NCBI GenBank assembly: GCA_016932255.1
Contig: JAFGDE010000015.1
Span: 29,694 to 93,693 of the forward strand
Source of the DNA: Candidatus Saganbacteria bacterium
Lineage (GTDB): Bacteria > Margulisbacteria > WOR-1 > O2-12-FULL-45-9
Direction of reading: 5' to 3'
DNA: 64,000 bases
Within the stretch, counting starts at the first letter, position 1, and each line of letters starts with the position of its first letter. Both the position numbers and the translations under genes were made by a program. Below the pieces are notes generated by a model that saw only the letters and a program-made list of their open reading frames with translations, was not told where the DNA came from and did no database searches. This document shows, one piece after another, positions 1-64,000 of this stretch.

Positions 1-907
1 AGAGCGTTTCAGCGATGATAATACCCAAATGGACGGCGGTCCTTGGAGTAAAGGGTTCGTTGACCATACGTGTTGCCAGGGTCTCGCCTTTGACATATTC
101 CATTTCAATATACGGCACCTGTTCCGGGATCAGATCAGGCTGGTCTTTGAGCGTTTCATATTCGCTCATTTTAGATAGCCGGAGCAGTTCCAGATAGTTC
201 TCGCGGGTCATGTAGTTCAAGGTAAAAAAGCGCACAACATTAGGATGATTGAGCTCCAGCATGCTGCGGGCCTCGCCGCCCTTAAAACGGGCCAGGTTCA
301 TCGGATTGCCTAAGAGGTCAGGCCTCGGTATCTTAAAGACCTTTTCCGCGTCCATGTCGATATTATGGATCAGCACAGCCACGGCCATGCCGCCCATGCC
401 CAGGACCTGTTTGAAAATATTATGGCCGTCAAAGGCCCGCTCATCCAGGCCGAGCATTTGTTCAATATTAATGTTTTCACCATAGGCGCCTTGCAGGCCC
501 TCGATCAATTTGCCCTTTTGCCGCTGCAGTTCAGAGATGCGGCTGATCAGTTCAGCCTTTTCGGTTGAGCCGGTTTCGACCTGGCGTTTAAGATGGATCA
601 GATCCCTTTCCAGTTCCTGGAGATTTTCTGAGGCATTACGCATAAGGGAAGCCTCGCGGAAACTGCGCGACACGCTGCGCGAGCCCAAGGTCCCTGTGGC
701 GGCGCCGGCAGCTAAATAGACCAGCAGTCCGGTTATGGTCTGAACGCCATCCCCCAGCATATAAAGCGCCGGAAAGATCGCCGCGGTCACTAGCGGCGCG
801 ATATATTTGAGCGCCTTGCCGAATTTTTGCCAGCCGGGCCTATTGAGCGCCCAGCGATCGATTCTGGCTATAATATTATGTCTGACCGGCGGTAAAGGTT
901 GAGGCAT
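1..907 (-). CDS. Ser/Thr protein kinase-domain protein, C-terminus cut by window edge; membrane segments and a coiled coil precede the kinase domain
   Basis: Absent from the ORF track (no stop in window). My reverse translation from ATG 907-905 stays open to position 2: MPQPLPPVRHNIIARIDRW..., hydrophobic YIAPLVTAAIFPALYML and ITGLLVYLAAGAATG, heptad-like NLQELERDLIHLKRQVE / ISELQRQKGKLIE. Kinase N-lobe motifs follow: LGMGGMAVAV, KVFKIP, LELNHPNVV, YIEMEYVKGETL. Confidence 0.7.
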   Translation of the reverse strand, partial: MPQPLPPVRHNIIARIDRWALNRPGWQKFGKALKYIAPLVTAAIFPALYMLGDGVQTITGLLVYLAAGAATGTLGSRSVSRSFREASLMRNASENLQELERDLIHLKRQVETGSTEKAELISRISELQRQKGKLIEGLQGAYGENINIEQMLGLDERAFDGHNIFKQVLGMGGMAVAVLIHNIDMDAEKVFKIPRPDLLGNPMNLARFKGGEARSMLELNHPNVVRFFTLNYMTRENYLELLRLSKMSEYETLKDQPDLIPEQVPYIEMEYVKGETLATRMVNEPFTPRTAVHLGIIIAETL

Positions 908-916
908 CTTTTTCTC

Positions 917-2368
917 CTAGTACAGTAACACCGGATAAGGTGTTGCCACATTGCTACTGTTCCAGCCCAGCGTCAGGGCTGTCACGATATTGGCTGCGCC
1001 CGGTTCAAGATTATAAAGCCCGGTAACACGTGCGCCGACCTCAAAGGAGCCTCCGCCAAAATCGAACGGCCGCCAGACAAAAGCGAGGTCTCCGCCCGGT
1101 CTGACATTTAAGCTTTCATTATAATAAAGCGAAGCCAGGATCTGGGCTGTATAGCTGATCCGGCCGATATCGCCGTCCGCCACTTGATAATCATGGCTGG
1201 AGCGCACACCGATCAGGCCGCCGCCACCAAGACCATCAGGGTTTCCGCCGAAAATACCGCCAACGAACGGCTCAACATAACCATCAAGCAGGGTATACCC
1301 CGCGGCCAGACTGCCAAAATGAAACTGCTGGCCGCTCTGGCCGTGGAAATCACGCTGCCAGAGATAGGCGCCCTGAATATTCAGGGCGTTCCAGAAAAAA
1401 TTGACATAGCCTGCGTCATAGCTGACGTCCGAGCTAAAATCAGAGAAAGATTCAACGCCCAGCATGGCCATATAAGCCAGCTGTAGGCCCATTGCTTCGG
1501 AGAAGTTATAGCGCAGGGCTAACTGGCCGCGCAGGGCCGGACCGGAGAGGATCTGGGCACTTTCATCCCCGTCCAGCTGAAAAGCGTGCAACGGCTCAAG
1601 CGATGCGCCGTAATCCAGTCGCCTGATCTCCGCCGGGGTCACCGGCGGCGTAACGATTGGGGGAGCGGCCGGCTCAGGGATAGCTGCAGCATAGATCTCG
1701 CAATAACTCTGGGTCAAACTTCTGATACGGCTGCTGATCAAATCCAAGAGTGAAGTAGAGATATCAGCCCAATCGATCTGATCCAATCCTATTTGATTAA
1801 TCAATGCTTGCGATAAGAATCCCGTTTGCGCCTCATCCGATATCGGCGTGTTCAATCTCTGAAGCATGACCTGGGCATTGTGCTTGAAAGACCTGTCCGC
1901 CACGTAGCTTGTCATGGCGGCATACGGATAATTCCCGCTGGTCAGTAGCTCGTTAAAATCCTCCAGAAAACCTTCGACCAGTTGTACTACTTCCCGTAAC
2001 TTGATTAGGTCGCCCGCGTTCGCGGTGGAATGCTCCGCTTCCAGCCTGTCAATGACCTCCTGAGCGATCCTCTCGATCGGCAGGACCCCGGCCACGACAC
2101 CGGTCGTTTCAACCAGCTCCTGGGTCACTTCGCTCCAGATCTGCCAGGTATGATCGCGCAAACTGCCGGCCTCGCCCGGCTGACCCAGGATACCCCGGAT
2201 CTCAGCATGTATTTCAACGTAAGCTTGCAGGCTGGTGATCAACCAGTTTATATCCTCCATGACCTGGATCTGTTCACCAGTTACCCGCGCTTCTTCCGGC
2301 AGGCTCTCGCCTTCAGGCAAAGGCCTGATCTCCACTCCTCTTTGGCTACAAATAGAATTGACATCCAT
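917..2368 (-). CDS. hypothetical protein; helical N-terminal half, Gly/aromatic-rich beta-strand-like C-terminal half ending ...PYPVLLY
   Basis: 483-aa ORF ending 9 nt before the kinase ATG on the same strand. The C-terminal ~230 aa have an alternating hydrophobic pattern, a GGIFGGNPDGLGGGGLIG loop and a terminal aromatic residue, as in outer-membrane barrels. The N-terminus MDVNSICSQRGVEIRPL has no signal peptide. Confidence 0.5.
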   Translation of the reverse strand: MDVNSICSQRGVEIRPLPEGESLPEEARVTGEQIQVMEDINWLITSLQAYVEIHAEIRGILGQPGEAGSLRDHTWQIWSEVTQELVETTGVVAGVLPIERIAQEVIDRLEAEHSTANAGDLIKLREVVQLVEGFLEDFNELLTSGNYPYAAMTSYVADRSFKHNAQVMLQRLNTPISDEAQTGFLSQALINQIGLDQIDWADISTSLLDLISSRIRSLTQSYCEIYAAAIPEPAAPPIVTPPVTPAEIRRLDYGASLEPLHAFQLDGDESAQILSGPALRGQLALRYNFSEAMGLQLAYMAMLGVESFSDFSSDVSYDAGYVNFFWNALNIQGAYLWQRDFHGQSGQQFHFGSLAAGYTLLDGYVEPFVGGIFGGNPDGLGGGGLIGVRSSHDYQVADGDIGRISYTAQILASLYYNESLNVRPGGDLAFVWRPFDFGGGSFEVGARVTGLYNLEPGAANIVTALTLGWNSSNVATPYPVLLY

Positions 2369-2385
2369 GGGTCAGCTGCCTCCTT

Positions 2386-3207
2386 TTACATCGGGATCAC
2401 TATATTGGGCGTATTACCAGGCTGCGGTGTCGGCTCAGGCTCTGGCGCCGGGGTCGGCCTTGGCCTGTGCCCGCTGCCTGAAGTATTTTGCGGTTGCGTT
2501 GCTGGCTGTTCGCCTGATTCATCAGCCCCATCATCAGCCTCGACTTCCCCCTGGCCTTCAACTTCTTCCGCCTGGTCACCACTGATATCAGGCGTTGCAG
2601 TCCCATCATCTCCCACATCAGCCGTGTCAGCAGCGCCTACGTCAGGGCCGCCGGCGTCAGAGCCGCTGTCAGGAGCGACCGGTGTGACCAGCGGGATCTC
2701 TATGGCCGGGCAGATCGTTGCAGGTGTTGGAAGAGGGATGAAGATCTCGGTATTAGACCGCCAAAAAAGCCCCAGGCGGTGATCAACCCCCCTGGGAGTG
2801 TCGCTGTCATAAGAAATTACGCCAAAAACGTCCTGCTCCAGATGGTTCTCGTTCGCCTCCCTGAGCGCCCGACCGGCCGCAGTTACCTGCTCATCGGTCG
2901 GCTCAGCTATCCCGCAGAACCAGCGCAGGACTTGATCGGCCGCCGCACCCCATGAGTCACGGCCATCACCGGTAACGTAAAAATGAACGCCTGAATTCTG
3001 GCTGCCGCTTCTCTCCTGGAAATGAGAATCACAGCCTGTGGTCGAAGAACTTTCGGAAAAGAGATCGGCGATTCCTTCGCCAAGCTCGCTTAACCAGTCA
3101 AACGCATCCTTAGCGGAGCCTGAGTCCTTGGGACTGCCATCCTTATCATTACTATACACGCCGCAAATAAGCGAGCCGATGGTTGAAGCGATCGAATTCA
3201 ATATCAT
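2386..3207 (-). CDS. hypothetical protein with acidic, Pro/Thr-rich C-terminal tail
   Basis: 273-aa ORF, 17 nt upstream of 917..2368 on the same strand. Tail: DVGDDGTATPDISGDQAEEVEGQGEVEADDGADESGEQ...PTPAPEPEPTPQP. No family recognised. Confidence 0.45.
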   Translation of the reverse strand: MILNSIASTIGSLICGVYSNDKDGSPKDSGSAKDAFDWLSELGEGIADLFSESSSTTGCDSHFQERSGSQNSGVHFYVTGDGRDSWGAAADQVLRWFCGIAEPTDEQVTAAGRALREANENHLEQDVFGVISYDSDTPRGVDHRLGLFWRSNTEIFIPLPTPATICPAIEIPLVTPVAPDSGSDAGGPDVGAADTADVGDDGTATPDISGDQAEEVEGQGEVEADDGADESGEQPATQPQNTSGSGHRPRPTPAPEPEPTPQPGNTPNIVIPM

Positions 3208-3437
3208 TGATAGCGCTCCTTTTTCACGCTTGTTTATCGGGTGGACTACGCGGAAATTTCACTTTTAGCAGGAAAAGACTCTTAAATGATCGCTCCCCAA
3301 CCTCGATACCCCTGGCCAGAAACAGGCTGGCCGGATCACCTATTAGATTAGGCTTAAGAACGAAGGACCTGGCAGCTAAATAGGCGGCCCGACTCGGCGG
3401 CTTGCGGCCGTCATATTAACAGGATATACTAAGGCAA

Positions 3438-5249
3438 ATGCGTGAACGACTGCGTCTTTTGGGTTCTTACTTCAAGCTCATTCTCCCCTACTGGGATAAG
3501 AGCCTGCTTTCCCTTCTTTGCGTCGGCCTGACCGTGCTGTTCAGCATGGCTAGTCCTCTTATCACTAAAGTCTTGATAGACATCGTCTATCCCAGCCATG
3601 ATATTTATCTTTTGACCTTTTTGGTCATTTTGGGCGTCGTGATCTTTATTTTCAGCACCTTTTTCGCCGATGTCTCAAGCTATCTGGACACCTATATCCA
3701 CCAGACCCTCTCGATCGACTTGCGCAAGAAGTTCTTCACCAAGGTACTGCGGCTCCCGCTCAAGTCCCAGCACGAGAAGCAGGTCGGCGACCTGATGGTC
3801 AGGGTGACCGATGACATCGACATGATCGTGGACAATGTGGCTGAGCTGTTGCCGGTCGTGGTCAAGACCTTGCTGCAGCTAGCCGCCTTACTGGCTATCT
3901 GCTGGATGATCGACTGGAATTTAACGTTGCTGGCCCTGGGCGGCATCCCTTTTTATTTTATTCAAACCAGGTTCTTTGCCAAGCGCTTTGAAGAGGTCCA
4001 GGAGCGTTCACAAAAAAGAGCCTCCGAAGTCTATACTTTCTATCAGGAGAAAATGAGCAATGTTAAGACGATCAAGTCGTTCAACCAGGAAATATACGAG
4101 ACCGATCGTTTGATCGACAAGCTCAAGAAAATGTTCACCCTGGCCAGAGAGAATCTGTTCCTGCAGTTCTTTAATTCTTTTTTTGATGCCACACTGATCA
4201 CTCTCTGGACCAGCTTTTTAGCTTGGTTCGCCGGCTATCGCGTGATCACTGGCCAGATCACTATCGGCGAGATCATGGCCATTCTGATCTATCTGGGTCA
4301 GATCCATCAGCCGTTCATGGACTTTGGCGAGGTCTATAAAGCCATTAACCGAAACTTTGTCTCGATCGACCGCGTTGAGGAGATCATGACCGATGAGCCG
4401 GAAGCTTTTTCCGACATTAAATCTTTTGTGCTTTTCCAGATCGACGGCCGGATTAAATTTGACCATGTCAGCTTCATGTACCATGACGCCACGGAATTCA
4501 TCCTCAAGGATATTTGCCTGGAAGCCGGTCCCGGCCATGTCACGGCCATCTGCGGGACCAGTGGCGCGGGCAAGAGCACGATCATGGACCTGCTGCTCCG
4601 CTTTGTTGAACCGACCGAAGGCAAGATATATATTGATGAACATGACCTTAAGCAGGTCTCTTTAATGACCTTGCGCGCTTACATCTCGATCATTTCCCAG
4701 GATGTGGTGCTTTTCTCCGGTACGATCAGGGAGAACTTACAGTACGGCCGCAAGCAGGTAGATGAGGAAAAGATGGTCCAGGCGGCCAGGAATGCTGAGA
4801 TACACGATTTTATCGCCAGCTTGCCGGCCGGCTACGACACCCTGATCGGTGAAGGCGGGCTTGATCTGTCCGGCGGACAGAAGCAGCGCCTGTCCATTGC
4901 TCGCGCCCTCTATCGTGAAGTGAAGATCCTGGTCATGGACGAAGCCACTTCTGCTCTTGATAGCATCACAGAAAGCAAGATCTACCAGAACCTAAAGTCC
5001 CATTTCCAGAACAGGACCGTATTGCTGATTACCCATCGCCCATCCTCCCTGAAGAATGCTGACATGATCTACGTTATTTCGGACAACCTGATATCTGAAC
5101 AGGGCATTTTCGATGACCTGATCGAGAAAAAAGGTGATTTCTACAGTTTCTATCAGGCCCAGATCCAGGAAAGCGAAGCTGAAATCAATGAGAAGCTGAA
5201 GCTTGCCCGCTACACCGGGATCAAGGACCTGGAGGAGGAAGAGGCATGA
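3438..5249 (+). CDS. ABC exporter, fused permease/ATPase half-transporter (MsbA/bacteriocin-exporter type, no C39 peptidase domain)
   Basis: N-terminal multi-TM domain. Walker A GTSGAGKST, signature LSGGQKQRLSIARAL, Walker B ILVMDEATSALD, H-loop LITHR. Confidence 0.9.
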   Translation: MRERLRLLGSYFKLILPYWDKSLLSLLCVGLTVLFSMASPLITKVLIDIVYPSHDIYLLTFLVILGVVIFIFSTFFADVSSYLDTYIHQTLSIDLRKKFFTKVLRLPLKSQHEKQVGDLMVRVTDDIDMIVDNVAELLPVVVKTLLQLAALLAICWMIDWNLTLLALGGIPFYFIQTRFFAKRFEEVQERSQKRASEVYTFYQEKMSNVKTIKSFNQEIYETDRLIDKLKKMFTLARENLFLQFFNSFFDATLITLWTSFLAWFAGYRVITGQITIGEIMAILIYLGQIHQPFMDFGEVYKAINRNFVSIDRVEEIMTDEPEAFSDIKSFVLFQIDGRIKFDHVSFMYHDATEFILKDICLEAGPGHVTAICGTSGAGKSTIMDLLLRFVEPTEGKIYIDEHDLKQVSLMTLRAYISIISQDVVLFSGTIRENLQYGRKQVDEEKMVQAARNAEIHDFIASLPAGYDTLIGEGGLDLSGGQKQRLSIARALYREVKILVMDEATSALDSITESKIYQNLKSHFQNRTVLLITHRPSSLKNADMIYVISDNLISEQGIFDDLIEKKGDFYSFYQAQIQESEAEINEKLKLARYTGIKDLEEEEA

Positions 5250-5467
5250 CCTCAAGGATCGGCACTTTGTTCAGCAGGTTATTGTCCGAGGACATCAATA
5301 AGCAGGCGCGCCGTGTTGAGTTGATTGCCCTCCTGGTTTTTGTTATCCTTGGTCTGTTCGTCTGGTGGCTCTGGCAGTTCCAGCTCAATGTCAGCCTGGT
5401 CAATGCCGAAGGCCAGCCGGTCACTCAACAGCTGAATATCTTTGAGTTGCTGATCATGAAGAGGTAG
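5246..5467 (+). CDS. small single-pass membrane protein, function unknown
   Basis: 73-aa ORF whose ATG overlaps the ABC stop (4-nt overlap). One hydrophobic helix, LIALLVFVILGLFVWWLWQF. No family recognised. Confidence 0.35.
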   Translation: MTSRIGTLFSRLLSEDINKQARRVELIALLVFVILGLFVWWLWQFQLNVSLVNAEGQPVTQQLNIFELLIMKR

Positions 5468-5470
5468 CTG

Positions 5471-5848
5471 ATGGCAAAACAGGTTAAAATACTGGTCGTG
5501 GATGATGATCTGGCTGTCCTGGAATCATTCAAGATGATCCTGGGCATAAAAGACTACTTTGTCAAGACCGCCAAGGACCTGGCCGAAGCTGTGGCTGCAG
5601 CCAAGGCGGATAAGTTCGATGTCGCCTTCATTGACTTGCGCTTTGAAGGCAAAGAGATCGGCCTGGATATCCTGGCGGAGATCAAAAAGATCGCTCCGGC
5701 AGTTGAATGCATCATCTGTACCGCATTTGCCTCTGACCAAAGCAAGGCAGGCGCGATCGAGCGCGGCGCCCTGGGCTACATCAGCAAGCCCTTTATGATG
5801 GAAACTATTTACGAGCAGATCGATAAGGCTCTGGGAAAGAAGAAGTAG
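5471..5848 (+). CDS. response regulator, receiver domain only (CheY-like)
   Basis: KILVVDDDLAVLE, FDVAFIDLRFEG, ICTAFAS, YISKPF; 125 aa with no output domain; starts 3 nt after the preceding ORF. Confidence 0.85.
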   Translation: MAKQVKILVVDDDLAVLESFKMILGIKDYFVKTAKDLAEAVAAAKADKFDVAFIDLRFEGKEIGLDILAEIKKIAPAVECIICTAFASDQSKAGAIERGALGYISKPFMMETIYEQIDKALGKKK

Positions 5849-5912
5849 CTATTTCTTCTGTTTTAACTTTATTTTTTCGACCTTAAGCGTTAAAACGCTC
5901 TTTCGCTTTGAC

Positions 5913-7493
5913 TCAGTGCTTTCTAGCCGTCCACAAGCCTACCGCTGTTGGTTCATTGTTCACTGAAGCAGTATCGCCTGCCGCATGAGAAGGTTCGAAA
6001 TATTCAAAATGGTCCAAGGAAAACCCGGCCTGAACACAATAAGATCGATAGGCTGCGACATTTTCCAAAGAATCCAATATCTTGAAGGGCGGCCAATGCT
6101 CCGGTGGTACCGGATGTTCGCTTGAGTGTTGAGTAAGCCATTGCAAGTAAGCCTGAAAACTAAAACCAGGCTCAGACATCATTTCTGACAGGATATACTC
6201 TCTTGCCTCTCTGCGAATTTCCCTGGCCAGCCCTTCTCCGATCACATCTTTGTTGAATCCCAGCAATGTCGTTGTCATATGAACAACATCAGAAGCATAT
6301 CTGCTGGCCGTTCGATCAGAGATCTCAGTGCTGACCCTGACCGTGGCCCCGCTTGCCTGAAGTTGGAGCATCTCTTCGGTCATCTGCTGGCCCTGCCTAA
6401 GCTTGAACGTCCGCCTATTACCTTGCGCACTTATCTCCACGGTCCTTTCCCAAGAATCCTTCGACCCGATCTTGACATAAGGCGAGTTCAGGAACGGAAT
6501 AAACGCATCCCAAGCGATCATCTCTCCCCCGGACCCTAAAAGCTTGTGGATCTGCTGGAAAGCCTTAGCCTTGTCCGGCGTATGAGATATCGCAGCACCG
6601 GAAACCACCAGGCTTACACGCCCCAGATACGGGATTAAAACATGATTCGTATCCATATAATAAAATTCTCCAGGCGCCTCAACAATATTCTCCGCCGGAA
6701 AGCCGAATTGTTCAGTTAACGCCTTTTTCAAAGCGGAAACTTTTTTTGCGTCCGTATCGAACAGGATCAGCCTTATTTTACGCAAGCTGTCCAACGTTAT
6801 TTCGCCAGTTCGAGAGCCGGCCATAATTTCCCTGATAATCGGAGCGATCGTTCCTCCAATGCCAACCCCCGCATCGAGAATAACAAAATCATCTAAAGCC
6901 CCGGCAGACTGCCATTGTCTCAACCTCTGCATTGCCTTTTGCCGGATTTTCTCGTTACCAACGGAATAGGCCTTAGTAAGTTGGTTGAGGTCGATATCAT
7001 AATTATCTGTCGTTGCTTGGTCGTTCCACTCGACCCTAAAATCATATTCCCCGATGATCTTCATCGCCTCAACAAAGATGTCCCTGATCTCTGCCATTCC
7101 ACGCCGCTGACTTCCTATCAAGCCGCGCCTTAAGCCTGCGTTCCCCGTTGTCTCGATTACCTTCTGATAGAGCGCGGGGATGTCAACAAAGAATTCCAGG
7201 CTAGGTGCATCTATCCTGGCCAGGGAACCACGACAATTTGCCGGATAATTCCCCGCTGAAAAACCCGGATCGAAACAATTATCCAGAAATTCAATATAGG
7301 GGTCCTTTACCGGCGATTGCGCCCTTTTGCTGGCGACGCCGAAGGAAGGATTGGCCAGTTCTTTGGCCAGATCCCGGATCAACCGGCCCCTGCTAAGCGC
7401 CCGGGTCCGGCCCTGTAAGCTTCCTATATTACTGATCCTTATTTGATTGTTCAATAGTCTTATCTTCATAAATTTGCGCAATAGATGCGCCAT
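5913..7493 (-). CDS. class I SAM-dependent methyltransferase domain protein (526 aa, long flanking extensions)
   Basis: Motif I-like FVILDAGVGIGGT followed by IRLILFDTD and a SGGEMIAWD region. The rest is unassigned. Confidence 0.6.
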   Translation of the reverse strand: MAHLLRKFMKIRLLNNQIRISNIGSLQGRTRALSRGRLIRDLAKELANPSFGVASKRAQSPVKDPYIEFLDNCFDPGFSAGNYPANCRGSLARIDAPSLEFFVDIPALYQKVIETTGNAGLRRGLIGSQRRGMAEIRDIFVEAMKIIGEYDFRVEWNDQATTDNYDIDLNQLTKAYSVGNEKIRQKAMQRLRQWQSAGALDDFVILDAGVGIGGTIAPIIREIMAGSRTGEITLDSLRKIRLILFDTDAKKVSALKKALTEQFGFPAENIVEAPGEFYYMDTNHVLIPYLGRVSLVVSGAAISHTPDKAKAFQQIHKLLGSGGEMIAWDAFIPFLNSPYVKIGSKDSWERTVEISAQGNRRTFKLRQGQQMTEEMLQLQASGATVRVSTEISDRTASRYASDVVHMTTTLLGFNKDVIGEGLAREIRREAREYILSEMMSEPGFSFQAYLQWLTQHSSEHPVPPEHWPPFKILDSLENVAAYRSYCVQAGFSLDHFEYFEPSHAAGDTASVNNEPTAVGLWTARKH

Positions 7494-7553
7494 ATATTAT
7501 CGTCATTTTTCCATCATTATTTCAGGTAAAAGCAAATCCTGCCATAACGGACA

Positions 7554-7562
7554 TGTTATAAT
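7554..7562 (+). promoter_or_regulatory. extended -10 promoter element (TGTTATAAT) upstream of the B12-type rSAM gene
   Basis: tgttataat at 7554-7562 matches TGnTATAAT, 16 nt before ATG 7579. No good -35. Confidence 0.4.
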
Positions 7563-7578
7563 CATTTTGTTGGTCATT

Positions 7579-8910
7579 ATGCCTGACATATCACTTATCA
7601 ATCTGTCTTATAGCTACTGGAACAATTTACCGCTCGGCACACTATCAGTCGCCTCAGCCCTATCAAAACAAGGGATACGCGCCGACCTGCATAATTGCAA
7701 CCTGAACGAAACGGATCTAACCAGTTTCCGCGCTCTAATAAAGAGCTCTGCCGACATAGTTGGCATAGGCTGCTCGATCAGCTCTCTTCCGGATATCATT
7801 TATTATATAAAAAATATCAAGGCAACACATAAAAATAAAATCTTTATTCTGGGCGGCCCAGGCCCCACGATCATGCATAAAGAGATCCTCTCTCATTTCC
7901 CCTTCATTAATATGATCGCATGCGGCGAAGCTGAAGAGATCATTGCCCCGGCCATCAAGATGATCAGATCAAATGATTGGAACTCTCTGCGAAATCTTCC
8001 AGGCATAAGTTTCTCCTTTGATAAGCAGATACACTTGAGCGAGAAACCGGCCTTTATCCGGGACCTTGACTCCCTGCCTCTGCTGGACTATTCGCTGCTC
8101 GATCTGGGCGCATATACGCCGATCTCATACGAAACAGCGCGCGGCTGTATCGGCAAGTGTTCCTATTGCACTCTGAAAGGCAATTTCAGGCAAAAGAGCA
8201 TTGAAAGGATCGGCCTTGAGCTTCGCCAACTCAAGAGATTTGGGGTAAATAAGTTGCGTATCGTTGATAATACTTTCAACGTTAATCGTGATTATATTAA
8301 AACATTTTGTGAATTGACCAAAGCCCTGGGATTACGCTGGTCATGTGAATGCCGGATCGACAACATGGATGAAAGATTGCTCGAACAAATGGGCCGCGGA
8401 GGATGCGAGGAGATCTTTTTCGGCGCTGAATCAGGCTCGGACAAGGTTCTAAGAGATATCCGAAAGGGTTACTTGTCAAAGGACATCGAGGAGATCGTTA
8501 CCTGCGCTCTCAAACATATCCCGAGCGTAACAGCCAGTTTCATGTGGGGCTTTCCTTTCGAAACATTCAATGATTTTCTTTGCACCCTGGAACTCGGCCA
8601 GAAGTTGAATGACAGGGGTGCTTTTAAACTGCTCAATATATTGACCCCGATCCCCGGCAGCTTTCTTTACAGAAAATATAAGAGCTTGCTGGAGTTCTAT
8701 CCGTACAAACTGACGCCCAGTTATATTTGGCCGAGGCTGTATTTTTGGGAGAAAAAAGAAAAGAACCAATTAATAAAACTGATCAAACAGTATCCCGACG
8801 TTTTTCCCTGTTATTATACCTATCGTTCGAAAGGGTTAAAAAAGAAGATCGATCACATCATCAAGGAACGGATCAGCTGCGGCTGGTCGCTTGGCGAAGA
8901 AGAGTTCTAA
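7579..8910 (+). CDS. B12-binding-domain radical SAM protein
   Basis: CIGKCSYC (CxxxCxxC) after a ~190-aa Rossmann-like N-domain (IVGIGCSISS, FILGGPGPT). I prefer ATG 7579 (MPDISLINLSY) over the track start 7447, which would overlap the divergent gene 5913..7493. Confidence 0.8.
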   Translation: MPDISLINLSYSYWNNLPLGTLSVASALSKQGIRADLHNCNLNETDLTSFRALIKSSADIVGIGCSISSLPDIIYYIKNIKATHKNKIFILGGPGPTIMHKEILSHFPFINMIACGEAEEIIAPAIKMIRSNDWNSLRNLPGISFSFDKQIHLSEKPAFIRDLDSLPLLDYSLLDLGAYTPISYETARGCIGKCSYCTLKGNFRQKSIERIGLELRQLKRFGVNKLRIVDNTFNVNRDYIKTFCELTKALGLRWSCECRIDNMDERLLEQMGRGGCEEIFFGAESGSDKVLRDIRKGYLSKDIEEIVTCALKHIPSVTASFMWGFPFETFNDFLCTLELGQKLNDRGAFKLLNILTPIPGSFLYRKYKSLLEFYPYKLTPSYIWPRLYFWEKKEKNQLIKLIKQYPDVFPCYYTYRSKGLKKKIDHIIKERISCGWSLGEEEF

Positions 8911-9989
8911 GAGCCGATTAGCTTGACCAGTTCACGCTGGCAATGATCCAGACATTTTTTTGCCAATGACTTATTGGTCCTCAATGCCTTCCTGGCATAA
9001 CTCCGGCAATGTCTACATCCCCGGCAATCGCTCCTGCAGTCCGGCTTATTTTTTATGAAGTAGTCCAAAAAACCGTCCAGCGCCTGATTATCTATGTAAA
9101 AAACCCTGCCCAGGTCATCCGGCGTTGAAAAACATTCGAATAAATGTTGCAGGTTGCCCCTGAAATTCCCTTTCATATAGGTCTCCACCGTTCGTGGGAG
9201 GTCATAGTCGATCGGTTTGCGGCCTATGATCTTGAAATACTTAACTCCTCGACTAGCATAAGAACGCACATCTTCGGGCCGGATCCAGCCCGCCTTAATC
9301 CTCTCAAGTGGATTGCCCAGCTGCTGCATGGCACAGCGCAATTTTATATAATCATCTTTTGCCGCACCATCTTTCGTACTGGTGCCGTGCGCATTGACGT
9401 TGTAATGATACTGTTCGAAGGGACAATTGTTAACACAAAGAAAATTTACTATCAGCTCTGTGTCAACTTCCCTGCTGGCATGTTCGATAAACTCAAAGTC
9501 CCTGTTCATGTTCTCATCAAGATTGATCCGATCGCACCCTAATGCCTTGAAGGCCATGACCTTATTGATCGAGTCGACCTGGGCAATGACCGAAGCAGTC
9601 ACCTTCTGTTCCAGGAAATGCCTTTTTACCAACTCGATTACAGACGGAACAGCAATCGTGAAACGATCCACGCCGCAATCGATCAGGCTGGCCACGAAGC
9701 CTATTATCCTCTTGACTCCGCGGGGCTGCAGCTCAAGATTGCCCCAGCATGAAGCATTTAAAGTGTAATTGAATTGGATGCTCCGCCGATGCGAATGACG
9801 GATATACTTGCTCAGCTCTTTGAGGTTAATCTTTGGGAGTTTCGAGGCATGGCGGCCGGAACCTATATCAGGCAAGAGAATATTGCCATATGTTTCGATT
9901 ATCTGATCACTAGCATACCTATCGTTCAGAACGGAATATGCATCTAATGTGCGCTTTTCGTAGTCAGCAGGCAGGCAATAATAACTCAT
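8907..9989 (-). CDS. U32-family-like protein (peptidase U32 / UbiU-UbiV-type fold) with Cys-rich C-terminal tail
   Basis: TIM-barrel-like pattern: GVDRFTIAVPSVIELVKRHF, VTASVIAQVDS, ALGCDRINLDENMNRD, ELIVNFLCVNNCPF. This resembles the U32 signature region. C-terminus: CRSDCRGCRHC. Judged by eye only. Confidence 0.45.
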   Translation of the reverse strand: MSYYCLPADYEKRTLDAYSVLNDRYASDQIIETYGNILLPDIGSGRHASKLPKINLKELSKYIRHSHRRSIQFNYTLNASCWGNLELQPRGVKRIIGFVASLIDCGVDRFTIAVPSVIELVKRHFLEQKVTASVIAQVDSINKVMAFKALGCDRINLDENMNRDFEFIEHASREVDTELIVNFLCVNNCPFEQYHYNVNAHGTSTKDGAAKDDYIKLRCAMQQLGNPLERIKAGWIRPEDVRSYASRGVKYFKIIGRKPIDYDLPRTVETYMKGNFRGNLQHLFECFSTPDDLGRVFYIDNQALDGFLDYFIKNKPDCRSDCRGCRHCRSYARKALRTNKSLAKKCLDHCQRELVKLIGS

Positions 9990-10010
9990 CCGATCACCAC
10001 CGGATAAATT

Positions 10011-10043
10011 TAGCCCTTATGCAAAGCCTACGCATAAGGGCTA
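10011..10043 (-). terminator. perfect 12-bp-stem hairpin between the 45-aa ORF and the U32-like gene (possible attenuating terminator)
   Basis: tagcccttatgc (10011-10022) / gcataagggcta (10032-10043), 9-nt loop. Flanks are A/T-rich but there is no long U-tract. Confidence 0.5.
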
Positions 10044-10060
10044 AAATATTTGATTACTCC

Positions 10061-10198
10061 TTACCAGGAACCGCCAACCTTGATAGCCTTATTGACCTGC
10101 TTTTTTAGAGACATTAAATCGGCCTGAACTTTCATCGCAGCTTTCCTAATGTCTTTTTTATTAGTTATTTTCCCTTTGGCTGCCTTTTTAATAGCCAT
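10061..10198 (-). CDS. unannotated 45-aa Lys-rich ORF (candidate precursor peptide or small basic protein)
   Basis: Codon-by-codon reverse translation gives MAIKKAAKGKITNKKDIRKAAMKVQADLMSLKKQVNKAIKVGGSW, then TAA. GAGGAGGTG SD lies 5 nt before the ATG (GGAGG core 7 nt). It has its own promoter. It is below the 60-aa track cutoff. Confidence 0.5.
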   Translation of the reverse strand: MAIKKAAKGKITNKKDIRKAAMKVQADLMSLKKQVNKAIKVGGSW

Positions 10199-10221
10199 AA
10201 TTTCACCTCCTCTTGTCTATC

Positions 10222-10250
10222 ATATTAAGCCTCATTATCTGGATTGTCAA
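10222..10250 (-). promoter_or_regulatory. near-consensus sigma70-type promoter for the 45-aa ORF
   Basis: On the minus strand: TTGACA (10250-10245), 17-nt spacer, TAATAT (10227-10222). It sits just after the stop of the upstream GT gene. Confidence 0.6.
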
Positions 10251-10254
10251 CCTT

Positions 10255-11076
10255 TTAGCCGTTTCTTCCCGGACCCCTCATATATTCCGCATGGCTTTCC
10301 AGCCTGGCGCATATTTGTCTTTTAATTTCTATCTGTTCCCTTGCGCTCAATTTCAGTCTGCGCCTCTTGATCATATTATCCACAGCTGTCATTAGGACTC
10401 GTTTTCTCTCGCTCATGTTAATCTTGATTAATTGATTTTGCTGATGCACCCGCTTCAAATATAAGATCTTATCCAATAGATGGATTGGCCCAATTTCTTC
10501 AAGCTGAAGAAAGATGTTAATATCCCCGCCTATCGCTTTAATGACTTCGCCTTTTCCCTTGAGGTCTATTCCCCTCCAACCCGAGGTTTTCTCATAGGCC
10601 GAACGTTTAATAATATATGGTTGACCAAAATTGATGGGATCGACCGTTGCGCCTTTGTAAAAAGTCCTTGGCTGGAATATATAATTGTGAGCTGGGATAG
10701 CGATATAACGGCCCTGAGCATTAATGGCCCGGAATCTCCCTCTGACCAGCACAGCTTCAGGATGTCTGGCACAATAACGGCTGAAGGCTTTGACCGAATC
10801 CGCCACTAAAAGATCATCATCATCGATCAGGAAAAAGTATTTTGCCGATGTTCTGTCGATTAGCCAGCGTTTCGCCTCACCGCTACCCAAGTCTTTTCCA
10901 GCAAAATGCACCGCGACCTTGGGGCTGGAAAACTCTTTACAAATGGAATATATCTCGGGATCGTTCCTGGCCACCAGAACGGTCAACTTCCAATTGTTCG
11001 CCTTCTGCCTCAGAACGCTCTTGATTGAAGCGATAGACAATCTGCCTTTTCGGGTCACCGGCATAAGAATGTCCAT
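10255..11076 (-). CDS. glycosyltransferase-like protein (GT2-like, DxD)
   Basis: MDILMPVTRKGRLSIASIKSVLRQ..., KLTVLVARND, FFLIDDDDLL. I use ATG 11076, 1 nt after the upstream stop at 11078-11080, rather than the track start 11157. Confidence 0.6.
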   Translation of the reverse strand: MDILMPVTRKGRLSIASIKSVLRQKANNWKLTVLVARNDPEIYSICKEFSSPKVAVHFAGKDLGSGEAKRWLIDRTSAKYFFLIDDDDLLVADSVKAFSRYCARHPEAVLVRGRFRAINAQGRYIAIPAHNYIFQPRTFYKGATVDPINFGQPYIIKRSAYEKTSGWRGIDLKGKGEVIKAIGGDINIFLQLEEIGPIHLLDKILYLKRVHQQNQLIKINMSERKRVLMTAVDNMIKRRRLKLSAREQIEIKRQICARLESHAEYMRGPGRNG

Positions 11077-11077
11077 A

Positions 11078-11974
11078 TCAAACACTTTTTTTACCTCTTT
11101 TGATCCTAAATAAATGATAAATGAACCAGGCCAAGGAACAAATAAAATAGCGGACATGGGACAGCATTTGACAAAATAATTTCCCTAAAAAGATAATTTT
11201 ACGCCGAAGTGAATAGTTCTTTATAATAAAATATATACGATTCCTCATCTCTCTGCGGTTCAACAAAAGCCAGTCAATCTTTATCGGCGCATTGATGTAA
11301 TATCGGCCTTCACTGGAAGGCCGATGAGCAATCTCCAGTTTTGGCTCGACGATTAATTCGTAACCGGCCTGTTTAATGCGATAAAATATGTCCAGGTCTT
11401 CATGGAGCCATTCATAATATTCGTCGAACTGACCGACTTGATCCAAGACCCTTTTCGGCACAACGGCAAAACAGGTGCTCAAATAATCAGAGTCATTGAT
11501 CTGCCGCTTAGCGAATAGATTCTTCCTGTCGGCCAACAGATCCATTGTGCCGTCCCAAGAACGCAGATAAAGGCCCAGATGCTGTATCCTGTCCCTGTTC
11601 CAATAATAAATCTTTCCACTCAGTCCACCAATACTGCCCTTGCCGTCCATTAGCCTGAGAATGGCCGGGAATATCCCTCGGCTCAGGATGACTGCATCAG
11701 AATCAAGAAAGACGATGTATTTCCCGGTTGCTAGGGCTACGGCCTGATTCCTTGCCTTGGCTGGACTGAACGCTTGGCCATTTCTTATAAGCTTGATATC
11801 GAGATGGTCCTTAAAAGTTTCGATCACTTTGATCGAAGCATCGTCGGAAGCATTATCGACAATGACCAGCTCAAGGTCAACATAGCTTTGCTCCAGCACC
11901 GAAAGCAAACATTCTTGCAAGGCGCTGGCACGATTCCGCGTCACAACAATGATCGAAAACATATTGGTTTTCAC
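11078..11974 (-). CDS. family 2 glycosyltransferase
   Basis: FSIIVVTRNRASALQECLLSVLEQSY, LVIVDNASDD, IVFLDSDAV. 4-nt overlap with the upstream gene. Confidence 0.85.
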   Translation of the reverse strand: MKTNMFSIIVVTRNRASALQECLLSVLEQSYVDLELVIVDNASDDASIKVIETFKDHLDIKLIRNGQAFSPAKARNQAVALATGKYIVFLDSDAVILSRGIFPAILRLMDGKGSIGGLSGKIYYWNRDRIQHLGLYLRSWDGTMDLLADRKNLFAKRQINDSDYLSTCFAVVPKRVLDQVGQFDEYYEWLHEDLDIFYRIKQAGYELIVEPKLEIAHRPSSEGRYYINAPIKIDWLLLNRREMRNRIYFIIKNYSLRRKIIFLGKLFCQMLSHVRYFICSLAWFIYHLFRIKRGKKSV

Positions 11975-12816
11975 TTTAAGACGGCCCCTTGTCTTTCTAT
12001 AAGCTTCATGAGAGCCTTTGAATGATTTTTATTGTGGTATCTTTTGGCTAATGCGACACCCCACCCTGGCTTGCCCAAATCATCAAGGACCCTGATGACC
12101 TGCCGGAAGTATGTCAAGCTTACCTTCTCTTTCTTTTTCATCATTTGCGACAGACGTTTGGCGTATACCCGACGGCAGTTATCCGCTAAAAGTCTCTCTT
12201 CTTTAAGGCAGATGTTCCCGCCATGGATGTTATGCTTACCGACAAGTTTTGGCACATGGCGGAACGGATAAGCATCGGAAAGCCGCAAAAGGAACTCCCA
12301 ATCCTCAAAAATCGTCAATGTTTCATCAAAAACACCAATGCGCTCAACACAGGCCCGGCGATGGAGAATGACAAGGGGATAGAGATAGTTCCCTCGCTCG
12401 AGTTTTGCCCGCCGATGCTTCGGACGAACGACCTGAAGCCTTGTGCCGTAATCGATATGGCAATCACCATATACAAGCCCAACCTCCGACTTATCTTCTA
12501 GTGCCGCAACGAGATATTTTAAATGGTCAGGATAATATTCATCGTCATCGTCACAATAAGCTATATACTGTCCTGATGAAGCTCTTATCGCAGCATTCCT
12601 GCAGGCCGCTGCTCCCGAATGTCGTTTCTTGATCAATCTTATTCTGCTGTCTTTATATTTTTTCAATTCCCTCTCGGTTGCTTGCTCTGGCCCGTCTAGA
12701 ACCACTAAAAGTTCCCAATTATCGTAGGACTGCGCCAGAACACTGCTGACCGCACGACCGATCAAATCAGACCTTTTGAATGTCGGCATGACAATGCTGA
12801 CCAACGCGCGCTTCAT
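11971..12816 (-). CDS. family 2 glycosyltransferase
   Basis: VSIVMPTFKRSDLIGRAVSSVLAQSY, LLVVLDGPE, IAYCDDDDEYYPDHL. 4-nt overlap with the upstream rSAM gene. Confidence 0.85.
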   Translation of the reverse strand: MKRALVSIVMPTFKRSDLIGRAVSSVLAQSYDNWELLVVLDGPEQATERELKKYKDSRIRLIKKRHSGAAACRNAAIRASSGQYIAYCDDDDEYYPDHLKYLVAALEDKSEVGLVYGDCHIDYGTRLQVVRPKHRRAKLERGNYLYPLVILHRRACVERIGVFDETLTIFEDWEFLLRLSDAYPFRHVPKLVGKHNIHGGNICLKEERLLADNCRRVYAKRLSQMMKKKEKVSLTYFRQVIRVLDDLGKPGWGVALAKRYHNKNHSKALMKLIERQGAVLK

Positions 12817-13859
12817 TTATCTCCGCCTCGGCCCGACCGGCCACTCTTGCTCTGAACTTCAAGATATCTCTTTAGATTATCGATAAAGAAACAATCATGG
12901 ATACAGTAGCACTTCGTAATTCTGCGCCTCATCTCTTCGGCAGCTTTTGATCGCCAAACCTTGGGAAAACAAAGATCATGATCACGCACATTACCAACAG
13001 GCCGAGTGAACTCACAAAGCGCCACCGCGCCATCAGCATAAAGGATCCCCTGATCCTGGCCCGCTGAACAGCTAGAAAAGATCGGCTTGCCGGTCTTGAG
13101 CATCTTTATCTGATAAGTCAACCGCTTGAACAGGTGTGACCTATCCCGATATTTCCCCTTTTTCCGGAAATACCTGTCCATCTTCTCAAGTTTTTTTATC
13201 GGCGGCAATTTCAACTTGGTCGGCTTGAGGTCGGCAATCGTTTCTTCATTCAGGCCCCATATCGTCCCTGGTATCTGGCGCATTATCATGAGATGCTGCT
13301 CCACTCCGATCTCTTTAGCCAGATACTCCGATAACTCCTCCATCTCATCGATGTTGCCCTCATGGACAACCGTCAAGACAGCAACACCTAGATTCGTCGA
13401 CTGCCGCTGCAGTTCTTTCATCAGAGAAACCGTCTCAAGCGCAGCGCTGAACGATCCCGGAACAGATCGAATGCTATCATGCGTGGGAGCAAATCCATCA
13501 ATCGAGACCTGCACTAATATCGGACAGGCACAATCATCAACGATCTTGGACATTTGCCGGGCAATCTCTCCGGACATCAAACCATTAGTACAAATAAAGA
13601 TCTCCTTGGAACCATTGAGCTTATAGAACGCTTTTGCGATCTGCGGCAGATCCTCCCTGAGGAAAGGCTCGCCGCCGGTCAGACTTAATAGCTCCAAGGG
13701 CGCCTGAAACGAAGCTGCTATTTTTTTGATCTCCGATAGGGACAATTCTCTGTTCGAACGTGTCTTGTTCGTTGGCACAAAGCAGTGCTTGCATTTCAGG
13801 TTGCACCTATCGGTCACAAAAAAACCCAATTTTTTGAGGATTACGTCCATTTTATTCAC
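12813..13859 (-). CDS. radical SAM protein with C-terminal SPASM/twitch-like Cys cluster
   Basis: CNLKCKHC near the N-terminus, LTGGEPFL. C-terminal: SSCSAGQDQGILYADGAVALC...GNV...CYCIHDC. Confidence 0.85.
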   Translation of the reverse strand: MNKMDVILKKLGFFVTDRCNLKCKHCFVPTNKTRSNRELSLSEIKKIAASFQAPLELLSLTGGEPFLREDLPQIAKAFYKLNGSKEIFICTNGLMSGEIARQMSKIVDDCACPILVQVSIDGFAPTHDSIRSVPGSFSAALETVSLMKELQRQSTNLGVAVLTVVHEGNIDEMEELSEYLAKEIGVEQHLMIMRQIPGTIWGLNEETIADLKPTKLKLPPIKKLEKMDRYFRKKGKYRDRSHLFKRLTYQIKMLKTGKPIFSSCSAGQDQGILYADGAVALCEFTRPVGNVRDHDLCFPKVWRSKAAEEMRRRITKCYCIHDCFFIDNLKRYLEVQSKSGRSGRGGDK

Positions 13860-15216
13860 GCAATAACCTTACAAATTCCCTGGTATTAGAACCATGGGCC
13901 TTATAATAATCCATGAAATCCATGGGCCTATCTTTGATATTGTACGCCTCGGGATCAAGATGCATTGGCGCAGCCGGTTCAATTAGGACATCAAGGTGAA
14001 ATATCTGGTCAACATGCCTATATCTGCCTTTTATGAATCGAATCATCTTCCTGGTCATTCGTTTTGCGCTCTCGGGCTGGCCAGGCATTTCCTTTATGAA
14101 ATACAGGATCGAACGTATCCCTTTAGCTTCAAAATAATCCAGGGCTCGGTAAAATTGATCGTTCGAATAGTAGTGACCCTTGATCTTCTTCCTGAATGAT
14201 TCCGAGCCGCTTTCCGGTGAAAGAGATATATCACTGCCAGGCAGGAAGGTGCGCTCAAACTCGTCGATCAATCTCTTTGAGGGGATGCCCCATGATTCAA
14301 AATCAGCATATATTTTTAGCCCTGCCCGGCGTATACGCCGGAACAATTCAATATAATAACCTGGTCTTCCGGGACAGGGGTCGAAACAGAAATGAAAGAT
14401 CCTGATCTTATAAGTACGGTAATATTTTTGAATATCATGGACTACGCTGTTTATGTCGCGAAAGATCACTTCCTTCCTGCCAAAAAGCATTTTTTGACTT
14501 GAGCGTGACCCGCCGCAGTATGCGCAATCTACGCTGCATCCCCGGCCCAGAGGCACCACAAAGGACCTAACGGGATGCCCGTCAAGCAGGGAGCCGCCGG
14601 GGGACAAAGCCAGTGCATCCAAATAGTTGTCATATTTGTAGATCAGATCAAAATCAGTAAAAGAGAAAGAGTCATTGTCCTTCTTACTAACGACATAGGA
14701 CAGCTTGTTGACAATTATTTTGCCTGAGCTATTTCTCCAGGCGAGATTCGGCACAGAAGCCAAGTCATCAGAACCTCTTTTGCTCTTCAGCAACAGCTCA
14801 TACAGGGGCCGCTCACCATCGCCCCGGATCACGGCATCGACAAAATGGAACCTGGTCAAGATCTGTTCATAAAAGAACGTGGCAGAAAAGCCCCCCATGA
14901 CCACCCTGGCATTAGGTTTTAGCCTTTTTATCATTTCCACTACTTTTATGGTGTGATAGGTTTGATAATGCCACTGCAACGAAACCGCTATTAAAGATAC
15001 ATCGGTCAAGCTGTTCAAATATTCTTTGAGCGAAAAGGCAGGGTCCTGCCTGACCTCGCTTCCTACATTCAGTATCTCAACGCGACATTGCCGCTTCTTT
15101 AAATAAGAGGCCATGGAAAAGAAACCGTGAGGCAGCTTGAGAACGGTTGGTTCCTTGCGAGAGAACCTTGGAATATGCAGCAGAAGACAATCGATCTTGC
15201 GTTTTCTTTTGGTCAT
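13852..15216 (-). CDS. B12-binding-domain radical SAM protein
   Basis: GCSVDCAYCGG after an N-domain with DCLLLHIP and VVMGGFSATF. I prefer ATG 15216 (MTKRKRKIDCLLL) over the track start 15288. Confidence 0.8.
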   Translation of the reverse strand: MTKRKRKIDCLLLHIPRFSRKEPTVLKLPHGFFSMASYLKKRQCRVEILNVGSEVRQDPAFSLKEYLNSLTDVSLIAVSLQWHYQTYHTIKVVEMIKRLKPNARVVMGGFSATFFYEQILTRFHFVDAVIRGDGERPLYELLLKSKRGSDDLASVPNLAWRNSSGKIIVNKLSYVVSKKDNDSFSFTDFDLIYKYDNYLDALALSPGGSLLDGHPVRSFVVPLGRGCSVDCAYCGGSRSSQKMLFGRKEVIFRDINSVVHDIQKYYRTYKIRIFHFCFDPCPGRPGYYIELFRRIRRAGLKIYADFESWGIPSKRLIDEFERTFLPGSDISLSPESGSESFRKKIKGHYYSNDQFYRALDYFEAKGIRSILYFIKEMPGQPESAKRMTRKMIRFIKGRYRHVDQIFHLDVLIEPAAPMHLDPEAYNIKDRPMDFMDYYKAHGSNTREFVRLLRE

Positions 15217-15337
15217 AAATATATCTTTTCTCGGGTGAATGCCTAACGCCTTATAGATTATATCACACTCAATAGACCATAAAAACAACGACAGACCCTC
15301 GCTTTCGCCCGATATTTAAGGGAGAGCGCTCACTGGT

Positions 15338-15366
15338 TTGACTTCAACGTTATTTAGAGTTATATT
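15338..15366 (+). promoter_or_regulatory. sigma70-type promoter for the divergent rSAM pair 15399..18211
   Basis: TTGACT (15338-15343), 17-nt spacer, TATATT (15361-15366), 32 nt before ATG 15399. Confidence 0.55.
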
Positions 15367-15398
15367 GTTCACAGCAAAATGAATGCCAGGCAAGTATC

Positions 15399-17042
15399 AT
15401 GCATCTATTACTGATCGCGCCTCGTTGCCCTCCGAACCAGAGGACCATACCGCTAGGCTTGGCATATATCTCATCCTATCTGAAAAAGGCTGGCAAGAGC
15501 GTTGATTGCCTTGACCTAAACCACTCCGAAGAACCTGTCGCCCAAATCCTACAAAGCTGTTTTAGAAAGAAGCGCTATTCTATTATCTGTTGTGGCGGCC
15601 TTTCGATCTACTACCATCAGATCAAAGAGCTTGTTGAACTCTCACGCAAATATTGCCCCGGAGCAAAAATAGTTCTAGGCGGGGCCTTGGTCTCTTGTGA
15701 GCCCGAGTTGATGCTTGATTCACTTAGGCCGGACTACATTGTGATTGGCGAAGGGGAGCAAACAATCCTGGACCTGATCGACCACCTGGAAAATAAACAA
15801 CCTGTTGAGACAGTGAAAGGGCTCGCTTTCAGGAACAGTCATGGTAAATGCATGCTGTCCCTACCCCGGCCAAGACTGACCGACTTGGATGCCCTGCCGA
15901 TACCCGACTATGAAGCCTTCGGCTACGAACAGTATCTGGACAACATGCATCCGAGCGATATTGAGTTCTACGATATCTTCGATCATCCCCGCGTCCATAG
16001 CATCGTCGGCAGCCGGGATTGTCCTTTCCGGTGCACTTTCTGTTACCATGTTCTGGGCGGAAAATACACCCAAAGATCGATAAAATCAATAATGGACGAG
16101 CTTGAATATGTGGTCAAAAAATATCGGATCAATGTTATTTCCTTTTATGATCAGCTTTTCGCCAAGGACCCTGAGCGCGTCCTCGAGCTATGTTCTAAGA
16201 TCAAGCCTTTCCTTAACTCACTGCCATGGGATTGTAGATGGTTCGTGGCCGGTCTCAGGGTGCCGGATATTAGCGATCACTTGATAAAAGCAATGATCGA
16301 CGCTGGCTGCTTCATGATCTCGTTCGGCCTAGAAAGCTACAGCATTGACATCCTAAAAAGCTATAAGAAACGGACGACCCCGGAACAAATAGAGCGGGCG
16401 GTCCGAACCACTTTCAACAACAGGATCAGCTTGTGGGCGAATTTTGTCTTTTTTGATATTGCCGAAACAAAGCACACAGCTCAGATAACGCTGGATTACT
16501 GGATAAAGAACAGTCAGATTGGTTTGGAACTGACTCATTTGCGCCCCTTCCCCGGCACGGCTATCTACAAGCACTGCTTGGCCAAAGGAACTATTAAAGA
16601 CAAGCTGAAATTCGTCGCCGATGCCAGCCAGCAGTGTTTTAATACGAGCGACCAATTGACTGAGGAAGAATTCAATGAGGTCAGACATAGGATCGCTGAA
16701 GCCTGGGCTCTTCACAGAAAATATGCTGTACCGGAATCTTTGCAGCGTTCAAGCGACGGCACAATATGTTTTACCATAGAATGCCCTCATTGCAAAAGCT
16801 CCATTAAATACAGCAATTATCTATACATCTGGCCGGGAATGAAAATATATTGCCGCCGGTGTCGCAAGACCTTTTTCATGATATCCACCAGACGCAAGCT
16901 TATAAGCCTATCATTACTTTGCATCATTGCCAAAATTGTGCCGGGCAGACTTTGGCAATACTGGAACGGTCTGACCCGCGAATACTTGAGAAAAACTTTC
17001 GACTATGATGACGACAAGATCGAGATATTGTCAGACGAATAG
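15399..17042 (+). CDS. B12-binding-domain radical SAM protein with C-terminal zinc-ribbon and hydrophobic anchor
   Basis: MHLLLIAPR, IVLGGALVS, DCPFRCTFC. C-terminal ECPHC...YCRRC is followed by the helix LISLSLLCIIAKIV. Confidence 0.8.
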   Translation: MHLLLIAPRCPPNQRTIPLGLAYISSYLKKAGKSVDCLDLNHSEEPVAQILQSCFRKKRYSIICCGGLSIYYHQIKELVELSRKYCPGAKIVLGGALVSCEPELMLDSLRPDYIVIGEGEQTILDLIDHLENKQPVETVKGLAFRNSHGKCMLSLPRPRLTDLDALPIPDYEAFGYEQYLDNMHPSDIEFYDIFDHPRVHSIVGSRDCPFRCTFCYHVLGGKYTQRSIKSIMDELEYVVKKYRINVISFYDQLFAKDPERVLELCSKIKPFLNSLPWDCRWFVAGLRVPDISDHLIKAMIDAGCFMISFGLESYSIDILKSYKKRTTPEQIERAVRTTFNNRISLWANFVFFDIAETKHTAQITLDYWIKNSQIGLELTHLRPFPGTAIYKHCLAKGTIKDKLKFVADASQQCFNTSDQLTEEEFNEVRHRIAEAWALHRKYAVPESLQRSSDGTICFTIECPHCKSSIKYSNYLYIWPGMKIYCRRCRKTFFMISTRRKLISLSLLCIIAKIVPGRLWQYWNGLTREYLRKTFDYDDDKIEILSDE

Positions 17043-17056
17043 GATGTTCTGAAATA

Positions 17057-18211
17057 ATGGCAAGACGGGTCCTCAGGCAGGACATCATCAAGTCAAGGGC
17101 TTTTTATGATCCCGCTAGTCTCTCCCCAAGCGAAGAACTGCACTACCTGCAATGGGTCGCCTCAAAGACCAACACGCTTGTTACCGGTTCCAAATGCTCC
17201 TGTCAATGCCTTTTTTGTTTTAGGAAGTATTATCCCAAGGAATCAAAGATATTTTATTTGCCGGAAGTAAAACTGGGACAACTGCGACGAATCTTCCCCT
17301 ACCTCCGTAAAGACCGAGCAATAAGGATTGGCATGTTCGGTAACATCATGGACGGTGATTTTTTTGACCACGACCAGGCCATGCCCATATTAGAGAGCTT
17401 ACGCCAAAGATTCCCCCAGACTGAATTAGTGATCAATTCCTCCAGAGGCACAAATCTAAATAAACCAGCCATTCGGAACATGGCCGATTATAAGAACATT
17501 CTGTTACGCTTACAATTTGTCAGTGCGAACAAAAAGAACAGGGATATGCTCGTAAAAAGACCCAGCACGGATACTGAGATAACAAGCGTTTTAGGCTGGC
17601 TGAGGAAGTACCAGTTGCCTTTCGAAATTGAACTGGTCGCTATCCCTCATTTGCTCGGCTGGAAAGATATCGAACGCACATTTTTCTTTCTTGACGATTA
17701 TGCCCCGGTCCGGATCAAAGTCTACCTGTTCTCTTTTACAAAATACTACATAAAAGAGCTTACTTTCAGCAACAACAAGAAACTTTTAAGAGAATTCTAT
17801 TCTCTGGTGAATAAAGTCAGCAATAAAATCGGTACAAGGATAGACCCCTTCCCACGACCTGTCAGTAAAGGCGACGTTCAGCCCGATCTCTTGAGGGTCA
17901 AGCAGATAAGAAGAACATATAAAGGTAGAATTCTTTTTCTTGTCTCCCAAATGGCCTATCCAGCAATAAAAAAACACATATCCGATACAGATGGCATTAA
18001 AGTCAAAATGGCTAAGAACCTATTCTTTGGCGGGAATATCTCTGTAGCTGGATTATTGACTGCAGAAGATTATTTGCAAGCGGCCGGAAAAGAAGAATTC
18101 GACGTCCTGGTGGTTTCAAGCAAACCATTCAACTATGCCGGGTATGATCTCAAGGGTGATCACAAGCGCCTGCTGAAACAAAGGCTCGGCAAAAAAGTGC
18201 TTTATATTTAA
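17057..18211 (+). CDS. radical SAM protein, DUF512-like C-terminus
   Basis: CSCQCLFCF contains CxxxCxxC. The C-terminal FFGGNISVAGLLTAEDY resembles the DUF512 (TIGR03279-type) motif. No PDZ domain seen. Confidence 0.55.
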   Translation: MARRVLRQDIIKSRAFYDPASLSPSEELHYLQWVASKTNTLVTGSKCSCQCLFCFRKYYPKESKIFYLPEVKLGQLRRIFPYLRKDRAIRIGMFGNIMDGDFFDHDQAMPILESLRQRFPQTELVINSSRGTNLNKPAIRNMADYKNILLRLQFVSANKKNRDMLVKRPSTDTEITSVLGWLRKYQLPFEIELVAIPHLLGWKDIERTFFFLDDYAPVRIKVYLFSFTKYYIKELTFSNNKKLLREFYSLVNKVSNKIGTRIDPFPRPVSKGDVQPDLLRVKQIRRTYKGRILFLVSQMAYPAIKKHISDTDGIKVKMAKNLFFGGNISVAGLLTAEDYLQAAGKEEFDVLVVSSKPFNYAGYDLKGDHKRLLKQRLGKKVLYI

Positions 18212-18345
18212 TTGGTCCGGCCCTTCCCCTGCTTCAACCCTGACAGTTTCTTGATCGCCTTGCTCAAGGAAACATTGGCTGACTTGAGATCGGTGTAGAT
18301 CGAAACGATCTTCTTTTGCGAATGGCTCTGCTGCTTCTTTGCCAT
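18208..18345 (-). CDS. unannotated 45-aa Lys-rich ORF, possible paralogue of 10061..10198
   Basis: Codon-by-codon translation gives MAKKQQSHSQKKIVSIYTDLKSANVSLSKAIKKLSGLKQGKGRTN, then TAA. AGGAGGG SD overlaps the stop of the porin gene. It shares MA.KK and DLxS(x6)KAIK with the other 45-aa ORF. Confidence 0.45.
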   Translation of the reverse strand: MAKKQQSHSQKKIVSIYTDLKSANVSLSKAIKKLSGLKQGKGRTN

Positions 18346-18357
18346 TAATTATCCCTC

Positions 18358-20691
18358 CTAGAACGTCACGGACAACGCTGTGGCAATATTCAACTCATTC
18401 TGCTGGGCCAGCGTGTTATCAATGGTCTGCGTTAGGCCAACACTCAGATAGGCTCCGCCAAAGACCTCACAGTTATAATAAATATGGCCGGCGTTAGTCT
18501 CATTGACATTGTCGCGCGTCACGCAGATCAAATCAAGGCCGACCGTTTGTTTGGCGTCAGGATTATAGAGGGTGCGTACCAGATAGCTTTCGGTGTTCTG
18601 GCCCGGGAAGAAAAAGTCAGTTGTGTCGGTCAGAGTACTTAAGTAGTAATCATCCCCGATTACCTGGTAACCAAGTGACAATGAATAGCCGTAATCCTCA
18701 GAGTAATAAGTAGCCGCGTACTGGACCGCATTAAACCCGTCCTTGCCTGAATAACCAATGCTCGGCAGAACCGATGGATCCGAAAAATCCAGGCTCGCCT
18801 GTTCCAAGCTGAGCTCAAAAAGATCTATCACGTTGAACTTCAGTCCGACATAAGCCTGGGTCACGTTAGTGTTAAGCGTCTGCGTAAAATCAGGATCAGG
18901 CAGGTCAGTCAGCAAGCTGGCTCCCAGAGTGAGCTCGACCCAGTCAAACCCTCCTGGCAGTTTAGGAGAAAGACTTAAGGTCCCGAACTTGCTGTCCTGC
19001 TTGATATCACCCAGATAAGCCAGCTTACCAAAGATAGAATTGAGATTGAATAATTGTTGGTCATAGTTGACCAATATAAAATCTGAGGATGTGTCCATAT
19101 AGATGCTGTTGCCAAAAGGGGTATAACCCTGATAATAACTAGTCCGACCCGCCTGGATCATGACCGGCGAAAGATTGATCAAGGCATAAGCTTGGTCCAG
19201 ATAAGGGTAACTTGATCCTGTCGAGCCAAAATCATAATTGCCCGCAACAGCAGCAAAGACCGACAAGACCCGGCCCAGGTCGCGGTTGAGGAACAGCATC
19301 AAAGTTTGCGAAGCGCCTGCGTCAGTATAACTCTGACCGTAACTTTCATTGGTCGCATATTGATCAAGATAGATATCGGTGCTCAAGTATAGACTAAAAC
19401 CGTAATCTGCCGGTTCTTCAACCACGATCTCGCGTGCTTCTTCCAGCTTAAGGTAGATCGCTTTGATCAAGTTGACCGTGAAATAGCACAGCTCATATTT
19501 ATTGACATAGTCGGGACCATCGAATCGCTGGTTCGACCCGCCGTCCAGAACGCCCAGCCAGATAAGCTTCTGGACTGTGGGATAGGCAAAATGCTCGGAA
19601 GAAACATCCGCGTAACCAAGCGATACCGGCGCGCTCTTGAAGTCGATCGTTCTGCCCAGGATATGCTCCATGGCGGAAAAAATAAAATAGACCATTTGAT
19701 ATCGGCTAATGCGGCGGTCGCCGTAGAACAGTTCGCGCCGATTACCCGCTGGGATAACCTCTGCCGCGATCATCTTTTGGACCGCCCGGTAAGCGTAGCT
19801 GCTGGATGGCACATCCTTGTATGATAGAGCCGGACTGGCCAGATCGAGCTGGCCCAGGATCTGCTCGATCATGTCACTGATAAAACTGATCAAAAGATAG
19901 CGATCGATCAGCTGGTCACCGTTAAAATCCCATCCCCCCCCTGGCGGCAAAATGCCAACCTCGACCAATTCCTCTATGGCCGGCCTGGCATAATTATCCT
20001 CGGGTATATCAAGATAGCCTTCAGCGGCCCGGCTTTCGGCCTTGACCGGCTCCTCTTCCTGGGGAAGATAATAATCAATGATCCGGCTGGCAAAGATAGC
20101 CATTTCATAACGGGAGATCGGTTGTTCCCCTCTCAAGTAGCCGCCGCCATTTAGCAAGCCGGCTCCGATCAATTTATGTATAAAAATATAATAAGGACTG
20201 GTCTGAGGCAGATCGAGAAAACCGGCCCCCGGTGCCGCCACAGGCAATGTGCCGCCTTCAATTTTTTCTAAAAAAGACGCGAAATATGAATAAAACGTAA
20301 GCCGGTCTAACTTAGCCTGGCCATTGAACTTCTCTGCTTCAGGCACACTGAACACTCCCAGCTTGACCAGGTCGCTGACCGCAGCATAAGCATAATGATC
20401 TTTCGGGATATCATTGTAAAAAGAGGTCAGGGCCACTTCCTTGAGCTGGTCGGTCTTACCGGTATATTTCAGGATCCCATCAAGCAGGGAAGCAAACTGG
20501 TACATGGTAGCCGTCTGGCCGCCGTTGAACTTCTTATCCTGCGGCAAGCTAATGATCCCTGTCTTGAGCAGTTTTTGCACCGCCAGATAAGCCGAAGCGT
20601 TAGCGCGGGGCACATCAGTGAAGCCTTGCGACCAGGCCAAAGAAGTCAGAACCATGATCGCCAGCAAAAGAATCAGCAATTTCCGTTTCAT
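18358..20691 (-). CDS. SLH-domain outer-membrane beta-barrel protein (OmpM/Slp-type porin-anchor)
   Basis: Signal peptide MKRKLLILLLAIMVLTSLAWSQG (ATG 20691 preferred over 20733). Six SLH-like repeats, e.g. FTDVPRANASAYLAVQKLLKTGII, YNDIPKDHYAYAAVSDLVKLGVF, YKDVPSSSYAYRAVQKMIAAEVI. The C-terminal ~370 aa are beta-strand-like and end ...ALSVTF. Confidence 0.75.
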   Translation of the reverse strand: MKRKLLILLLAIMVLTSLAWSQGFTDVPRANASAYLAVQKLLKTGIISLPQDKKFNGGQTATMYQFASLLDGILKYTGKTDQLKEVALTSFYNDIPKDHYAYAAVSDLVKLGVFSVPEAEKFNGQAKLDRLTFYSYFASFLEKIEGGTLPVAAPGAGFLDLPQTSPYYIFIHKLIGAGLLNGGGYLRGEQPISRYEMAIFASRIIDYYLPQEEEPVKAESRAAEGYLDIPEDNYARPAIEELVEVGILPPGGGWDFNGDQLIDRYLLISFISDMIEQILGQLDLASPALSYKDVPSSSYAYRAVQKMIAAEVIPAGNRRELFYGDRRISRYQMVYFIFSAMEHILGRTIDFKSAPVSLGYADVSSEHFAYPTVQKLIWLGVLDGGSNQRFDGPDYVNKYELCYFTVNLIKAIYLKLEEAREIVVEEPADYGFSLYLSTDIYLDQYATNESYGQSYTDAGASQTLMLFLNRDLGRVLSVFAAVAGNYDFGSTGSSYPYLDQAYALINLSPVMIQAGRTSYYQGYTPFGNSIYMDTSSDFILVNYDQQLFNLNSIFGKLAYLGDIKQDSKFGTLSLSPKLPGGFDWVELTLGASLLTDLPDPDFTQTLNTNVTQAYVGLKFNVIDLFELSLEQASLDFSDPSVLPSIGYSGKDGFNAVQYAATYYSEDYGYSLSLGYQVIGDDYYLSTLTDTTDFFFPGQNTESYLVRTLYNPDAKQTVGLDLICVTRDNVNETNAGHIYYNCEVFGGAYLSVGLTQTIDNTLAQQNELNIATALSVTF

Positions 20692-20713
20692 TGCGGCTAT
20701 TATAGCATAAAAT

Positions 20714-20742
20714 TTGACGGCTCCAGGCGTCAATGATATAAT
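20714..20742 (+). promoter_or_regulatory. consensus-like promoter immediately upstream of the DUF1015 gene
   Basis: TTGACG (20714-20719), 17-nt spacer, TATAAT (20737-20742). GTG 20752 follows 9 nt later. Confidence 0.5.
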
Positions 20743-20751
20743 GCGGTCGCT

Positions 20752-22092
20752 GTGGTCAAGATATTCCCTTTTTCAGGCATCACCTATAATAAGAAAAGGC
20801 TGAATAAGCCTGACAAAGTATTTACCCCGCCTTACGATGTCATCTCCGAGCAAGAGCAAAAGGAATTCTATGACCAGCATGACTTTAATTTTATCCGGCT
20901 GAACCTGGGCATGGAATTCCCCGGGGATGGCGAGTATAACAATAAATATATCCGCTCAGCCGCTTTCCTTGATGGCTGGTTAAGACATGAGATCCTGGTC
21001 CGGGAAGACAAACCGGCCTATTACGTTTATGAGCAAAAGTTCAAGATTGGCAGTAAGCAATACTCCCGGATCGGTTTTATCGGCCTGCTCCGGCTCGAGG
21101 ACATGGGCCGCGGCAAGGTCTATCCGCATGAAGAGACCCACCCCAAGGCCAAGATAGACCGTTTGCAGCTGATGCGTACCACCTCAGCCAACCTGGAATG
21201 CATCTTCTGCCTTTACAGCGACGAAAAGATCAGGATCAATAAAGAATTGAAGAAATTCATGAAACGCAAGCCCCTGCATGAGGCCACGGATAAGGACAAG
21301 GTCAAGCACCGGCTTTGGAAAGTTGATCGCAAGGCCTCTATCCTTAAGATCACAAAAGAAATGAAGGATAAAGCGGTCTTTATTGCTGATGGTCACCACC
21401 GCTATGAAGCTGCCCTACGCTATAAGAACGAGCTTAAAATGAAGAACACGAAATTCACGGAAGAAGAAGCTTACAATCACGTGATGATGTATTTTACCCC
21501 GCTGGAGGATAAAGGGCTTGTTGTCCTGCCGATTCACCGCCTGGTCAGGAACCTGTCTTATTTTGAACCAGCCAGGTTCGAACAGCAGCTGGCGGAATTT
21601 TACAAAGTAAAGCCTTATCCTGCTAATAAAAAGAACAGCAAGAGCGTCAGGAAGAAACTGCTCAAGGACCTGACCAAACACGGCGAAAATGCCCATTGTT
21701 ACGCCCTTTATTTAGGCAAGAACCGTTATTATCTGCTAACTTTAAAGGATGAAAAGATCGTTGAGGACATGGTCGAAGAAGAAAAACCTAAAGCCTGGAA
21801 GCGGCTCGATACCACGATCCTGCATTACACGGTCTTTGACAGCATTTTGGGCATCGCGGCTGAAACCGAGGAAAAGGTCGTTTACTTCAAGGATGCAGAC
21901 AGCGCTATGGACGCGGTCGACCAGGGCAAAGGCCAGGCCGCTTTTCTGCTCAACCCGACCTTGATCGAGCAAATTACCGCTATTGCTTCCAAATTAGAGA
22001 AGATGCCGCAGAAGTCTACTTATTTCTATCCTAAACTGCTTTCCGGCCTGGTCATCAACAAGATCGAACACGGCGAAAAGATCACTTACTAG
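20752..22092 (+). CDS. DUF1015 family protein
   Basis: N-terminus VKIFPFSGITYN...VFTPPYDVIS...NFIRL and FIADGHHRYEAAL are typical of DUF1015/COG4198. Confidence 0.75.
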   Translation: MVKIFPFSGITYNKKRLNKPDKVFTPPYDVISEQEQKEFYDQHDFNFIRLNLGMEFPGDGEYNNKYIRSAAFLDGWLRHEILVREDKPAYYVYEQKFKIGSKQYSRIGFIGLLRLEDMGRGKVYPHEETHPKAKIDRLQLMRTTSANLECIFCLYSDEKIRINKELKKFMKRKPLHEATDKDKVKHRLWKVDRKASILKITKEMKDKAVFIADGHHRYEAALRYKNELKMKNTKFTEEEAYNHVMMYFTPLEDKGLVVLPIHRLVRNLSYFEPARFEQQLAEFYKVKPYPANKKNSKSVRKKLLKDLTKHGENAHCYALYLGKNRYYLLTLKDEKIVEDMVEEEKPKAWKRLDTTILHYTVFDSILGIAAETEEKVVYFKDADSAMDAVDQGKGQAAFLLNPTLIEQITAIASKLEKMPQKSTYFYPKLLSGLVINKIEHGEKITY

Positions 22093-22222
22093 ACCTTCTC
22101 GTAATGTATGATCCTCTCCTTCAACCAATTCCACTTCAACCAGGCCTGCAGCTCTTCTGACTTCATGTATATCTCTCTGAGCTGGTTAGCCGGTAAGTGA
22201 TAGACTACTCGATACATGCCAC

Positions 22223-23749
22223 TCACCTCCCTTTTCTGTCCAATGTCCTGTATTGGGTCGCCTCAGCCACATGAGCAGAAGTAATAAGGTTAGACCCCTC
22301 CAGATCGGCAATGGTTCTGGCCAGTTTGAGTATCTTGTCATAAGCCCGGGCCGAGAGTTTGAGGTGAACAATGGCCGATTTGATCATTTTTTCAGCTTCT
22401 TTGTCCAAGCCGCAGAATTGCCTGATCTGCTTCGGGGTCATAAAGGCATTGGCAAAGGTCGGGGTATCGCGGAAACGCTCGCTCTGGACCTGCCGGGCCT
22501 TGATCACCCTTTGCCTGATCAAAGCCGAAGGTTCGCCGACCGGCAGACTGGCAACTTCTTCAGTGGAGAGCCGGGCAACCTCTAGCTGGATATCTATCCT
22601 GTCCAGCAAAGGCTCAGAGAGCTTGCGCCAATAGCGCTGGACCTGGGATGGCGAACAGACGCAGGATCGCTCCTTATCATAGAGCCGGCCGCAGGGACAG
22701 GGGTTCATGGCTGCCAGCAACATAAATCGCGCCGGATAGGTCAAGGCGGCCTGGGCCCGGGAGATCGTGACCTTGCCATCCTCAAGTGGCTGGCGCAGTA
22801 CCTCAAGCACTGCCCTGTCAAATTCCGGGAACTCGTCAAGAAAAAGGACCCCGCGGTGAGCCAAGCTGACCTCACCTGGCCTGGGAATGCGGCCGCCGCC
22901 GACAATACCGATGTCTGAAGTCGTATGATGCGGCGAACGGAACGGCCGCTGATTAAGCAAACTCCCCTTGCCGCTGAGCAGGCCAGCCACGGAATAAAGG
23001 CGCGTTACTTCCAACGCTTCGGTTAATGTTAACGGCGGCAGGATGCCGGCCAATCTCCGCGCCAGCATGGTCTTGCCTGAACCGGGAGAACCGACCAATA
23101 GCAGGTTGTGGCCACCGGCGGCCGCGACCTCAAGCGCTCTTTTAACATGTCCCTGGCCTTTGACATCAGCCAGGTCAAGCAAATGTTCCGGCAAATGCCC
23201 GAGCAGGGCCTGGACATCGACCCGGTGAGGCTCGATCTCTATCTTGCCTGAGAGAAAATCGGCGGCCTGCCGCAGGGAATCGATCGGAATGACCTCAACA
23301 TCCTGTATCAAAGCGGCTTCATCCGCATTCTGGCGCGGCACCAACACCTGTTTGACCCGGCGGCTCAGCGACTGACAGATAGCCAACACTCCGTTGACAG
23401 CCCTGACCCCTCCGTCAAGCGACAACTCTCCCAGGATAACCTGGCCGTTGAGTTTTTCCCGGCCGATCTGTTCTGAGACCATCAGTATGGCCAGCGCGAT
23501 CGGCAGGTCATATAATGGGCCTTCTTTTTTTGTGTCAGCCGGCGCCAGATTGATCGTGAAATAGCCTGGCGGGGATTCAAAACCAGAATTTTCAATGGCT
23601 GACCTGACCCGATCGCGCGATTCCCTGATCGCTGCGTCCGGCAAACCGACGATCGACTGCCCCGGCAAACCCCGGCTTGAATCAACTTCGACATCGATCT
23701 GATAAGCTTCGAGCCCTAGGACCGCGGCGCTGGTGATCTTAACGAGCAT
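22223..23749 (-). CDS. comM: YifB/ComM family Mg-chelatase-like AAA+ ATPase
   Basis: N-terminal Lon-like domain (AAVLGLEAYQIDVEVD), Walker A GSPGSGKTMLA, LFLDEFPEF, C-terminal Mg_chelatase_C region. Confidence 0.9.
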   Translation of the reverse strand: MLVKITSAAVLGLEAYQIDVEVDSSRGLPGQSIVGLPDAAIRESRDRVRSAIENSGFESPPGYFTINLAPADTKKEGPLYDLPIALAILMVSEQIGREKLNGQVILGELSLDGGVRAVNGVLAICQSLSRRVKQVLVPRQNADEAALIQDVEVIPIDSLRQAADFLSGKIEIEPHRVDVQALLGHLPEHLLDLADVKGQGHVKRALEVAAAGGHNLLLVGSPGSGKTMLARRLAGILPPLTLTEALEVTRLYSVAGLLSGKGSLLNQRPFRSPHHTTSDIGIVGGGRIPRPGEVSLAHRGVLFLDEFPEFDRAVLEVLRQPLEDGKVTISRAQAALTYPARFMLLAAMNPCPCGRLYDKERSCVCSPSQVQRYWRKLSEPLLDRIDIQLEVARLSTEEVASLPVGEPSALIRQRVIKARQVQSERFRDTPTFANAFMTPKQIRQFCGLDKEAEKMIKSAIVHLKLSARAYDKILKLARTIADLEGSNLITSAHVAEATQYRTLDRKGR

Positions 23750-23757
23750 TTTCCCCT

Positions 23758-24126
23758 CTACCTGATAAAGAAAGCATTGCGGTAATGTTCAACGACCTTT
23801 TGCCCGTTGCTCTTGCGGAAAATAGTCAGCACATCAAAGCGGCAGTTGACCGAATGGAGCATCCTTTTAATGAGGTAGGTACGCGCCGCATGAATGATGC
23901 TGTCACGCTTGCTTTTACGTACTGCCGCAACAGGCGACCCGTAGGATCTGAAAGAATAATTCTTGACCTCGACAAAGACCAGCATCTCCCGGTCCCAGAC
24001 GATCAAGTCTATCTCACCCTGCTGGGAACGGAAGTTCCTGGTTTCGATGCGGTAGCCAATATCTTTTAAGTAATCTTCTGCCAGCGCTTCGCCTCTGCGT
24101 CCGCTCATGTAACTTTTCATACCCAT
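23758..24126 (-). CDS. yraN: YraN family (UPF0102) endonuclease-like protein
   Basis: GEALAEDYLKDIGYRIETRNFRSQQGEIDLIVWDREMLVFVEVK. The track start 24144 is a TTG inside repeat copy A. ATG 24126, 24120 or 24108 are more likely. Confidence 0.8.
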   Translation of the reverse strand: MGMKSYMSGRRGEALAEDYLKDIGYRIETRNFRSQQGEIDLIVWDREMLVFVEVKNYSFRSYGSPVAAVRKSKRDSIIHAARTYLIKRMLHSVNCRFDVLTIFRKSNGQKVVEHYRNAFFIR

Positions 24127-24129
24127 GAT

Positions 24130-24276
24130 GGAACAAGGCAGCAAGGTTATTGCCAGCTAATGGGTTCTGGGGACTAGGTTCTGGGTTCTATACGTTTTTA
24201 TTATAAGAAATAGATTTTTTAAATAATCCCAGAACCCACTCACCCAGAACCTGCCTGCTGGCAGGCAGGCCTAGAA
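24130..24276. repeat. composite inverted-repeat element, copy A (GGGTTCTGGG / CCCAGAACCC arms, A/T core)
   Basis: ggaacaaggcagcaaggttattgccag...gggttctggggactaggttctgggttcta-[A/T core with tttttattataag]-atcccagaacccactcacccagaacc. It is homologous to copies at 52500..52625 and, inverted, 59071..59199. Confidence 0.8.
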
Positions 24277-24317
24277 CAAAAAAGTGTCTCAATCCCGCCA
24301 CCCGCGGTCAATTTGCT

Positions 24318-24360
24318 AAAAAGAAACCCCCTATCTTCAGGAAACCTGGAAAATAGGGGG
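24318..24360 (-). terminator. rho-independent terminator of the HU gene
   Basis: On the minus strand: CCCCCTAT...ATAGGGGG stem (24360-24353 / 24334-24327) followed by TTTCTTTTT, 15 nt after the HU stop. Confidence 0.7.
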
Positions 24361-24375
24361 TTATGAAAGCCTGTA

Positions 24376-24648
24376 TTAGTTGAGCTGGTCGAACAAGTTC
24401 TGCCCCATGGAGAACTTGGCGACGTTGCGGGCCTTGATCGTCATGGTCTTGCCGGTCTGCGGGTTGCGGCCTGGGCGCGCTTTGCGCTTCACCTTTTTCC
24501 ACGTACCGAAACCAACGAGCCTGACCTCCTTGCCCTTTTTCAAAGAACTGCTGATATTATCAAAGGTCGAATCCAGCATGGCCATGACCTTTGATTTAGG
24601 CATCTTTGTCTGTTTGGAGACCTGGTTGCACAACTCCTGTTTGTTCAT
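24376..24648 (-). CDS. hup: HU/IHF family DNA-binding protein
   Basis: MNKQEL...VRLVGFGTWKKVKRKARPGRNPQTGKTMTIKARNVAKF; 90 aa. Confidence 0.9.
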   Translation of the reverse strand: MNKQELCNQVSKQTKMPKSKVMAMLDSTFDNISSSLKKGKEVRLVGFGTWKKVKRKARPGRNPQTGKTMTIKARNVAKFSMGQNLFDQLN

Positions 24649-24723
24649 CGATTCACCTCCTCCTTTTGCTTGAAATGATAACAGAGCACTTTCCTCAATG
24701 TCAAGCCAATCTAAGAACTCCGC

Positions 24724-26127
24724 TTAAGCGTCCAGCGTGCCTTTTTTCACGTGCAGCTGTTTAAGCCGCTTGTTCTTCTGCTCGAGCTGCTTGCCGGACA
24801 AGGGATAAAAATAGATGATCAACAGCGCCAGCAATAAAGCGGCGATAGGCAACCCGGCGATCAGCCAGCGCAGCCCCCTGGCGAACTCAACCGTCTGAGT
24901 AAAGACATAAGGATTGTAACCTGTTGAAACAAAGATAAATCCCATGCTGGCAGCTTCCATGGCTATAGCAAAACGGGTGATAAAAGCATTGGCGCCGAAG
25001 TACATCCCCTCACGCCTGGTGCCTGTCCTGATCTCATCCTCATCAATGATATCGGCCAGCAGCAGATCGACGATCAGGATAAAGCCGGCCAGGCCTACGC
25101 CAATGAATGATGCCGCCAGCAGCGCGGCACCGAATGAATTGACAAAGAACAGCGGCAGCAGCGCTGCCGCCAGAAAGACCATCGCGGCCATAAAGGTCTT
25201 TTTAGGATCGAACCAGACTGTCAATTTATCCCAGACATAGAGCATCGGTATGGCGATCAAAAAAGCCGCGGCTAGGATAGCGGCCGTTCCGCTGGCCCCT
25301 TCATCAAGGATATATTTGGCAAAGAAAGGGATCGTGGCCAGGATCAAGGTAAAACTGTACTGGACAAAAAGATTGGCAAAAACAAAGGTCAGGAAAGAAC
25401 GGTTGCTCAGCGTGGCCTTGAACGACGGCCATAGTCCTAACTGCCTTTCCCGGCTGTACTGGATGTGTTCGTGACTGCCGGACAAAGCAATGAACAAGGA
25501 AACTGTAATGATCGCTCCAAAGATCAAGCCCAGCCAGCCCCAACCCAGCGTGCTGTAGATCAGCGGCGGGATAGCGATGCCCAGTACCAAGCCGACCATG
25601 CCCAGGCTCTGGCGCAGGGCGTTGACATCGGCCCGTTCCTTGAGCGAAGGGAACATCTCTGGAAAGAGGGACGCCCAGTTCAGCACTGTAAAAGTATAAA
25701 ACAGGTCGAAAAGACAGATAAAACCGAGAAAATAAATGAACAGCCAGGTGACCTGGGCAAAATCAGTGAACGGCGGCATCCAGAGCAGCCAGTAAACCAG
25801 GCCGAAAGGAATAGCGCCCAGTGCTATATAAGGTATGCGCCGGCCCCAGCGGGAATGGGTGTGGTCCGAGATATAGCCGGCCAGCGGATCGTTGATCGCG
25901 TTCCAGATGCCGTAGATAAGCATAGCGATGGCCGCCAGATAGGCGGGCAGTTTGACTACGTCAACATAGAAAAAGATTATGTAAGTGGAAAAGGCCTGGT
26001 AGGACAGCGCCGTGGCCACGGCGCCAAAACTGTAGGCGAATTTGCCTGGTCTTTTCAACAGAACTCTTCTACCTTTCTTCTTAGAGGGCACGGGTAAGCC
26101 TATAGATCGATCGCTTCCATCGGGCAC
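24724..26127 (-). CDS. MFS transporter, glycoside-pentoside-hexuronide (GPH) type
   Basis: 12-TM profile and the GPH loop motif GYISDHTHSRWGRRIPYI. A GTG near 26089 is a likelier start, because ATG 26127 overlaps the upstream ferredoxin ORF. Confidence 0.8.
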   Translation of the reverse strand: MPDGSDRSIGLPVPSKKKGRRVLLKRPGKFAYSFGAVATALSYQAFSTYIIFFYVDVVKLPAYLAAIAMLIYGIWNAINDPLAGYISDHTHSRWGRRIPYIALGAIPFGLVYWLLWMPPFTDFAQVTWLFIYFLGFICLFDLFYTFTVLNWASLFPEMFPSLKERADVNALRQSLGMVGLVLGIAIPPLIYSTLGWGWLGLIFGAIITVSLFIALSGSHEHIQYSRERQLGLWPSFKATLSNRSFLTFVFANLFVQYSFTLILATIPFFAKYILDEGASGTAAILAAAFLIAIPMLYVWDKLTVWFDPKKTFMAAMVFLAAALLPLFFVNSFGAALLAASFIGVGLAGFILIVDLLLADIIDEDEIRTGTRREGMYFGANAFITRFAIAMEAASMGFIFVSTGYNPYVFTQTVEFARGLRWLIAGLPIAALLLALLIIYFYPLSGKQLEQKNKRLKQLHVKKGTLDA

Positions 26128-26273
26128 TGGTCCGCGATATCTTCAAGGTTACAATCTTCGCTCTGCTGCTTCAATACGACCGCTTTACCGTCAGCATCCC
26201 AGGCAAAGACCTCAGGACAAAGATCGATACACAGACCGCAGCCGCTGCAAAGAGCCTGATCAACGGACACCAT
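26100..26273 (-). CDS. small ferredoxin (57 aa), unannotated in ORF track
   Basis: My translation: MVSVDQALCSGCGLCIDLCPEVFAWDADGKAVVLKQQSEDCNLEDIADQCPMEAIDL. It has CxxCxxCxxxCP plus a distal CP. GAGGAGGAAAG SD lies upstream. Confidence 0.65.
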   Translation of the reverse strand: MVSVDQALCSGCGLCIDLCPEVFAWDADGKAVVLKQQSEDCNLEDIADQCPMEAIDL

Positions 26274-26289
26274 GTTCTTTCCTCCTCTG

Positions 26290-26523
26290 TCAAATATTCA
26301 ACAATTGTTTTATCTTGGCCTTATCGAACCCAACGACTATTTGACCGCCTATATCCAACACGGGCACGCCCATCTGTCCGGATTTGCTGATCATTTCCTG
26401 GGCCGCGCTCTGATTGGCCGAAACATCAACATCTTCGAATTCAATATTGTTCTCGGCCAAGAACTGTTTGGTCATTTTACAATAAGGACAGGTCGGGGTC
26501 GAGTAGATCTTTATGTTCGTCAC
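26290..26523 (-). CDS. glutaredoxin-like protein (NrdH/YruB-type)
   Basis: IKIYSTPTCPYCKMTKQFL, GVPVLDIGGQIVVGFD; 77 aa. Confidence 0.85.
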   Translation of the reverse strand: MTNIKIYSTPTCPYCKMTKQFLAENNIEFEDVDVSANQSAAQEMISKSGQMGVPVLDIGGQIVVGFDKAKIKQLLNI

Positions 26524-26540
26524 AACGCCGCCTCCTTGTT

Positions 26541-26771
26541 CTACAGCCGGCCTTCTTCAAGCAGTCTTCTTTTTTCCTGGCGATGGCCGCATTCTTCGCA
26601 ATTGCTCGGATCAAACTCTATTTCCCGGCAAACAGCACAGGCCAGCACGACCTGGCCATGATATTTGCGTAAAGCCAATTGAGCAGAGCAGTTCGGACAG
26701 GTGAGACGCTGGCCGACCCTGCTCGAGATCTCGATCGGTGTGTCACAGATAGGACAGTTCTGTTTTGACAT
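26541..26771 (-). CDS. zinc-ribbon protein, function unknown
   Basis: Three Cys pairs: CPIC...CPNC, CAVC, CEEC; 76 aa. Confidence 0.5.
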   Translation of the reverse strand: MSKQNCPICDTPIEISSRVGQRLTCPNCSAQLALRKYHGQVVLACAVCREIEFDPSNCEECGHRQEKRRLLEEGRL

Positions 26772-26774
26772 ATC

Positions 26775-26981
26775 TTAGACCTCGTTCAGTTCCTTGATCA
26801 ATTCATCCGCATCCAGGCCATGGACCTCGGCCGCCTGGCCAATGGTCTCACCGTGAGCAATAACGCAACCCAGGCAATGCATCCCTTTCGACATGAGGAT
26901 CGGCGCGATCTGTGGCTTGAGTTTCAGGGCTTCGGCGATGGTCGTTTCTTTTTTCAGTTTACTCTCCGACATATCAACCAC
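26775..26981 (-). CDS. DUF1858 / hybrid-cluster-protein-associated redox disulfide domain protein
   Basis: TIAEALKLKPQIAPILMSKGMHCLGCVIAHGETIGQAAEVHGLDADELIKELN. Confidence 0.7.
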   Translation of the reverse strand: MVDMSESKLKKETTIAEALKLKPQIAPILMSKGMHCLGCVIAHGETIGQAAEVHGLDADELIKELNEV

Positions 26982-27061
26982 TCTCCGGTCATTATTCTAA
27001 CAGTTCCATTCGAAAATTCAAGCTGGCCAAAGCAGACAAAAACTTGACAAGTATTAAAATA

Positions 27062-27077
27062 TGTGAAAAAATTCACA
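27062..27077. promoter_or_regulatory. Rex operator (TGTGAA-N4-TTCACA) in the rex / redox-operon divergent region
   Basis: tgtgaaaaaattcaca is a perfect palindromic match to the Rex box half-sites. It overlaps a putative promoter (TTGACA 27044-27049, 17 nt, AAAAAT) 5 nt before the rex ATG. Confidence 0.7.
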
Positions 27078-27081
27078 AGCG

Positions 27082-27699
27082 ATGAAGAAAAGCATCCCGA
27101 AAAAGACCGTCCAGCGCTTGCTACTATATTATAGATCGCTCAACTTTCTTTTACAGCAAGGCATTAAGAACATATCCTCAAAGAGCCTGGCCGGCCTGAT
27201 GGAGATCAGGGATTCCCAGGTGCGTAAGGATCTTTCTTACTTTGGCCATTTAGGCAAACGTGGCGCGGGCTACGACGTGCTGGAACTACGAGATAAGATC
27301 GCCCGGATTCTGGGTATCGAACAAGTAAAGAACGTTTGCATTATCGGTATGGGCAGCCTCGGCTCCGCCCTGGCCGCTTACAAAGGCTTTGCCGCTTTAG
27401 GCTTCAAGGTCAGAGCGGTATTTGACAATGCCAGCCACAAGGTAGGCCGCAAGATCCGCGGCTATGAGTGCCGTCCAATGGAAGCGATGGAAAAGATCAT
27501 CCGCCAAGAGGACATAGAGATCGCCGTCCTGACCGTACCCGCTGATGCCGCGCAGGAAATCGCTGTCCGGCTGGAGAAATGCGGGATCAAGGCTATCCTC
27601 AATTTCGCTCCGGTAAAACTTTCGCTCTCCAGGCGGGTCAAGGTCAGCAATGTCGACCTGGCCATGGAGATAAAAACACTCTCCTTCTTCATTAAATAG
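27082..27699 (+). CDS. rex: redox-sensing transcriptional repressor Rex
   Basis: Winged helix VQRLLLYYRSL...SSKSLAGLMEIRDSQVRKDLSYFGHLGKRGAGYDV, followed by the Rossmann motif IIGMGSLGSALAAY. Confidence 0.9.
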   Translation: MKKSIPKKTVQRLLLYYRSLNFLLQQGIKNISSKSLAGLMEIRDSQVRKDLSYFGHLGKRGAGYDVLELRDKIARILGIEQVKNVCIIGMGSLGSALAAYKGFAALGFKVRAVFDNASHKVGRKIRGYECRPMEAMEKIIRQEDIEIAVLTVPADAAQEIAVRLEKCGIKAILNFAPVKLSLSRRVKVSNVDLAMEIKTLSFFIK

Positions 27700-27704
27700 A
27701 GGGC

Positions 27705-27733
27705 TTGACAATTGGGGTAGTTTGCTGTATCAT
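27705..27733 (+). promoter_or_regulatory. sigma70-type promoter of the hydrogenase operon
   Basis: TTGACA (27705-27710), 17-nt spacer, TATCAT (27728-27733). Confidence 0.55.
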
Positions 27734-27742
27734 TACCGTGTT

Positions 27743-27758
27743 TGTGATTTATTTCACA
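27743..27758. promoter_or_regulatory. Rex operator between the -10 box and the start codon of the hydrogenase operon
   Basis: tgtgatttatttcaca (with flanks, TTGTGATTTATTTCACAA) has one mismatch to TTGTGAA-N4-TTCACAA. It lies 10 nt before ATG 27769. Confidence 0.7.
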
Positions 27759-27768
27759 AGTCAAGCTT

Positions 27769-28830
27769 ATGCAATACGTAACGCTTAAGAAAGAACGGTT
27801 CGACGACTTCATCTCCCGGCTGGCCCAGGACAAGAAAGTGGTCGCTCCGGTGGCTCAGGACAATAATGCTTATGCCTTTGAGCCGGTCACCTCAGGCAGG
27901 CAGATTGCCAAGGACTATATCCCGACGATCCTGCCGCCCAAGAAATACTTCATGCCCCAATACGAGACCCTGGCCACTTTTAATATCGGCAACGGCCAGC
28001 AGATGGAACCGGTCGTGGAATATGAGAGGATGATCCTGTTCGGCGTGCGCACCTGCGACCTGGCCGGTATCCAATGCCTGAACATGGTTTTTTCTGAACG
28101 GCCCAAGGACCACAATTATCTGGTACGCAAGAGCAAGATAATCATCATCGGCTATGAGTGTAATGATTATTGCGATGAATATGCCAGCTGCCGCCTGGTC
28201 CACAACCATACCCCTAACGGCGGCTATGACCTGTTCTTCACTGATCTGGGCGATAAATTCATCGTTCATATCAATACCCAGGCCGGCGACGAGATAATCG
28301 AAAAGACTAAACTGTTCGAAGAAGCGAACGAAAAGGATCTTAAGGCGCTGGAAGCCCTGCGCGAAAAGAAACGCAAGATCTTTGCCAATGAAGTGCCGGT
28401 CGTTCACGAGAATATCCCGCAGGTCTTTGAAAAAAGCTATAACTCTAATATCTGGGAAGATCTAGGCAAGAAATGCTTGTCCTGCGGCAACTGCACCAAT
28501 GTCTGCCCGACCTGCTACTGCTTTGACGTGATCGATGAACCAAATCTGGACCTAAAGACCGGCAAGCGCTACCGCCGCTGGGATTCCTGCCAGAGCGAGA
28601 CCTTTGCCAAGGTCGCTGGCGGCGAAAGCTTCCGCGAAGAGCGCGCGGCCAGGCAAAGGCACCGCTATTACCGCAAGTTTAAATACCCTGTCGATAAGTT
28701 TGCCCGGCTGTTTTGCACGGGATGTGGCCGCTGCAGCCGTACCTGCATGGCTAAGATCAACCTGAAAGAGACTGTCACCGCCCTGGTCGCAGAACAGGGC
28801 CTGACAGATAAGAAGGCCGGTAAAGAATGA
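27769..28830 (+). CDS. NiFe hydrogenase (group 3b-like) beta subunit, 4Fe-4S protein (HydB/AsrA-like)
   Basis: CLSCGNCTNVCPTCYC and CTGCGRCSRTC ferredoxin-type motifs. First gene in a beta-gamma-delta-alpha order, as in sulfhydrogenase operons. Confidence 0.75.
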   Translation: MQYVTLKKERFDDFISRLAQDKKVVAPVAQDNNAYAFEPVTSGRQIAKDYIPTILPPKKYFMPQYETLATFNIGNGQQMEPVVEYERMILFGVRTCDLAGIQCLNMVFSERPKDHNYLVRKSKIIIIGYECNDYCDEYASCRLVHNHTPNGGYDLFFTDLGDKFIVHINTQAGDEIIEKTKLFEEANEKDLKALEALREKKRKIFANEVPVVHENIPQVFEKSYNSNIWEDLGKKCLSCGNCTNVCPTCYCFDVIDEPNLDLKTGKRYRRWDSCQSETFAKVAGGESFREERAARQRHRYYRKFKYPVDKFARLFCTGCGRCSRTCMAKINLKETVTALVAEQGLTDKKAGKE

Positions 28831-29690
28831 CACTGAAGCGAGTGATCCTTAAGGACTCTGAGTACGAGATCAAGCGGGCCAGGATCCTGCGCACCAAACA
28901 GATGACCGAGACCGAGAAGTATTTTGAGATCCAGCTGCCCGGCGGTGAAAGCCTGGACCATGAGCCCGGGCAGTTCGTTGAGGTCTCGTTACTGGGTATC
29001 GGGGAAGCCCCGATCTCTATCTCTTCCTCCCCCACCAAACGCGGCTCTTTTGAGCTGGTGGTACGTGATGTAGGCAAATTCACCGGTCAGGGCGGCAGGT
29101 TGACCGGCGCCCTGCACAAGCTGGAGGCCGGCGATGAAGTGGGCATTCGCGGCCCGTTCGGCAAGGGCTTTCCTGTCAGGATCCTGGAGGGCAATGACCT
29201 TCTGTTCGTTGCCGCCGGCCTGGGCGTTGTTCCCTTGCGCTCGCTGATCAACTACGTTATCGACAATCGCCGCGATTTCGGCAAGGTCACGATACTGCTG
29301 GGCTGCCGCACGCCGCAGAACATGCTTTTTGCCGACGAAGTTAATGAATGGAACAAGCGTTTGGATGTCAACCTCAACTGCACGGTCGACAAGGCCGATC
29401 CTGAATGGAAAGGCAATGTCGGCCTGATCACTTCGCTGATCCCGGGCGTAACCCTTGAGCCGGAGAGGACCTTCGGCGTGGTGGTCGGACCGCCGATCAT
29501 GTACAAGTTCGTCATCAAGGAACTGCTTAAAAAACAGATCCCGGAGCGCCAGATCCTGCTCTCGCTGGAGCGGCACATGAAGTGCGGTCTGGGCAAATGC
29601 GGCCACTGCCAGATCAATGACGTTTATTGCTGCCAGGACGGCCCGGTCTTCAGTTACGATAAGACCAAAAATTTCCCTGAGGCGGTTTAA
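28827..29690 (+). CDS. hydrogenase gamma subunit, FAD/NAD(P)-binding oxidoreductase with 2Fe-2S (HydG/AsrB-like)
   Basis: PGQFVEV, GIGEAPISI, FVAAGLGVVPLRS. C-terminal CGLGKCGHCQINDVYCC. 4-nt overlap with the beta gene. Confidence 0.8.
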   Translation: MTLKRVILKDSEYEIKRARILRTKQMTETEKYFEIQLPGGESLDHEPGQFVEVSLLGIGEAPISISSSPTKRGSFELVVRDVGKFTGQGGRLTGALHKLEAGDEVGIRGPFGKGFPVRILEGNDLLFVAAGLGVVPLRSLINYVIDNRRDFGKVTILLGCRTPQNMLFADEVNEWNKRLDVNLNCTVDKADPEWKGNVGLITSLIPGVTLEPERTFGVVVGPPIMYKFVIKELLKKQIPERQILLSLERHMKCGLGKCGHCQINDVYCCQDGPVFSYDKTKNFPEAV

Positions 29691-29696
29691 TTAACT

Positions 29697-30464
29697 ATGG
29701 CTAAACCAAAAGTCGCGTTCTTTGATTTCGCCTGCTGCGAGGGCTGCCAGCTGCAGGTCGCCAATATGGGCGAAATGCTGCTGGACGTGCTCGGGGCTAT
29801 TGATGTTGTTGAGTTCCGCGAAGTCATGTCAGAAATTGGCCCGGACAAGATCGATGTGGCCATTGTTGAAGGCAGCATCACCGACCATCATGCGGTCGAA
29901 CGCATCAAGAAGATCCGCGAACGCGCCTCTATCCTGATCGCCTACGGCGCCTGTGCCTGTATTGGCGGGGTCAACGGTATGAAGAATAATTTCAAGCTGG
30001 ACGACATCCGCAAAGAAGTCTACGGCAAGGACTACAAATATTTCGATTCAGTCGAGACCAGGGCCGTGCACCAGGTCGTCAAGGTCGACTACAAGGTCAA
30101 CGGCTGTCCGGTCTATATCCCGGAGTTCGTCAAAGTACTCAAGGCCGCGCTGGCGGGCCTGCCCTACGAAGTGCCGGATTACTCGGTCTGTGTCGAGTGC
30201 AAACTCAACGAGAACGTCTGCATGTACGACCGCGGCCTGACCTGCCTGGGGCCGGTGACCAAGGCCGGCTGCAATTCCTGGTGCATCAATAATAACAACA
30301 TCTGCTACGGTTGCCGCGGCATGGTCAGCAACCCGAACGAGAACGGCGCCAAGGATGTTATCGCCAAATACAACATTCCCATGGACCTGGTCGTCAACAA
30401 GATGAACATGTATAACAAATGCAGGGAGATCGATCAACGTGAGCAACCCAAAAAGAAACATTAG
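29697..30464 (+). CDS. NiFe hydrogenase small (delta) subunit
   Basis: KVAFFDFACCEGCQL, YGACACIGG, CVECK...C...GC Cys clusters; 255 aa. Confidence 0.85.
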   Translation: MAKPKVAFFDFACCEGCQLQVANMGEMLLDVLGAIDVVEFREVMSEIGPDKIDVAIVEGSITDHHAVERIKKIRERASILIAYGACACIGGVNGMKNNFKLDDIRKEVYGKDYKYFDSVETRAVHQVVKVDYKVNGCPVYIPEFVKVLKAALAGLPYEVPDYSVCVECKLNENVCMYDRGLTCLGPVTKAGCNSWCINNNNICYGCRGMVSNPNENGAKDVIAKYNIPMDLVVNKMNMYNKCREIDQREQPKKKH

Positions 30465-31773
30465 TGTTAACGTCGAGTACCTGACCCGTGTCGAAGGGCA
30501 CGGCAATATCGTGGTCGACGTCAAAAACGGCGTGATGAAGACCTGCGAGCTGCAGATAGTGGAATCGCCGCGTTTCTTTGAGGGCATGATCAAGGGACGT
30601 TCGATCTTTGAAGCCCAGCACATCACCTGCCGCATCTGCGGCATCTGCTCCTGCGGCCACACCCTGGCCTCGATCCAGGCGGCTGAGGACGCGATCGGTT
30701 TTAAACCCAGCAAACAGACCACTGAACTGCGCAAGTTCCTGCTCCACATGGAGAACCTGGACAGCCACCTGCTGCACATCTACCTGCTGGTCGCCCCGGA
30801 CCTTTTGGGCGTTAAGAGCTTTGTGCCGCTGATCGACTCGCACAACAAGGTCGTGCGCCGGGCGCTCAGGATGAAAAAAGCCTGTAACGACGTCTGCGAC
30901 ATCCAGGTCGGCCGCCATGTGCACCCGATCTCAGCCATTGTCGGCGGCTTCACCAAGCTGCCCAGAGAAAAAGATCTCGACGCCATGCTCAACATCCTCT
31001 ATAACATGAGGCCTGACATGGAAGCGACCGTTGAGCTGGCCGCCACCCTCAAGTTCCCGGAGTTCGAGCGCGACACCGAGTACGTTGCCCTGGTCAGCGA
31101 CGACCCTGAATATCCGATGCTGATCGGCGATGTCGGCTCGACCGACGGCGTGCGCAAGAACAAGAAAGAATACAAGAGCATCACCAATGAGTTCGTGGTG
31201 CCGCATTCAAGTGCTAAGCACACCAAACTAAGCCGCGGCTCTTACGCGGTTGGGGCACTCGCCCGCTTCAACCTGAACGCGGACAAGCTGCATCCCAAAG
31301 CCAAAGAAATTGCTAAGGCTATCGGCCTGAAACCTAAATGCATCAATCCATATCTTAATACCGCGGCCCAGCTGGTCGAATGCGTTCACTCCCTTGAAGA
31401 GGCCATCCGCATCATGGAAGAGCTCAAACAGAGCGGCATCAATTATGACGAAGAGGTCATCGTCGGCCTGAACGAGAAAGGCACCATCCCGGTCAAGCCG
31501 GGCAACGGTGTGGGCGCGGTCGAAGTGCCTCGCGGCATACTTTTCCACAACTACGAAGTGGATGAAAAAGGCATCATCACCAAGGCCAACTGCATCATCC
31601 CGACCAATCAAAACGTCAACAACGCCGAGCAGGACCTGAAAAAGATCGTGCCGGAGATCCTGGATAAGTCCGACGAGGAGATCACTCTGCTGCTGGAGAT
31701 GTTGGTCCGGGCTTATGATCCGTGTATTTCCTGTTCCGCCCACTTCCTGGACGTTAAATTTGTTAACCGCTGA
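30439..31773 (+). CDS. NiFe hydrogenase large (alpha) subunit
   Basis: LTRVEGHG, N-terminal Ni site RICGICSCGH, C-terminal DPCISCSAH plus the 9-aa extension FLDVKFVNR (protease substrate). GTG start overlaps the small-subunit gene. Confidence 0.9.
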   Translation: MSNPKRNISVNVEYLTRVEGHGNIVVDVKNGVMKTCELQIVESPRFFEGMIKGRSIFEAQHITCRICGICSCGHTLASIQAAEDAIGFKPSKQTTELRKFLLHMENLDSHLLHIYLLVAPDLLGVKSFVPLIDSHNKVVRRALRMKKACNDVCDIQVGRHVHPISAIVGGFTKLPREKDLDAMLNILYNMRPDMEATVELAATLKFPEFERDTEYVALVSDDPEYPMLIGDVGSTDGVRKNKKEYKSITNEFVVPHSSAKHTKLSRGSYAVGALARFNLNADKLHPKAKEIAKAIGLKPKCINPYLNTAAQLVECVHSLEEAIRIMEELKQSGINYDEEVIVGLNEKGTIPVKPGNGVGAVEVPRGILFHNYEVDEKGIITKANCIIPTNQNVNNAEQDLKKIVPEILDKSDEEITLLLEMLVRAYDPCISCSAHFLDVKFVNR

Positions 31774-32227
31774 AGTTAAGCAAGCGCTTACTCCCGCAAC
31801 AACAGGCATTACACTGATCATTACCGTCGGCAATACTTTGCGCAGCGATGACGGCGTCGGGCCCTATATCGCCGAAGGCTGCTCCAGGCTGAAAGCTGGA
31901 TTGGCCTTGCTGGACGTAGGGGATAAGCCGGAGAACGGTATTGATCAGGCAGTTAACAGCAAAGCAAGCAAGGTTGTGTTCATTGACGCGGCTGATTTCG
32001 GCGGCCATGTCGGGGAAGCCAGGCTGGTCCCGAAAGAACAGATCCCGCAGACGAGCTTAAGCACGCATACGTTCCCGTTGCCGGTCATTGCTAAAATGAT
32101 CGAAGAGGATGCCAAGGCTAAAGTTCTCTTCCTGGGCATCCAGCCAGCTAAGGTGGAACTGGGCGAAGGATTGAACAAAAAAGTTAGGGCGACCGGAGAT
32201 GAAATAATCGCCCTGTTAAAGGAGTAA
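31715..32227 (+). CDS. hydrogenase maturation endopeptidase (HycI/FrhD-like)
   Basis: IITVGNTLRSDDGVGPYI, VVFIDAADFGGHVGE, STHTFPL. Start uncertain: ATG 31715 overlaps the large subunit by 59 nt, and TTG 31760 is an alternative. Confidence 0.7.
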   Translation: MIRVFPVPPTSWTLNLLTAEVKQALTPATTGITLIITVGNTLRSDDGVGPYIAEGCSRLKAGLALLDVGDKPENGIDQAVNSKASKVVFIDAADFGGHVGEARLVPKEQIPQTSLSTHTFPLPVIAKMIEEDAKAKVLFLGIQPAKVELGEGLNKKVRATGDEIIALLKE

Positions 32228-32232
32228 CGATC

Positions 32233-32475
32233 ATGCACGAAATGCACTTATTGACCGATCTATTGAACGACCTGCTCAAAGCCGGCAATGACAATCAGGC
32301 CAAGAAGATCACCAGGGTCTATCTGAGGATGGGCACTTTTACTGAGATAAACGAAGACATCCTGCGTCACTTTTTCACAGAGAAAGCCAAAGGAACTATC
32401 GCTGAAGCGGCAGAGATAAGCATTGAACCTTCTGAAACAAGGGAACTGCGCCTGCTTTCATTCGATTGTGAGTAA
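32233..32475 (+). CDS. HypA-like protein, N-terminal (nickel-binding) domain only; zinc-finger domain absent
   Basis: MHEMHLLTDLLNDLL...AKKITRVYLRMGTFTEINEDILRHFF...GTIAEAAEISIE parallels the HypA N-domain, including the MHE start. The ORF ends at 80 aa with no CxxC...CxxC. Confidence 0.55.
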   Translation: MHEMHLLTDLLNDLLKAGNDNQAKKITRVYLRMGTFTEINEDILRHFFTEKAKGTIAEAAEISIEPSETRELRLLSFDCE

Positions 32476-32477
32476 TT

Positions 32478-33785
32478 ATGTGCTACGCGATCCCCGGAAA
32501 AGTCATAGGTTTCGAAGGAAAACTCGTTAAGGTCGAGTATTTCGGCGAGGTCAAGCAGGCGGTCAATGAGTTTGACGATCTTGAGCTCGGCGATTATATT
32601 TACGCCCAGGGCGGCTATACTATTAAAAAGATTCCTGAGGCTGAGGCCCTTTCCATCCTGGCTACTTGGAAAGAGACCTTTTTTGAATTGCAGGAACTTG
32701 ATCTGAGACTGTCGCGCCTTGATCTGGAAAAGGCTGGCATAGACAAAAAGTTCGCCCTGATCCTGGACAAGGCGGCCGAAGACCTAGCGCTTAAAGAAAC
32801 CGACCTGCTTTACCTGCTCAACCTGGAAGGCGAAAAAGAGCTCAAACTGCTTTATAAAGTCGCTAATTTCCTGCGCCAGAAGCATCTGGGCAACTCCTGC
32901 TGTGTGCACGGCATTATTGAGTTCTCCAACCACTGTTCTCAAAACTGCGCTTATTGCGGTATCTCGACCCACAACCGCGACCTCAGGCGCTATCGTATGA
33001 CCAAACAGCAGATCGCGGACGCGGCTTATGATGCGATCGAGACCTGGGGCTTTAAGGCCCTGGTCCTGCAAAGCGGCGAGGATCCCGCCTATTCCGTCGC
33101 TGATCTGGCTGAGATCATCCAGGAAATAAAACAACGGTCAGCTGTGCTGATCTTCATCAGCTGCGGCGAGGTCGGCTTAAACGGTCTGGAAAAGCTGTAT
33201 CAGGCAGGCGCCAGGGGTTTGCTGATGCGTTTTGAGACCGGCAATCCGAAACTCTATGAGAAACTTCATCCTGACAGAAGCTTAGCTTCGCGTCTGGCGC
33301 ATCTGAAAAAGGCCTTTGAACTTGGTTATTTATTGATCACCGGCGGCCTGATCGGCTTACCCGGCCAGACCAGGGAAGATATCCTGAAAGATATTCTTTT
33401 GACCAAGGAACTGCGCACGGAAATGTATACTTTTGGCCCGTTCCTGCCCCACCCCAACACCCCTCTGGCCCTGACCCCTCCGCCATCTGTTAAAGAAGTG
33501 TTGAAAACCCTTGCCGTGGCCAGGCTAGCCGACGCCAAAGATGGTAAGATAGTCGTAACGACCGGTTTTGAAACCCTCCATCCCCAGGCCCGGGAGGAAG
33601 GACTGGTCGCTGGCGCCAACTCCGTGATGCTCAATGTCACACCGGCAGAGTTCAGTAAAAATTACCTGATCTATCCCAAGCGCGCGCATTCAGGCGAGCG
33701 TTTGAAAGAACAGATCGACACGACACTTAAGATCCTGCGTGATCTTGGCCGGGCACCGACAGACTTAGGGGTAACTCATGCTTAA
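32478..33785 (+). CDS. hydE: HypC-like domain fused to HydE-type radical SAM maturase
   Basis: Residues 1-70, MCYAIPGKVIGFEGKLVKVEYFGEVKQAVNEF..LGDYIYAQGGYTIKKIPEAEA, carry the HypC/HupF hallmark. The remainder is HydE-like: GIIEFSNHCSQNCAYCGIS, RRYRM, VLQSGEDP. Confidence 0.75.
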   Translation: MCYAIPGKVIGFEGKLVKVEYFGEVKQAVNEFDDLELGDYIYAQGGYTIKKIPEAEALSILATWKETFFELQELDLRLSRLDLEKAGIDKKFALILDKAAEDLALKETDLLYLLNLEGEKELKLLYKVANFLRQKHLGNSCCVHGIIEFSNHCSQNCAYCGISTHNRDLRRYRMTKQQIADAAYDAIETWGFKALVLQSGEDPAYSVADLAEIIQEIKQRSAVLIFISCGEVGLNGLEKLYQAGARGLLMRFETGNPKLYEKLHPDRSLASRLAHLKKAFELGYLLITGGLIGLPGQTREDILKDILLTKELRTEMYTFGPFLPHPNTPLALTPPPSVKEVLKTLAVARLADAKDGKIVVTTGFETLHPQAREEGLVAGANSVMLNVTPAEFSKNYLIYPKRAHSGERLKEQIDTTLKILRDLGRAPTDLGVTHA

Positions 33786-35166
33786 TTCATTCATTGATGA
33801 AGCGAAAATAAACGAGCTGCTGGCCAAGACCCGGCCTGATAACAAGCAGGTCAAGGATATCATTCAGAAATCGCTCAGCAAACAGCGCCTGGATCTGGCA
33901 GAGACCGCCGCGTTGCTCAATGTGGAGGATAAAGACCTGCTGAATGAGCTCTTCACCGGAGCAAAAAGGCTTAAAGAAGAGGTCTACGGTAACCGTATCG
34001 TCCTGTTCGCTCCCCTCTATGTCGGCAATAACTGCACCAATGACTGCTCTTACTGCGCTTTCCGCTGTTCTAACTCCGAGGCCAGGCGCAAGACCTTGTC
34101 CGACCAGGAATTAAAGGACGAGATCATCGCGCTGGAAAAGAAAGGCCAGAAAAGGCTGATCCTGGTCTTTGGCGAACACCCCGAGTACAGCGGCGAGTTC
34201 ATGGCCAATGCCGTCAAGACCGCTTATACGACCAAGTTCGGTCCGGGCGAGATCAGGCGCGTTAATATCAATGCCGCGCCGCTCGATGTCGCTGGATACA
34301 AGAAATTGAAAGCGGTCGGTATTGGCACCTATCAGATCTTTCAGGAGACCTATCATCAGGAAACATATAAGAGATATCATCCTCGCGGCAAAAAAGCTGA
34401 TTTTCTCTGGCGCTTGTACGGTTTGGACCGGGCGCAACAAGCAGGCCTGGACGATGTCGGTATCGGCGCTTTGTTCGGCCTGTATGACTGGAAATTCGAG
34501 GTCATGGGCCTGCTGTCACACGCCGTTCACCTGGAGCAGGAGTTCAACGTCGGCCCGCATACGATCTCTTTCCCCAGGCTGCAGCCGGCCCAGGGGGTTA
34601 ATATCCCGGAAACACACCTGGTCAGCGACGACGATTTTAAAAGACTGGTCGCGATATTGCGGCTGTCCGTGCCCTATACCGGAATGATCCTGACGGCGCG
34701 GGAACACCCTGAACTGCGACGGGAAGTGATCGAACTGGGTTGCTCCCAGATCGATGCTGGTTCACGCATTGAAATGCAGGGTTATTCTCAGGCGCTGGGC
34801 CAGGAACAGGAAAGCGACCGGCAGCAATTCAAGCTGGGTGACACTCGTTCACTGGACGAGGTGATGCGGGAACTGGTCAGCGACGGCTACACGCCTTCCT
34901 TTTGCACGGCCTGCTACCGCCTGGGCCGCACCGGCGAGCATTTCATGGAACTGGCCATCCCCGGTTTTATCCATAAATACTGCATGCCTAATGCCATCAT
35001 GACGCTCAAGGAATACCTGCAAGACTACGCTTCGCCTGAGACCAGAAATAAAGGGGAACAAGCGATCAAGCAAGCGATCGCTAAACTTCCTTCAAACCAG
35101 CTGCGCAATGAGGTCATCAAACGGCTTGGCCGGATCGAAAAAGGCGAGCGGGACCTTTACTTCTAG
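33778..35166 (+). CDS. hydG: HydG-type radical SAM tyrosine lyase (H-cluster CO/CN maturase)
   Basis: CTNDCSYCAF rSAM motif. The C-terminal auxiliary-cluster motif SFCTACYRLGRTGEHFMELAIPGFIHKYC (CxxCx22C) distinguishes HydG from ThiH. Confidence 0.8.
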   Translation: MLNSFIDEAKINELLAKTRPDNKQVKDIIQKSLSKQRLDLAETAALLNVEDKDLLNELFTGAKRLKEEVYGNRIVLFAPLYVGNNCTNDCSYCAFRCSNSEARRKTLSDQELKDEIIALEKKGQKRLILVFGEHPEYSGEFMANAVKTAYTTKFGPGEIRRVNINAAPLDVAGYKKLKAVGIGTYQIFQETYHQETYKRYHPRGKKADFLWRLYGLDRAQQAGLDDVGIGALFGLYDWKFEVMGLLSHAVHLEQEFNVGPHTISFPRLQPAQGVNIPETHLVSDDDFKRLVAILRLSVPYTGMILTAREHPELRREVIELGCSQIDAGSRIEMQGYSQALGQEQESDRQQFKLGDTRSLDEVMRELVSDGYTPSFCTACYRLGRTGEHFMELAIPGFIHKYCMPNAIMTLKEYLQDYASPETRNKGEQAIKQAIAKLPSNQLRNEVIKRLGRIEKGERDLYF

Positions 35167-35178
35167 GCATTTTTGCTA

Positions 35179-35207
35179 TTGACAGCGCTGTAAACCGCTT
35201 CTACAAT
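35179..35207 (+). promoter_or_regulatory. near-consensus promoter placed for a leaderless transcript of the response-regulator gene
   Basis: TTGACA (35179-35184), 17-nt spacer, TACAAT (35202-35207). ATG 35214 follows 6 nt later with no SD. Confidence 0.5.
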
Positions 35208-35213
35208 AATGTC

Positions 35214-35582
35214 ATGGCAAAGATCCTGGTCATCGACGACCAAGAAAGCATGCGCACCATCACAGCTCAGATGCTAAAGGATGCCGGCCATGAAGTGACA
35301 ACAGCCGCTGACGGCGCCGAAGGCCTGAAACTCTTTGAAGATGCCCCTGCCTCCTACAAACTGATCGTAGCCGACGTGAATATGCCGAAGATGGACGGGT
35401 TCGAACTGCTCAAGACCGTCAAGGCAAAGCACCCTGAATTGCCCGTTGTCCTGGTGACCGGGACCAATGAAGAGATCGCTGATTATGTGGGCAAGGAATA
35501 CAAAGCCGAAGCGGTGCTGAAAAAACCCTACATCCTGGATGAAGCGCTTAAGACCATAGAATCGATCCTTAAACAGACCTAA
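35214..35582 (+). CDS. response regulator, receiver domain only
   Basis: KILVIDDQESMR, LIVADVNMPKMDG, VVLVTG, LKKPY; 122 aa. Confidence 0.85.
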   Translation: MAKILVIDDQESMRTITAQMLKDAGHEVTTAADGAEGLKLFEDAPASYKLIVADVNMPKMDGFELLKTVKAKHPELPVVLVTGTNEEIADYVGKEYKAEAVLKKPYILDEALKTIESILKQT

Positions 35583-36745
35583 AAAGGATCGAGATACCAG
35601 ACATCGTCCTGCTTGCCCGTGCTGGTTTGGCCGCCGATGACCCAGAGCCTGCTTTGATGAGCGGTACAGGTATGGCCGCAGCGAGGTGTAAAATCAGCGT
35701 CACTGGCCCGCAGCCAGTTAACGCCGTCATTGGAATACCAGACATCATTATTGTAAGGACTGGCTTCGGTCGAACCGCCGATCACCCACATAAAATCATC
35801 TATCCTGGCCGCGGCATGATCATACCTGGGAGCAAAAGCCGCGCTGCTTGTGGCTTGGGTCCAGCTAATCCCATCGCTTGAGTACCAAACATCGTTCTTA
35901 TAAGCACCGTCATAGCCGCCAATAAGCCAGATCTTATTATCAAAGCTCAGCAAGCAGTGGCCTTTCCTTGGTGAAAAGGCGGCTGAGGTCGTGGCCACTT
36001 CCCAGGTACCGCCCAGTTGCGAGTACCAGACATCATTATACAGGCCGCTGTTGCCCTCTCCACCAATGACCCACATATAGGCAACACCGTCATGCTCATA
36101 GCGCAGGCTGGCATGGTCGCACCTGGCCCCGAATTCCGCAGTGGCGGTTGCCTGTTCCCAGATGTAGTAATCATCGGTGTACCAGACATCGTTCTTTCTT
36201 GAGCCGCCAGTTTCACGTCCGCCGATCACGAAAGGTATCGAGATTGTGTCGGTCATATAGTATTGCGCTGTGCTATGGCCTTCACGGCAGCTGAAGGCCG
36301 CTTCCGGCGTTCCTTCCATCCATGCCCCAACGTTGACCAGGACCCAAGCGTCATTGGTCAATGTCCCGCTGTTGCCGCCGATGATCCAGAGATAATAATT
36401 AGTATTAATTCTCGTCGTCACGGAGGCATGGCCGCTCCTGCTTGAAAAACCCGGCGCATCCGTCATCAAGGTCCAGCTAAGCGCTATGGTCGTGGTCGTT
36501 GTGCTTGTGGTCGTGGTCGAGCTGGTCGTTGTAATTGTCGTTGTCGATGTTACGATCGGCACAGTATTGCTAGTGGTCGGCGTGGGCAGGGTCGTCACGG
36601 TCCCTGTTGTCGTCGTCGTAGAGGTCGATGGCGCAAAAGGGCTATCGCCGCAGCCGGCCAGGAATTTATTAGCAGAAAAGCTCAACACGGCCATAACGAT
36701 CAAAATGGCCAGAACAAATCGCTTTTTTATCCCGCCTTCATTCAT
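35579..36745 (-). CDS. Kelch/beta-propeller repeat lipoprotein with poly-Thr linker
   Basis: Lipobox FLAGC, a linker TSTTTTTGTVTT...TTTSSTTTTSTTTTT, then about six repeats of the NDVWYS.DG..W / H....... WVIGG type. Confidence 0.65.
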   Translation of the reverse strand: MNEGGIKKRFVLAILIVMAVLSFSANKFLAGCGDSPFAPSTSTTTTTGTVTTLPTPTTSNTVPIVTSTTTITTTSSTTTTSTTTTTIALSWTLMTDAPGFSSRSGHASVTTRINTNYYLWIIGGNSGTLTNDAWVLVNVGAWMEGTPEAAFSCREGHSTAQYYMTDTISIPFVIGGRETGGSRKNDVWYTDDYYIWEQATATAEFGARCDHASLRYEHDGVAYMWVIGGEGNSGLYNDVWYSQLGGTWEVATTSAAFSPRKGHCLLSFDNKIWLIGGYDGAYKNDVWYSSDGISWTQATSSAAFAPRYDHAAARIDDFMWVIGGSTEASPYNNDVWYSNDGVNWLRASDADFTPRCGHTCTAHQSRLWVIGGQTSTGKQDDVWYLDPF

Positions 36746-37857
36746 AAATAACCTGTGACCAGAATGTCTTCGCCAAGGCGCTCCAGATGCACGCTCTTCA
36801 GCCAGACCGCCTGAGCAGGCTTGGCCACACCTTTGCCTTCGACCGCTGTCTTGGCTTCCCGCCCGCCAAAGAACTTGGGCGCAATGATAAAAGCGGCTTT
36901 GTCGACCAATTTGCCTTCCAGGAACGAGGCATTCACTTCTCCTCCACCCTCGACCAGCAAACTGGTCATCCGGCGCTTGCTTAGCTCTTTAAGCAGGCTC
37001 CTGATATCGATCATCCCCCGAGGGGCTGGCAAGGTCAGTATTTCCGCTCCTTTAGCTGCCAGCAACGCGACCCGGTTAGCCGGCGCACGCTGGCTGACCA
37101 CAATGATCGTCCGGCCACCCCGGGAATTGACCACCTTCGCCTTGAGCGGGGTCCGGGCATAAGCGTCGAGCACTATCCTGATCGGGTCCTTAACCTTCTT
37201 GACCAGTCGGACATTCAGGCGAGGGTCATCGACCAGCACATTGTTCACTCCAACAATAATAGCGTCATAAATATTGCGCAAGTGATGGGCATAACGCAAG
37301 GCTTCCGGCCCAGCCACCCACCGGCTCGCGCCGGTCCGGGTCGCGATCTTGCCATCCAGCGTCACGGCCGATTTCAAAGCGACGAAAGGGCGGTGCGTTG
37401 TTATCCATTTAATGAAGACTTCGTTAAGCTTGCGCGCTTCTTCCTCCAGCAAACCGACGTCAACCTTGATCCCGTGGCGCTTGAGCTTGGCCAAACCTTT
37501 GCCGTTGACCCCTGGATTTGGGTCCTTCATTGAGACCACGACCCGTTTGATCCTGGCTTTTATGATCGCCTCGGTGCATGGCGGATTGTTCTTTCGGGCA
37601 AAAAAACAGCAGGGCTCTAGGTTAACGTAAAGAGTGCAGCCAGCCGCTTCTTCTCCGGCTTTTTGGATCGCCCAGGCTTCGGCATGAGGAGTGGTCACTT
37701 CTCCGTGATAACCCATGGAAATGATGCGGCCACCCTTGACCAAGACCGAACCGACCATCGGGTCAGGCGTGGTCCTGCCCTCAGCCGATTTGGCCAGATC
37801 GTGGGCCTCGCGCATAAAACGGACATCATCTTCGGTCCATTTGACCGCTTTCATCAT
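36742..37857 (-). CDS. ribD: bifunctional riboflavin biosynthesis deaminase/reductase RibD
   Basis: Deaminase motifs HAEAWAI and LEPCCFF...NPPC. The C-terminal reductase half has LLVEGGGEVNASFL. Confidence 0.9.
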   Translation of the reverse strand: MMKAVKWTEDDVRFMREAHDLAKSAEGRTTPDPMVGSVLVKGGRIISMGYHGEVTTPHAEAWAIQKAGEEAAGCTLYVNLEPCCFFARKNNPPCTEAIIKARIKRVVVSMKDPNPGVNGKGLAKLKRHGIKVDVGLLEEEARKLNEVFIKWITTHRPFVALKSAVTLDGKIATRTGASRWVAGPEALRYAHHLRNIYDAIIVGVNNVLVDDPRLNVRLVKKVKDPIRIVLDAYARTPLKAKVVNSRGGRTIIVVSQRAPANRVALLAAKGAEILTLPAPRGMIDIRSLLKELSKRRMTSLLVEGGGEVNASFLEGKLVDKAAFIIAPKFFGGREAKTAVEGKGVAKPAQAVWLKSVHLERLGEDILVTGYL

Positions 37858-37897
37858 CCGTTATTTTATCATCATTATATGAAATTATCAGCAAAAA

Positions 37898-39445
37898 ATG
37901 CCGATATATATAGCAGAGAATACCATGAGTATCAGATCAATAGCACCCAAACAATTCCGTCACCAGGCAACGCAACTGCCAAGACAACCCCTTTTACAAA
38001 GGGCATTCTGTCGTAATTCTGACCGGGCTTTTATACAGGCGCTCGGTTCCTATAATGATTTTTTAGCTATGCTCCCTGCTGATAATCCCTTATGGCAGAT
38101 GAAAAATCTGCCCCAGCACGTGGTCCATGGCGGCCTGAGCCCATTGCAGCACACTTATAACGCTTTAAAACTGCTGGCGACAGACGCCATAGACTCAACT
38201 GGCAATTTACAACTGCCCGGCCTGACCAGGCCAATGCCAGAATTGCTGAGGATCGCCCTGCTTTATCATGATATCGGCAAACTCGAGGATCCTTTCAGCT
38301 CCGATCATCCGGCAAGATCAGCTGAGCTTGCCCGGCAAATCCTTAGCGATCCGGAATTGTCCGGCGTTGGTCCGCTTAATGAAAACGAACTTTCCCTGGT
38401 CCTGCTCTTGATCAGAACCCATGACCTGCTGGGTGAGTTGACCAAATTATCGTCCGCCGGCGAGGTCGACCAGGCCGGGATGCTTGACTTGATCGAGTGC
38501 GAGCTTAATCCCGATCAGTCAGCCTCTGCGCAGCTGCCCAAGCTCTTTCAATTGCATTGCCGGATCTCTCTGGCAGATATCCGATCGATCCCCGGTTTAA
38601 AGAAACAGGTCTGGGCCGCTACTCAGTTATCCACGAGCTTGCTGGAAAGCCTGCCGCAGGAACAACCAACTGCCGGATCGCTGGAGGCCGATTTCCGGCC
38701 ACCGATCAAGGCAAGGACCGGTCCATCCATGCTGTCCAATGATATGCGGCGCCTGAACCGCTTCCTGCCTTCACTGCTGTCCAAGGTGCAGCAAGCGGTC
38801 TTTCAGGTCAGTCTGACTTTCAGCAACGACTACCTGAGTTTCAACAATGGGATAAATAAGATCGATTATGAGGATGGCCGCTTCATTGCCCGCTCTTTCC
38901 TGAGAGCCGGCATCAGCGAGCTTGTGCTGACAGAATTCCTGGACCGGCAGATGATCTCTTCCCTCAAGGAGATCCTGGAGGCCGCCAGTCTAGGCCAGGT
39001 CAGCTCTCTTCTGCCAGCAGAACTTACCAAATCGCCGGCCGTTGCCGGACTGCGGAAACTCTCCAGCGAAGAAACGACGGTCAAGACCATCCCTGGTTCC
39101 TACAAGCACTATACTAACGAAAATAATTTCATCAATATCATAAACAACGACCTGATCGAGGCCCGGCCGCACCAAAAGAACGGCGAGGTCCGCTGCGGCG
39201 CTTATCTTACCGGGCTTTCACTGACCCCGGAAGAGGCCTTTAAAACGCTTTTTATCGCTGATCCTGATTACCGGGACTGCGGTTATTTCGTGATCGCTTT
39301 TGATGTGCTGGACCCGCAGCTGGCAGCTAGGATCAGCCGGAACGGAATAGAATTGTTCCTGGAAGAAGGGATCAGGCTGGGCGATCCTCAGATCAGTGTC
39401 AGATATCAGGGGCCGAATTTCCTGATAGAGGACGTGGCGGCCTAG
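37898..39445 (+). CDS. HD-domain protein with unassigned C-terminal domain (possible HYD1-type ART-like)
   Basis: HD motif LRIALLYHDIGKLEDPFSSDHPARSAELA. C-terminal ~110 aa: YKHYTNENNFINII...CGAYLTG...YFVIAFDV. The start may be ATG 37925 (MSIRSIAP). Confidence 0.55.
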   Translation: MPIYIAENTMSIRSIAPKQFRHQATQLPRQPLLQRAFCRNSDRAFIQALGSYNDFLAMLPADNPLWQMKNLPQHVVHGGLSPLQHTYNALKLLATDAIDSTGNLQLPGLTRPMPELLRIALLYHDIGKLEDPFSSDHPARSAELARQILSDPELSGVGPLNENELSLVLLLIRTHDLLGELTKLSSAGEVDQAGMLDLIECELNPDQSASAQLPKLFQLHCRISLADIRSIPGLKKQVWAATQLSTSLLESLPQEQPTAGSLEADFRPPIKARTGPSMLSNDMRRLNRFLPSLLSKVQQAVFQVSLTFSNDYLSFNNGINKIDYEDGRFIARSFLRAGISELVLTEFLDRQMISSLKEILEAASLGQVSSLLPAELTKSPAVAGLRKLSSEETTVKTIPGSYKHYTNENNFINIINNDLIEARPHQKNGEVRCGAYLTGLSLTPEEAFKTLFIADPDYRDCGYFVIAFDVLDPQLAARISRNGIELFLEEGIRLGDPQISVRYQGPNFLIEDVAA

Positions 39446-39446
39446 T

Positions 39447-40406
39447 TCAAGCACTGATAAAGAAAAGGCGCTGGCTTATTTCATCGATCAGACCCCTGGC
39501 TTCCAAATGGTTCAACCATCTTGAGGGGATCTTCTCTATCCCATTATAGCAGCCGCTGATCGCTCCGGTAATCGAACCGACGGTATCTGTATCCCCTCCG
39601 GCATTGACCGCCGCGATCAGTGATTGGTAAAAATCGTCAGGTGTCCGGAGAAAAGCATAAAAAGCGCTGCCAACCGTCTCTAAGGCCAAGGGCCTGGTCC
39701 CCAACTGTTCCAGACCATCTTCGGTCCGCACCTGCATGAACAGCAAGTCCTCAACTTCCCTGAGCTTTTCGCCCATGTTCGAATGGGGCGGCAGGAAGGC
39801 AATGGTCTCCTCCAAGAGTTCTGCCGGCTTCAGTTCGCCTCTGGCCGCCTTGGCCACCGCAAAAGCGACCGCCACCGCCGCGTCGATCGCGTCCTGGTGC
39901 TGATGGGTAATGCGGCTGACCTCGACCACGCTGTCCAGCAAGCTCTCCATGGACCAGTAATGGTATAGGCCTACAGGATGGATCCTCATCGCTGCCCCAT
40001 TGGAAGGGCGGGCCTTAGCTGGCCGGCTCATCGGGTCCAGTGCCCGTCTGGTGGTCTGGCCGTAGCCGCGGTCCGGCTGGCCATTAAACATGGTCATCAA
40101 GCTTAATCTGACCTGGTTGACATCCAAACCGTTCTGTTCAACAATGCTCTCGGCAGTGGCCAGGGACAGCGCGGTGTCGTCGGTCCATTGGCCAAGAGAT
40201 ATTCTGGGGTGCCTGGAAGTGGTAATATAGCGGTCGACCCATTTACCGAGCCTGGCCGTGATCTGCTCCCGGCTCATTGCTTCGACCGGAGCGCCCAAAG
40301 CATCGCCGACTGCCCCACCCAGCAGGCAGCCGCGGAAACTGGATATCGGAGGCCGGACCGTTATAGTACGACCCATTAATTTCGGCCTGATCGGTATGAC
40401 TTTCAT
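39447..40406 (-). CDS. ADP-ribosylglycohydrolase family protein (DraG/ARH-like)
   Basis: FRGCLLGGAVGDALGAPVE, GQWTDDTALS, GGDTDTVGSITGAISG. Confidence 0.8.
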   Translation of the reverse strand: MKVIPIRPKLMGRTITVRPPISSFRGCLLGGAVGDALGAPVEAMSREQITARLGKWVDRYITTSRHPRISLGQWTDDTALSLATAESIVEQNGLDVNQVRLSLMTMFNGQPDRGYGQTTRRALDPMSRPAKARPSNGAAMRIHPVGLYHYWSMESLLDSVVEVSRITHQHQDAIDAAVAVAFAVAKAARGELKPAELLEETIAFLPPHSNMGEKLREVEDLLFMQVRTEDGLEQLGTRPLALETVGSAFYAFLRTPDDFYQSLIAAVNAGGDTDTVGSITGAISGCYNGIEKIPSRWLNHLEARGLIDEISQRLFFISA

Positions 40407-40464
40407 GACATAGTTATCCGAATGATTATCGGGGAGAACTGGCAGAAATTTCAGATAATATCGA

Positions 40465-41115
40465 CTATTTATTTTTTAGCTTCTGAATGACCCTGGCCGG
40501 ATCCCTGTCATAAAAGATGGCCGAGCCGGCCACCAGCACATTCGCGCCGGCCTTGACAGCTGCCGGGGCTGTCTCCAGGTTGACCCCGCCGTCGACCTCA
40601 ATTTCAACCGACAACTTACGACTAAGGACTAACGAGCTTAATTCTTTTATCTTCGGCAAAACTTCGGGCATGAACTTCTGGCCTTCGAAGCCCGGATTAA
40701 CGGTCATAAGCAGGACCATCCCGATTTTGTCTAACAGCGGTATGACCTGGTCAAGCGGCGTAGCTGGATTTACGACCAGACCAGGCCGGGCCCCGTTCTG
40801 TTTTATCAGTTCAATGTCAGAGGCCAGGTCTTTGGCTGCCTCGACCTGTATCGTTATGATGTCCGCGCCAGCTTTGGCAAAATCAGGGATATACCTGTCC
40901 GGGTTCTCGATCATTAAATGAACATCGAGCGGCAATCTGGTGCACTGCCTGACCGCCCTGACGACCAACGGCCCCATGGTGATATTGGGCACAAAATGAC
41001 CGTCCATTACGTCTATGTGGATGTAATCGGCGCCGGCTTGTTCGACTTTCTTGATCTCAGCTCCAAGCTGCCTGAAATCAGCCGATAAGATCGACGGGGC
41101 AACTTTTACCACCAT
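40465..41115 (-). CDS. rpe: ribulose-phosphate 3-epimerase
   Basis: APSILSADF, IHIDVMDGHFVPNITMG, MTVNPGFEGQKF, VDGGV. Confidence 0.92.
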   Translation of the reverse strand: MVVKVAPSILSADFRQLGAEIKKVEQAGADYIHIDVMDGHFVPNITMGPLVVRAVRQCTRLPLDVHLMIENPDRYIPDFAKAGADIITIQVEAAKDLASDIELIKQNGARPGLVVNPATPLDQVIPLLDKIGMVLLMTVNPGFEGQKFMPEVLPKIKELSSLVLSRKLSVEIEVDGGVNLETAPAAVKAGANVLVAGSAIFYDRDPARVIQKLKNK

Positions 41116-41807
41116 GGCCAGAAGCCTCCTTCTTTAGTCTCTTCCTTTGCCGGTTGAGCTGTCGGTTCAGCCGCTTTTTCCCTTGTTTCAATGACCATCT
41201 CCCGCACCTCGCCGCCTTCAGGAGTGGCAGAAACGGACAGGCTGACGTAAGAACCGCTGTCGATCTCCTCTCCTGGCAAAGGCGTCTGCGACAGGATCAG
41301 GCCCGGATCAAGCTGTGAGACCTCATCTTTGTTGATCGACCCGATATAGAGACCTTTGGCCGCCAAAACGGCTTCCGCTTGCGACAGCGGCCGGCCTAAC
41401 AGATTCGGCACCAGGACCTTGCGCTTGCCTGAACTGGTCAAAAGACTGATCATACGGCCGGCCTTGACCCGCCGGCCTGATTCGGGCTGCTGAGAAGCAA
41501 TAACGCCTTCGGGATAACGGGTATCGAATAAACTGCCCGCATGCCGCCCTTTCAGGCCAAGCACTTCCAGTCTGATAAAAGCTTCGTCCAGGGACAAAGC
41601 GGTCAGGTCAGGCACTTTGACCTCGGGGATAGAAGTAAAATAAGTGCCGTAGATATAGACCAGAAAACCCGGCAACAGGATGAAGCCGACCATGACTGAA
41701 ATAGTTATATGCGGTGCCGGGAAACGGAAACGCATGACCAGTAAAGCCGTTACCAGCGAAGCGATAATAACAAATATCAGGTAATAACTTAAATATTCTA
41801 TGAACAT
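41106..41807 (-). CDS. membrane protein with two PASTA domains
   Basis: Two N-terminal TM helices, then VPDLTALSLDEAFIRLEVLGLKG and VPNLLGRPLSQAEAVLAAKGLYIG repeats. It starts 3 nt after the kinase-like gene. Confidence 0.7.
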   Translation of the reverse strand: MFIEYLSYYLIFVIIASLVTALLVMRFRFPAPHITISVMVGFILLPGFLVYIYGTYFTSIPEVKVPDLTALSLDEAFIRLEVLGLKGRHAGSLFDTRYPEGVIASQQPESGRRVKAGRMISLLTSSGKRKVLVPNLLGRPLSQAEAVLAAKGLYIGSINKDEVSQLDPGLILSQTPLPGEEIDSGSYVSLSVSATPEGGEVREMVIETREKAAEPTAQPAKEETKEGGFWPWW

Positions 41808-41810
41808 CTT

Positions 41811-42836
41811 CTACCTGCCGAACATAAAAGCATAGATCAAGCCCGAGACCAGCGCCAGGCAAAGAATAACGGCCAGCAGCCAGTTGCGTTTTTTCTCCGG
41901 CACCTGCCGGCCCGGCATTTGCCCTTTCTGGCCGGTCAGAGACAGTTCCCTTGGGGCTTCATCAGCGCCGTATTGGGTCACGGTATTCTCAAATATCGCC
42001 GTGTATTCTTCGTGAGGCGGTTTAGTTGTTATGATCATCTTGTGTTCCAAGCTCTCCCGCAGCTGCCCGATATCGCTAAAACGCTTTAGCGGATCAGCCT
42101 GCAGGGCTTTGGCAATTATAGCCTGCAGGTGCTTGGGCAAACCGGCAGCTGATTCCCGGCCGATCCAGTTTTCCCGCCGCAGTTTCTGCAGGCCGCCATC
42201 CAATCCGGCGGCCACCAGGTCGGTCCGCCCGACCAACAGTTCTAAAAGGATCAAGCCGAGCGAATACTGGTCGGACAACTGTGTCGCGGTCTGCCCGGCC
42301 AGTTCCTCCGGCGCGCTGTAATGGCTGTCTGCCAGCAGGCTCAGGACCTTCTGCGGCATGGCCTGTTTGATCTCACCTTCGATCACAAAATCGGTCAGCC
42401 TGACAATGCCCTGCCGGTCAAGAAAAATATTGGTCGGTTTCAGAGCGCCATGGACAATGCCGAGCTCATGCGCCGGTTGCAGCGCCCGGCAGACCTCTTC
42501 AGCCACAGCCTGAGCCCGTTCAAGGCCGAACTTTTGGCCCTCGGCCATAAGCGCAGCCAGGCTTTTGCCTTCAATGTATTCCCGGACATAGTAGAAACCC
42601 TGCCAGCCATAATCACCGTCAACCAGCTTGGCGATACCGTGATGATTGAGCTGGGTCAGTTCCTTGACCTTATGCTTCATTTTATTGATCAGACTGGAAT
42701 TCAATGAACCGCGCTTATAGATCTTGATCACGACGGCTTTATTGCTGCTTAAAAAGGAACCTTGATAGGTGGCGCAGAAGGGGTTTTCCGATATTTTGTC
42801 ACCAATTTTATAGCGGCTCTTGAGGAAGCGCTCCAT
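41811..42836 (-). CDS. PknB-like protein kinase-fold protein with degenerate catalytic motifs (predicted pseudokinase), C-terminal TM anchor
   Basis: Retained: VVIKIYK (Lys), YVREYIEG hinge, SAPE. Degenerate: Gly loop ISENPFCATY, HRDLKPxN replaced by HGALKPTN, DFG replaced by DFV. Confidence 0.7.
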   Translation of the reverse strand: MERFLKSRYKIGDKISENPFCATYQGSFLSSNKAVVIKIYKRGSLNSSLINKMKHKVKELTQLNHHGIAKLVDGDYGWQGFYYVREYIEGKSLAALMAEGQKFGLERAQAVAEEVCRALQPAHELGIVHGALKPTNIFLDRQGIVRLTDFVIEGEIKQAMPQKVLSLLADSHYSAPEELAGQTATQLSDQYSLGLILLELLVGRTDLVAAGLDGGLQKLRRENWIGRESAAGLPKHLQAIIAKALQADPLKRFSDIGQLRESLEHKMIITTKPPHEEYTAIFENTVTQYGADEAPRELSLTGQKGQMPGRQVPEKKRNWLLAVILCLALVSGLIYAFMFGR

Positions 42837-42916
42837 AGGTTTATTATATCATATTTACCCGATAGCCTGTTTTAGCAAATAAAGTGAAATTTTTGCCAAA
42901 TCTTGGCGATATATAG

Positions 42917-43129
42917 ATGAGAGGAAAGAACGCCATGAACGAGCGAAATGTAGATAAAAGAAACTTCGATGTCGCCTCGATCTCAAGGCCCGGCAGGGCC
43001 AACCGCACCAATTATATCCAGAACGCCCTGCAGGTCGATCGCTCTAAACTTCCGGCCACCGGCCAGTTCTTTGATGTCCTGGCTGACATGATCCTGACGC
43101 GCACAGCCGGCAAGAAGTCATACTTTTAA
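42917..43129 (+). CDS. hypothetical small protein
   Basis: 70-aa ORF in an otherwise empty interval. No motif recognised. Confidence 0.3.
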   Translation: MRGKNAMNERNVDKRNFDVASISRPGRANRTNYIQNALQVDRSKLPATGQFFDVLADMILTRTAGKKSYF

Positions 43130-43143
43130 GAGGAGCAAGAGCC

Positions 43144-43362
43144 ATGAACACAATGGACAACGCCAAGATCATCAAAGCCATTGAAAAGTTCGCTTTTCAC
43201 AAATACCTGAAAAAACTGGTCGATGCCGATCTCAGCAAGGTGTCCCTGTTCTCGATCTTCTCCCAGACCGGCGCGCCGAACCTGTCTGACCCGCACCATT
43301 TCCTGATGGTCAATGACCTGAACAAGATCATCAGCCTCAATAGCGGCGCCTTCAATAACTGA
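43144..43362 (+). CDS. hypothetical small protein
   Basis: 72-aa ORF, 14 nt after the previous one, preceded by GAGGAGCAAGAGCC. No motif recognised. Confidence 0.35.
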   Translation: MNTMDNAKIIKAIEKFAFHKYLKKLVDADLSKVSLFSIFSQTGAPNLSDPHHFLMVNDLNKIISLNSGAFNN

Positions 43363-43385
43363 GCTGTCCCGAGCCAATCGAGGGA

Positions 43386-44147
43386 TCAGATCGAGGGCCC
43401 GAACCCGAACGCTTCTTTTACCCTGAGGAAAAAGTCATAGCCTGACAGGCGGATAAACCTCGTTTTTAATTTCGATCTCTGGATCCTGATCTTCTGTCTT
43501 TCATGCAGGTTGACCATTTGCTGACCGTCCGCCGTCAGGATGGCTTGCTTACCTTTGGTCAGGACCGCGGTGATCGGCCGTTTGAGCACGATCGGCCGCA
43601 CGGTGATGCTGTGAGGACAGATAGCGGAAATGACCATGCTGTCCGAGTCCGGCGTCAGGATCGGCCCGCCGGCCGAAAGGTTATAGGCTGTGGAGCCGGT
43701 GGCGGTAGAGAAGATTAAGCCGTCGGAAACATATTCAGCCAAACCCTTTATCTCTAGCTTGATGACCCGTGCGATACCGCTGTTGCTGATAACGATATCA
43801 TTGAGCGCCACCAGTGTTTTTCCGCCCACATGGGCCTCGATCATGGTCCGCTCGTCTATGGTATATTTGCCTCTTTTGATCTTTTCAAGTGTTTCAACCA
43901 GGTCATGCAATTCTATTTCGGAGCTGAAACCCAAGCCGCCCAAGTGGATCCCCAGGATCGGCACGCGCGACTTAGCCAATAATCTGGCTGCCCGCAGGAT
44001 AGTTCCGTCGCCGCCCAGGACAATGGCGAACTTCGCCCTGGCCTGATTTATCGTATAGCCCATTTTTTTCAGTTCTTTAATGACCTGCTGGGCCGTTCCG
44101 GCAATAAGTTGATCCTCTTTCTTATAGATAACCGCTATGTTCGTCAT
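43386..44147 (-). CDS. nadK: NAD kinase
   Basis: VLGGDGTILRAARL, GIHLGGLGF, ATGSTAYNLSAGGPI. Confidence 0.9.
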   Translation of the reverse strand: MTNIAVIYKKEDQLIAGTAQQVIKELKKMGYTINQARAKFAIVLGGDGTILRAARLLAKSRVPILGIHLGGLGFSSEIELHDLVETLEKIKRGKYTIDERTMIEAHVGGKTLVALNDIVISNSGIARVIKLEIKGLAEYVSDGLIFSTATGSTAYNLSAGGPILTPDSDSMVISAICPHSITVRPIVLKRPITAVLTKGKQAILTADGQQMVNLHERQKIRIQRSKLKTRFIRLSGYDFFLRVKEAFGFGPSI

Positions 44148-44183
44148 TTATCCCCTCCATCTCTCGATCTCTCCATCGCTCCA

Positions 44184-44720
44184 TCAGATAAGCTTTAATA
44201 TTGCCAGCATCCAGATTATACCAATTACCACCGCGATAATGAACAGGGCGATCAGAATGCGGAAAAATTTATCAATATTCCATTCGCGCGGAAAACGGAA
44301 TTTGACCAGCTGGATCTCGCCGCGGCCGCTGCCTAGGACCAGCAGGCCGTCAGGCTTAAAAACGCGGTCAAGTTCAAGCAAACGGCGGCGCAGCATCGGC
44401 TCATTAGGGTCAGCCGGTCCGGCCCCGGCATGGACGCAAACCACGTAATTGCGGCCTTTGCGGCTGACCAGCAGGTCGGCGATCGACTGGCCGAAACGCT
44501 CCTTGCCGTTAACCACGGTCATTAAGGTCTCTTTGGCGCGTCTGGCCTTGATCTGATACCCTGCCCGCCGCAGCAGTTCTTCTATTTCCTTCTCCGAATA
44601 CGCCGGACGTTCTTCAGCTGTTAGGCCGACGGAACGGTAAAAGAGCCGGCCAATGAACGAGAACAAGCCCGCCCCTCCCAGGGCGCCTAAAACAGCGGCA
44701 AGCATCAGTTCTATGCTCAT
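44184..44720 (-). CDS. hypothetical membrane protein (TM helices at both termini)
   Basis: 178 aa with hydrophobic N- and C-terminal segments. 4-nt overlap with tlyA. No family recognised. Confidence 0.5.
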   Translation of the reverse strand: MSIELMLAAVLGALGGAGLFSFIGRLFYRSVGLTAEERPAYSEKEIEELLRRAGYQIKARRAKETLMTVVNGKERFGQSIADLLVSRKGRNYVVCVHAGAGPADPNEPMLRRRLLELDRVFKPDGLLVLGSGRGEIQLVKFRFPREWNIDKFFRILIALFIIAVVIGIIWMLAILKLI

Positions 44721-45502
44721 TGCCCTTTCCTTAAATAAATAAGGAACTCTTTGTTCCCATCCGCACCGGCGATCGGTGAATCGGTCAATCCTGCGACGGA
44801 AAAACCCAGTTCAACAGCTGCCTGCTTCACTTTAACAATTACCGCTTCGCGCACTTTCTGGTCCCTGACTATGCCGCCCTTGCCCACCTGATCGCGATCT
44901 GCTTCGAACTGCGGCTTGATCAAGGCCAGGACCTCAGCCTTAGTCTGCAACAGATCATAAACCGCGGGCAGGATCTTGGCAAGCGAGATAAAAGAAACGT
45001 CGATCACTGCCAGATCGGCTTTGTCTTTGCCGTTGTAAAGTTTGTCCCGGGTCAGGTGGCGGGCATTGGTGCGCTCGACCACAACCACGCGTTCATCCTG
45101 CCGCAGTTTCCAGGCCAGCTGGCCGTAACCGACATCAACCGCATAAACTTTTTTAGCCCCGCGCTGAAGCAGACAATCAGTAAAACCACCAGTTGAAGCG
45201 CCGATATCGAGCGCAATGCGGCCGGCAGGATCAACAGTGAACTTATCCAGAGCTTTGGCCAGCTTGAGCCCGCCCCGTCCGACATAGGGGTGTTCCTTGC
45301 CTTTGACCTCGAGCTGGTCCTCAGGTCTGACCAATTGTCCGGCTTTATCTGACTTCTGTCCGTTAAGATAGACCAGACCGGCCATGATCGCGGCCTGGGC
45401 CTGGGCGCGCGAGAGGAAAAAGCCTTTTTCGACGAGCGTTTGATCCAATCGTTGCTTCATTGCGGTCAAATTGTATTGTAGCATAGGCTGTGCTATAATC
45501 AA
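44717..45502 (-). CDS. tlyA: TlyA family rRNA 2'-O-methyltransferase
   Basis: S4 domain RLDQTLVEKGFFLSRAQAQAAIMAG and FtsJ-like LDIGASTGGFTDCLLQRGAKKVYAVDVGYGQL. The true start is probably MKQRLDQ. Confidence 0.85.
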   Translation of the reverse strand: MIIAQPMLQYNLTAMKQRLDQTLVEKGFFLSRAQAQAAIMAGLVYLNGQKSDKAGQLVRPEDQLEVKGKEHPYVGRGGLKLAKALDKFTVDPAGRIALDIGASTGGFTDCLLQRGAKKVYAVDVGYGQLAWKLRQDERVVVVERTNARHLTRDKLYNGKDKADLAVIDVSFISLAKILPAVYDLLQTKAEVLALIKPQFEADRDQVGKGGIVRDQKVREAVIVKVKQAAVELGFSVAGLTDSPIAGADGNKEFLIYLRKGQ

Positions 45503-45550
45503 TCCTGCCCGCCGGCAGGCAGGTCACGCTGGAGCGCCAGTTTTTCCGTC

Positions 45551-47611
45551 ATGAAATTACGTATTTTCTCAGCCGTCCTGATATGCGCCTGTTGTCTGAC
45601 TTCGGCCGCTGTTGCGACCAGCGAAGCCAGAGCCAGTTTCAAACGTGGTTATGAACAGCTGGCCGCCGAACAATATTACCAGGCCATTAATAGTTTTAAG
45701 GAAACCCTGACCGAGCGGAGCTACCCCCTGCTTGATTACAGCTACTACTATATCGGGCAGGCCTACCAGGAAAGCGGCTATCCGGAATATGCCGACCGGG
45801 TCTATCGGATCGTTCTGGATCATTACCCTGATAGCGTGCTCGGGCCCAAAGCCCTGTTCAATCTCGGCAAGATCGCTATCGAAGCCGGCAGTTATGAGGC
45901 AGGCAGCAAGGTCCTGCGCGAGATGCTCTCCCGCTATCCGGAACACGATTCAGCGCCTGAGGCCCGCTTCCTGCTCGGCCGGGCGCTGGAAGAGCTGGAC
46001 CAGCCCACTGATGCTGCCAGGGTCTACCGCAATCTCGATCTGCTCCATCCTGAGAGCGATTTCGCTGATCAGGCACTGGAACAGCTTGACCAGATGGCCA
46101 AGTCCGGCAAGCTCGCCGGTTATGAGGCTCCGGCCGCAACATTATACAACCTTGGGATCAAGCATTTCAGCCGGAACAACTATACCAAAGCCAAGGAGTA
46201 TTTCAGCCGGATCAGCCGCTTCTATAAAAAGAGTTCGTTCTATGATGAAGCGGTTTTGATGCTTGGACGCATTTATTTACGCCAAGGCAAGCTCAAGACC
46301 GCAGCGCAGTATTTCAAACAGGCCATTAATCTGGACAAGGATTCCAAGCCGCAGGCTATGTTCTACCTGGCCCTGACCTACGGCTACATGGACAGCCCGC
46401 AGGCCTGTATCCAGACCCTGCTGAAGATCCCGGCGATGTTTTCGGAAAGCCCCTGGGCTGACGACGCTCTCTATCATGCCGGCAAATACTATCGCATCGA
46501 GGACAAGGACGATGAAGCGCTCAGGGTCTATGCCCGTCTGATCGCTGATTATCCCCGCTCGGAATGGTTCGCTGATTCCCTCTGGTTGGTCGGCAACCTC
46601 TATTATAAAGAGAGAAATTATGAAGCGGCTTACCAGGCCTTTGCCAAAGCCTCTGACCTGCCGGCCAACCAGGTATCGGACCAGCTGCTTTTCTGGACAG
46701 CCAAGGCCGCGGAAAAGATCAAGCGCCCGGACCAGGCTGTAGCCGCTTATAAACAGACCATTGCCCGTTATGATCATTCATACTATGGTTACCGCGCCAG
46801 GGAAGAACTGGCCAAATACGGCATCAAGCTTGACCCCAACACCCTGCCCCGGACCTCCGAATCAGCGCCTGACATGGAACAAGGACTTGAAGCCTGCGGC
46901 CATGAAGAAAAATATGCGGAGCTGATCGCGCTGGAGCTCGGCGAGGAAGCCGCGGAAGAAGCCGCTTTTATCGAGGAAAAAGTCCCTCTGAGCAAGAAGG
47001 ACCAGGCCCGTCTGGCCCAGTATCACGCATATGTTATGAAAGGCAATTACGCCAAACCCATCTGGTTCGCCGATCAAAAAATCGAAGAGGCAACGCTCAG
47101 CGGTTCTTTGAGCGATCTTGATCCCAGGCTCTGGCGCTTTGCTTATCCCCGCGGCTACGGCACGTATGTTGAAAAGTATTCTGAGATGTACGGCGTTGAT
47201 CCTTATCTGACCTACGCGGTCATCAGAGAAGAAAGCCGTTTTAAATCACGGGCCCTGTCGCGTTCCTGGGCCCACGGCTTGATGCAGATCATTCCCAGCA
47301 CCGGACGGCGCATCAGCAGCGCGCTGGGATTCAGCTACGCGCGCTGGAAAATGTACGAGCCAAGGGTTAATATATGGATGGGTACGTATTACTTGTCCAG
47401 CCTGATCAAGCGCTTTGACGGCAACGTGCCCCTGGCCCTGGCCGGCTACAACGGCGGGCCGGTCCGGGTGCAGCAGTGGCTCAAACAGTATGATGAGTTC
47501 GATCTGGACGAGTTTGTCGAGGACATCCCTTTGCGAGAGACCAGGAATTACGTCAAAAAGGTCATGAAAAGCTATTACGGCTATAAGAGGACTTACGGCA
47601 GTGGCGGATAA
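45551..47611 (+). CDS. soluble lytic transglycosylase (Slt70-like, TPR/superhelical N-domain + SLT domain)
   Basis: Signal peptide. Catalytic region [30 protein letters not shown], followed by LAGYNGGP. Confidence 0.8.
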
Positions 47612-48644
47612 ACCGGAGCGAATTATAACTTTTGACCGGCAGGAAGAAGACAAGGCTTTTGAAGGGCTGCGCCCCAAAAGTTTCGCCAACTTTATCGGCC
47701 AGGCCAAGCTCAAGGAGAACCTCTTCATCCACATCAACGCTGTTAAGAATCGTAACGAGAACCTGGAGCACCTGCTTTTCTACGGCCCGCCTGGTCTTGG
47801 CAAGACCACCCTGGCTAATATCATCGCTAACGAGATGGGCGTTAATTTCCGGATCACCTCCGGCCCGGCCATTGAGCGGCCGGGTGACCTGGCTGCCATC
47901 CTGACCAATCTAAAAAAGAATGACGTCCTCTTTATTGATGAGATCCACCGGCTCAACCGGGTCGTTGAGGAAGTGCTTTACCCCGCCATGGAGGATTTCG
48001 GCCTGGATATCGTTATCGGCAAGGGACCGAGCGCCCGCTCCATCAGGCTTGACCTGCCCCGGTTCACTTTGATCGGCGCGACCACGCGTATCGGCCAGAT
48101 ATCATCTCCTTTGCGCGACCGCTTCGGCATGATCAACCGCCTGGAATTCTATAACGCGGCCGACCTGCAGCAGATAGTTCAGCATGCGGCCCAGGTCCTG
48201 GGCATTGAGACCGATGAAGCCGGCGCGCAGGAGATCGCCCAGCGCTCCCGGGGCACACCGCGCATCGCCAACCGCCTCTTGCGCCGGGTGCGCGACTTTG
48301 CCGAGGTCAAGGCCGGCGGCAAGATCACTCAGAAAGTCGCCCAGCAGGCGCTCAAAGGCCTGGAAATAGACGAGCTTGGCCTGGACAAGGTCGACCACAG
48401 GATATTAAAAGCGATCATCGAAAAGTTCAGCGGCGGCCCGGTCGGCGTCGACTCATTGGCCGCGTCGATCCACGAGGATTCTCTGACCATCGAAGATGTT
48501 TACGAGCCTTATCTGCTGCAGCTGGGCTTTATCGAGCGCACGCCCCGCGGCCGGATAGCGGCCGAAGCAGCTTATGAACACCTTGGGCTGAAACCGAAAA
48601 AATCTGATAAAATACAACAGGACCGCTTGTTCAAGGAGGGTTAG
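47601..48644 (+). CDS. ruvB: Holliday junction branch migration helicase RuvB
   Basis: [47 protein letters not shown]. Confidence 0.95.
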
Positions 48645-48647
48645 GTC

Positions 48648-48938
48648 ATGTGGGCATTGATCGTCGGCATCTTGATCGCTATTTTGATCGCGACCTTTGC
48701 TTCGCTCAACAGCACGTCTGTTTCCGTTAATCTATTGTTCTGGAAAGCGCCGGAAATATCGCTGGCCCTGGTGGTCCTGTTCTCAGTGCTAGGCGGGGTC
48801 ATTATCGCCGGATTGTTCGGCCTGCCCCAGTACCTTAAGACCAAAAAACGCATTAAGGAACTGGAAAGTCAGAGCGGTTCCCTGGAAAAAGAGGCAAAAC
48901 ATGAAACAACGCAAGAGCAAGGTCTGGCGCAGGACTAA
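48648..48938 (+). CDS. LapA-domain (DUF1049) inner-membrane protein
   Basis: Two TM helices with SVNLLFWKAPEISLALVVL and a coiled C-terminal tail. Confidence 0.6.
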   Translation: MWALIVGILIAILIATFASLNSTSVSVNLLFWKAPEISLALVVLFSVLGGVIIAGLFGLPQYLKTKKRIKELESQSGSLEKEAKHETTQEQGLAQD

Positions 48939-49527
48939 AGAAACTGACATCAAGCTGGAGCTGAACATCGACGGCAGGGGCAAAAGCTTAATCGATTACC
49001 CCATTCCTTTTATGGCTCATATGTTCACGCTATTTGCCAAGCACGGCCTGTTCGATCTGAAGCTGATGGCCAAAGGCGATCTTGAGATCGACATGCATCA
49101 TCTGATCGAGGACACGGGGCTGACCCTGGGCGAGGCTTTTCAAAAGGCCCTGGGCGACAAGAAACGGATCGAGCGCTACGGCCACACAATTCTGCCGATG
49201 GATGAATCACTGGCCGAGGTCCAGACCGCGATCGATATCAGCGGCCGGCCGCACTTTACTTTCAAAGCCAGCTTCCCCAAAGAATTGATCTACGCCCAGA
49301 TCGTCCAAGAACGGGTCAAGCTGTATCTGGACGCTGAGATGCTGCGAGAATTCTTTGAATCGTTCGTTTATAAAGCCGGCATCACCTTGCACATCGATCT
49401 GAAACGAGGCAAGAACACGCATCACAAGGTCGAGGCGATCTTCAAGGCTTTCGGCGTAGCGCTCAGCCGCGCCTGTGCCATCAATCCAAGGAAAAAAGGC
49501 GTTCCCTCCACTAAAGGCCGGCTTTGA
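48901..49527 (+). CDS. hisB: imidazoleglycerol-phosphate dehydratase
   Basis: RRTKETDIKLELNIDG, DMHHLIEDTGL, PMDESLA, NTHHKVEAIFKAFG. Confidence 0.9.
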   Translation: MKQRKSKVWRRTKETDIKLELNIDGRGKSLIDYPIPFMAHMFTLFAKHGLFDLKLMAKGDLEIDMHHLIEDTGLTLGEAFQKALGDKKRIERYGHTILPMDESLAEVQTAIDISGRPHFTFKASFPKELIYAQIVQERVKLYLDAEMLREFFESFVYKAGITLHIDLKRGKNTHHKVEAIFKAFGVALSRACAINPRKKGVPSTKGRL

Positions 49528-50239
49528 GGCGGTCGATCAACTGCTGGGGCAGTTTGGCCGCGGACATTTTCAGCTGGGTCCTGGCGATATCATATTCCAC
49601 CCGGTGAAAGCTGAACAGCCCGCTCTGACTGTTATAAAGCGCGTAGGCCGCGCGGGGGTCGCCGTCCCTGGGCTGGCCGACCGCGCCGACATTGATGATC
49701 AGTTTCGCATGATCATCGATCAGCATCTCATCGCCGTCCCGTAGCTGCCTGCTGTTGTAATTGCCGTCCTGGTCCAGCGCAATGAACATCGGCACGTGAG
49801 AATGACCGACAAAACAGAGGTTCGTCTTCATCAGCTCGAAGGTCGGCATGGCCTCGGCTATATTGGTCAGGTATTCATGGAGCGGGGAACGCAGGCTGCC
49901 GTGAACAACCTGGAAGCCGTCCTCGGTCATGACCTTGGCCAGGCTTTTAAGCCAGGCCAGGTTCTCTTGTTTCAGCTCCAGTCTGGTCCAGGCGATCGCC
50001 GCTTTGGCCCGGTGATTGAACCAGGTATCCTCGCCTGCTCCGGTCAGGACCGCATCATGATTGCCTAAGACCGAAGCTATTGATTTCTTTCTCACGAGTT
50101 CGATGCAGGCGTTTGGATCAGGGCCGTAACCAACAACATCGCCTAAAGATATAATCTTTTCGGCTTGGGCGAGTTTTTTTAACACGGCGGAGAAAGCCTC
50201 CAAATTCGCGTGGATATCTGATATAATGCCGTAGAGCAT
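49511..50239 (-). CDS. metallophosphoesterase (calcineurin-like)
   Basis: YGIISDIHANLEAF, SLGDVVGYGPDPN, LGNHD, VGHSH. Confidence 0.8.
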   Translation of the reverse strand: MLYGIISDIHANLEAFSAVLKKLAQAEKIISLGDVVGYGPDPNACIELVRKKSIASVLGNHDAVLTGAGEDTWFNHRAKAAIAWTRLELKQENLAWLKSLAKVMTEDGFQVVHGSLRSPLHEYLTNIAEAMPTFELMKTNLCFVGHSHVPMFIALDQDGNYNSRQLRDGDEMLIDDHAKLIINVGAVGQPRDGDPRAAYALYNSQSGLFSFHRVEYDIARTQLKMSAAKLPQQLIDRLKAGL

Positions 50240-50255
50240 ACAGGTTTATTATAAC

Positions 50256-50981
50256 ATGGTCTATGAAGTCCGGGCTTACCGGAATTACGTCAAAGCCGAC
50301 AACCTCATCAGGTTCGAGATAATCGAAAAAGAGACCGATCTGCTGGTCTTGGCTGATCGCAGCCTCTATGACAAGGCCCTGGCCTTCACCCTGAAATACC
50401 GCGGGGAGATAGAAAAATACATCGCTGCTGACCCGCAGTTCGCCAAGAAAATGAGCCCCCACCGCATCCGCTACGACGCACCCCAGATCGTCAAAGACAT
50501 GGCCTCAGCCGCCCGCCGGGCCAAGGTCGGCCCCATGGCCGCGGTCGCCGGCGCCATAGCCGAATTCGTCGGCCGTGACCTGCTGGCCTTCACCGAAGAA
50601 ATAATCGTTGAGAACGGCGGGGACATCTTTCTTAAGATCTCCCAGCCGCGCAAGGTCGGCATTTTTGCCGGTAATTCTCCTTTTTCAGAAAAGATCGCGC
50701 TTGAGCTGGAACCCCGGCCCGAACCTTTCTCGATTTGCACCTCTTCAGGTACAGTCGGTCATTCTTTCAGCTTTGGCAAGGCTGACGCGGTCGTGGTCAC
50801 CGCCAAAAGCGCCTGTCTGGCTGATGCCGCGGCCACAGCTATCGGCAATGAGGTCAAGGAAATAACTGATATCGATCAGGGCCTGAAACTGGCTAAAAAG
50901 ATCCGCGGCCTGGACGGCGTGCTCATCATCAAGGACGACCAGATGGGCGCGCTGGGCAAGATCAAGATCGTACCGCTATAA
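50256..50981 (+). CDS. UPF0280 family protein (ApbE-like fold)
   Basis: ETDLLVLAD, GPMAAVAGAIAE, ENGGDIF, CTSSGTVGHSFSFGKADA, LADAAATAIGN. Confidence 0.7.
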   Translation: MVYEVRAYRNYVKADNLIRFEIIEKETDLLVLADRSLYDKALAFTLKYRGEIEKYIAADPQFAKKMSPHRIRYDAPQIVKDMASAARRAKVGPMAAVAGAIAEFVGRDLLAFTEEIIVENGGDIFLKISQPRKVGIFAGNSPFSEKIALELEPRPEPFSICTSSGTVGHSFSFGKADAVVVTAKSACLADAAATAIGNEVKEITDIDQGLKLAKKIRGLDGVLIIKDDQMGALGKIKIVPL

Positions 50982-50984
50982 GTC

Positions 50985-52139
50985 TCAGATTACGTGCGGC
51001 GTGATCATGAAGACTATCTCTGTTTTCGCTTGTTCTACTGTCCGGTTCGAAAATATAATGTTCAGGATCGGCACTTGGCCGATTATCGGCACACGGGAAA
51101 CATTTACCCGCTCGGTCTCTGAGAGCAATCCTCCGATCACGATCGTCTCGCCATCCCTGACCCGAAGGGTGGCAGCCGCGTTGCGCGTGCTGATGACCGG
51201 GAATTCCCCGGCTGCCGTACTTTTCCATTGTGATATCGAAGAGACTTCCGGCTGCAGCAACGCGGTAATATCCCCCTGCTCATTGATCCGTGGTACGATA
51301 CGCAACCTGACCCCGGCGTTAAGATAATCGACCGTCCACTGGGTCGTGCTTGAACCTGAGCTGACCGGAACAGCATAAGGCACCCGGCTGCCGATATTGA
51401 TAACGGCTTCATGTCCGTCCAGCGTGGCGATCCTCGGCCTGGCCACCACTTTAGCCTTGCCCTTGCTTAACAAAGCGTTGAGGCTGGTGACCAGATCGCC
51501 CGCGCGGTGCAGCTCGCCCCGGTCGTTGTCGGTCACGAACTTGACCGTGCCGGGATCACTGCCGTAGGTAACGCCCAGGCGCAGGGCATCGTCTTCACTG
51601 ATCTCCAAGACCTGGCTCTCGATCAGGACCTGCGGCGTTGGCCTGTCCAGTTGTTCGACAAGCGCAAGACAATTTCTTAGTGTCCGGCCTTCAGCCTGCA
51701 GCACCAGCCTTGATTCCGAGCCTCCGGCACTGGCCTTGACCTGCGGCAGGACCTGGCGCAGCACTTCTGCCAGGCGCGAGGCTTCATAATAGCGCAGGCT
51801 GACCGCTTCGCATGACCCATCACAGCCTGTGGCCATTGGAGCAGCCGCGGCATTGACCAGTAAAGTCCCGTTCTGCCTGCTCCAGACCAGGCCATTGGCG
51901 TTCAGGACCTGCTCCAAGGCTGCCTCAGCCGGGACCTCAGCCAGACGCAGGGAAGTCCGCCTGTTCTGCAAGGCCGCTGTATCACCGCTGACAATGACAT
52001 TGAGCCCTGCCTGTCTGGCCAGGCAGCGGATAACATCGATCACTGCCGCATCATTGAAATTCGCCCCGGATATTAGTTCGGCCTGCGCGTTCAGCCATAA
52101 GCCAAACAATAAGACTAGACAACCTAGAACACGCTTCAC
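50985..52139 (-). CDS. short secretin (GspD/PilQ family) outer-membrane channel
   Basis: Signal peptide. N-terminal STN-like FNDAAVIDVIRCLARQAGLNVIV. C-terminal secretin motif IVIGGLLSE...VSRVPIIGQVPILNIIFSN...TEIVFMITPHVI. Confidence 0.8.
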   Translation of the reverse strand: MKRVLGCLVLLFGLWLNAQAELISGANFNDAAVIDVIRCLARQAGLNVIVSGDTAALQNRRTSLRLAEVPAEAALEQVLNANGLVWSRQNGTLLVNAAAAPMATGCDGSCEAVSLRYYEASRLAEVLRQVLPQVKASAGGSESRLVLQAEGRTLRNCLALVEQLDRPTPQVLIESQVLEISEDDALRLGVTYGSDPGTVKFVTDNDRGELHRAGDLVTSLNALLSKGKAKVVARPRIATLDGHEAVINIGSRVPYAVPVSSGSSTTQWTVDYLNAGVRLRIVPRINEQGDITALLQPEVSSISQWKSTAAGEFPVISTRNAAATLRVRDGETIVIGGLLSETERVNVSRVPIIGQVPILNIIFSNRTVEQAKTEIVFMITPHVI

Positions 52140-52495
52140 GGCCGTTCCTCCAGCTTTTTAAGTTCAAGGCTATTTGCCCCAATGGACACGACCAGATAGC
52201 CGGCCGCTTCATCCCCCAGCATCAGACACAGGCCCCGCCCGCCGAATTCAAGTAAAGCCAACGGTTCTCCACCTCTGACCACCCCAGCCAACCGGGCGTA
52301 TTTGTCACCCAGCAGCACAGGGCCCGCGTCCAGTTTTAAAACGATGTTTTGGGCCTGGATCTTCTCATCGATCAGATAGAGAGGCTGCCGCTCGCCTGAT
52401 TCCGAGGTCCGGGAAGTCCTGAGCGGGATCTCAGCTCCGGCTGTCAGGGACAAACACAGACAGAAAAATGAACATAGGATTGTTCGTAAATACAT
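52136..52495 (-). CDS. hypothetical secreted protein upstream of the secretin (possible pilot/PilP-like)
   Basis: 119 aa, signal-like N-terminus CSFFCLCLSLTAGAE, 4-nt overlap with the secretin gene. Confidence 0.45.
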   Translation of the reverse strand: MYLRTILCSFFCLCLSLTAGAEIPLRTSRTSESGERQPLYLIDEKIQAQNIVLKLDAGPVLLGDKYARLAGVVRGGEPLALLEFGGRGLCLMLGDEAAGYLVVSIGANSLELKKLEERP

Positions 52496-52499
52496 GACA

Positions 52500-52625
52500 G
52501 GGCAAATGAAGCAATTTTATTGCCAGGGGGATCGGGTTCTGGGTTCTAGGTTCTTGGTTCTATGATTTTTATTATAAGATCAAATAAATATAAAATAATC
52601 CCAGAACCCAGTTGCTAGAACCCGA
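52500..52625. repeat. composite inverted-repeat element, copy B
   Basis: gggcaaatgaagcaattttattgccagggggatcgggttctgggttctaggttcttggttcta-[A/T core with tttttattataag]-atcccagaacccagttgctagaacccga. Same orientation as copy A. Confidence 0.8.
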
Positions 52626-52642
52626 TATCTAAAATGTCGCAG

Positions 52643-53635
52643 TTACGACAACGCGCCGAAGCGGAAAAGCAGAAAGAGCGACACAAGATAAAGCACGATC
52701 GTCAGGATCGAGGTCCAGTGTTTTTTGACCTGCCGCTTCATCGTGTAGTAAAGCAAGCCCATCAGGACGGCCCCGCTTAAAGCAGCAAAGATCATGGCCG
52801 GATTGACCGAGGAATAAAGCGAAGCCGGCCGGTAGAATATATCAGCGATAAAAACGAGCGAGACATCAAAAACATTGCTGCCGACCATATTGCCGACCGC
52901 CATGCTGAAGTGACCCAACCTCAGCGCTGAAAAAGAGACCGTCAGCTCAGGCAGTGTTGTGGCCAGGGCCAGGAAAAGGACGCCGACAAAGGTCTGCCCC
53001 CAACCCATCACTGCCACTATTTCATTGCCGATAAAAGGCAGCCAGCTGCCGGCAACGACGACGATAACGGCTGACAGGGCAAAGAAGAAATAGACCTGCG
53101 CTGATGACACATGTTCATAACCGGCGGAAAAAGCTTCCGCAGCACGCTCTCTCTGGCCGTAAATAACCCATAAAGATAATAGATAAATCCCCAGGATAAT
53201 AAAGGAATAAACCGATATTCCTGCAAATGAAGGGTCAAAAGCAACACGGCCCAAGGACAAGGACATTGCAACGATCAAGAGGATCAATACGCCAAAAATG
53301 GTCGAAGCCAGGTTGCTGGGTTTAGGCCGGATAAAGATGGTCCCTTTGCCTCTTAAGCCCCAAATCAGGTCAAGCAGGGCCAGAGAGAACATGTTCATCA
53401 TGCAGGCCCCCAGCAGATCTCCTGCCGCCAGGTCCGGCACTAGGGCAACCGCAGAGGCTGACACAGCCGTAGCCAATTCAGGCAATGAAGTGATCGCCGC
53501 CAGAAGCACCAGGCCGATCCAGGCGCGGCACAGGCCGGTCTTTTCGGCAATGGCATCGCCGTACTGGGATAGCCGGGACCCGGCCAGATAAATGATGACG
53601 GCGCAAAGGCTGAATTTTAACCAAACGATCAGCAT
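52643..53635 (-). CDS. Ca2+/cation antiporter (CaCA, YrbG-like) family membrane protein
   Basis: Two alpha-repeats: ITSLPELATAVSA / GDLLGACMMNMF and ATTLPELTVSFSA / GNMVGSNVFDV. Confidence 0.8.
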   Translation of the reverse strand: MLIVWLKFSLCAVIIYLAGSRLSQYGDAIAEKTGLCRAWIGLVLLAAITSLPELATAVSASAVALVPDLAAGDLLGACMMNMFSLALLDLIWGLRGKGTIFIRPKPSNLASTIFGVLILLIVAMSLSLGRVAFDPSFAGISVYSFIILGIYLLSLWVIYGQRERAAEAFSAGYEHVSSAQVYFFFALSAVIVVVAGSWLPFIGNEIVAVMGWGQTFVGVLFLALATTLPELTVSFSALRLGHFSMAVGNMVGSNVFDVSLVFIADIFYRPASLYSSVNPAMIFAALSGAVLMGLLYYTMKRQVKKHWTSILTIVLYLVSLFLLFRFGALS

Positions 53636-53667
53636 GGGGTCAATTCTATCAACCGCTCAAACAATAA

Positions 53668-54015
53668 TCAAACCGGTCCGGCCTCGTGCTCCAGCCTTTG
53701 GACAATACGCCTGGCAAAATAACCCAGATCGGTCCGGCCGCGCAGGTGTCGCAGGACCGCTTTAAGCACCTCGTTCTTCTGGGGCAGCACAGAGTGGCGC
53801 CAGCGTTCAACGCTTTGAGAGAAATTATCCTCAGCCTCCTGTTCCAGCCGGTCGATCTCCCGCTCTTTTTCTTCCAATTCCTCCCGCTGAAAAGCCGGAT
53901 AGACAAGACGGTCAAGCAGCCGCCGCCGCTCCCTGGCCCAGAGGCGTTTGCTCAGATATTCGGCGGCGATCTGCCGGCCTGTTTCAGCTGGGTTGAACTC
54001 TTCCGCCATGATCAA
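53668..54015 (-). CDS. hypothetical protein (charged, helical)
   Basis: 115-aa ORF with a 4-nt overlap with the upstream gene. No motif recognised. Confidence 0.4.
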   Translation of the reverse strand: MIMAEEFNPAETGRQIAAEYLSKRLWARERRRLLDRLVYPAFQREELEEKEREIDRLEQEAEDNFSQSVERWRHSVLPQKNEVLKAVLRHLRGRTDLGYFARRIVQRLEHEAGPV

Positions 54016-54650
54016 ATAGTGAATTCTGGCAGGGTCGTGGTCGGCACATCCGGGATGCCCGGCTGCAGCGGCAGATAAAGATTATTGCCTGTTGTCGTTT
54101 GGCCGCGTGAAAGCGTCACTTCAAGTGAAGTTGACTGAAAAGTAGCGGTCACCTCGCTGACCACCCAATAAGTGCCGGCCGGCACGTCAGCAAGAGAATA
54201 CTTGCCGCTGCTGTCAGTATAATCCAAAAGCGAGGGGCTCTCCCGCAGATAGATCTTAATGCCCTGGGCCACACCCTGATTGCTCTGCGCGATACCTTCG
54301 ATCCAGCCATGTTCGGTCACGGTCACCGTGGCGGCATCAGACTTGCCGTCACAAGTGGCGGTTATCTGGCCGGTACCTGCGGTATTACCCGCGCTGAACA
54401 GCCCTGTCGTACTGATGCTGCCGATGGTCGCGCTCCAGCTCGGGTCGGAAGAAACGATCTGCCCCAAGCTGTTGCGCACGATGGCTGTAAAGACCTTGCT
54501 CTGGTTCACGCCAACCGTCGCGCTGCTGGGAGAGATAGTGATGCTTGATGAAGTGCTCGAGATATCACCGCAACCGAACAGCAGGAAGGCTGAAACCGCG
54601 ATGGCAAACAGATAAAAGACCAGCGTAGATCTAAACGATGAGTTTGCCAT
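54012..54650 (-). CDS. lipoprotein with Big_2 Ig-like domain and carboxypeptidase-regulatory-like domain
   Basis: Lipobox LLFGC. Big_2-like SATVGVNQSKVFTAIV...GTGQITATCDGKSDAATVTV. Then YTDSSGKYSLADVPAGTYWV. Confidence 0.65.
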   Translation of the reverse strand: MANSSFRSTLVFYLFAIAVSAFLLFGCGDISSTSSSITISPSSATVGVNQSKVFTAIVRNSLGQIVSSDPSWSATIGSISTTGLFSAGNTAGTGQITATCDGKSDAATVTVTEHGWIEGIAQSNQGVAQGIKIYLRESPSLLDYTDSSGKYSLADVPAGTYWVVSEVTATFQSTSLEVTLSRGQTTTGNNLYLPLQPGIPDVPTTTLPEFTI

Positions 54651-55920
54651 CGCGCACCACGATCCGGCCGCCCACTATCGTATAGAGGACCCTGCCCTTG
54701 AGCCGCCAACCGGTAAATGGGGTATTCCTGCTCTTGGAGGCAAAAGCCTTTGGTTCAACGGTCCACTCGGACTTTGGATCGACCAGGATAATATCGGCAT
54801 CAGCGCCTGGCTTAAGGCTGCCTTTGTTCAGGCCGAGTATTCCGGCCGGGTTCACGGTCATTTTCTCGACCGCCTGCCGCAACGTCAGGGCCTTTGGCCC
54901 GACCAATTTGGTCAGGACCAGGCTTAAAGCCGTCTCCAGGCCGACCAGGCCGAAAGCCGCCTGATTGAACTCTACTTCTTTGGCTTCGATATTATGCGGC
55001 GCGTGATCGGTGGCAATAGCATCAATGGTGCCATCCTTAAGCCCGCGGATAACGGCCTGAAGATCGCGTTTGCCTTTAAGCGGCGGATTGACCTTGGCAT
55101 TCGTATCATATTCGCGCACCGCTTCTTCAGTCAGGCTAAAATAGTGCGGGCAGGTCTCACAGGTCAGAGGCGCGCCCAGCCGCTTGGCCCGGCGGACCAA
55201 GTCGACAGAACCCGCCGAAGAAACATGGGCGATATGCACCCGCCCGTATTCTTTTGCCAGCATCGTATCGCGCGCGACCATGATCTCCTCAGCCAAGGCC
55301 GGGATGCCCGGCAGGCCAATGGCGGTCGAAAGAGCGCTCTCGTTCATGCTGCCGCCATGCGACAGAGTTTTGTCTTCAGTATGGGAGATAAGCGGCACGT
55401 TGAACTGGCTGGCGTATTCCAGGGCCCGCCGCATGACATCAGCGCGCATCAACGCCTGACCGTCATCGGAAAAGGCCACCGCGCCCTCCTTGAGGATCAA
55501 GCCCATTTCGGTCAACTGCTCTCCAGCCAGGCCTTTGGTCACCGCTGCGATCGGCAGGACATTAATTACGGCTTCGGTCCGGGCCTTGTCCATGATGTAT
55601 TTGACAACCGCGGGATTATCGATCGGCGGTTCAGTATTAGCCATGCAGCAGACCGTGGTAAAACCGCCCAGGGCAGCTGCCCTGGAGCCGGAAGCGATGG
55701 TTTCCTTGTCCGGCCGGCCGGGATCACGGAAATGCGCGTGCATATCGATCAGTCCCGGCAGGACCAACAATCCTTTTGCGTCGATCACCTTGGCCCCTGA
55801 ACCCCGGACCCTGGCCCCGATCTTTTTGATCTTGCCGTTCTCGATCAAGACATCGCGCATACCGTCGAGCCTGCTGGCCGGATCGATCACCCGGCCGTTC
55901 TTGATCAGAAGTTTTACCAT
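54631..55920 (-). CDS. pyrC: dihydroorotase
   Basis: VLPGLIDMHAHFRDPG, HIAHVSS, ATDHAPH. Confidence 0.9.
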   Translation of the reverse strand: MVKLLIKNGRVIDPASRLDGMRDVLIENGKIKKIGARVRGSGAKVIDAKGLLVLPGLIDMHAHFRDPGRPDKETIASGSRAAALGGFTTVCCMANTEPPIDNPAVVKYIMDKARTEAVINVLPIAAVTKGLAGEQLTEMGLILKEGAVAFSDDGQALMRADVMRRALEYASQFNVPLISHTEDKTLSHGGSMNESALSTAIGLPGIPALAEEIMVARDTMLAKEYGRVHIAHVSSAGSVDLVRRAKRLGAPLTCETCPHYFSLTEEAVREYDTNAKVNPPLKGKRDLQAVIRGLKDGTIDAIATDHAPHNIEAKEVEFNQAAFGLVGLETALSLVLTKLVGPKALTLRQAVEKMTVNPAGILGLNKGSLKPGADADIILVDPKSEWTVEPKAFASKSRNTPFTGWRLKGRVLYTIVGGRIVVRDGKLIV

Positions 55921-56717
55921 TACATTTTTATCCTTTTACGCACAGAGGAAAGGATCCCCTTGATCCCCGGTTTTTTTTCGTTCCTGCGTTTATTGCCGCC
56001 GCGGCTGCGTTCCTCATTCTTGATGTGATGCAGGGCGTGCATGGCCGCGCGTTGCTCAGCTTCCTTCTTGTTGCGACCGCGGCCAGTGCCGTAACGCTTG
56101 TTCTTGATCTTGACCTCCATCCAGAAGACCCGCCGGTGCTTTGGCCCTGTTTCCTTGATCACACGGTAGTGGGGCAGATCCCATTTTCGCTTCTGGGCGT
56201 ATTCCTGAAGAGCTGATTTATAATCCCTGATATAGCCTTCCTGGGTCACCTTTTCGATCTCAGGCGTTAGAAAGCCCAGGATCATCTCTCTTGACTTGCC
56301 TATGCCGGCATCGAGGAAGACCGCACCGATCACGGCTTCCAGCGCGTTGGCCAGATTGGATTTACGGCGAGTCCCGCCGGTCCTTTTTTCATTGGCGCTG
56401 AGCAGCAGATACTCGCCGATCGCCAGATTGCGGCCGACTCCGGCCAGGGTCTCGTCTGAGATGACCGCCGCGCGGTATTTGGTCAGGTCGCCCTCGGCCC
56501 GGTCAGGGAATTTATGGTAGAGATATTCGCTAATGACCAGCTTAAGGATGGCGTCGCCCAGGAATTCCAGCCGCTCGTTGTCAGGCACCTTGTACTCATG
56601 GCCAAAAGAACTGTGGGTCAGAGAGTGATTCAATAATGCCAGATTTAAAAAAGAAGTCCCGAGCTTTTTTTCGAACTCCTGCAGTTCTGCTACACGCTTA
56701 GCGTCGAGCTGTTCCAT
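55920..56717 (-). CDS. rnc: ribonuclease III
   Basis: Signature NERLEFLGDAIL, EGDLTKYRAAVIS. dsRBD: KSALQEYAQKRKWDLPHYRV...GTGRGRNKKEAEQRAA. Basic C-terminal tail. Confidence 0.92.
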   Translation of the reverse strand: MEQLDAKRVAELQEFEKKLGTSFLNLALLNHSLTHSSFGHEYKVPDNERLEFLGDAILKLVISEYLYHKFPDRAEGDLTKYRAAVISDETLAGVGRNLAIGEYLLLSANEKRTGGTRRKSNLANALEAVIGAVFLDAGIGKSREMILGFLTPEIEKVTQEGYIRDYKSALQEYAQKRKWDLPHYRVIKETGPKHRRVFWMEVKIKNKRYGTGRGRNKKEAEQRAAMHALHHIKNEERSRGGNKRRNEKKPGIKGILSSVRKRIKM

Positions 56718-56794
56718 TTGACATTATATTCTACATTATTTATAATCGGTTATCAACCTGTCCGGCTGTATTGCCGGACAAAGCAGGTGTAATT

Positions 56795-57778
56795 ATGGCT
56801 ATTCTCTCTCCAATTATGAGCTATATAGTCGACAAAGAAGTAGGCTTCCCTATCCCCTCAGAAAAGGAAAAGATCAATAAAGCACTGAAACGTTATCGTT
56901 ACATCCTGTCTCAGCATCCTAATCGCTCCGACGCCCCTGAGATCATGTTCGGCATCGCGGATCTACTGGTCGGACGGGGAGAACCCGGCGACCATGCCGA
57001 AGCTATGCGCCTCTACGATCAGATCCTCTTGCGCAACCCGCCTGAATATTTGAAGGCCCGGGCCTTGATCGGCAAGGCGGAGCTGATGATCGGCGTGCCT
57101 GAGGATTTCGGCAACGCGATCTCATTTTGCGAGAAAGCCCGGGCTATCCTGGGTAACGACGTTTCGGATTTCTTCGCGGCCAAGACATTCATTGTTGAAG
57201 CCGAGCTGAGATTGGCCCGCCGCGATAAAGGCGACTGGGCCAAGGCCCTGGAACTGATCAATCGAGTGGTCAAGGAAAAGGACGCTCACTGGTACTTTCG
57301 CGGCCGTGCCCTGCTCTCTAAAGCCGAGATCATTCTTTACCGCAACCCGGACGATCTGGGCACAGCACTTAAACTGGTCGATTTCTCACTCAAGGAGCTC
57401 AAGTCCCGCCCCGACGACTATTTTGCCAACAAGGGCAAGGTGCTTAAGGCCGAGATCCTGATGCGTCGGGCCAAGAAGAGCGATTTCATTAAAGCAGAAA
57501 AAATGCTGACCGAAGTGGTCAAGAACCCGTTCGGCTACAAGGACCTGCTGGCCAGAGCCAGGTTAGACCTAGCTGATATCGTGACCCACCCAAAAGCGAC
57601 CAAACTGCTCAAACAGGTCCACGAAATGGAAGGATTGGACCCGTATCTGATCGAAAAAGCCTCGCTAATCGAACAGGCGCTCAAAGACCGCTCGCGCGAG
57701 GTCAACGGCTTCAAGAAATCCGCCAAGAAAAAGCCTGCCAAAAAGAAACTGGCTGGAAAGAAGAGAAAAAAGAAGTAA
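56795..57778 (+). CDS. TPR-like repeat protein with Lys-rich C-terminal tail
   Basis: Helical repeat pattern and the tail KKSAKKKPAKKKLAGKKRKKK. ATG 56795 (AGGTG SD 5 nt upstream) is preferred over the track TTG 56771. Confidence 0.5.
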   Translation: MAILSPIMSYIVDKEVGFPIPSEKEKINKALKRYRYILSQHPNRSDAPEIMFGIADLLVGRGEPGDHAEAMRLYDQILLRNPPEYLKARALIGKAELMIGVPEDFGNAISFCEKARAILGNDVSDFFAAKTFIVEAELRLARRDKGDWAKALELINRVVKEKDAHWYFRGRALLSKAEIILYRNPDDLGTALKLVDFSLKELKSRPDDYFANKGKVLKAEILMRRAKKSDFIKAEKMLTEVVKNPFGYKDLLARARLDLADIVTHPKATKLLKQVHEMEGLDPYLIEKASLIEQALKDRSREVNGFKKSAKKKPAKKKLAGKKRKKK

Positions 57779-59058
57779 TGGGCAAGACCACTGGCGGTGA
57801 GCGCGGTCGCACCATCGCGGAAAAGATCCTTTCCTCTCACTCAGGAAAGAACGCTAAGGCTGGGGATATCGTTATCGCTGAATTAGATTACATGATCGGC
57901 CAGGACGGCACTTCCGGCGTGGCTATCGATTCATTCCGCAAACTCGGCGTAGCTAAGGTCAAGAATCCTGATAGGATGGCCATCATCATTGACCATAGTT
58001 CCCCTTCGCCCAACAAAGGCGTTTCCGACATCCACCAGAAGATCAGGGAATTTGTCAAAGAACAGGGCTTCACCCTTTACGACATCGGCTGCGGCGTCTG
58101 TCATCAGATCACTCCGGAACAGGGCCATGCCGTGCCGGGAGATCTGATCATCGGCGCTGATTCCCACACCTGCACCTACGGCGCGATCAACGCTTTCTCC
58201 ACCGGCATCGGCTCGACCGATCTGGCCGCGGGCTGGGCCTCGGGCCAGCTCTGGTTCAAGGTGCCGGAGACCATGAAGGTCATATATAGCGGCAAACTGA
58301 CCAAGGGCATTTTTTCCAAGGACCTGGTGCTCAAGCTGATCGGCGATATCACTGCTGACGGCGCTACTTACATGGCCCTGGAGATCTACGGCCAGGCGAT
58401 CGCGGACATGTCGGTTGACGCCCGCTTCACCATTTCGAACATGGCTATCGAGTGCGGCGCCAAGACCGGCCTGATGGAAGCAGATAAGAAGACCCTGGAC
58501 TGGGTCAAGGCCCATTCTAAGAGAAAGCCCAACCCCGTAGTCGCGGACAAGGACGCCAAGTATGCCAAGACAGTTGAGATAGATATCAATAAATTAGAAC
58601 CGCAGATCGCCAAGCCCCACACTGTCGATAACGTTGTGCCTATCTCCAGGTTGGGCAATGTTCCTGTTGCCCAGGGCTTGATCGGCACCTGCACCAACGG
58701 CCGGCTGGAAGACTTCCGCATCGCAGCTCAGATCCTCAAAGGCAAGAAAGTCAAACCTGGCTGCCGCTTGATCCTGGCCCCGGCATCGAAACAGATCCTT
58801 TTGGACATGATCAAAGAAGGGATATATCAGTCGTTGCTGGAATCCGGCGCTATTGCCGTGACCCCTGGCTGCGGCCCGTGCGTTGGCACCCACAACGGCG
58901 TGCCGTCCGACGGCGAGAACGTTATCTCGACAGCCAACCGCAACTTCAAAGGCCGCATGGGCAACCCCAACGCTTTTATTTACCTGGGCTCGCCCGCCAC
59001 GGTCGCCGCGTCGATGATCGAAGGGAAAATAGCCGACCCGAGGAAGTATCTGTCGTGA
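57778..59058 (+). CDS. leuC: 3-isopropylmalate / homoaconitate dehydratase large subunit (short archaeal-type LeuC/HacA)
   Basis: Aconitase-family motifs: IGADSHTCTYGA, GTCTNGRLEDF, TPGCGPCVG, NRNFKGRMG. No small-subunit gene is adjacent. Confidence 0.88.
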   Translation: MGKTTGGERGRTIAEKILSSHSGKNAKAGDIVIAELDYMIGQDGTSGVAIDSFRKLGVAKVKNPDRMAIIIDHSSPSPNKGVSDIHQKIREFVKEQGFTLYDIGCGVCHQITPEQGHAVPGDLIIGADSHTCTYGAINAFSTGIGSTDLAAGWASGQLWFKVPETMKVIYSGKLTKGIFSKDLVLKLIGDITADGATYMALEIYGQAIADMSVDARFTISNMAIECGAKTGLMEADKKTLDWVKAHSKRKPNPVVADKDAKYAKTVEIDINKLEPQIAKPHTVDNVVPISRLGNVPVAQGLIGTCTNGRLEDFRIAAQILKGKKVKPGCRLILAPASKQILLDMIKEGIYQSLLESGAIAVTPGCGPCVGTHNGVPSDGENVISTANRNFKGRMGNPNAFIYLGSPATVAASMIEGKIADPRKYLS

Positions 59059-59070
59059 TCGCGACGCTCT

Positions 59071-59199
59071 TGGGTCCTAGGTTCTAGCAACTGGGTTCTG
59101 GGATATTTATATCTTTATCTGTTTTTATAAAAATATCCTAGAACCTAGTACCCAATACCCAGAACCCGATTCCCTGGCAATAAGATTGCTGCTTGTTCC
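59071..59199. repeat. composite inverted-repeat element, copy C (inverted relative to A and B)
   Basis: The reverse complement reads ggaacaagcagcaatcttattgccagggaatcgggttctgggtattgggtactaggttcta-[A/T core]-atcccagaacccagttgctagaacctaggaccca. This is collinear with copy B. Confidence 0.8.
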
Positions 59200-59212
59200 T
59201 CAGGTTTTATTA

Positions 59213-59719
59213 GTGAATTTTTACATCACTACTCAACACATCGAACAGATTATCTACCTGATCAGAGGGCAAAAAGTTATACTTGATCGGGATCTAGCTG
59301 TATTATACGGGGTTTCAACTAGGCGGCTCAATGAGCAGGTTAAAAGAAATATTGAGCGTTTCCCTGACGACTTCATGTTTTCCCTGACAAGACAAGAAAT
59401 ATCAAGCATATCGCAAATTGCGACATCCTCGCTGAAGTTCTCAAAGAACGTCAATGCCTTCACAGAAAACGGTGTTGCCATGTTATCTTCTGTCTTGAAG
59501 AGTAAAAGAGCCGTTCAGGTTAACATACAGATCATGCGTACTTTTGCTAAATTGCGGCAAATGCTTTCTTCCCACAAAGAGTTACGGGAAAAGCTTGAGA
59601 TCATGGAGCACAAATATGATAAGCAATTCAGGGTCGTCTTTGAGGCGATCAGGTCAATGATCAAGATAAAAGAAAAGAAAAAGCCGATCGGTTTTCTGTC
59701 GGACAAGCAAGACCACTAA
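59213..59719 (+). CDS. ORF6N-domain protein (KilA-N-related, typical of mobile elements/prophages)
   Basis: IYLIRGQKVILDRDLAVLYGVSTRRLNEQVKRNIERFPDDFMFSLTRQE. The track start (TTG 59186) lies inside repeat copy C. GTG 59213 is a guess. Confidence 0.65.
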   Translation: MNFYITTQHIEQIIYLIRGQKVILDRDLAVLYGVSTRRLNEQVKRNIERFPDDFMFSLTRQEISSISQIATSSLKFSKNVNAFTENGVAMLSSVLKSKRAVQVNIQIMRTFAKLRQMLSSHKELREKLEIMEHKYDKQFRVVFEAIRSMIKIKEKKKPIGFLSDKQDH

Positions 59720-59746
59720 CTCCATCAAGCGCCTGTGATTCGCCTT

Positions 59747-60220
59747 TTAGGTCAGATCCCTTATCTGCTTCTTGAAGAGTTCGTGTATCAGGGAAAGCAT
59801 TACAGCGCTGCCGATTATCGCCAGGCTCAGTTTCCAACTAGCCCCACCCAACGCAACAGCCAGGGCCACGCCTGAAGCCGGAGGATGCTCCGTATCTACG
59901 GCCACCATCAGAAAAATAGACAGCCCGACCGCAGCAGCGTAATAAATGGCCGGTGGGACAAAAGCAGGGTGCGGGATGAAACAAAAGAGCGCTCCGCAGA
60001 CAAGCCCTACAATATAGCCGCCAATGATATTCCTGGGCTTGGCCGAGAGAGTGTTGGGCATGGCAAAAACAATAAAAGAGGTCGCGCCAAGCGAAGCAAC
60101 AATGACCAGCCGCCGCATACTTAGAACATGCAGGATCAGGAAAACGAAAAATGTCGCCAGCAGGCTCTGGATAACGTAATTCGGCCAGTGTTGTTTGAAT
60201 TCAGCGATTATTTTTTTCAT
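59747..60220 (-). CDS. HPP family membrane protein
   Basis: Four or five TM helices and the motif DTEHPPASGVALAV. Confidence 0.75.
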   Translation of the reverse strand: MKKIIAEFKQHWPNYVIQSLLATFFVFLILHVLSMRRLVIVASLGATSFIVFAMPNTLSAKPRNIIGGYIVGLVCGALFCFIPHPAFVPPAIYYAAAVGLSIFLMVAVDTEHPPASGVALAVALGGASWKLSLAIIGSAVMLSLIHELFKKQIRDLT

Positions 60221-61599
60221 ATGAGATTTGCCAACGCCTCCTTGACCGAAGCTACTCCGAGAATGGATATTTTTGTTTTACCTATCTCTAAAACACTTGT
60301 CTTTGGCGCGATGATCTGTTTAAAACCCAATTTGGCCGCTTCATTGACCCGCTGATCGATCCGGTTGACCGAGCGGATCTCGCCGGACAGCCCGATCTCG
60401 CCGACAATTACTGTCGCGGGATCGACCGGTTTGTTCTTAAAGCTGGAAGCTATGGCCAGGGCGATCGGCAGGTCCATGGCTGTGCCGGAGGCCTCAACCC
60501 CGCCGGCAGCGTTAACATAGATATCCTGGGTCATTAAGCGCAGGCCGGCGTGGCGTTCAAGTACTGCAATAATCATCGTCGTTCGGTTATAGTCAACGCC
60601 CGTGGTCTTGCGGGCCGGATAAGCCAGCTTGGTTGGCGCGACCAGTGCCTGGATCTCGATCAGCATGGCCCGGGTGCCTTCAATTCCTGAGGTTATCACT
60701 GAACCCGGAGCATCGGCCGGCCTCTCGGAAATAAAGACCTGGGATGGGTTAGGAACTTCGACCAAGCCTTTATCCTTCATCTCAAAAATACCGACTTCAT
60801 TGGTCGAGCCGAATCGGTTCTTGCTCGCCCGCAGGATCCGGTATTGCTTGTGCCGGTCGCCTTCAAAATAAAGCACTGTGTCAACGATATGCTCCAAGAG
60901 CCTTGGCCCGGCAATGTTGCCTTCTTTGGTTACGTGTCCCACGATAAAGATCGGGATGCCGGTCGCTTTGGCGATCCTGACCAGATAGCCGGCGCACTCC
61001 CGCACCTGAGAGACCGAGCCGGGTGCTGAGGAAATATCATCGCGGAACATCGTCTGGATGGAATCAATGATCAGGAACTTCGGCTGGGCCTCCTGGACCG
61101 CCTGCTCGATAGCGAAGAGATCGGTCTCCGGCAGAAGCAAAAGTTTGTCCGATAGCGTGCCCAGCCTTTCTGCCCTTAAACGGATCTGCTTGGCTGATTC
61201 TTCGCCGCTGATATAAAGCACCGTCTCCCGCTTGCTCAGGCATTCCGCGATCTGCAGCATCATAGTGGATTTACCGATGCCGGGCTCACCTGAAAACAGC
61301 ACGGCCGAACCAGCCACTACCCCACCGCCTAGCACTCTATCTACTTCCACAATGCCAGAAGGCGTCCGTTCCTCGTGTTTGTAATCGACCTGCGTAATGG
61401 CCAGGGGCTTTTCAGTTCGGGTATTGATCGATTGAAGCTTGTTCGATGATTGTATCTTGGAATTCGCAACTTGTTCCTCTACCAGACTGTTCCACTCCCC
61501 GCAGGAGCGACACTGGCCTTCCCACTTGGGAAAGTCCTGGCCGCAGACCTGGCAGACAAAACGGGTGGCTGGCTTACTCGGCTGAGAGCGCGGGTTCAT
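60217..61599 (-). CDS. radA: DNA repair protein RadA/Sms
   Basis: Zinc finger CQVCGQDFPKWEGQCRSCGEWNS, Walker A GEPGIGKST, KNRFG motif, Lon-protease-like C-domain. Confidence 0.93.
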   Translation of the reverse strand: MNPRSQPSKPATRFVCQVCGQDFPKWEGQCRSCGEWNSLVEEQVANSKIQSSNKLQSINTRTEKPLAITQVDYKHEERTPSGIVEVDRVLGGGVVAGSAVLFSGEPGIGKSTMMLQIAECLSKRETVLYISGEESAKQIRLRAERLGTLSDKLLLLPETDLFAIEQAVQEAQPKFLIIDSIQTMFRDDISSAPGSVSQVRECAGYLVRIAKATGIPIFIVGHVTKEGNIAGPRLLEHIVDTVLYFEGDRHKQYRILRASKNRFGSTNEVGIFEMKDKGLVEVPNPSQVFISERPADAPGSVITSGIEGTRAMLIEIQALVAPTKLAYPARKTTGVDYNRTTMIIAVLERHAGLRLMTQDIYVNAAGGVEASGTAMDLPIALAIASSFKNKPVDPATVIVGEIGLSGEIRSVNRIDQRVNEAAKLGFKQIIAPKTSVLEIGKTKISILGVASVKEALANLI

Positions 61600-64000
61600 C
61601 TTTTTTCTTCCGGGCGGCAGCGCTACCTGCCGAGGCCTTCGTCCTGGTGGCTTTAAAACTGATGCGGTCCTTCTCGACCTTCAGGCTGATCTTGCTGCCA
61701 TAAGGGAACTTGCCCCTGAGTACTTCTTCGGAAAGCGGGTCCTCGATAAATTCCTGGATGGCGCGGCGCAGCGGCCGGGCCCCCATCTTCGAATCATAAC
61801 TTTTATCGACCAGGAAATCCCTGGCCTTCTTGGCCAACTGGATCGCCAGGCCTTTTTCATCCAGGCGCTGATTCATGTCCGCTATCATAATATCAACTAT
61901 CGCGGCCAGGTCCTGTTTTGACAGGGGGCGGAAAACGACCTTTTCATCGACGCGGTTAAGGAACTCCGGCTTGAATTCCTTGTTCAGCTGCTCCAGCACT
62001 GTCTCCTTCATTTTCTCATAGCCGGACTCGGCATCGTTGCGCGTGATAAAGCCGATCGAGGTCTCTTTTCTAATGAACTCCGCGCCGACATTGCTGGTCA
62101 TAATGATGACCGTGTTCTTAAAGTCGATCTGCCGCCCTTGCGAATCGGTGATCTGGCCGTCATCCAGGATCTGCAGCATGATGTTCATCACGTTCTGATG
62201 GGCCTTCTCGATCTCATCGAACAGCACCACCGAATGCGGCCGCCGCCGTATCGCTTCGGTCAACTGGCCGCCTTCGCCAAAGCCAACGTAGCCGGGCGGG
62301 GAACCGACCAGGCGCGAAACAGAATGCTGCTCCAAGTATTCTGACATATCTATGCGCACCACCGCGTCCATATCGCCGAACAGGAACTCAGCCAGCCGTT
62401 TGGCTAGTTCGGTCTTGCCGACCCCTGAGGGCCCGAGGAAGATGAACGAACCTGTCGGCCGCTTGGGGTCCTTGAGCCCGGCCCTGGCCCGTCTAATCGA
62501 GCGCGAGACCACAGCCACTGCCTGGTCCTGGCCGACCACATGCTGTTTCAAGACCTCTTCCATTTTGAGCAGTCTTTCTGTTTCTTCCGCGGTCAGCTGG
62601 GTCACCGGCACACCTGTCCAGACAGAGACAACTTGGGCGATCACTTCAGAATCAACCTCAGGATAGCCTTCAGGCGACAAGCCGTCCAGTTTCTTAGAAA
62701 TGGCCTCGTACTGCAGACGCAGGGCTTCTTCTTTGTCGCGCAGGCGGGCCGCCAGCTCGAACTGCTGGTCTTCGACCGCCTGGGTCTTTTGTGCTTTAAC
62801 GTCCTCGATCTGCTTGGTTATCTCGACCAGCTCCGGCGGCGCCTTGGTCGACTGGAGCATGACCTTGGAGGCGGCCTCGTCGATCAAGTCAATTGCCTTG
62901 TCCGGCATATGCCGGTCAGAGATATAACGGGCTGAGAGCCGGGCGGCGGCTACCAGGGCATCCTCGGTTATCTTGACCTTGTGGAAGTCCTCGTAGCGCT
63001 CGCGCAGGCCTTTGAGGATCTCGATCGTGTCCTGAACAGTGGGTTCTTCGACCATAACGGACTGGAAGCGGCGCTCGAGCGCCGGGTCGGATTCAATGCG
63101 CTTGCGGAATTCGTCAATGGTCGTCGCGCCGATGACCTGGAGCTCGCCGCGGGCCAATGCCGGCTTCATGATATTTGCTGCGTCCATAGCGCCTTCAGCC
63201 GCGCCGGCGCCGATCAGCGTGTGCAGTTCGTCGATGAAGAGAATCAGTTCGCCGTCCCGGGAAACCTCATCGATCACCTTTTTCATTCTTTCCTCGAACT
63301 CGCCGCGATAGCGAGTGCCCGCGATCATCAGGCCCATATCCAAGGTGACCAGCCTCTTGCGCAGGAGCGGCGGCGGCACATTGCCGCTGACTATGCGTTG
63401 GGCCAGGCCTTCGACGATCGCGGTCTTGCCCACGCCGGCCTCACCGATCAGCACAGGATTGTTCTTTTTGCGCCGCGACAAGACCTGAGTGACCCGCTCG
63501 ATCTCCTTATGCCGGCCAACCACCGGATCGAGCCGCTTTTCCCTGGCCTGGGCGGTCAGATCACGGCTAAAGGAATCAAGCACCGGGGTCTTGCTGCTCC
63601 GGGGCAGTTTGCGCGAAACAGAAGAAACCTCGCCAAGCACGGCAACTACCCGCTGCTTGGCCGAGGAGATATTAATACCGAAATCAGCCAGCACCTCGCC
63701 GACCGCACCGCTGCTTTCACGGATAATGCCCAGGAGAAGATGTTCGACCCCGACGTAACTGTGCCCTAATGCCCGGGCTTCATCCCAGGCCAGTTCAATG
63801 ACCTTTTTTACCTGAGCGTTGAAAGGCGCCTCCGGACCTGTTTTAGGCTCAGGATTCTCGACCCCTAGCAGGTCTTCCAGCCGGTCCTTCAGTTCGGCCG
63901 GGTCCAGACGGTAGTATTCCAGGGTCCTGAGCACGATCTGATCACCCTCTCGCAGCATGCCCAGCAGGAGATGCTCCGCTCCGACAAAGGTGGAATTAAG
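61574..64000 (-). CDS. clpC: ATP-dependent Clp protease ATP-binding subunit ClpC, N-terminus cut by window edge
   Basis: The frame stays open upstream of the track Met (63958) to the window end (...[15 protein letters not shown], Clp_N repeat). Two AAA modules ([16 protein letters not shown]). UVR-like linker [14 protein letters not shown]. Confidence 0.9.

What the first reader, a model, noticed from the sequence alone, without database searches (positions are those of the whole stretch)
5913..18345. Island of five radical-SAM enzymes, three glycosyltransferases, a methyltransferase and a U32-like protein that fits no pathway I can name
SEEN: five proteins carry a CxxxCxxC triad. These are CIGKCSYC (7579..8910), CNLKCKHC plus a SPASM-like C-terminal Cys cluster (12813..13859), CSVDCAYC (13852..15216), CPFRCTFC (15399..17042) and CSCQCLFC (17057..18211). 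Three of them have a B12-binding-type N-domain. Three GT2-type genes sit between them with 4-8 nt overlaps or a 1-nt gap, which suggests translational coupling. Adjacent genes are a U32-like protein, a 526-aa SAM methyltransferase, an ABC exporter without a C39 domain (3438..5249) and a receiver-only regulator. ESTABLISHED: SPASM rSAMs are mostly peptide maturases. B12-rSAMs methylate or rearrange unactivated carbons. The combination of rSAM-SPASM, GT2, methyltransferase and peptidase acting on a short peptide is the logic of mycofactocin. INFERENCE: the product is an exported, heavily tailored molecule derived from a peptide or a glycan. I cannot assign it to a known system.
Basis: partly seen in the sequence, partly recalled or inferred. 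Interest (0 to 1): 0.8.

Follow-up and report, generated by a model that had tools for sequence, protein, structure and literature searches.

The report
Radical-SAM, sugar and peptide gene island
This is a real, rare, horizontally acquired gene cluster in an uncultured anaerobe (Candidatus Saganbacteria) that most likely turns the tail of a 45-residue peptide into a methylated, hydroxylated and sugar-decorated molecule of an undescribed type.

Summary
Pfam confirms five radical-SAM enzymes (three with B12 domains, one with a SPASM domain), three GT2 glycosyltransferases, a class I methyltransferase and a U32-fold protein. No curated NCBIfam model reaches its cut-off, so the island belongs to no named pathway.

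- **One relative.** Searches of 5.8 billion proteins with two island proteins found one close relative. A complete 20 kb contig of it (L102) keeps nine genes in the same order at 43-70% identity. Its GC is 0.44 against 0.62-0.65 in unrelated housekeeping flanks. The window island is 0.46 against 0.54.
- **A missed small gene.** A 45-aa ORF at 10061-10198(-) lies between the last GT2 and the U32 gene. It has its own promoter-like site, a strong ribosome-binding site and a hairpin. Its last seven residues (IKVGGSW) are identical in the relative, while the rest has diverged.
- **U32 protein.** It belongs to a rare Cys-rich subfamily that otherwise sits in NRPS or PKS/NRPS clusters.
- **Sugar link.** The SPASM and B12 enzymes belong to a widespread uncharacterised module that is sometimes fused to GT2 domains.

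Best reading (about 0.5): a peptide-derived glycosylated product with mycofactocin-like logic, but not mycofactocin. Main rival (about 0.3): glycan or glycolipid tailoring without a peptide substrate. The ABC exporter, receiver and SLH protein are not conserved with the island.

The parts
5913..7493 (-). Class I SAM-dependent methyltransferase, 526 aa (NCBI calls it 489 aa). It belongs to a very rare family. Its place in the conserved unit is uncertain: the relative has an unrelated 267-aa methyltransferase instead.
   Evidence: Methyltransf_12 scores 18.6 bits. An exhaustive HMMER search found only 54 relatives among 1.84 billion representatives. Of the 17 aligned family members, 15 hit methyltransferase models. 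No hit in L102.
7579..8910 (+). B12-binding radical SAM enzyme A. It converges on the U32 gene with a 4-nt overlap.
   Evidence: B12-binding 49 bits and Radical_SAM 69.7 bits. Best NCBIfam hit is ApyD at 162 bits, far below the 750 cut-off. 51% identical, in the same position and orientation, in L102.
8907..9989 (-). U32-fold protein with conserved Cys clusters, candidate oxygen-independent hydroxylase.
   Evidence: Pfam U32. AF2 model pLDDT 91.9; best fold match 5d88. Invariant C185, C189 and C219, and near-invariant CX3CX2CX2C at 318-328. 58% identical in L102. Homologues at 31-40% identity lie in NRPS or PKS/NRPS clusters.
10009..10045 (-). Stem-loop just after the small peptide gene and before the U32 gene; possible partial terminator or attenuator.
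   Evidence: Folding energy -24.3 kcal/mol, z -3.2. The relative has a hairpin followed by a T-run at the same place (-27.7 kcal/mol, z -3.5).
10061..10198 (-). 45-aa Lys-rich ORF MAIKKAAKGKITNKKDIRKAAMKVQADLMSLKKQVNKAIKVGGSW; candidate precursor or scaffold peptide whose core is the C-terminal IKVGGSW.
   Evidence: GAGGAGG ribosome-binding site. A 48-aa ORF sits at the same position in L090 and L102 with an identical last heptapeptide, a diverged remainder and a Ser codon change TCC to AGC. Shuffle test p<0.0005.
10222..10250 (-). Sigma-70-like promoter match in front of the small peptide gene.
   Evidence: TTGACA-17-TAATAT, 10 of 12 matches. The L090 sequence shows TTGACA, then 18 nt, then TATCAT upstream of its small ORF (read).
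10255..11085 (-). GT2 glycosyltransferase c.
   Evidence: Glycos_transf_2 32 bits. 51% identical in L102.
11078..11974 (-). GT2 glycosyltransferase b.
   Evidence: Glycos_transf_2 91 bits. Best NCBIfam hit is MftF at 81.6 bits, below the 280 cut-off. 56-58% identical in the relative.
11971..12816 (-). GT2 glycosyltransferase a.
   Evidence: Glycos_transf_2 101 bits. 43% identical in L102.
12813..13859 (-). Radical SAM enzyme with a SPASM/twitch-type auxiliary Cys domain and no N-terminal peptide-recognition domain.
   Evidence: Pfam Radical_SAM, Fer4_12 and SPASM. Invariant C264, C282, C317, C319 and C323. AF2 model pLDDT 90; best folds SkfB, BlsE, CteB. 57% identical in L102. Relatives at 30-35% identity lie next to, or are fused to, GT2.
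13852..15216 (-). B12-binding radical SAM enzyme B, first gene of the minus-strand operon; it overlaps the SPASM gene by 8 nt.
   Evidence: B12-binding and Radical_SAM. Best NCBIfam hit is TIGR04190 at 197.6 bits, below the 500 cut-off. 52% identical in L102.
15399..17042 (+). B12-binding radical SAM enzyme C, with a C-terminal zinc-ribbon-like CxxC...CxxC and one predicted membrane helix.
   Evidence: Pfam. Hydrophobic segment 501-519. 70% identical in the relative, the best conserved protein of the island.
17057..18211 (+). Fifth radical SAM enzyme with a DUF512 C-domain. It is not conserved: the relative has an unrelated 454-aa radical SAM gene on the other side of enzyme C, likewise convergent with a small ORF.
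   Evidence: DUF512 30.8 bits and Radical_SAM 26 bits. No similarity to the L002 454-aa radical SAM protein. No hit in L102.
18208..18345 (-). Membership is uncertain.
   Evidence: AGGAGGG ribosome-binding site. Weak similarity to s45b and to the relative's 89-aa ORF, which ends in ..NISW (p about 0.03 each).
3438..5848 (+). MsbA-like ABC exporter, 73-aa membrane protein and receiver-only regulator. These are neighbours, probably not part of the conserved unit.
   Evidence: Pfam and NCBIfam. GC about 0.50. Absent from the complete relative cluster L102.

Best explanation
The island is a horizontally acquired biosynthetic gene cluster. It most likely builds a tailored, glycosylated product on the C-terminus of a ribosomal peptide.

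**Shown.**
- Nine genes are co-conserved in order in two unrelated genomic contexts. They are three B12-radical-SAM enzymes, one SPASM radical-SAM enzyme, three GT2s, one U32-fold protein with conserved Cys clusters and one small ORF.
- The small ORF has a promoter-like site, a strong ribosome-binding site and a downstream hairpin.
- Its C-terminal heptapeptide IKVGGSW is invariant while the Lys-rich remainder has diverged.

**Inferred mechanism.**
1. The 45-aa peptide is the substrate or scaffold.
2. The U32 Fe-S protein hydroxylates an aromatic ring without O2, most plausibly the terminal Trp indole. All characterised U32 hydroxylations act on aromatic or heteroaromatic rings.
3. The three GT2s build a short glycan on a hydroxyl, either the Ser or the new hydroxy-Trp. 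The relative's cluster carries RmlC/RmlD-type and epimerase/dehydratase-type sugar-nucleotide genes, which suggests a 6-deoxyhexose.
4. The SPASM enzyme and B12 enzyme B act on the glycoconjugate made by the GT2s, for example by C-methylation, epimerisation or another radical rearrangement of a sugar. Their relatives are fused to GT2 domains.
5. B12 enzymes A and C add further C-methylations or rearrangements at unactivated carbons.
6. A class I methyltransferase adds O- or N-methyl groups.

No conserved protease or exporter is present, so release and export are left to other genes or do not occur.
For: - **Domain content:**
- **Co-conservation and order:** L002 plus L090 and the complete contig L102. 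Identities run from 43% to 70%.
- **Foreign origin:** GC is 0.437 against 0.62-0.65 in the flanks of L102, and 0.46 against 0.54 in the window. The flanking genes differ: EF-P and fumarase in L102, receiver and SLH protein in the window.
- **Small ORF:** position, ribosome-binding site, promoter match and hairpin are conserved. IKVGGSW is identical despite synonymous and Ser-codon-family changes. Similarity is significant against shuffles (p<0.0005).
- **U32 subfamily:** the fold is confirmed and the Cys clusters are conserved. The homologues looked up lie in five different NRPS or PKS/NRPS clusters and one radical-SAM/peptidase/ABC cluster.
- **U32 proteins as Fe-S, O2-independent hydroxylases of aromatic rings:** PMC6747719 and PMC10990095.
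- **Peptide-flavoured best hits:** B12 enzyme A hits ApyD (a RiPP enzyme) and the methyl-coenzyme M reductase glutamine C-methyltransferase. GT2_b hits MftF.
- **GT2 coupling:** GT2-radical SAM/SPASM and B12-radical SAM-GT2 fusions, and 15 GT2 proteins among the neighbours of the 16 closest loci.
Against: - No peptide-recognition (RRE/PqqD) domain was detected in any protein or extension.
- The SPASM enzyme starts directly with the radical SAM core.
- The conserved set holds no leader peptidase and no peptide exporter.
- The wider SPASM family (27-35% identity) sits with GT2, GT-C (PMT_2), sulfotransferase and sugar-nucleotide genes. No shared small peptide was found there.
- The peptide is known from only two clusters, so its conservation rests on one comparison.
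- A DNA-pattern scan of the metagenome collection for ..[AV]IKVGGSW-stop found only chance matches.
- Structural neighbours of the SPASM enzyme include both peptide-acting and sugar-acting enzymes.
Confidence: 0.5

Rival explanations
1. The island tailors a glycan or glycolipid and no peptide is the substrate. The GT2s build an oligosaccharide on a lipid or cell-envelope acceptor. The radical SAM enzymes methylate, epimerise or rearrange the sugars, as HpnI/HpnJ do on hopanoids and calditol synthase does on archaeal lipids. The small conserved ORF would then be an accessory or regulatory protein.
For: - GT2-radical SAM/SPASM and B12-radical SAM-GT2 gene fusions.
- GT2 lies next to the SPASM gene in nearly all of the 16 closest loci. 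Sugar-nucleotide, flippase-type (Polysacc_synt), GDSL and GT-C genes are nearby.
- RmlC/RmlD-type and epimerase/dehydratase-type sugar-nucleotide genes lie inside the relative's cluster.
- B12 enzyme C has a predicted membrane helix.
- Its best NCBIfam hits are HpnJ and a lipid-biosynthesis B12-radical SAM enzyme.
- Radical SAM enzymes acting on lipid head-group sugars are known (PMC13459092).
- No RRE or leader peptidase was found.
Against: - Pfam found no initiating phosphoglycosyl transferase, flippase, polymerase, ligase or lipid-synthesis gene in the island or in the relative's cluster.
- The GT2s have no predicted membrane helices.
- The U32 subfamily otherwise sits in NRPS or PKS/NRPS clusters, meaning peptide-like substrates.
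- This reading does not explain the invariant C-terminal heptapeptide of a small gene with its own promoter-like site, placed inside the operon.
Confidence: 0.3
2. The island is a chance neighbourhood of unrelated operons, or an accretion of radical SAM paralogues, without a common product.
For: Four transcription directions are present. The periphery differs between the two clusters: the methyltransferase and the fifth radical SAM enzyme are non-orthologous, and the sugar-nucleotide genes occur only in the relative.
Against: Nine genes keep order and orientation at 43-70% identity in two organisms with unrelated flanks. Uniform low GC and sharp boundaries set the cluster apart. Four junctions in the minus-strand operon overlap or abut.
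Confidence: 0.07
3. The island is a diverged member of an already characterised system: mycofactocin, streptide/tryglysin-type Lys-Trp peptides, hopanoid side-chain tailoring, capsule or O-antigen, or an anti-phage defence system.
For: Generic similarity only: MftF 81.6 bits, MftC 53.8, WgkB 73.9, HpnJ 117, WcaA 78 and pVip 62.
Against: - Every curated model is far below its cut-off.
- No MftB, MftD or MftE was found, and no Wzx, Wzy or initiating transferase.
- No squalene-hopene cyclase appeared among the window genes scanned.
- PADLOC gives only radical-SAM-domain hits.
- The peptide tail IKVGGSW matches no NCBIfam precursor model.
Confidence: 0.03

Closest known systems
Mycofactocin biosynthesis (MftA-F, MftM)
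   Same: Both have a small ribosomal peptide with a conserved C-terminal Gly-small residue-aromatic tail (..GVY against ..GSW). Both have a SPASM radical SAM enzyme, GT2 oligoglycosylation and SAM-dependent methylation (PMC7491314, PMC9679996). MftF is the best NCBIfam hit of GT2_b.
   Different: The MftC and MftF models score 53.8 and 81.6 bits against cut-offs of 265 and 280. There is no MftB (RRE), MftD or MftE. The island instead has three B12-radical SAM enzymes, a U32 Fe-S protein and three GT2s. Its host is an anaerobic candidate phylum rather than Actinobacteria.
Streptide and tryglysin (WGK) type RiPPs with Lys-Trp cross-links made by SPASM radical SAM enzymes
   Same: A short peptide carries Lys and Trp a few residues apart (K-V-G-G-S-W here), next to a SPASM-type radical SAM enzyme. 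WgkB is among the top NCBIfam hits.
   Different: WgkB scores 73.9 bits against a 650 cut-off, and only over the generic radical SAM core. The enzyme has no RRE. The Lys-Trp spacing differs from KGDGW (my recollection of the published streptide motif). The GT2, B12 and U32 genes have no counterpart in those systems.
UbiU/UbiV, TrhP and RlhA: U32-family Fe-S, O2-independent (prephenate-dependent) hydroxylases
   Same: The protein has the U32 TIM-barrel fold and conserved Cys clusters. Its homologues often occur as tandem pairs, like the UbiU-UbiV heterodimer. The host is an anaerobe.
   Different: The Cys pattern is CX3CX29C plus a C-terminal CX3CX2CX2C, not the canonical CX6CX15CX3/4C (PMC6747719). 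TrhP scores 22 bits against a 534 cut-off. The genomic context is natural-product clusters, not quinone or RNA modification. No activity has been shown.
Hopanoid side-chain tailoring (HpnH, HpnI, HpnJ, HpnP/R) and archaeal calditol synthase
   Same: These combine GT2 with radical SAM and B12-radical SAM enzymes that remodel a sugar already attached to an acceptor (PMC13459092). HpnJ is the best NCBIfam hit of B12 enzyme C.
   Different: All scores are far below cut-off (117 against 577.6). Pfam found no cyclase or lipid genes among the genes scanned. A conserved peptide gene is present.
Glycocins (SunS-type GT2 acting on ribosomal peptides)
   Same: A GT2 enzyme is encoded next to a small ribosomal peptide that has a Ser in a Gly-rich stretch.
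   Different: The SunS model scores 21.6 bits against a 350 cut-off. The peptide has no Cys-rich helical hairpin. There is no C39 exporter. Three GT2s and five radical SAM enzymes are present.

Membership tests
Mycofactocin system | MftC equivalog model TIGR03962 at or above 265 bits | tested here: not met
   53.8 bits.
Mycofactocin system | MftF equivalog model TIGR03965 at or above 280 bits | tested here: not met
   GT2_b 81.6 bits and GT2_a 70 bits.
Mycofactocin system | MftA-type precursor ending in ..GVY, together with MftB (RRE), MftD and MftE genes | tested here: not met
   The peptide ends in IKVGGSW and matches no NCBIfam precursor model. No PqqD, FMN-dehydrogenase or creatininase domain was found in the island.
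RiPP cluster (general) | A ribosomally encoded precursor gene inside the cluster | tested here: inconclusive
   A conserved 45/48-aa ORF has a ribosome-binding site, promoter match, hairpin and invariant tail. Only two instances exist, and no modification has been shown.
RiPP cluster (general) | A peptide-recognition element (RRE) or leader peptidase | tested here: not met
   No PqqD/RRE or peptidase family was found in any protein or extension. The ABC exporter lacks C39 and is not conserved.
SPASM/twitch radical SAM subfamily | A CX3CX2C core plus a C-terminal auxiliary Cys domain | tested here: met
   Radical_SAM 77.8 bits; SPASM 24.6 bits (cut-off 21.5). Invariant C264, C282, C317, C319 and C323. 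Fold neighbours are SkfB, BlsE, CteB and anSME.
Cobalamin-dependent (class B) radical SAM enzymes | An N-terminal B12-binding Rossmann domain plus a radical SAM core | tested here: met
   Three proteins pass both Pfam cut-offs. Cobalamin binding itself cannot be tested here.
U32 Fe-S oxygen-independent hydroxylases (UbiU/V, TrhP, RlhA) | U32 fold | tested here: met
   Pfam U32. Foldseek best hit 5d88, E 7e-12, target TM 0.73.
U32 Fe-S oxygen-independent hydroxylases (UbiU/V, TrhP, RlhA) | The canonical four-Cys motif CX6CX15CX3/4C, or membership of a characterised subfamily | tested here: not met
   The conserved Cys residues are C185-X3-C189-X29-C219 plus C318-X3-C-X2-C-X2-C328 (motif from PMC6747719). 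TrhP scores 22 bits against 534.
U32 Fe-S oxygen-independent hydroxylases (UbiU/V, TrhP, RlhA) | Prephenate-dependent hydroxylase activity | not testable with these tools
   Needs an in vivo or in vitro assay.
Streptide/WGK Lys-Trp cross-linked RiPPs | WgkB or StrB family model above cut-off | tested here: not met
   WgkB 73.9 bits against 650, over the core domain only.
Hopanoid side-chain pathway | HpnH, HpnI and HpnJ equivalog models above cut-off | tested here: not met
   HpnJ 117.3 against 577.6; HpnH 52.5 against 225; HpnI 19.7 against 310.
Capsule, O-antigen or EPS locus | An initiating phosphoglycosyl transferase, a Wzx/Wzy or ABC-2 exporter, and named GT equivalogs | tested here: not met
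   None was found in the island or in the L102 cluster. WcaA scores 77.8 bits against 382 (NF007453), or 495.75 for TIGR04017.
Anti-phage defence systems (PADLOC) | A match to a defence-system protein model beyond a shared domain | tested here: not met
   Only radical-SAM-domain matches to pVip (62 bits) and PDC-M51A (61 bits). Seven of the ten proteins have no hit.

The most novel reading that the evidence does not exclude
The island may be a new class of ribosomal-peptide-derived, glycosylated small molecule or cofactor made by anaerobes. In this reading the invariant C-terminal ..GGSW of a scaffold peptide is hydroxylated on the indole by a U32-type, oxygen-independent Fe-S hydroxylase. I found no paper describing such an enzyme in natural-product biosynthesis. 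The hydroxyl is then glycosylated by three GT2s. The sugars or peptide are remodelled by a SPASM/B12 radical SAM pair, and that pair belongs to a widespread, uncharacterised, GT2-fused sugar-modifying module.
Probability: 0.3. Interest if true: 0.85.

Novelty: new variant of a known kind. Interest (0 to 1): 0.66.

Why it matters
If the peptide reading is right, three testable leads follow.

1. **A new peptide-derived glycoconjugate.** It would come from a candidate phylum with no cultured members, and it would follow mycofactocin-like logic with different chemistry.
2. **A missing enzyme type.** A rare U32 Fe-S subfamily sits inside NRPS, PKS/NRPS and this cluster in anaerobes. It could be the oxygen-free hydroxylase of natural-product biosynthesis.
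3. **A new kind of sugar chemistry.** A GT2-SPASM-B12 radical SAM module is found from Woesearchaeota to Proteobacteria and is sometimes a single fused polypeptide. The fusions argue for radical chemistry on freshly transferred sugars, and I found no paper describing this module.

If instead the island tailors a glycan, points 2 and 3 still stand.

Tried and rejected
- **Metagenome DNA scan.** I scanned the metagenome collection for a back-translated [AV]IKVGGSW-stop. The six hits were all chance matches with no island proteins nearby.
- **Small-ORF searches.** A profile of the three small ORFs run over every small ORF of the loci held at that point, a search over all 93 loci for ORFs with a similar tail, and an all-against-all comparison of intergenic small ORFs found nothing with this tail outside the window and its relative. 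The only other conserved small ORF is an unrelated 68-aa family in Chloroflexota.
- **Peptide-recognition domains.** Pfam found no PqqD/RRE in any full protein or in nine N- or C-terminal extensions, even at E up to 5.
- **The fifth radical SAM enzyme.** The window's DUF512-type enzyme and the relative's 454-aa radical SAM protein are not homologous beyond the CX3CX2C motif.
- **Fold search of the SPASM model.** Peptide-acting enzymes (SkfB, CteB, anSME, PqqE) and sugar-acting ones (BlsE, DesII, BtrN) are interleaved. It cannot decide the substrate.
- **Mobility signatures.** There is no tRNA and no Rfam family in the window, and no flanking repeat around either copy of the island.
- **Defence-system reading.** PADLOC gives only generic radical SAM hits.
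- **Literature.** Searches for U32 with RiPP or NRPS, for Saganbacteria with radical SAM, and for GT2-radical SAM fusions returned nothing describing this cluster or module.
- **Methyltransferase homologues.** The word-based search found only the protein itself. The exhaustive search found 54 distant relatives.
- **Exact look-up of the 45-aa peptide.** It is on record only on the same Logan contig.

Full report

- Pfam gives Radical_SAM for four of the five proteins above its 29.5-bit cut-off. The fifth, 17057-18211, scores 26 bits and passes DUF512.
- B12-binding domains are found in 7579-8910, 13852-15216 and 15399-17042. SPASM matches 12813-13859 at 24.6 bits (cut-off 21.5).
- Glycos_transf_2 matches the three GT genes. 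Peptidase_U32 matches 8907-9989.
- The 526-aa protein is only a weak methyltransferase hit. An exhaustive HMMER search found 54 distant relatives among 1.84 billion representatives. Of 17 aligned family members (the window protein plus 16 of those relatives), 15 hit class I methyltransferase models.
- The gene overlaps are as described. The ABC exporter lacks C39, and the 125-aa protein is receiver-only.
- The window comes from a Candidatus Saganbacteria metagenome-assembled genome. The proteins are identical to MBN2058106.1 and MBN2058101.1 on a 181 kb NCBI contig.

**2. Does it belong to a known pathway?** No.

- Against NCBIfam every island protein scores far below the curated cut-offs.

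| Protein | Best-matching model | Score (bits) | Cut-off (bits) |
|---|---|---|---|
| B12 enzyme A | ApyD | 162 | 750 |
| B12 enzyme B | TIGR04190 | 198 | 500 |
| B12 enzyme C | HpnJ | 117 | 578 |
| GT2_b | MftF | 82 | 280 |
| SPASM enzyme | MftC (best hit is TIGR04133, 79 bits against 425) | 54 | 265 |
| SPASM enzyme | WgkB | 74 | 650 |
| GT2_a | WcaA | 78 | 382 |

- PADLOC gives only radical-SAM-domain matches.
- Rfam and tRNA scans of the window are empty.

**3. Is the gene set co-conserved?** Yes, but only once.

- The SPASM protein and the U32 protein each have a single close relative among 5.8 billion proteins, at 56-58% identity.
- These first appeared on fragments: L002, L090 and L092. 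A cluster-member look-up then led to a complete 20.3 kb contig, L102.
- Between EF-P and fumarase, L102 carries these genes in order:
  - a 454-aa radical SAM protein, a 35-aa ORF and an 89-aa ORF;
  - B12 enzyme C (70% identical to the window protein);
  - three sugar-nucleotide genes of RmlC/RmlD and epimerase/dehydratase type;
  - a 267-aa methyltransferase;
  - B12 enzyme B (52%), the SPASM enzyme (57%), GT2_a (43%), GT2_b (56%) and GT2_c (51%);
  - a 48-aa ORF, the U32 protein (58%) and the convergent B12 enzyme A (51%).
- The L102 cluster has GC 0.437, against 0.62-0.65 in its flanks. The window island has 0.46, against 0.54.
- So this is one mobile unit that landed in two different genomes. 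No integrase or flanking repeat was found.
- Not conserved are the ABC exporter, the 73-aa protein, the receiver, the SLH protein, the 526-aa methyltransferase and the DUF512-type radical SAM enzyme. The last two are replaced by non-homologous proteins of the same broad class.

**4.

- Between GT2_c and the U32 gene lies a 45-aa ORF at 10061-10198(-): MAIKKAAKGKITNKKDIRKAAMKVQADLMSLKKQVNKAIKVGGSW.
- It has a TTGACA-17-TAATAT promoter match and a GAGGAGG ribosome-binding site. A stable hairpin follows it (-24.3 kcal/mol, z -3.2).
- The relative has a 48-aa ORF in the same place: MGKAARKKVSFKAGVKTKTISKKGVGAAGAKFQNVMKTHPVIKVGGSW. It has the same kind of promoter match, ribosome-binding site and terminator hairpin.
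- The last seven residues are identical. The Ser codon has changed family (TCC to AGC) and one Gly codon differs synonymously, while the rest of the ORF and the surrounding DNA have diverged.
- The similarity beats all 2,000 shuffles.
- This is the signature of a translated small gene whose C-terminus is under strong selection, as in MftA or PqqA.
It resembles s45b and the relative's 89-aa ORF (ending ..NISW) only marginally (p about 0.03 each).

**5. The U32-like protein.**

- An AlphaFold2 model (pLDDT 91.9) matches the U32 protein Mk0906 best.
- The family is rare: 81 clusters in the protein database.
- It has invariant C185, C189 and C219, and a near-invariant C-terminal CX3CX2CX2C.
- Six homologues on five different NRPS or PKS/NRPS clusters were looked up, and in two of those clusters they form tandem pairs. 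One further homologue lies in a cluster with radical SAM genes, an S8 peptidase and ABC genes.
- Characterised U32 proteins (UbiU/V, TrhP, RlhA) are linked to O2-independent, prephenate-dependent hydroxylation of aromatic rings. [quoted passage not shown]
- I therefore read this gene as a tailoring hydroxylase, not a peptidase. This is an inference. Its Cys pattern differs from the canonical motif.

**6. The SPASM/B12/GT2 core.**

- Relatives of the SPASM enzyme (27-35% identity) were fetched from 80 species genomes across many phyla.
- In the 16 closest loci there are 15 GT2 proteins among the neighbours. Extra radical SAM and B12 proteins, sugar-nucleotide enzymes and GDSL hydrolases are also present.
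- L019 and L024 encode single polypeptides that join GT2 to the radical SAM/SPASM enzyme. In L024 the next gene is a B12-radical SAM-GT2 fusion.
- GT-C (PMT_2) and sulfotransferase genes occur in others.
- These fusions argue that the radical SAM pair works on what the GT2 makes. No shared small peptide accompanies this wider module.
- The fold search of the SPASM model interleaves peptide-acting and sugar-acting enzymes. The protein has no N-terminal recognition domain.

**7. Synthesis.**

- Two lines point to a peptide: the invariant tail of a small gene with its own promoter-like site inside the operon, and a U32 subfamily otherwise tied to NRPS products.
- Two lines point to sugar chemistry: the GT2 fusions and the sugar-nucleotide genes in the relative.
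- The two sets are compatible in a mycofactocin-like scheme: a peptide tail is modified, hydroxylated, glycosylated, and the glycan is itself tailored.
- I give this scheme about 0.5.
- A purely glycan or glycolipid reading gets about 0.3. It lacks initiating transferase, flippase, polymerase and lipid genes, and it leaves the peptide unexplained.
- A chance assemblage gets about 0.07, and a diverged known system about 0.03.
- Export through the neighbouring ABC gene is not supported by conservation.

**8. Novelty.**

- The general kind, a radical-SAM-rich tailoring cluster that is probably RiPP-like, is known.
- This gene combination, the peptide tail, the U32 subfamily in natural-product clusters and the GT2-fused radical SAM module appear in none of the papers my searches returned.
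- Only two instances exist, so every inference about the peptide rests on one comparison.

Noticed in passing
window 32478-33785 (+) and 33778-35166 (+): A protein joins an N-terminal HypC/HupF domain to a radical SAM domain. It is followed by a BATS-plus-radical SAM protein (HydE/BioB-like). Both lie just downstream of a NiFe-hydrogenase gene set at 27769-31773. I have not seen this fusion described.
   Followed up: no
window 18358-20733 (-): A 791-aa protein has a signal-peptide-like N-terminus, SLH domains and a C-terminus ending in ..ALSVTF. It looks like an OmpM-type outer-membrane tether or porin. It is adjacent to the island but absent from the relative's cluster.
   Followed up: partly
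L024 8435-11062 and 11059-13242; L019 8873-11020: True gene fusions: GT2 joined to radical SAM/SPASM (875 and 715 aa), and B12-radical SAM joined to GT2 (727 aa), in Elusimicrobiales and Rhodospirillaceae genomes. The module looks uncharacterised.
   Followed up: partly
L084 8835-11146; L086 10001-12361; L099, L100, L101: The Cys-rich U32 subfamily sits inside NRPS or PKS/NRPS clusters, in two cases as tandem pairs reminiscent of UbiU/UbiV.
   Followed up: partly
L031 8992-9282, L036 12417-12623, L037 1141-1347: A conserved ORF of about 68 aa (MSSF[SN]NPH.MYLF..KNGKKKLAYG.SPEDAL..) lies near B12-radical SAM and SPASM genes in three Chloroflexota genomes. Its function is unknown.
   Followed up: no
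L002 8896-8898: In one metagenome copy of the relative's cluster, B12 enzyme B carries an in-frame TAG where the window protein has Phe. The gene is intact in L102 and L103. This is probably a sequencing error or a strain-level nonsense mutation.
   Followed up: yes
window 917-2368 (-) and 2386-3207 (-): Two adjacent ORFs (483 and 273 aa) upstream of the ABC exporter have no significant Pfam or NCBIfam match.
   Followed up: no
L102 2518-2787 (-): The relative's 89-aa ORF next to B12 enzyme C also ends in Ser-Trp (..NISW). Three of the four small ORFs in the two clusters therefore end in SW. This may point to a second substrate peptide.
   Followed up: partly

Follow-up and report, generated by a model that had tools for sequence, protein, structure and literature searches.

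A short gene with an invariant C-terminal tail inside a radical-SAM, glycosyltransferase and iron-sulfur enzyme cluster suggests a candidate modified, sugar-decorated peptide

Gene content and signals of the locus

The window analyzed here, a 64,000-nucleotide stretch of contig JAFGDE010000015.1 from a Candidatus Saganbacteria MAG, contains a nine-gene cluster (7447..17042) in which a 45-residue ORF lies among radical SAM (rSAM) enzymes, GT2 glycosyltransferases and a U32-like protein (Table 1). A sequence-only reading had reported this ORF together with a promoter, a Shine-Dalgarno (SD) sequence and a trailing hairpin, and every one of these features was found where that reading had placed it; hence, its observation is confirmed. 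The one correction is that the ORF, which had been described as hidden, is already annotated by NCBI as the hypothetical protein JW782_04855 / MBN2058102.1, and is therefore family-less rather than hidden, with no family for it in either Pfam or NCBIfam. The promoter-like site is by itself not remarkable, being one of ten sites scoring 10 of 12 or better in 16 kb, whereas 23.6 sites of 9 of 12 or better are expected by chance. In contrast, the SD has the strongest predicted anti-SD pairing (-13.2 kcal/mol) of the 53 ORFs tested in the window. The perfect 12-bp stem of the hairpin (10011..10043) extends to 15 bp and folds with a dG of -27.4 kcal/mol and z = -4.47, with 0 of 200 shuffles folding as well. 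It is not called by a simple terminator scan and its U-tract is weak; it is not a dispersed repeat in the window, and an Rfam scan of the region was empty. The U32-like gene starts 19 nt after the extended hairpin (21 nt after the 12-bp core) and can only be transcribed by read-through, as would be expected for a precursor gene followed by a leaky terminator.

Table 1. Features of the peptide gene and the surrounding conserved module
Position	Strand	Feature	Properties	Counterpart in the second organism
7447..8910	+	B12-binding rSAM enzyme, convergent	Best NCBIfam match is ApyD, a RiPP C-methyltransferase (PMC10635010)	51% identical (L083)
8907..9989	-	U32-like protein, probably a metal or Fe-S tailoring enzyme	Invariant Cys185, Cys189 and Cys219; C-terminal CxxxCxxCxxC motif	58% identical (L083)
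10009..10045	-	15-bp hairpin, proposed leaky terminator	Between the peptide gene and the U32-like gene	14-bp stem followed by UUUUUU; two stem pairs differ by compensatory changes (L083)
10061..10198	-	45-aa ORF (ATG 10198..10196, TAA 10063..10061), candidate precursor or scaffold peptide	MAIKKAAKGKITNKKDIRKAAMKVQADLMSLKKQVNKAIKVGGSW; basic, pI 10.7, 13 Lys+Arg	Syntenic 48-aa ortholog
10064..10084	-	Codons for the C-terminal IKVGGSW, the proposed core	Followed directly by TAA	Identical residues
10204..10212	-	Shine-Dalgarno sequence	GAGGAGGTG, 5 nt upstream of the ATG	Identical sequence and spacing (L003/L083)
10222..10250	-	Promoter-like site, in the 56-nt gap after the GT2 gene	TTGACA (10250..10245), 17 nt, TAATAT (10227..10222); 10 of 12	-35 hexamer conserved, within AGGTTGACA
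10255..11157	-	GT2 glycosyltransferase c	True start probably internal, near residue 25-28 of the longest ORF; no TM segment found	51% identical (L083)
11078..11974	-	GT2 glycosyltransferase b		56% identical (L083)
11971..12816	-	GT2 glycosyltransferase a		43% identical (L083)
12813..13859	-	rSAM enzyme with a SPASM domain	rSAM core starts at residue 15, leaving no room for an N-terminal RRE	56.5% identical (L083)
13852..15288	-	B12-binding rSAM enzyme, probably first gene of the minus-strand operon	Nearest NCBIfam TIGR04190	52% identical (L083)
15399..17042	+	B12-binding rSAM enzyme of a sugar-tailoring family, divergently transcribed		69-72% identical (L083/L085)

Conservation in a second organism

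The sequence-only reading had named a search for the peptide in related genomes, and its co-occurrence with the SPASM rSAM, as tests of a link to the enzymes. Direct searches were negative: word-indexed searches and an exhaustive HMMER search of 1.84 billion proteins with the peptide returned only the peptide itself. Synteny, however, revealed a second organism (L083) with nine collinear genes at 43-72% protein identity and the 48-aa ORF in the same slot, together with the SPASM rSAM, the B12-rSAMs, the GT2s and the U32-like gene, while the genes outside the module differ between the two organisms. The match between the two peptides is better than all 2000 shuffles, but without the last seven residues the similarity is marginal (p about 0.05), the N-terminal parts sharing only basic composition. 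The seven terminal residues and the stop are identical despite three synonymous nucleotide changes (GGC to GGA, and TCC to AGC), including a Ser codon-family switch. The stretch covering the -35 hexamer is one of only four conserved DNA islands shared by the two loci. This comparison shows that the feature is more than chance. About 20 nt in the window and about 50 nt in L083 separate the hairpin from the U32-like start, so read-through is required in both, and the hairpin of L083 is a canonical U-tract terminator. The helical look that the sequence-only reading had seen in the peptide is not conserved in the ortholog, whose N-terminal part contains Gly and Pro.

No third ortholog was found in the searches made. 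A scan of genome contigs with the U32-like protein gave one distant locus, an NRPS context with no small ORF. A metagenome scan for I-K-V-G-G-[S/T/R/C/W]-W followed by a stop (or Trp) codon gave 73 hits, all of them chance matches inside long ORFs or in trivial frames; this negative result is weak, since the scan also failed to return two JGI contigs known to carry the motif. A weak hit within the window at 5627..5698 is antisense to a response-regulator gene and was rejected. A second 45-aa ORF (18208..18345) and an 89-aa ORF in locus L085 were tested as paralogs, but the similarities are marginal (p 0.02-0.05, uncorrected) and the shared SW-stop ending is within chance. Likewise, a 49-aa ORF beside the U32/TldD/SPASM genes of another locus (L091) is acidic and unrelated.

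Relatives of the U32-like protein lie in NRPS/PKS lines and in a TldD/SPASM cluster, and segments similar to the B12-rSAM at 13852..15288 are embedded in NRPS proteins next to U32-like genes in two loci (L090 and L002). The best matches of the enzyme at 7447..8910 are ApyD and the MCR glutamine C-methyltransferase. On the other hand, homologs of the B12-rSAM at 15399..17042 at 43-45% identity lie in nucleotide-sugar clusters, and its L083/L085 ortholog directly follows RmlC and two dehydratase/reductase-type genes; hence, at least this B12-rSAM belongs to a sugar-tailoring family and not to a peptide-modifying one. The SPASM enzyme reaches no curated peptide-maturase family cut-off and matches peptide, cofactor and nucleoside-sugar rSAMs about equally weakly; comparison of the SPASM, U32-like and B12-rSAM proteins with PDB sequences did not discriminate peptide from sugar substrates, and structure prediction was not attempted. 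No priming phosphoglycosyltransferase, flippase, ABC exporter, polymerase or ligase was found in the conserved nine-gene unit of either organism, although such genes could lie elsewhere in the genome, and the GT2s have no TM segments. The real surface-glycan loci (L086-L089), by comparison, do carry flippase, chain-length or export genes of this kind (Wzx-type, PMT_2, Wzz, MatE).

A possible role for the peptide and its tail

Taking these findings together, we propose, with moderate confidence, that the ORF encodes a ribosomally made precursor or scaffold peptide of the conserved module, and that its C-terminal IKVGGSW is modified and probably glycosylated. The analysis itself shows that this is a real gene under selection at the protein level, with very strong translation signals and its own conserved -35 element, that a conserved hairpin which must be read through separates it from the U32-like gene, and that only its last seven residues, ending in a free carboxyl group, are under strict selection. 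The rest is inference from these data. The internal promoter and a leaky terminator might keep the peptide in excess over the enzymes, which would recognize and modify the tail directly, without an RRE. The SPASM rSAM, the two peptide-type B12-rSAMs and the U32-like Fe-S enzyme might act on Lys, Val, Ile, Ser or Trp of the tail, the candidate reactions being C-C cross-linking or oxidative decarboxylation at the terminal Trp, C-methylation, and O2-independent hydroxylation of the indole ring. The three soluble GT2s might then attach sugars, which would be of the 6-deoxyhexose type and further tailored by the B12-rSAM at 15399..17042; a glycan acceptor is otherwise missing from the unit. The product would be either a glycosylated, modified basic peptide or a small glycosylated Ser-Trp-derived molecule released from the tail, the second option being analogous in layout to mycofactocin.

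Several features caution against too firm a reading. Only two lineages carry the gene, and there is no biochemistry; modification of the peptide was not assayed, no evidence of it exists, and there are no expression or mass data. Pfam gives no PqqD hit in any cluster protein at E <= 0.01, and the intergenic gaps are too short for an unannotated RRE gene, although an RRE is common but not universal in RiPP systems; no dedicated leader peptidase and no conserved exporter lies in the module. The Lys-rich N-terminal part shows no conserved recognition motif, which is unusual for a RiPP leader, and, as part of the module is clearly sugar chemistry, the remaining rSAMs could also act on sugars. Nevertheless, the ORF has the credible translation signals, the conserved co-location with candidate maturases and the conserved segment that belong to a generic definition of a RiPP precursor.

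The interpretation offered by the sequence-only reading is thus partly supported. Its proposals that the C-terminus is the processed moiety and that the gene belongs with the enzymes agree with the conservation pattern, and its caveat that no RRE is visible was borne out, but its parallel with mycofactocin holds in layout only. The role of a peptidase is unlikely for the U32-like protein, given its invariant Cys motifs, the NRPS/PKS context of its relatives, and the fact that characterized U32 proteins are Fe-S proteins implicated in O2-independent hydroxylation (PMC10990095).

The strongest alternative, which we nonetheless consider doubtful, is that the small basic protein is an accessory, docking or regulatory subunit of a sugar or glycan pathway. 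In this view, the enzymes would build a modified oligosaccharide on some other acceptor, with the invariant tail docking into one enzyme and the basic region binding membrane, nucleic acid or an acidic polymer. Besides the sugar-tailoring B12-rSAM, the Rml-type genes of the L083/L085 module and the three GT2s, this is favored by an SLH-domain envelope protein next to the cluster in the window, by the very basic peptide with no RRE or protease partner, and by other small basic ORFs with strong signals beside both clusters. However, a structural partner would normally be conserved along its length and not only in its last seven residues, the lipid-linked machinery is lacking and the GT2s are soluble, and the relatives of the U32-like enzyme and of the B12-rSAM at 13852..15288 are tied to peptide assembly lines, not glycan loci.

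It is very unlikely that the ORF is a cis-acting regulatory leader or arrest peptide, which would stall the ribosome at the stop codon in response to a metabolite and so control read-through into the U32-like gene. Conservation limited to the C-terminal residues and the stop is typical of arrest peptides (TnaC, SecM), and a hairpin does lie between the ORF and the downstream gene. Yet the spacing from stop to hairpin is not conserved, being 15 nt (17 nt to the 12-bp core) in the window against 33 nt in L083, and the hairpin persists, with no alternative antiterminator pairing in either organism, when the 3' half of the ORF is included in the fold; on these grounds an attenuation model was rejected. 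Further, conserved length and basic composition are not needed for a leader peptide, and the gene's own promoter and strong SD suggest an abundant product. Least likely of all is an unmodified cationic peptide, such as a leaderless bacteriocin-like antimicrobial, or another independent small protein merely sitting in the cluster, since, despite the cationic, amphipathic helical look of the window's copy, its own promoter and terminator and an ABC exporter at 3438..5249, the slot is kept in two diverged clusters with different flanks, the N-terminal "active" part is not conserved, the peptide is hydrophilic overall (GRAVY -0.45) and the exporter is not conserved in L083.

If the proposed reading is right, the locus would define a new RiPP-type family with an enzyme combination (an rSAM-SPASM enzyme, three B12-rSAMs, three GT2s and a U32-like Fe-S enzyme) not described in the literature that we could search. 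It would give an experimentally tractable seven-residue substrate for an uncharacterized U32 subfamily that also occurs in many NRPS/PKS clusters of anaerobes, and extend the idea of small molecules built on the C-terminus of a peptide, as in mycofactocin and PQQ, to tryptophan and to candidate phyla. It also shows that a precursor with no detectable homologs by exhaustive protein search can still be validated through synteny. A more far-reaching possibility, unlikely on present evidence, is a new class of ribosomal peptide natural product from uncultivated anaerobes, in which the invariant C-terminal Ser-Trp tail of a Lys-rich peptide is processed by the rSAM-SPASM enzyme, B12-dependent C-methyltransferases and a U32-type Fe-S enzyme acting as an O2-independent hydroxylase before being decorated with B12-rSAM-tailored deoxysugars by the three GT2s. 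This would be the first link between U32 "peptidase-like" hydroxylases and RiPP chemistry, and the product could be a new Trp-derived glycosylated cofactor or metabolite, parallel to mycofactocin.

Comparison with known systems

In the mycofactocin pathway (MftA precursor, MftC rSAM-SPASM, MftF GT2, MftM methyltransferase), as in this module, a short precursor carries a small residue and an aromatic residue at its extreme C-terminus after Gly (GVY against GGSW), an rSAM-SPASM enzyme and GT2s share one cluster, and the product, made there from the C-terminal Val-Tyr of MftA, is possibly sugar-decorated, with methylation. However, this is not a mycofactocin system: the MftC model (TIGR03962) scores 53.8 bits against a cut-off of 265 and the MftF model (TIGR03965) 81.6 and 70.0 bits against 280, and no MftB (the RRE chaperone), MftD or MftE (the creatininase-type peptidase) was found in the window's cluster or in L083. 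The terminal residue is Trp rather than Tyr, the leader is Lys-rich, and mycofactocin lacks the three B12-rSAMs and the U32-like enzyme. In the aminopyruvatide pathway, the B12-rSAM ApyD C-methylates an aromatic residue within a conserved C-terminal motif of the precursor ApyA (PMC10635010). The enzyme at 7447..8910 scores 162 bits against the ApyD cut-off of 750 and is too short to hold the RRE that ApyD carries, and there is no P450 or MNIO enzyme here.

The Lys-Trp cross-linked rSAM RiPPs (streptide KxxxW type, WGK/tryglysin type, darobactin) likewise pair an rSAM-SPASM enzyme with a short peptide whose conserved C-terminal motif holds a Lys and a Trp separated by small residues (here KVGGSW), a chemistry that was not tested in this study. 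The spacing here is K-x4-W, not K-x3-W, WgkB scores 73.9 bits against a cut-off of 650, the SPASM enzyme has no N-terminal extension of the StrB type with its RRE, and glycosyltransferases, B12-rSAMs and a U32-like enzyme are absent from those systems. Glycocins (SunA/SunS type) share a ribosomal peptide of about 40-50 residues encoded next to GT2-family glycosyltransferases, with a possible Ser acceptor near the C-terminus. However, the SunS family model (TIGR04195) scores 21.6 bits against a cut-off of 350, the GT2s here are short (about 270-300 aa), and neither peptide contains Cys, making the disulfide-stapled helical hairpin of glycocins impossible.

Finally, the U32-like protein can be compared with the U32-family Fe-S hydroxylation factors (UbiU/UbiV, TrhP, RlhA), and an O2-independent, prephenate-dependent aromatic hydroxylation would fit an uncultivated Saganbacteria MAG (PMC10990095, PMC6747719). 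Its Peptidase_U32 match (PF01136) is partial, covering only 68 residues of the model at 35.5 bits, and TrhP scores 22 bits against a cut-off of 534. Among 18 homologs, Cys185, Cys189 and Cys219 are invariant and Cys325 and Cys328 nearly so; as these were not mapped onto the UbiU/V ligands and cluster binding was not measured, the observation does not settle whether they hold a 4Fe-4S cluster. The protein also differs in its extra C-terminal CxxxCxxCxxC motif. Its relatives lie in NRPS/PKS clusters, often as tandem pairs, which points to a distinct, uncharacterized natural-product subfamily.

A small gene and its enzymatic neighborhood

Reading the minus strand of 9900..10400 recovered every element that had been described from the sequence alone, namely a promoter-like site, a Shine-Dalgarno sequence (SD), a 45-codon ORF, and a perfect 12-bp inverted repeat preceding a U32-like gene; hence, the observation stands. 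The ORF translates to MAIKKAAKGKITNKKDIRKAAMKVQADLMSLKKQVNKAIKVGGSW. The promoter-like site, TTGACA and TAATAT separated by 17 nt, scores 10 of 12, but it is one of ten sites at that level or better in 16 kb, and as 23.6 sites of 9 of 12 or better are expected by chance, it is unremarkable on its own. In contrast, the SD, GAGGAGGTG, which lies 5 nt before the ATG at 10198, has the strongest predicted anti-SD pairing (-13.2 kcal/mol) of the 53 ORFs tested in the window. The inverted repeat extends to a 15-bp hairpin whose fold has a dG of -27.4 kcal/mol and a z of -4.47, with 0 of 200 shuffles folding as well. Its U-tract is weak, and a simple terminator scan does not call it; it matches no Rfam family, and its arm is not a dispersed repeat in the window. 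The window comes from a Candidatus Saganbacteria MAG, a clade in the Cyanobacteriota/Melainabacteria group, and NCBI already calls the ORF as hypothetical protein JW782_04855/MBN2058102.1. Thus, contrary to the sequence-only reading, the gene lacks a family but is not hidden.

Searches with Pfam and NCBIfam place this gene among radical-SAM (rSAM), GT2, and U32-like genes. No enzyme of the neighborhood reaches the curated cut-off of any named family, and no PqqD/RRE domain is detected; the rSAM core of the SPASM enzyme starts at residue 15, leaving no room for an N-terminal RRE. A second basic ORF of 45 aa (MAKKQQSHSQKKIVSIYTDLKSANVSLSKAIKKLSGLKQGKGRTN; NCBI JW782_04895) lies 12 nt after the gene for the SLH-domain protein, and its SD (AGGAGG) ranks 4th of 53. 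It shares a weak "..DLxS....KAIK" stretch with the candidate peptide (p of about 0.05 by shuffling), which is not significant after multiple testing.

Coordinates of the features in the window and in the comparison loci
Locus	Coordinates	Strand	Feature
Window	3438..5249		ABC exporter
Window	5913..7493		Weak methyltransferase-like protein
Window	7447..17042		Conserved module
Window	7447..8910	+	B12-rSAM
Window	8907..9989	-	U32-like gene, start at 9989
Window	10011..10043	-	Perfect 12-bp inverted repeat
Window	10061..10198	-	Candidate peptide gene, 45 codons
Window	10063..10061	-	TAA stop of the candidate peptide gene
Window	10212..10204	-	SD
Window	10227..10222	-	TAATAT of the promoter-like site
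Window	10250..10245	-	TTGACA of the promoter-like site
Window	10255..12816	-	Three GT2s
Window	12813..13859	-	rSAM with SPASM domain
Window	13852..15288	-	B12-rSAM
Window	15399..17042	+	B12-rSAM
Window	17057..18211	+	DUF512-like rSAM
Window	18208..18345	-	Second 45-aa basic ORF (JW782_04895)
Window	18358..20733		SLH-domain protein
L085	9949..10218	+	89-aa basic ORF of the second organism
L086	11685..14456		DegT/DnrJ/EryC1 sugar aminotransferase interrupted by an intein
L006	8835..11146		U32 subfamily in an NRPS/PKS line
L008	10001..12361		U32 subfamily in an NRPS/PKS line
L002	3816..4910 and 6512..7645		U32 subfamily in an NRPS/PKS line
L002	7708..12144		NRPS protein with embedded B12-rSAM segment
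L090	8001..9164		U32 subfamily in an NRPS/PKS line
L090	9258..13883		NRPS protein with embedded B12-rSAM segment
L091	8001..16184		U32-like gene with TldD/PmbA-like and rSAM-SPASM genes

Conservation of the gene in a second organism

At the protein level the peptide is an orphan: a word-indexed search and a phmmer search against 1.84 billion representatives each returned only the peptide itself. Synteny, however, provided the answer. The only close relative of the U32-like protein (P0003, 58% identity) lies on contigs with a called 48-aa gene directly upstream, which encodes MGKAARKKVSFKAGVKTKTISKKGVGAAGAKFQNVMKTHPVIKVGGSW. An exact look-up showed the same peptide on a 20.3-kb JGI contig (L083), where the gene order is that of the window: a B12-rSAM (52% identical to its window counterpart), the SPASM rSAM (56.5%), three GT2s (43%, 56%, and 51%, in order), the peptide, the U32-like gene (58%), a convergent B12-rSAM (51%), and a divergent arm ending in the B12-rSAM homologous to 15399..17042 (69-72%). 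Hence, the co-occurrence of the peptide with the SPASM rSAM, which the sequence-only reading had set as a criterion for its proposal, was found in this second organism. In L083 and in L085, a further contig of the same organism, the divergent arm also holds a class-I methyltransferase, RmlC, and two dehydratase/reductase-type genes. Outside these nine genes the two loci share nothing, with L083 carrying a fumarase-type gene where the window has the methyltransferase-like gene and the ABC exporter; the module, with the small gene inside it, is therefore the conserved unit. The contigs L003, L004, L084, and L085 belong to the same second organism (99.97-100% DNA identity to L083 where compared), so the count is two lineages only. 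A pattern scan of metagenome contigs gave only chance hits, but it also failed to return the JGI contigs Ga0136851_10003066 and Ga0118657_10612137, which carry an exact match to the pattern, so that negative results from that collection should be read with caution and the rarity of the gene was not established. The module has 45.7% GC against 51.9% for the whole window, and L083 has 46.5%, which, together with the nonsyntenic flanks, suggests that the module moves horizontally.

DNA comparison of the intergenic regions finds only four conserved islands: AGGTTGACA, which covers the -35 hexamer; the SD, GAGGAGGTG; the last 25 nt of the ORF, including TAA; and GCCCTTAT, the 5' arm of the hairpin. 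The SD-to-ATG spacing is 5 nt in both organisms. The seven C-terminal codons differ at three nucleotides, and all three changes are synonymous, one being GGC to GGA and the other two making the serine family switch TCC to AGC, which points to selection on the amino acid sequence and not on the RNA. The two peptides match better than all 2,000 shuffles, whereas with the last seven residues removed the match is marginal (108 of 2,000 shuffles). What remains shared in the N-terminal part is length (38 and 41 residues) and charge (pI 10.7 and 11.6; 13 and 12 Lys+Arg). The helical, amphipathic look of the window's copy is not kept, as the N-terminal part of the ortholog is rich in Gly and contains Pro.

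The hairpin is structurally conserved. In L083 it is a 14-bp stem followed by UUUUUU, a canonical intrinsic terminator, and two stem positions differ by changes on both sides that keep the pair. Only about 20 nt (window) and about 50 nt (L083) lie between the hairpin and the start of the U32-like gene, which must therefore be transcribed through the hairpin, as fits a partial terminator. Also in the second organism is an 89-aa, very basic ORF that follows the sugar-arm B12-rSAM in L085, with its own promoter-like site, a strong SD, and a canonical terminator, and that ends in NISW. It is the only other ORF ending in SW directly before the stop among 849 ORFs of at least 30 aa in the window, L083, and L085; one such ORF is within chance (about 0.7 by our estimate from typical Ser and Trp frequencies), although it could still be a second substrate.

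Possible substrates of the enzymes

Two lines of evidence point in different directions, and together they fit a glycopeptide. On the sugar side, the B12-rSAM at 15399..17042 belongs to a large family (598 hits at E below 1e-30), members of which at 43-45% identity sit in nucleotide-sugar or surface-glycan clusters in four loci, L086 to L089. Between them these loci carry NTP-transferase, 4,6-dehydratase, DegT aminotransferase, NeuB, TPP enzyme, and sugar C-methyltransferase genes, and Wzx-type flippase, Wzz, PMT_2, or MatE genes. In L086, from another Saganbacteria MAG (GCA_016939335.1), a DegT/DnrJ/EryC1 sugar aminotransferase directly after a B12-rSAM of this sugar-tailoring family is interrupted by an intein with a LAGLIDADG endonuclease domain. 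In L085 the ortholog directly follows the Rml-type genes.

On the peptide side, relatives of the U32-like protein at 35-40% identity lie inside NRPS/PKS lines in the loci L002, L006, L008, and L090, often as tandem pairs reminiscent of UbiU/UbiV. This uncharacterized U32 subfamily with invariant Cys motifs may comprise anaerobic hydroxylases of natural-product pathways. In the locus L091, a U32-like gene is followed by two TldD/PmbA-like genes, an rSAM-SPASM gene, an acidic 49-aa ORF, a transposase, and a second rSAM-SPASM gene, which may be a different RiPP-like cluster that uses the same U32 subfamily. The NRPS proteins next to the U32-like genes in L090 and L002 contain, between the condensation and adenylation domains, an embedded B12-rSAM segment similar to 13852..15288 (E of 6e-23 and 7e-21; 24-27% identity). 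The best NCBIfam match of the 7447..8910 enzyme is ApyD (162 bits), followed by the methyl-coenzyme M reductase glutamine C-methyltransferase (106 bits), while the substrate class of the SPASM enzyme is unresolved. The U32-like family keeps invariant Cys185, Cys189, and Cys219 and a C-terminal Cys cluster. Characterized U32 proteins (UbiU/V, TrhP, RlhA) are Fe-S proteins implicated in O2-independent, prephenate-dependent hydroxylation of aromatic rings (PMC10990095; PMC6747719), and the label "peptidase" is therefore probably misleading here. The conserved unit also lacks a priming phosphoglycosyltransferase, a flippase, and a polymerase, and the GT2s have no TM segments. Thus, a lipid-linked glycan pathway has no visible acceptor, and the peptide tail could be that acceptor.

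Interpretation and comparison with known systems

Taking these findings together, what the analysis itself shows is a real gene with very strong translation signals, embedded in a conserved module, constrained only in its C-terminal heptapeptide, and followed by a conserved hairpin that transcription must read through; that the ORF is a real, functionally constrained gene belonging to the module we consider very likely. The rest of the proposed mechanism is inference. We propose that the internal promoter and a leaky terminator give an excess of precursor over enzymes, a layout found in lantibiotic and sactipeptide operons, and that the tail IKVGGSW-COOH is recognized without an RRE. In this view, rSAM chemistry would act on the tail by cross-linking or decarboxylation at the terminal Trp, by C-methylation, and possibly by U32-type hydroxylation of the indole ring, after which the GT2s would glycosylate it with tailored deoxysugars. 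These specific reactions are speculation; there are no expression or mass data, and the evidence does not distinguish the whole basic peptide from a released Ser-Trp-derived glyco-metabolite as the final product. The interpretation offered from the sequence alone, a precursor peptide, is partly supported, and we regard it as about as likely as not.

The alternative that survives best, though we consider it unlikely, is that the gene encodes an accessory or docking small protein of a sugar pathway. The sugar-linked enzymes, the basic composition, and the absence of an RRE and a protease favor this possibility, whereas the tail-only conservation, the missing glycan machinery, and the peptide-line relatives of the other enzymes argue against it. 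A regulatory arrest or leader peptide is very unlikely, because the stop-to-hairpin spacing is not conserved (15-17 nt against 33 nt) and no antiterminator competes with the hairpin in either organism. An unrelated cationic peptide, such as a leaderless bacteriocin, is slightly less likely still, given that the N-terminal part is not conserved and the gene holds the same slot inside the module in both organisms.

In the literature that could be searched, we found no description of a U32 plus RiPP system, no biosynthetic cluster from Saganbacteria, and no relevant use of the VGGSW motif. The system resembles mycofactocin in layout, with a C-terminal small-plus-aromatic dipeptide after Gly, an rSAM-SPASM enzyme, GT2s, and methylation. 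However, it fails every criterion for mycofactocin that we applied: MftC scores 53.8 bits against a cut-off of 265, MftF scores 81.6 against 280, and there is no MftB, MftD, or MftE. It is also not a streptide, WGK, or glycocin system. We place it, as a new form, with the already known rSAM-type RiPP or peptide-derived metabolite pathways.

Follow-up and report, generated by a model that had tools for sequence, protein, structure and literature searches.

The repeat that occurs three times in the window (the whole 64-kb stretch of DNA analysed here) is probably, at roughly 0.7 by our estimate from sequence comparison, the full regulatory region in front of a gene that depends on sigma-54, with a hairpin spacer lying between an activator site and the promoter. 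Toward the gene, each copy would consist of an 18-bp palindrome bound by an enhancer-binding protein, for which a REC-AAA+-HTH protein is the candidate; a spacer of ~95-110 bp with inverted GGTTCTR-heptamer arms around an A/T-rich core; a -24/-12 promoter, TGGYAATRAnnTTGCT, bound by sigma-54 RNA polymerase; and a start codon 11-15 nt past TTGCT, the spacing read in six operons of the host genome (G000; Candidatus Saganbacteria/Margulisiibacteriota, 1.67 Mb). The arm-core-arm segment would be neither a promoter nor a sequence-specific operator; it is presumably a MITE-like hairpin from the genome's own heptamer repeat family. Since promoters with this layout appear to drive a set of DNA-uptake and DNA-processing genes together with ORF6N genes, the module would define a sigma-54 competence-type regulon.

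Layout and distribution of the element

The original prediction had described three copies with a common layout at 24130-24276, 52500-52625 and 59071-59199, and alignment confirmed them: the copies (A, B and C) are homologous at these coordinates, alignable over ~130 columns, and share the order distal arm, A/T core, proximal arm and then CTGGCAATAAnnTTGCT. The arms consist of heptamers repeated in tandem, GGTTCT[A/G] and AGAACC[C/T]. The window contains 11 occurrences of CCCAGAACCC with at most one mismatch, where 4.7 would be expected, and 9 of the 11 lie inside the three copies. A conserved 18-bp palindrome stands just beyond the coordinates first given for each copy. Folded as single-stranded DNA, the spacers of A, B and C form long hairpins with dG of -27.4, -17.1 and -18.0 kcal/mol and z of -5.9, -4.5 and -4.6, respectively. 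The features are as follows.

22223-24126, minus strand: yraN (UPF0102, 23758-24126) and comM (22223-23749), assigned by Pfam; spacing constant in relatives
24140-24155, minus strand: copy A, predicted sigma-54 -24/-12 promoter TGGCAATAACCTTGCT; position conserved in 27 of 27 relatives with a readable yraN upstream region
24162-24191, minus strand: copy A, proximal heptamer arm, pairing with the distal arm
24192-24225, minus strand: copy A, A/T-rich core, including TTATAATAA
24226-24277, minus strand: copy A, distal heptamer arm; a GC palindrome, TGCCTGCTGGCAGGCAGGC, is nested in it at 24252-24270
24284-24301, minus strand: copy A, upstream palindrome (candidate activator site, UAS) GTGGCGGGATTGAGACAC; PWM 20.5 bits, first base 146 nt before the promoter TGG, a placement shared by all long-form promoters
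50985-52495, minus strand: 119-aa 'pilot' gene (52136-52495) and secretin gene (50985-52139; Pfam Secretin)
52510-52525, minus strand: copy B, predicted sigma-54 promoter TGGCAATAAAATTGCT
52531-52563, minus strand: copy B, proximal heptamer arm; its plus strand reads GGTTCTN four times in tandem
52564-52597, minus strand: copy B, A/T-rich core
52598-52626, minus strand: copy B, distal heptamer arm
52634-52651, minus strand: copy B, upstream palindrome TTGTCGTAACTGCGACAT, overlapping the stop codon (TAA) of the Na/Ca-exchanger gene upstream
59050-59067, plus strand: copy C, upstream palindrome CTGTCGTGATCGCGACGC; top PWM score, 25.0 bits, overlapping the TGA stop of an aconitase-family gene
59072-59104, plus strand: copy C, distal heptamer arm
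59105-59134, plus strand: copy C, A/T-rich core
59135-59170, plus strand: copy C, proximal heptamer arm
59175-59190, plus strand: copy C, predicted sigma-54 promoter TGGCAATAAGATTGCT
59222-59719, plus strand: ORF6N-domain gene, probable GTG start at 59222; Pfam ORF6N 4.5e-31

A Pfam search with the 119-aa 'pilot' product gave no match.

The copy number grew from the three originally counted to seven full copies on four contigs, plus two decayed ones, when the whole genome was searched. All seven full nhmmer matches adjoin a sigma-54-type box and each lies immediately upstream of a gene; in six of them the arms are symmetric about the core, leaving a constant 7-9 nt to the -24 box. The three window copies face their downstream genes in the same orientation, as had been claimed, but genome-wide this holds for only six of seven, because the arm-core-arm of the ssb copy is inverted relative to its promoter (nhmmer scored 50.1 bits on the promoter strand and 100.7 on its complement). 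At the comEA and pilB promoters the arms are decayed, while palindrome and promoter are retained. The genome also holds about 15-18 further heptamer clusters that are hairpin-only, some of them within ORFs and including in-frame inserts. No sequence family had been recognised for the element, and an Rfam scan of the window likewise returned 0 matches at the gathering threshold. A blastn search of the element against 30 relatives gave matches at the promoter end only, so that sequence conservation does not extend to the arms and core.

A sigma-54-type promoter adjoins each copy

What had been taken for a small GCAA/TTGC hairpin is a -24/-12 sigma-54-type box of the form GG-N10-GC. Its consensus, TGGYAATRAnnTTGCT, separates the GG doublet from the GC doublet by exactly 10 nt and fits TGGCAC-N5-TTGCW. 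The pattern TGG[CT]AAT[AG]ANNTTGCT is present at all three window copies and at 15 sites genome-wide in G000; half of the regex sites in this genome (19 of 38) lie outside ORFs, and nearly all of these are TGGYAATRAnnTTGCT. The strict 16-mer occurs 2-20 times per genome in all 31 genomes of the order, as compared to 0-1 for the reversed control. The sites lie upstream of genes, are co-oriented with them and are conserved at orthologous genes in relatives; the classical sigma-54 targets amt-glnB and glnA bear the motif as well.

The corresponding machinery is encoded. G000 carries rpoN as a 448-aa ORF (C24:114469-115812; PF04552, 137.6 bits), and rpoN was found in 28 of the 31 genomes of the order, including 16 of 16 high-quality ones. 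Three AAA+ activators are present in G000 (PF00158, 247-255 bits), with GAFTGA or GSFTGA read in all three, together with a fourth paralogue that lacks the GAFTGA loop.

The start codons stand close to this box. It had been noted that TTG 'starts' of the ORF track fall inside the repeat, and indeed TTG 24144 and TTG 59186 are the TTG of the TTGCT box, so these ORF-finder starts are wrong. The ATG of yraN (24124-24126) lies 13 nt past TTGCT and that of 'pilot' (52493-52495) 14 nt past it; in relatives it ranges from 11 to 15 nt, both for yraN (27 of 27 relatives) and, in G011, G024 and G016, for comEA, pilB, 'pilot' and pilC. With a start codon 11-15 nt past TTGCT, the transcript would therefore be leaderless or nearly so. 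From these motifs and spacings we infer that the promoters use and depend on sigma-54, and where their transcription starts.

The upstream palindrome and its candidate activator

The palindrome (consensus GTGTCGTGATCGCGACAC, 18 bp, of the TGT-N10-ACA type) is, judged from its sequence and position, likely an activator site, to which an enhancer-binding protein would bind. It starts 118-150 nt upstream of the promoter TGG at nine promoters (the long form) and 36-48 nt upstream at three; the pilB palindrome was found by the PWM though absent from the training set. Helical phasing between palindrome and promoter over the nine long forms is suggestive only (R 0.55, Rayleigh p ~0.06; best periods 10.5-11.4). 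In short forms the palindrome centre lies ~60-75 nt upstream of the start, which is close for a looping activator, and the palindrome is absent at the yraN promoter in some relatives.

The best candidate for the regulator is the REC-AAA+-HTH activator encoded at G000:C22:123524-124891. Across relatives, the recognition helix of C22-type activators varies along with the palindrome: RT[ST]L[LIV][TS][RK] occurs with TGTCG/CGTCG, RS[ST]LNS[KR] with TGGCG/TGACG, and RTSLNNR (G013) with TGACC, a co-variation that is confounded by phylogeny, with G013 as the sole independent change. The gene for this activator has its own sigma-54-type promoter in at least seven relatives, and a palindrome precedes it in at least four. 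The rpoN-adjacent activator was disfavoured as the regulator: its helix, HRNTL, is invariant in the four genomes read while the palindrome varies, and the promoter downstream of it carries TGCACA-type sites.

In many cases a T-run follows the palindrome and the stop codon of the preceding gene lies within it or next to it; therefore it could double as a weak terminator beside its putative role as an activator site. A plain terminator is not favoured, given stems of 4-6 bp and the conservation, within a genome, of the sequence and not just of the pairing. Left-half changes in G000 (at ssb and in copy A) are uncompensated, and copy A has a separate strong hup terminator upstream.

The spacer in relatives and its origin

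Relatives keep the promoter, and most also the palindrome, while the spacer is missing or has unrelated arms. At yraN it is absent in many relatives, leaving a gap of 31-41 nt. In nine others its arms are of the CAACTAA or CGAATAT type, still inverted and A/T-centred, with z from -2.2 to -6.6 for the six of these nine that were scored. Short forms are found in G004, G003, G013, G024 and others. The genes with long forms in G011 are the same as in G000. The core motif TTATWATAA recurs across genera even with differing arms. The orthologous promoters without the insert all come from other genera; in a metagenome scan with YraN for close relatives, the best identity was 60%.

One of the two options put forward in the original prediction was a mobile, promoter-bearing MITE-like element. 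The arm-core-arm does behave as a MITE-like insert, its seven full copies being dispersed over four contigs and each having a short non-coding core between terminal inverted repeats that pair. Its promoter-bearing part does not stand, as the promoter is ancestral, is not carried by the insert and is kept in relatives that lack the insert. No target-site duplication was seen by eye in the flanks of the seven copies, and an apparent ATCG/CGAT at copy B merely lengthens the inverted repeat. A RAYT-type origin of the heptamers is not favoured: the two Y1 transposase genes are flanked by a GC palindrome and CCCCACA/TGTGGGG hairpins, not by heptamers.

Genes under the promoter

The promoter precedes yraN-comM, pilot-secretin, pilB, pilC-pilin, comEA-comEC, dprA, ssb, topA and ORF6N genes, and Pfam confirmed UPF0102, ComM-type Mg_chelatase, Secretin, ORF6N, ComEA, ComEC, DprA, T2SSF, pilin, T2SSE, SSB and CinA. 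In relatives, ORF6N genes are its commonest targets. The other option originally offered, a shared promoter/operator defining a small regulon, thus holds in outline, with a coherent group of DNA-uptake and recombination genes, although the promoter and the regulator sites had been assigned to the wrong parts. These results suggest that Saganbacteria are inducibly competent. To our knowledge, it is unusual for the competence operons all to be equipped with separate sigma-54 promoters, as predicted here, and for several of these to yield presumably leaderless mRNAs. An uncultured phylum, sibling to Cyanobacteria, thereby gains a concrete, testable regulatory circuit: a very tight sigma-54 consensus, a candidate activator with its candidate binding site, and a putative regulon with essentially the whole natural-transformation machinery.

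Role of the spacer and alternative explanations

Activators of sigma-54 act at a distance via DNA looping, and an insert between activator site and promoter is presumably tolerated for this reason. The A/T centre may aid looping by bending, either by itself or together with an HU-family protein (two such genes are present in G000); by eye, the cores of A, B, C and the ssb copy contain no full match to the E. coli IHF consensus (WATCAANNNNTTR). Tolerance alone leaves unexplained why the A/T-core repeat is found at 7-9 promoters within a single regulon and hardly anywhere outside them. It is possible, though less than probable, that the promoter and palindrome are as described but the arm-core-arm is a neutral selfish insert, MITE-like or generated by slippage, which has spread by recombination between shared promoter flanks and has no role. 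It would persist there because it occupies almost the sole dispensable DNA in packed intergenic regions; these are indeed fully occupied, from an upstream stop codon within the palindrome through to the ATG at the predicted start. Relatives with short forms function without the spacer, the arms change in sequence from one genus to another, the orientation is reversed at ssb, and identical heptamers occur in ORFs and plain hairpins. Against neutrality, all seven full copies are confined to the ~12 palindrome-bearing promoters among ~1500 intergenic regions, the TTATWATAA core recurs across genera, and G000 and G011 have long forms at the same genes. On a further reading, which we consider speculative and improbable, the spacer would be a structural switch selected at competence promoters, so that DNA topology gates a sigma-54, largely leaderless, Saganbacteria-wide transformation regulon. 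Relaxed B-form DNA would keep the activator site ~125-150 bp from the promoter, and a cruciform extruded by the A/T-centred inverted repeat under negative supercoiling, or folding during replication or DNA uptake, would restore the short-form spacing of 25-45 bp; conversion between the regulon's promoters would keep the arms complementary during sequence turnover.

The hairpin may also act at the RNA level, perhaps on top of any role in DNA. As an insulator in upstream read-through transcripts, terminator-like or cleaved by RNase III, it would silence competence genes until sigma-54 firing, an explanation that we find rather doubtful. At 6-7 of the nine long-form promoters a co-directional upstream gene ends -8 to +9 nt from the palindrome without another terminator, the hairpins are stable, and in Neisseria RNase III cuts the RNA hairpins formed by Correia elements (PMC2649163, PMC2229807). 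However, the proximal arm is not followed by a T-run, copy A has its strong hup terminator, the upstream gene is divergent at topA and ssb (by a crude gene call), and short-form relatives lack the hairpin. The two roles first proposed for parts of the repeat fare worse. Binding of the regulon's regulator to the GGGTTCTGGG/CCCAGAACCC arms would agree with their symmetry about the core and their constant distance to the -24 box, both seen in six of the seven copies, but it is very unlikely, since the heptamers also make up the other clusters in ORFs and in hairpins outside the regulon, orthologous promoters of other genera use unrelated arm units or none, and comEA and pilB keep palindrome and promoter with decayed arms. 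The TATAAT of the core is probably not the promoter: it is inverted at ssb, a sigma-70 consensus scan of copy A, the sole copy scanned, found no -35/-10 pair in the core, and a start at the core would not fit start codons 11-15 nt past TTGCT. We therefore give hardly any weight to a mobile MITE supplying its own sigma-70-type promoter to the gene at its landing site, even though cTTATAAT points toward the gene in all full copies but the one at ssb and Correia elements can create promoters (PMC2649163). Relatives without the element retain the -24/-12 box and the start spacing, and the start codons lack a Shine-Dalgarno sequence and lie ~70 nt from TATAAT, so transcripts started there would translate poorly.

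Comparison with known systems

At the Klebsiella nifH promoter, a NifA UAS (TGT-N10-ACA), an IHF site and a -24/-12 promoter are combined, and glnAp2 with NtrC likewise belongs to the sigma-54 promoters that have a UAS and a bent spacer. The Saganbacteria regions resemble these in the GG-N10-GC promoter, the upstream palindrome (also TGT-N10-ACA in G000), A/T-rich DNA between the two, GAFTGA AAA+ activators, and glnA and amt among the targets. They differ in the core TGGYAATRAnnTTGCT, in targets that are mainly DNA-uptake genes, several predicted to be leaderless, in the inverted spacer of tandem heptamers, and in an activator site that in many relatives stands just 24-48 nt from the -24 box.

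Among repeat elements, the STRR heptamer repeats of cyanobacteria have units such as CCCCAGT, TTGGTCA and CAACAGT, and other small dispersed repeats reportedly lie within their arrays (Mazel 1990, Elhai 2008). Tandem 7-nt units, hairpins and small palindromes nested in arrays are shared by analogy only, in a phylum sibling to Cyanobacteria, whereas the Saganbacteria unit is GGTTCTR and none of these three. We know of no link of STRR to sigma-54 promoters, and a search for rpoN in Synechococcus elongatus, the one cyanobacterial control genome, gave no match. In E. coli, BIME-1 (RIP/RIB) elements consist of two inverted REP sequences around an IHF site and sit at operon 3' ends without a regulon link. 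Here too, an inverted pair of genome-wide short repeats surrounds a central A/T-rich region, but the copies lie upstream in one regulon and their cores lack the E. coli IHF consensus. Correia elements (CREE/NEMIS) of Neisseria are ~100-155 bp long with terminal inverted repeats, bind IHF in the core of the long form, lie upstream of genes whose expression they can change, form RNA hairpins and occur in a naturally transformable host (PMC2649163, PMC2229807). Size, terminal inverted repeats around a core and position upstream of genes are common to both; unlike Correia elements, the Saganbacteria copies show no sequence similarity to them and no target-site duplication was found, their arms are shared with other repeats of the genome, they fall within one sigma-54-type promoter class, and that promoter is not created by the element. 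Genome-specific hairpin repeats appear to settle in enhancer-type promoters and to stay inverted repeats while their sequence is replaced, a behaviour relevant to how very compact genomes accommodate both repeat elements and long-range activation.

Known competence regulons are controlled by Sxy/TfoX with CRP-S sites (Haemophilus, Vibrio) or by ComK or sigma-X (Gram-positives). In Ralstonia, rpoN1 is reported to be required for natural competence, together with twitching motility (PMC4371752). The set found here resembles known regulons in containing dprA, comM, ssb, comEA/comEC and type IV pilus genes and in being marked by one promoter type. In Ralstonia, sigma-54 may act via pilus genes; in Saganbacteria, unlike in the known competence regulons, each operon has its own predicted sigma-54 promoter and candidate activator site.

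Homologous repeats end in a predicted sigma-54 promoter

The three composite repeats of the window (copies A, B and C) are homologous, as the original prediction had it: their gene-facing MAFFT alignment of about 130 columns runs through a distal arm, an A/T core and a proximal arm to CTGGCAATAAnnTTGCT, and a repeat search of the window (D3, I1, I3, I11, I18) recovered the same relationships. Allowing one mismatch at most, the window has 11 matches to CCCAGAACCC, where 4.7 would be expected; the three copies account for 9 of them. An Rfam search of the window matched no family. The gene-proximal end, earlier read as a small GCAA/TTGC hairpin, is instead a predicted -24/-12 sigma-54 box, because GG and GC in CTGGCAATAAnnTTGCT are exactly 10 nt apart, in agreement with TGGCAC-N5-TTGCW, and RpoN is encoded in the genome (G000; 1.67 Mb, 31 contigs, 53.6% G+C, with the window at 29694-93693 of contig C25). 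Three activators with strong Sigma54_activat domains are also present, each with a GAFTGA or GSFTGA in its sequence; the motif is missing from a fourth paralogue.

A loose regular expression found 38 sites in G000, 19 of them outside ORFs (gene calls beyond the window are crude ORF calls), and nearly all of these 19 read TGGYAATRAnnTTGCT and are aimed at a gene a short way downstream. Within the order, where all relatives compared belong to other genera, the strict 16-mer occurs 2-20 times per genome in 31/31 genomes and the backwards pattern 0-1 times; rpoN is present in 28 of the 31, including 16/16 high-quality ones. Classical sigma-54 targets also carry the box, namely amt-glnB and glnA in G000, glnA in the relative G013 and amt in the relative G024. 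At the sequence level, the module is that of a sigma-54 promoter, and its gene-proximal box is strongly supported as a predicted binding site of the sigma-54 holoenzyme.

A fourth sigma-54-like box in the window, TGGCATTCATTTTGCT (15373-15388, minus strand), lies 85 nt upstream of ORF 13852-15288 and has neither upstream palindrome nor heptamer arms. The two "free" bases of the box are uniform inside individual genomes, with CC predominating in G005, AA in G010 and GA in G004. This is a hint that the promoters of the regulon evolve in concert.

A predicted regulon of DNA-uptake genes

Promoter targets in G000 (C-numbers are contigs; families confirmed with Pfam, except topA, rimO and the second ORF6N)
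Copy A, near 24130-24276 of the window: yraN (UPF0102) - comM
Copy B, near 52500-52625 of the window: 119-aa pilot gene (52136-52495) - secretin
Copy C, near 59071-59199 of the window: ORF6N
C19:60025: dprA
C22:135546: T2SSF/pilC - pilin
C24:27591: T2SSE/pilB
C4:21152: comEA - comEC
C31:20381: ssb
C25:147581: topA, read from its N-terminal sequence
C17:40936: second ORF6N, by likeness to that of copy C
C26:17949: rimO ... cinA, rimO read from its N-terminal sequence
Two further sites: amt-glnB and glnA

Similar targets were found in relatives: ORF6N (six times), yraN, ssb and comEA in G013; comEA, yraN, pilot, topA, pilC and ORF6N in G011; ssb, comEA, pilB, pilot, topA and ORF6N in G024 and G016. 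The dprA gene has the box in only some genomes. The proposal of a shared promoter defining a small regulon holds in outline: the same box stands ahead of DNA-uptake genes in G000 and its relatives. A single predicted regulon of such genes is strongly supported, and the core natural-transformation gene set is, as judged from these boxes, under a single promoter type across an order-level clade. Involvement of sigma-54 in competence has been reported for Ralstonia rpoN1 (PMC4371752); a limited literature search for sigma-54 regulons in Saganbacteria or Margulisbacteria turned up no paper.

In the relatives read for this (G011, G013, G016 and G024), ORF6N-domain genes outnumber all other targets of the promoter type, and four-helix "23S rRNA intervening-sequence"-like proteins are frequent ones in G013, G024 and G016. 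Most of the yraN loci that were read in the order share the arrangement hup (HU) - terminator - yraN, with the hup terminator directly abutting the sigma-54 box in five genomes; in the window it spans 24376-24648 to 22223 (minus strand), and comM follows yraN in G000.

Start codons and leaders

The distance from TTGCT to ATG in G000 is 13 nt at yraN, 14 at the pilot gene, 11 at each of dprA, comEA and pilC, and 14 at pilB, and a Shine-Dalgarno sequence is absent at these six starts. In 27/27 relatives with a readable promoter, yraN begins 11-15 nt after TTGCT, and comEA, pilB, pilC and the pilot gene keep this spacing in G011, G024 and G016. If sigma-54 transcription starts some 12 nt past the GC, as predicted, these mRNAs would have leaders of 0-4 nt. 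The TTG "start codons" reported inside the repeat do lie there (24144 and 59186); given this spacing, they are the -12 box itself. Ordinary leaders are found at ssb, topA, ORF6N, amt and glnA.

The upstream palindrome and its candidate activator

Every copy has a GTGTCGTGATCGCGACAC-like TGT-N10-ACA site just past the distal arm, usually followed by Ts. At nine promoters (among them pilB, which was outside the training set), a PWM puts the first base of this palindrome 118-150 nt from TGG; at three arm-less promoters of G000 it lies 36-48 nt away, and the amt and glnA promoters have none. Left-half variants at ssb and copy A show no compensating change on the right, which favours a protein site over a stem. 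At six promoters the upstream gene's stop codon is inside the palindrome or at most 9 nt from it; for example, the stops of the Na/Ca exchanger (window 52643-52645) and the aconitase-family gene (59056-59058) are inside, so that the entire intergenic region is regulatory DNA.

A REC-AAA+-HTH activator (G000:C22:123524-124891, the C22-type activator) has orthologues in nearly all relatives. The relatives' half-sites are lineage-specific (most f1-family members have TGTCG, the f2 family TGGCG or TGACG, and G013 TGACC), and the predicted recognition helix of this activator changes with them:

RT[ST]L[LIV][TS][RK]: TGTCG / CGTCG
RS[ST]LNS[KR]: TGGCG / TGACG
RTSLNNR (G013): TGACC

This co-variation is confounded by phylogeny except in G013, so we give the C22-type activator about an even chance of being the palindrome's regulator. 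Its own gene is preceded by a sigma-54 box in G004, G028, G017, G008, G002, G020 and G015, and also by the palindrome in G008, G017, G020 and G028, implying positive autoregulation. The rpoN-adjacent activator has an unchanged HRNTL in the four genomes read (G000, G011, G013, G024), and the promoter downstream of it has TGCACA-type sites. The GAF-type activator adjoins NrpR-like and gdhA-like genes (by N-terminus reading), which makes it a nitrogen candidate.

The rpoN cluster G000:C24:110887-115812 is conserved: rpoN, REC-type activator, 157-aa gene, sigma-54 box (C24:112510-112525), small gene, and an activator paralogue without GAFTGA. A box is near rpoN in several relatives (G005, G009, G015), and in G011, G013 and G024 it comes after the 3' end of the activator and ahead of the small gene. 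Its position suggests a possible sigma-54 feedback loop.

An optional spacer between palindrome and promoter

A genome-wide nhmmer search, with a profile built from six copies, extended the three arm-core-arm spacers to seven full-length elements, all (7/7) ending 7-22 nt before a sigma-54 box; uniform orientation was not retained, as the ssb element lies the opposite way round to its promoter. Ranked below these seven (at most 41 bits) were plain heptamer hairpins and a short-core hairpin next to a sigma-70-like promoter. At comEA and pilB of G000, the promoters share this layout, and their arms have decayed. The window's three spacers fold as DNA hairpins (z -5.9, -4.5 and -4.6).

No arm or core was found by blastn in 30 relatives, yet the layout recurs. 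Three states exist at yraN: in nine genomes, drawn from both families, an A/T-centred inverted repeat of 95-166 nt separates palindrome and promoter (the six scorable ones fold with z -2.2 to -6.6), about ten have a 31-41-nt gap without a hairpin, and five lack any palindrome. The arm units are unrelated between lineages (GGTTCTR, CAACTAA/ACAACAA or CGAATAT), and TTATWATAA is common to the cores. Long forms, i.e., promoters with a spacer, occur in G011 at the same genes as in G000 (comEA, yraN, pilot, topA, pilC), mostly with CAACTAA-type arms; G013 has one, with GGTGAT-type arms, and the sole one of G024 is at yraN. The insert is thus optional and its arm sequence free, which speaks against the arms as regulator sites; its inverted symmetry, A/T centre and location are kept nonetheless.

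The whole module resembles a classical sigma-54/activator/bent-spacer promoter of the nifH type. Sigma-54 activators act at a distance, and the C22-type activator would bind the palindrome and activate via looping. The spacer may merely be tolerated between activator site and promoter, as the intergenic regions are otherwise fully occupied, with the upstream stop in or near the palindrome at six promoters. However, tolerance alone does not account for seven of seven full copies falling in about 12 promoters, so that targeted insertion, conversion between same-flank promoters or selection has to be added. Alternatively, the spacer could contribute, as an A/T bend with one of the two HU-family proteins of G000, as a cruciform bringing back the short spacing, or as insulation against read-through. 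Helical phasing of the palindrome-to-promoter distance is at most suggestive (p ~0.06).

The heptamer arrays of G000 are reminiscent of cyanobacterial STRR repeats. The spacer resembles BIME-1/RIP elements and also Correia elements, which lie upstream of genes, form RNA hairpins and have inverted repeats and a core that binds IHF (PMC2649163, PMC2229807). It shares no sequence with either, and neither target duplication at the spacer copies nor an IHF consensus in the cores was seen by eye; it is thus an analogue rather than a member of these families.

A second inverted-repeat family, in which GAATGCR heptamers surround an AT-rich centre with TTATTATAATG, lies directly downstream of the three short-form sigma-54 promoters of G000 (palindrome near promoter). 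It may represent a structured RNA driven by sigma-54, or a further kind of hairpin repeat, and is located at:

G000:C29:50100-50181, minus strand
G000:C29:52817-52930, plus strand
G000:C4:46380-46480, plus strand

Heptamer repeats across the genome

Each arm is a tandem array of 7-mers, with GGTTCT[A/G] as the unit in one and AGAACC[C/T] in the other. Clusters with three or more of the corresponding hexamers number 25 in G000 and comprise composite copies, compact hairpins centred on GGGATCC (the junction that holds the A/T core in composites), arrays broken by the palindrome GCCTGCCTGCCGGCAGGCAGGC, and arrays within ORFs, so that arm sequence of this kind is not confined to the composite element.

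At G000:C10:2919-2966, a heptamer array with a nested GC palindrome forms an in-frame insert in a putative leucyl-tRNA synthetase ORF, going by the flanking residues. The GC palindrome CCTGCCTGCCGGCAGGCAGG immediately precedes one of the two Y1 transposase genes of G000 (IS200/RAYT-like, C16:21335-21679), and a near-identical palindrome is nested in the distal arms of copy A (window 24252-24270) and the pilC copy. Around the second Y1 gene (C14:37897-38244), the flanking hairpins are of the CCCCACA/TGTGGGG kind, in a REPtron-like layout.
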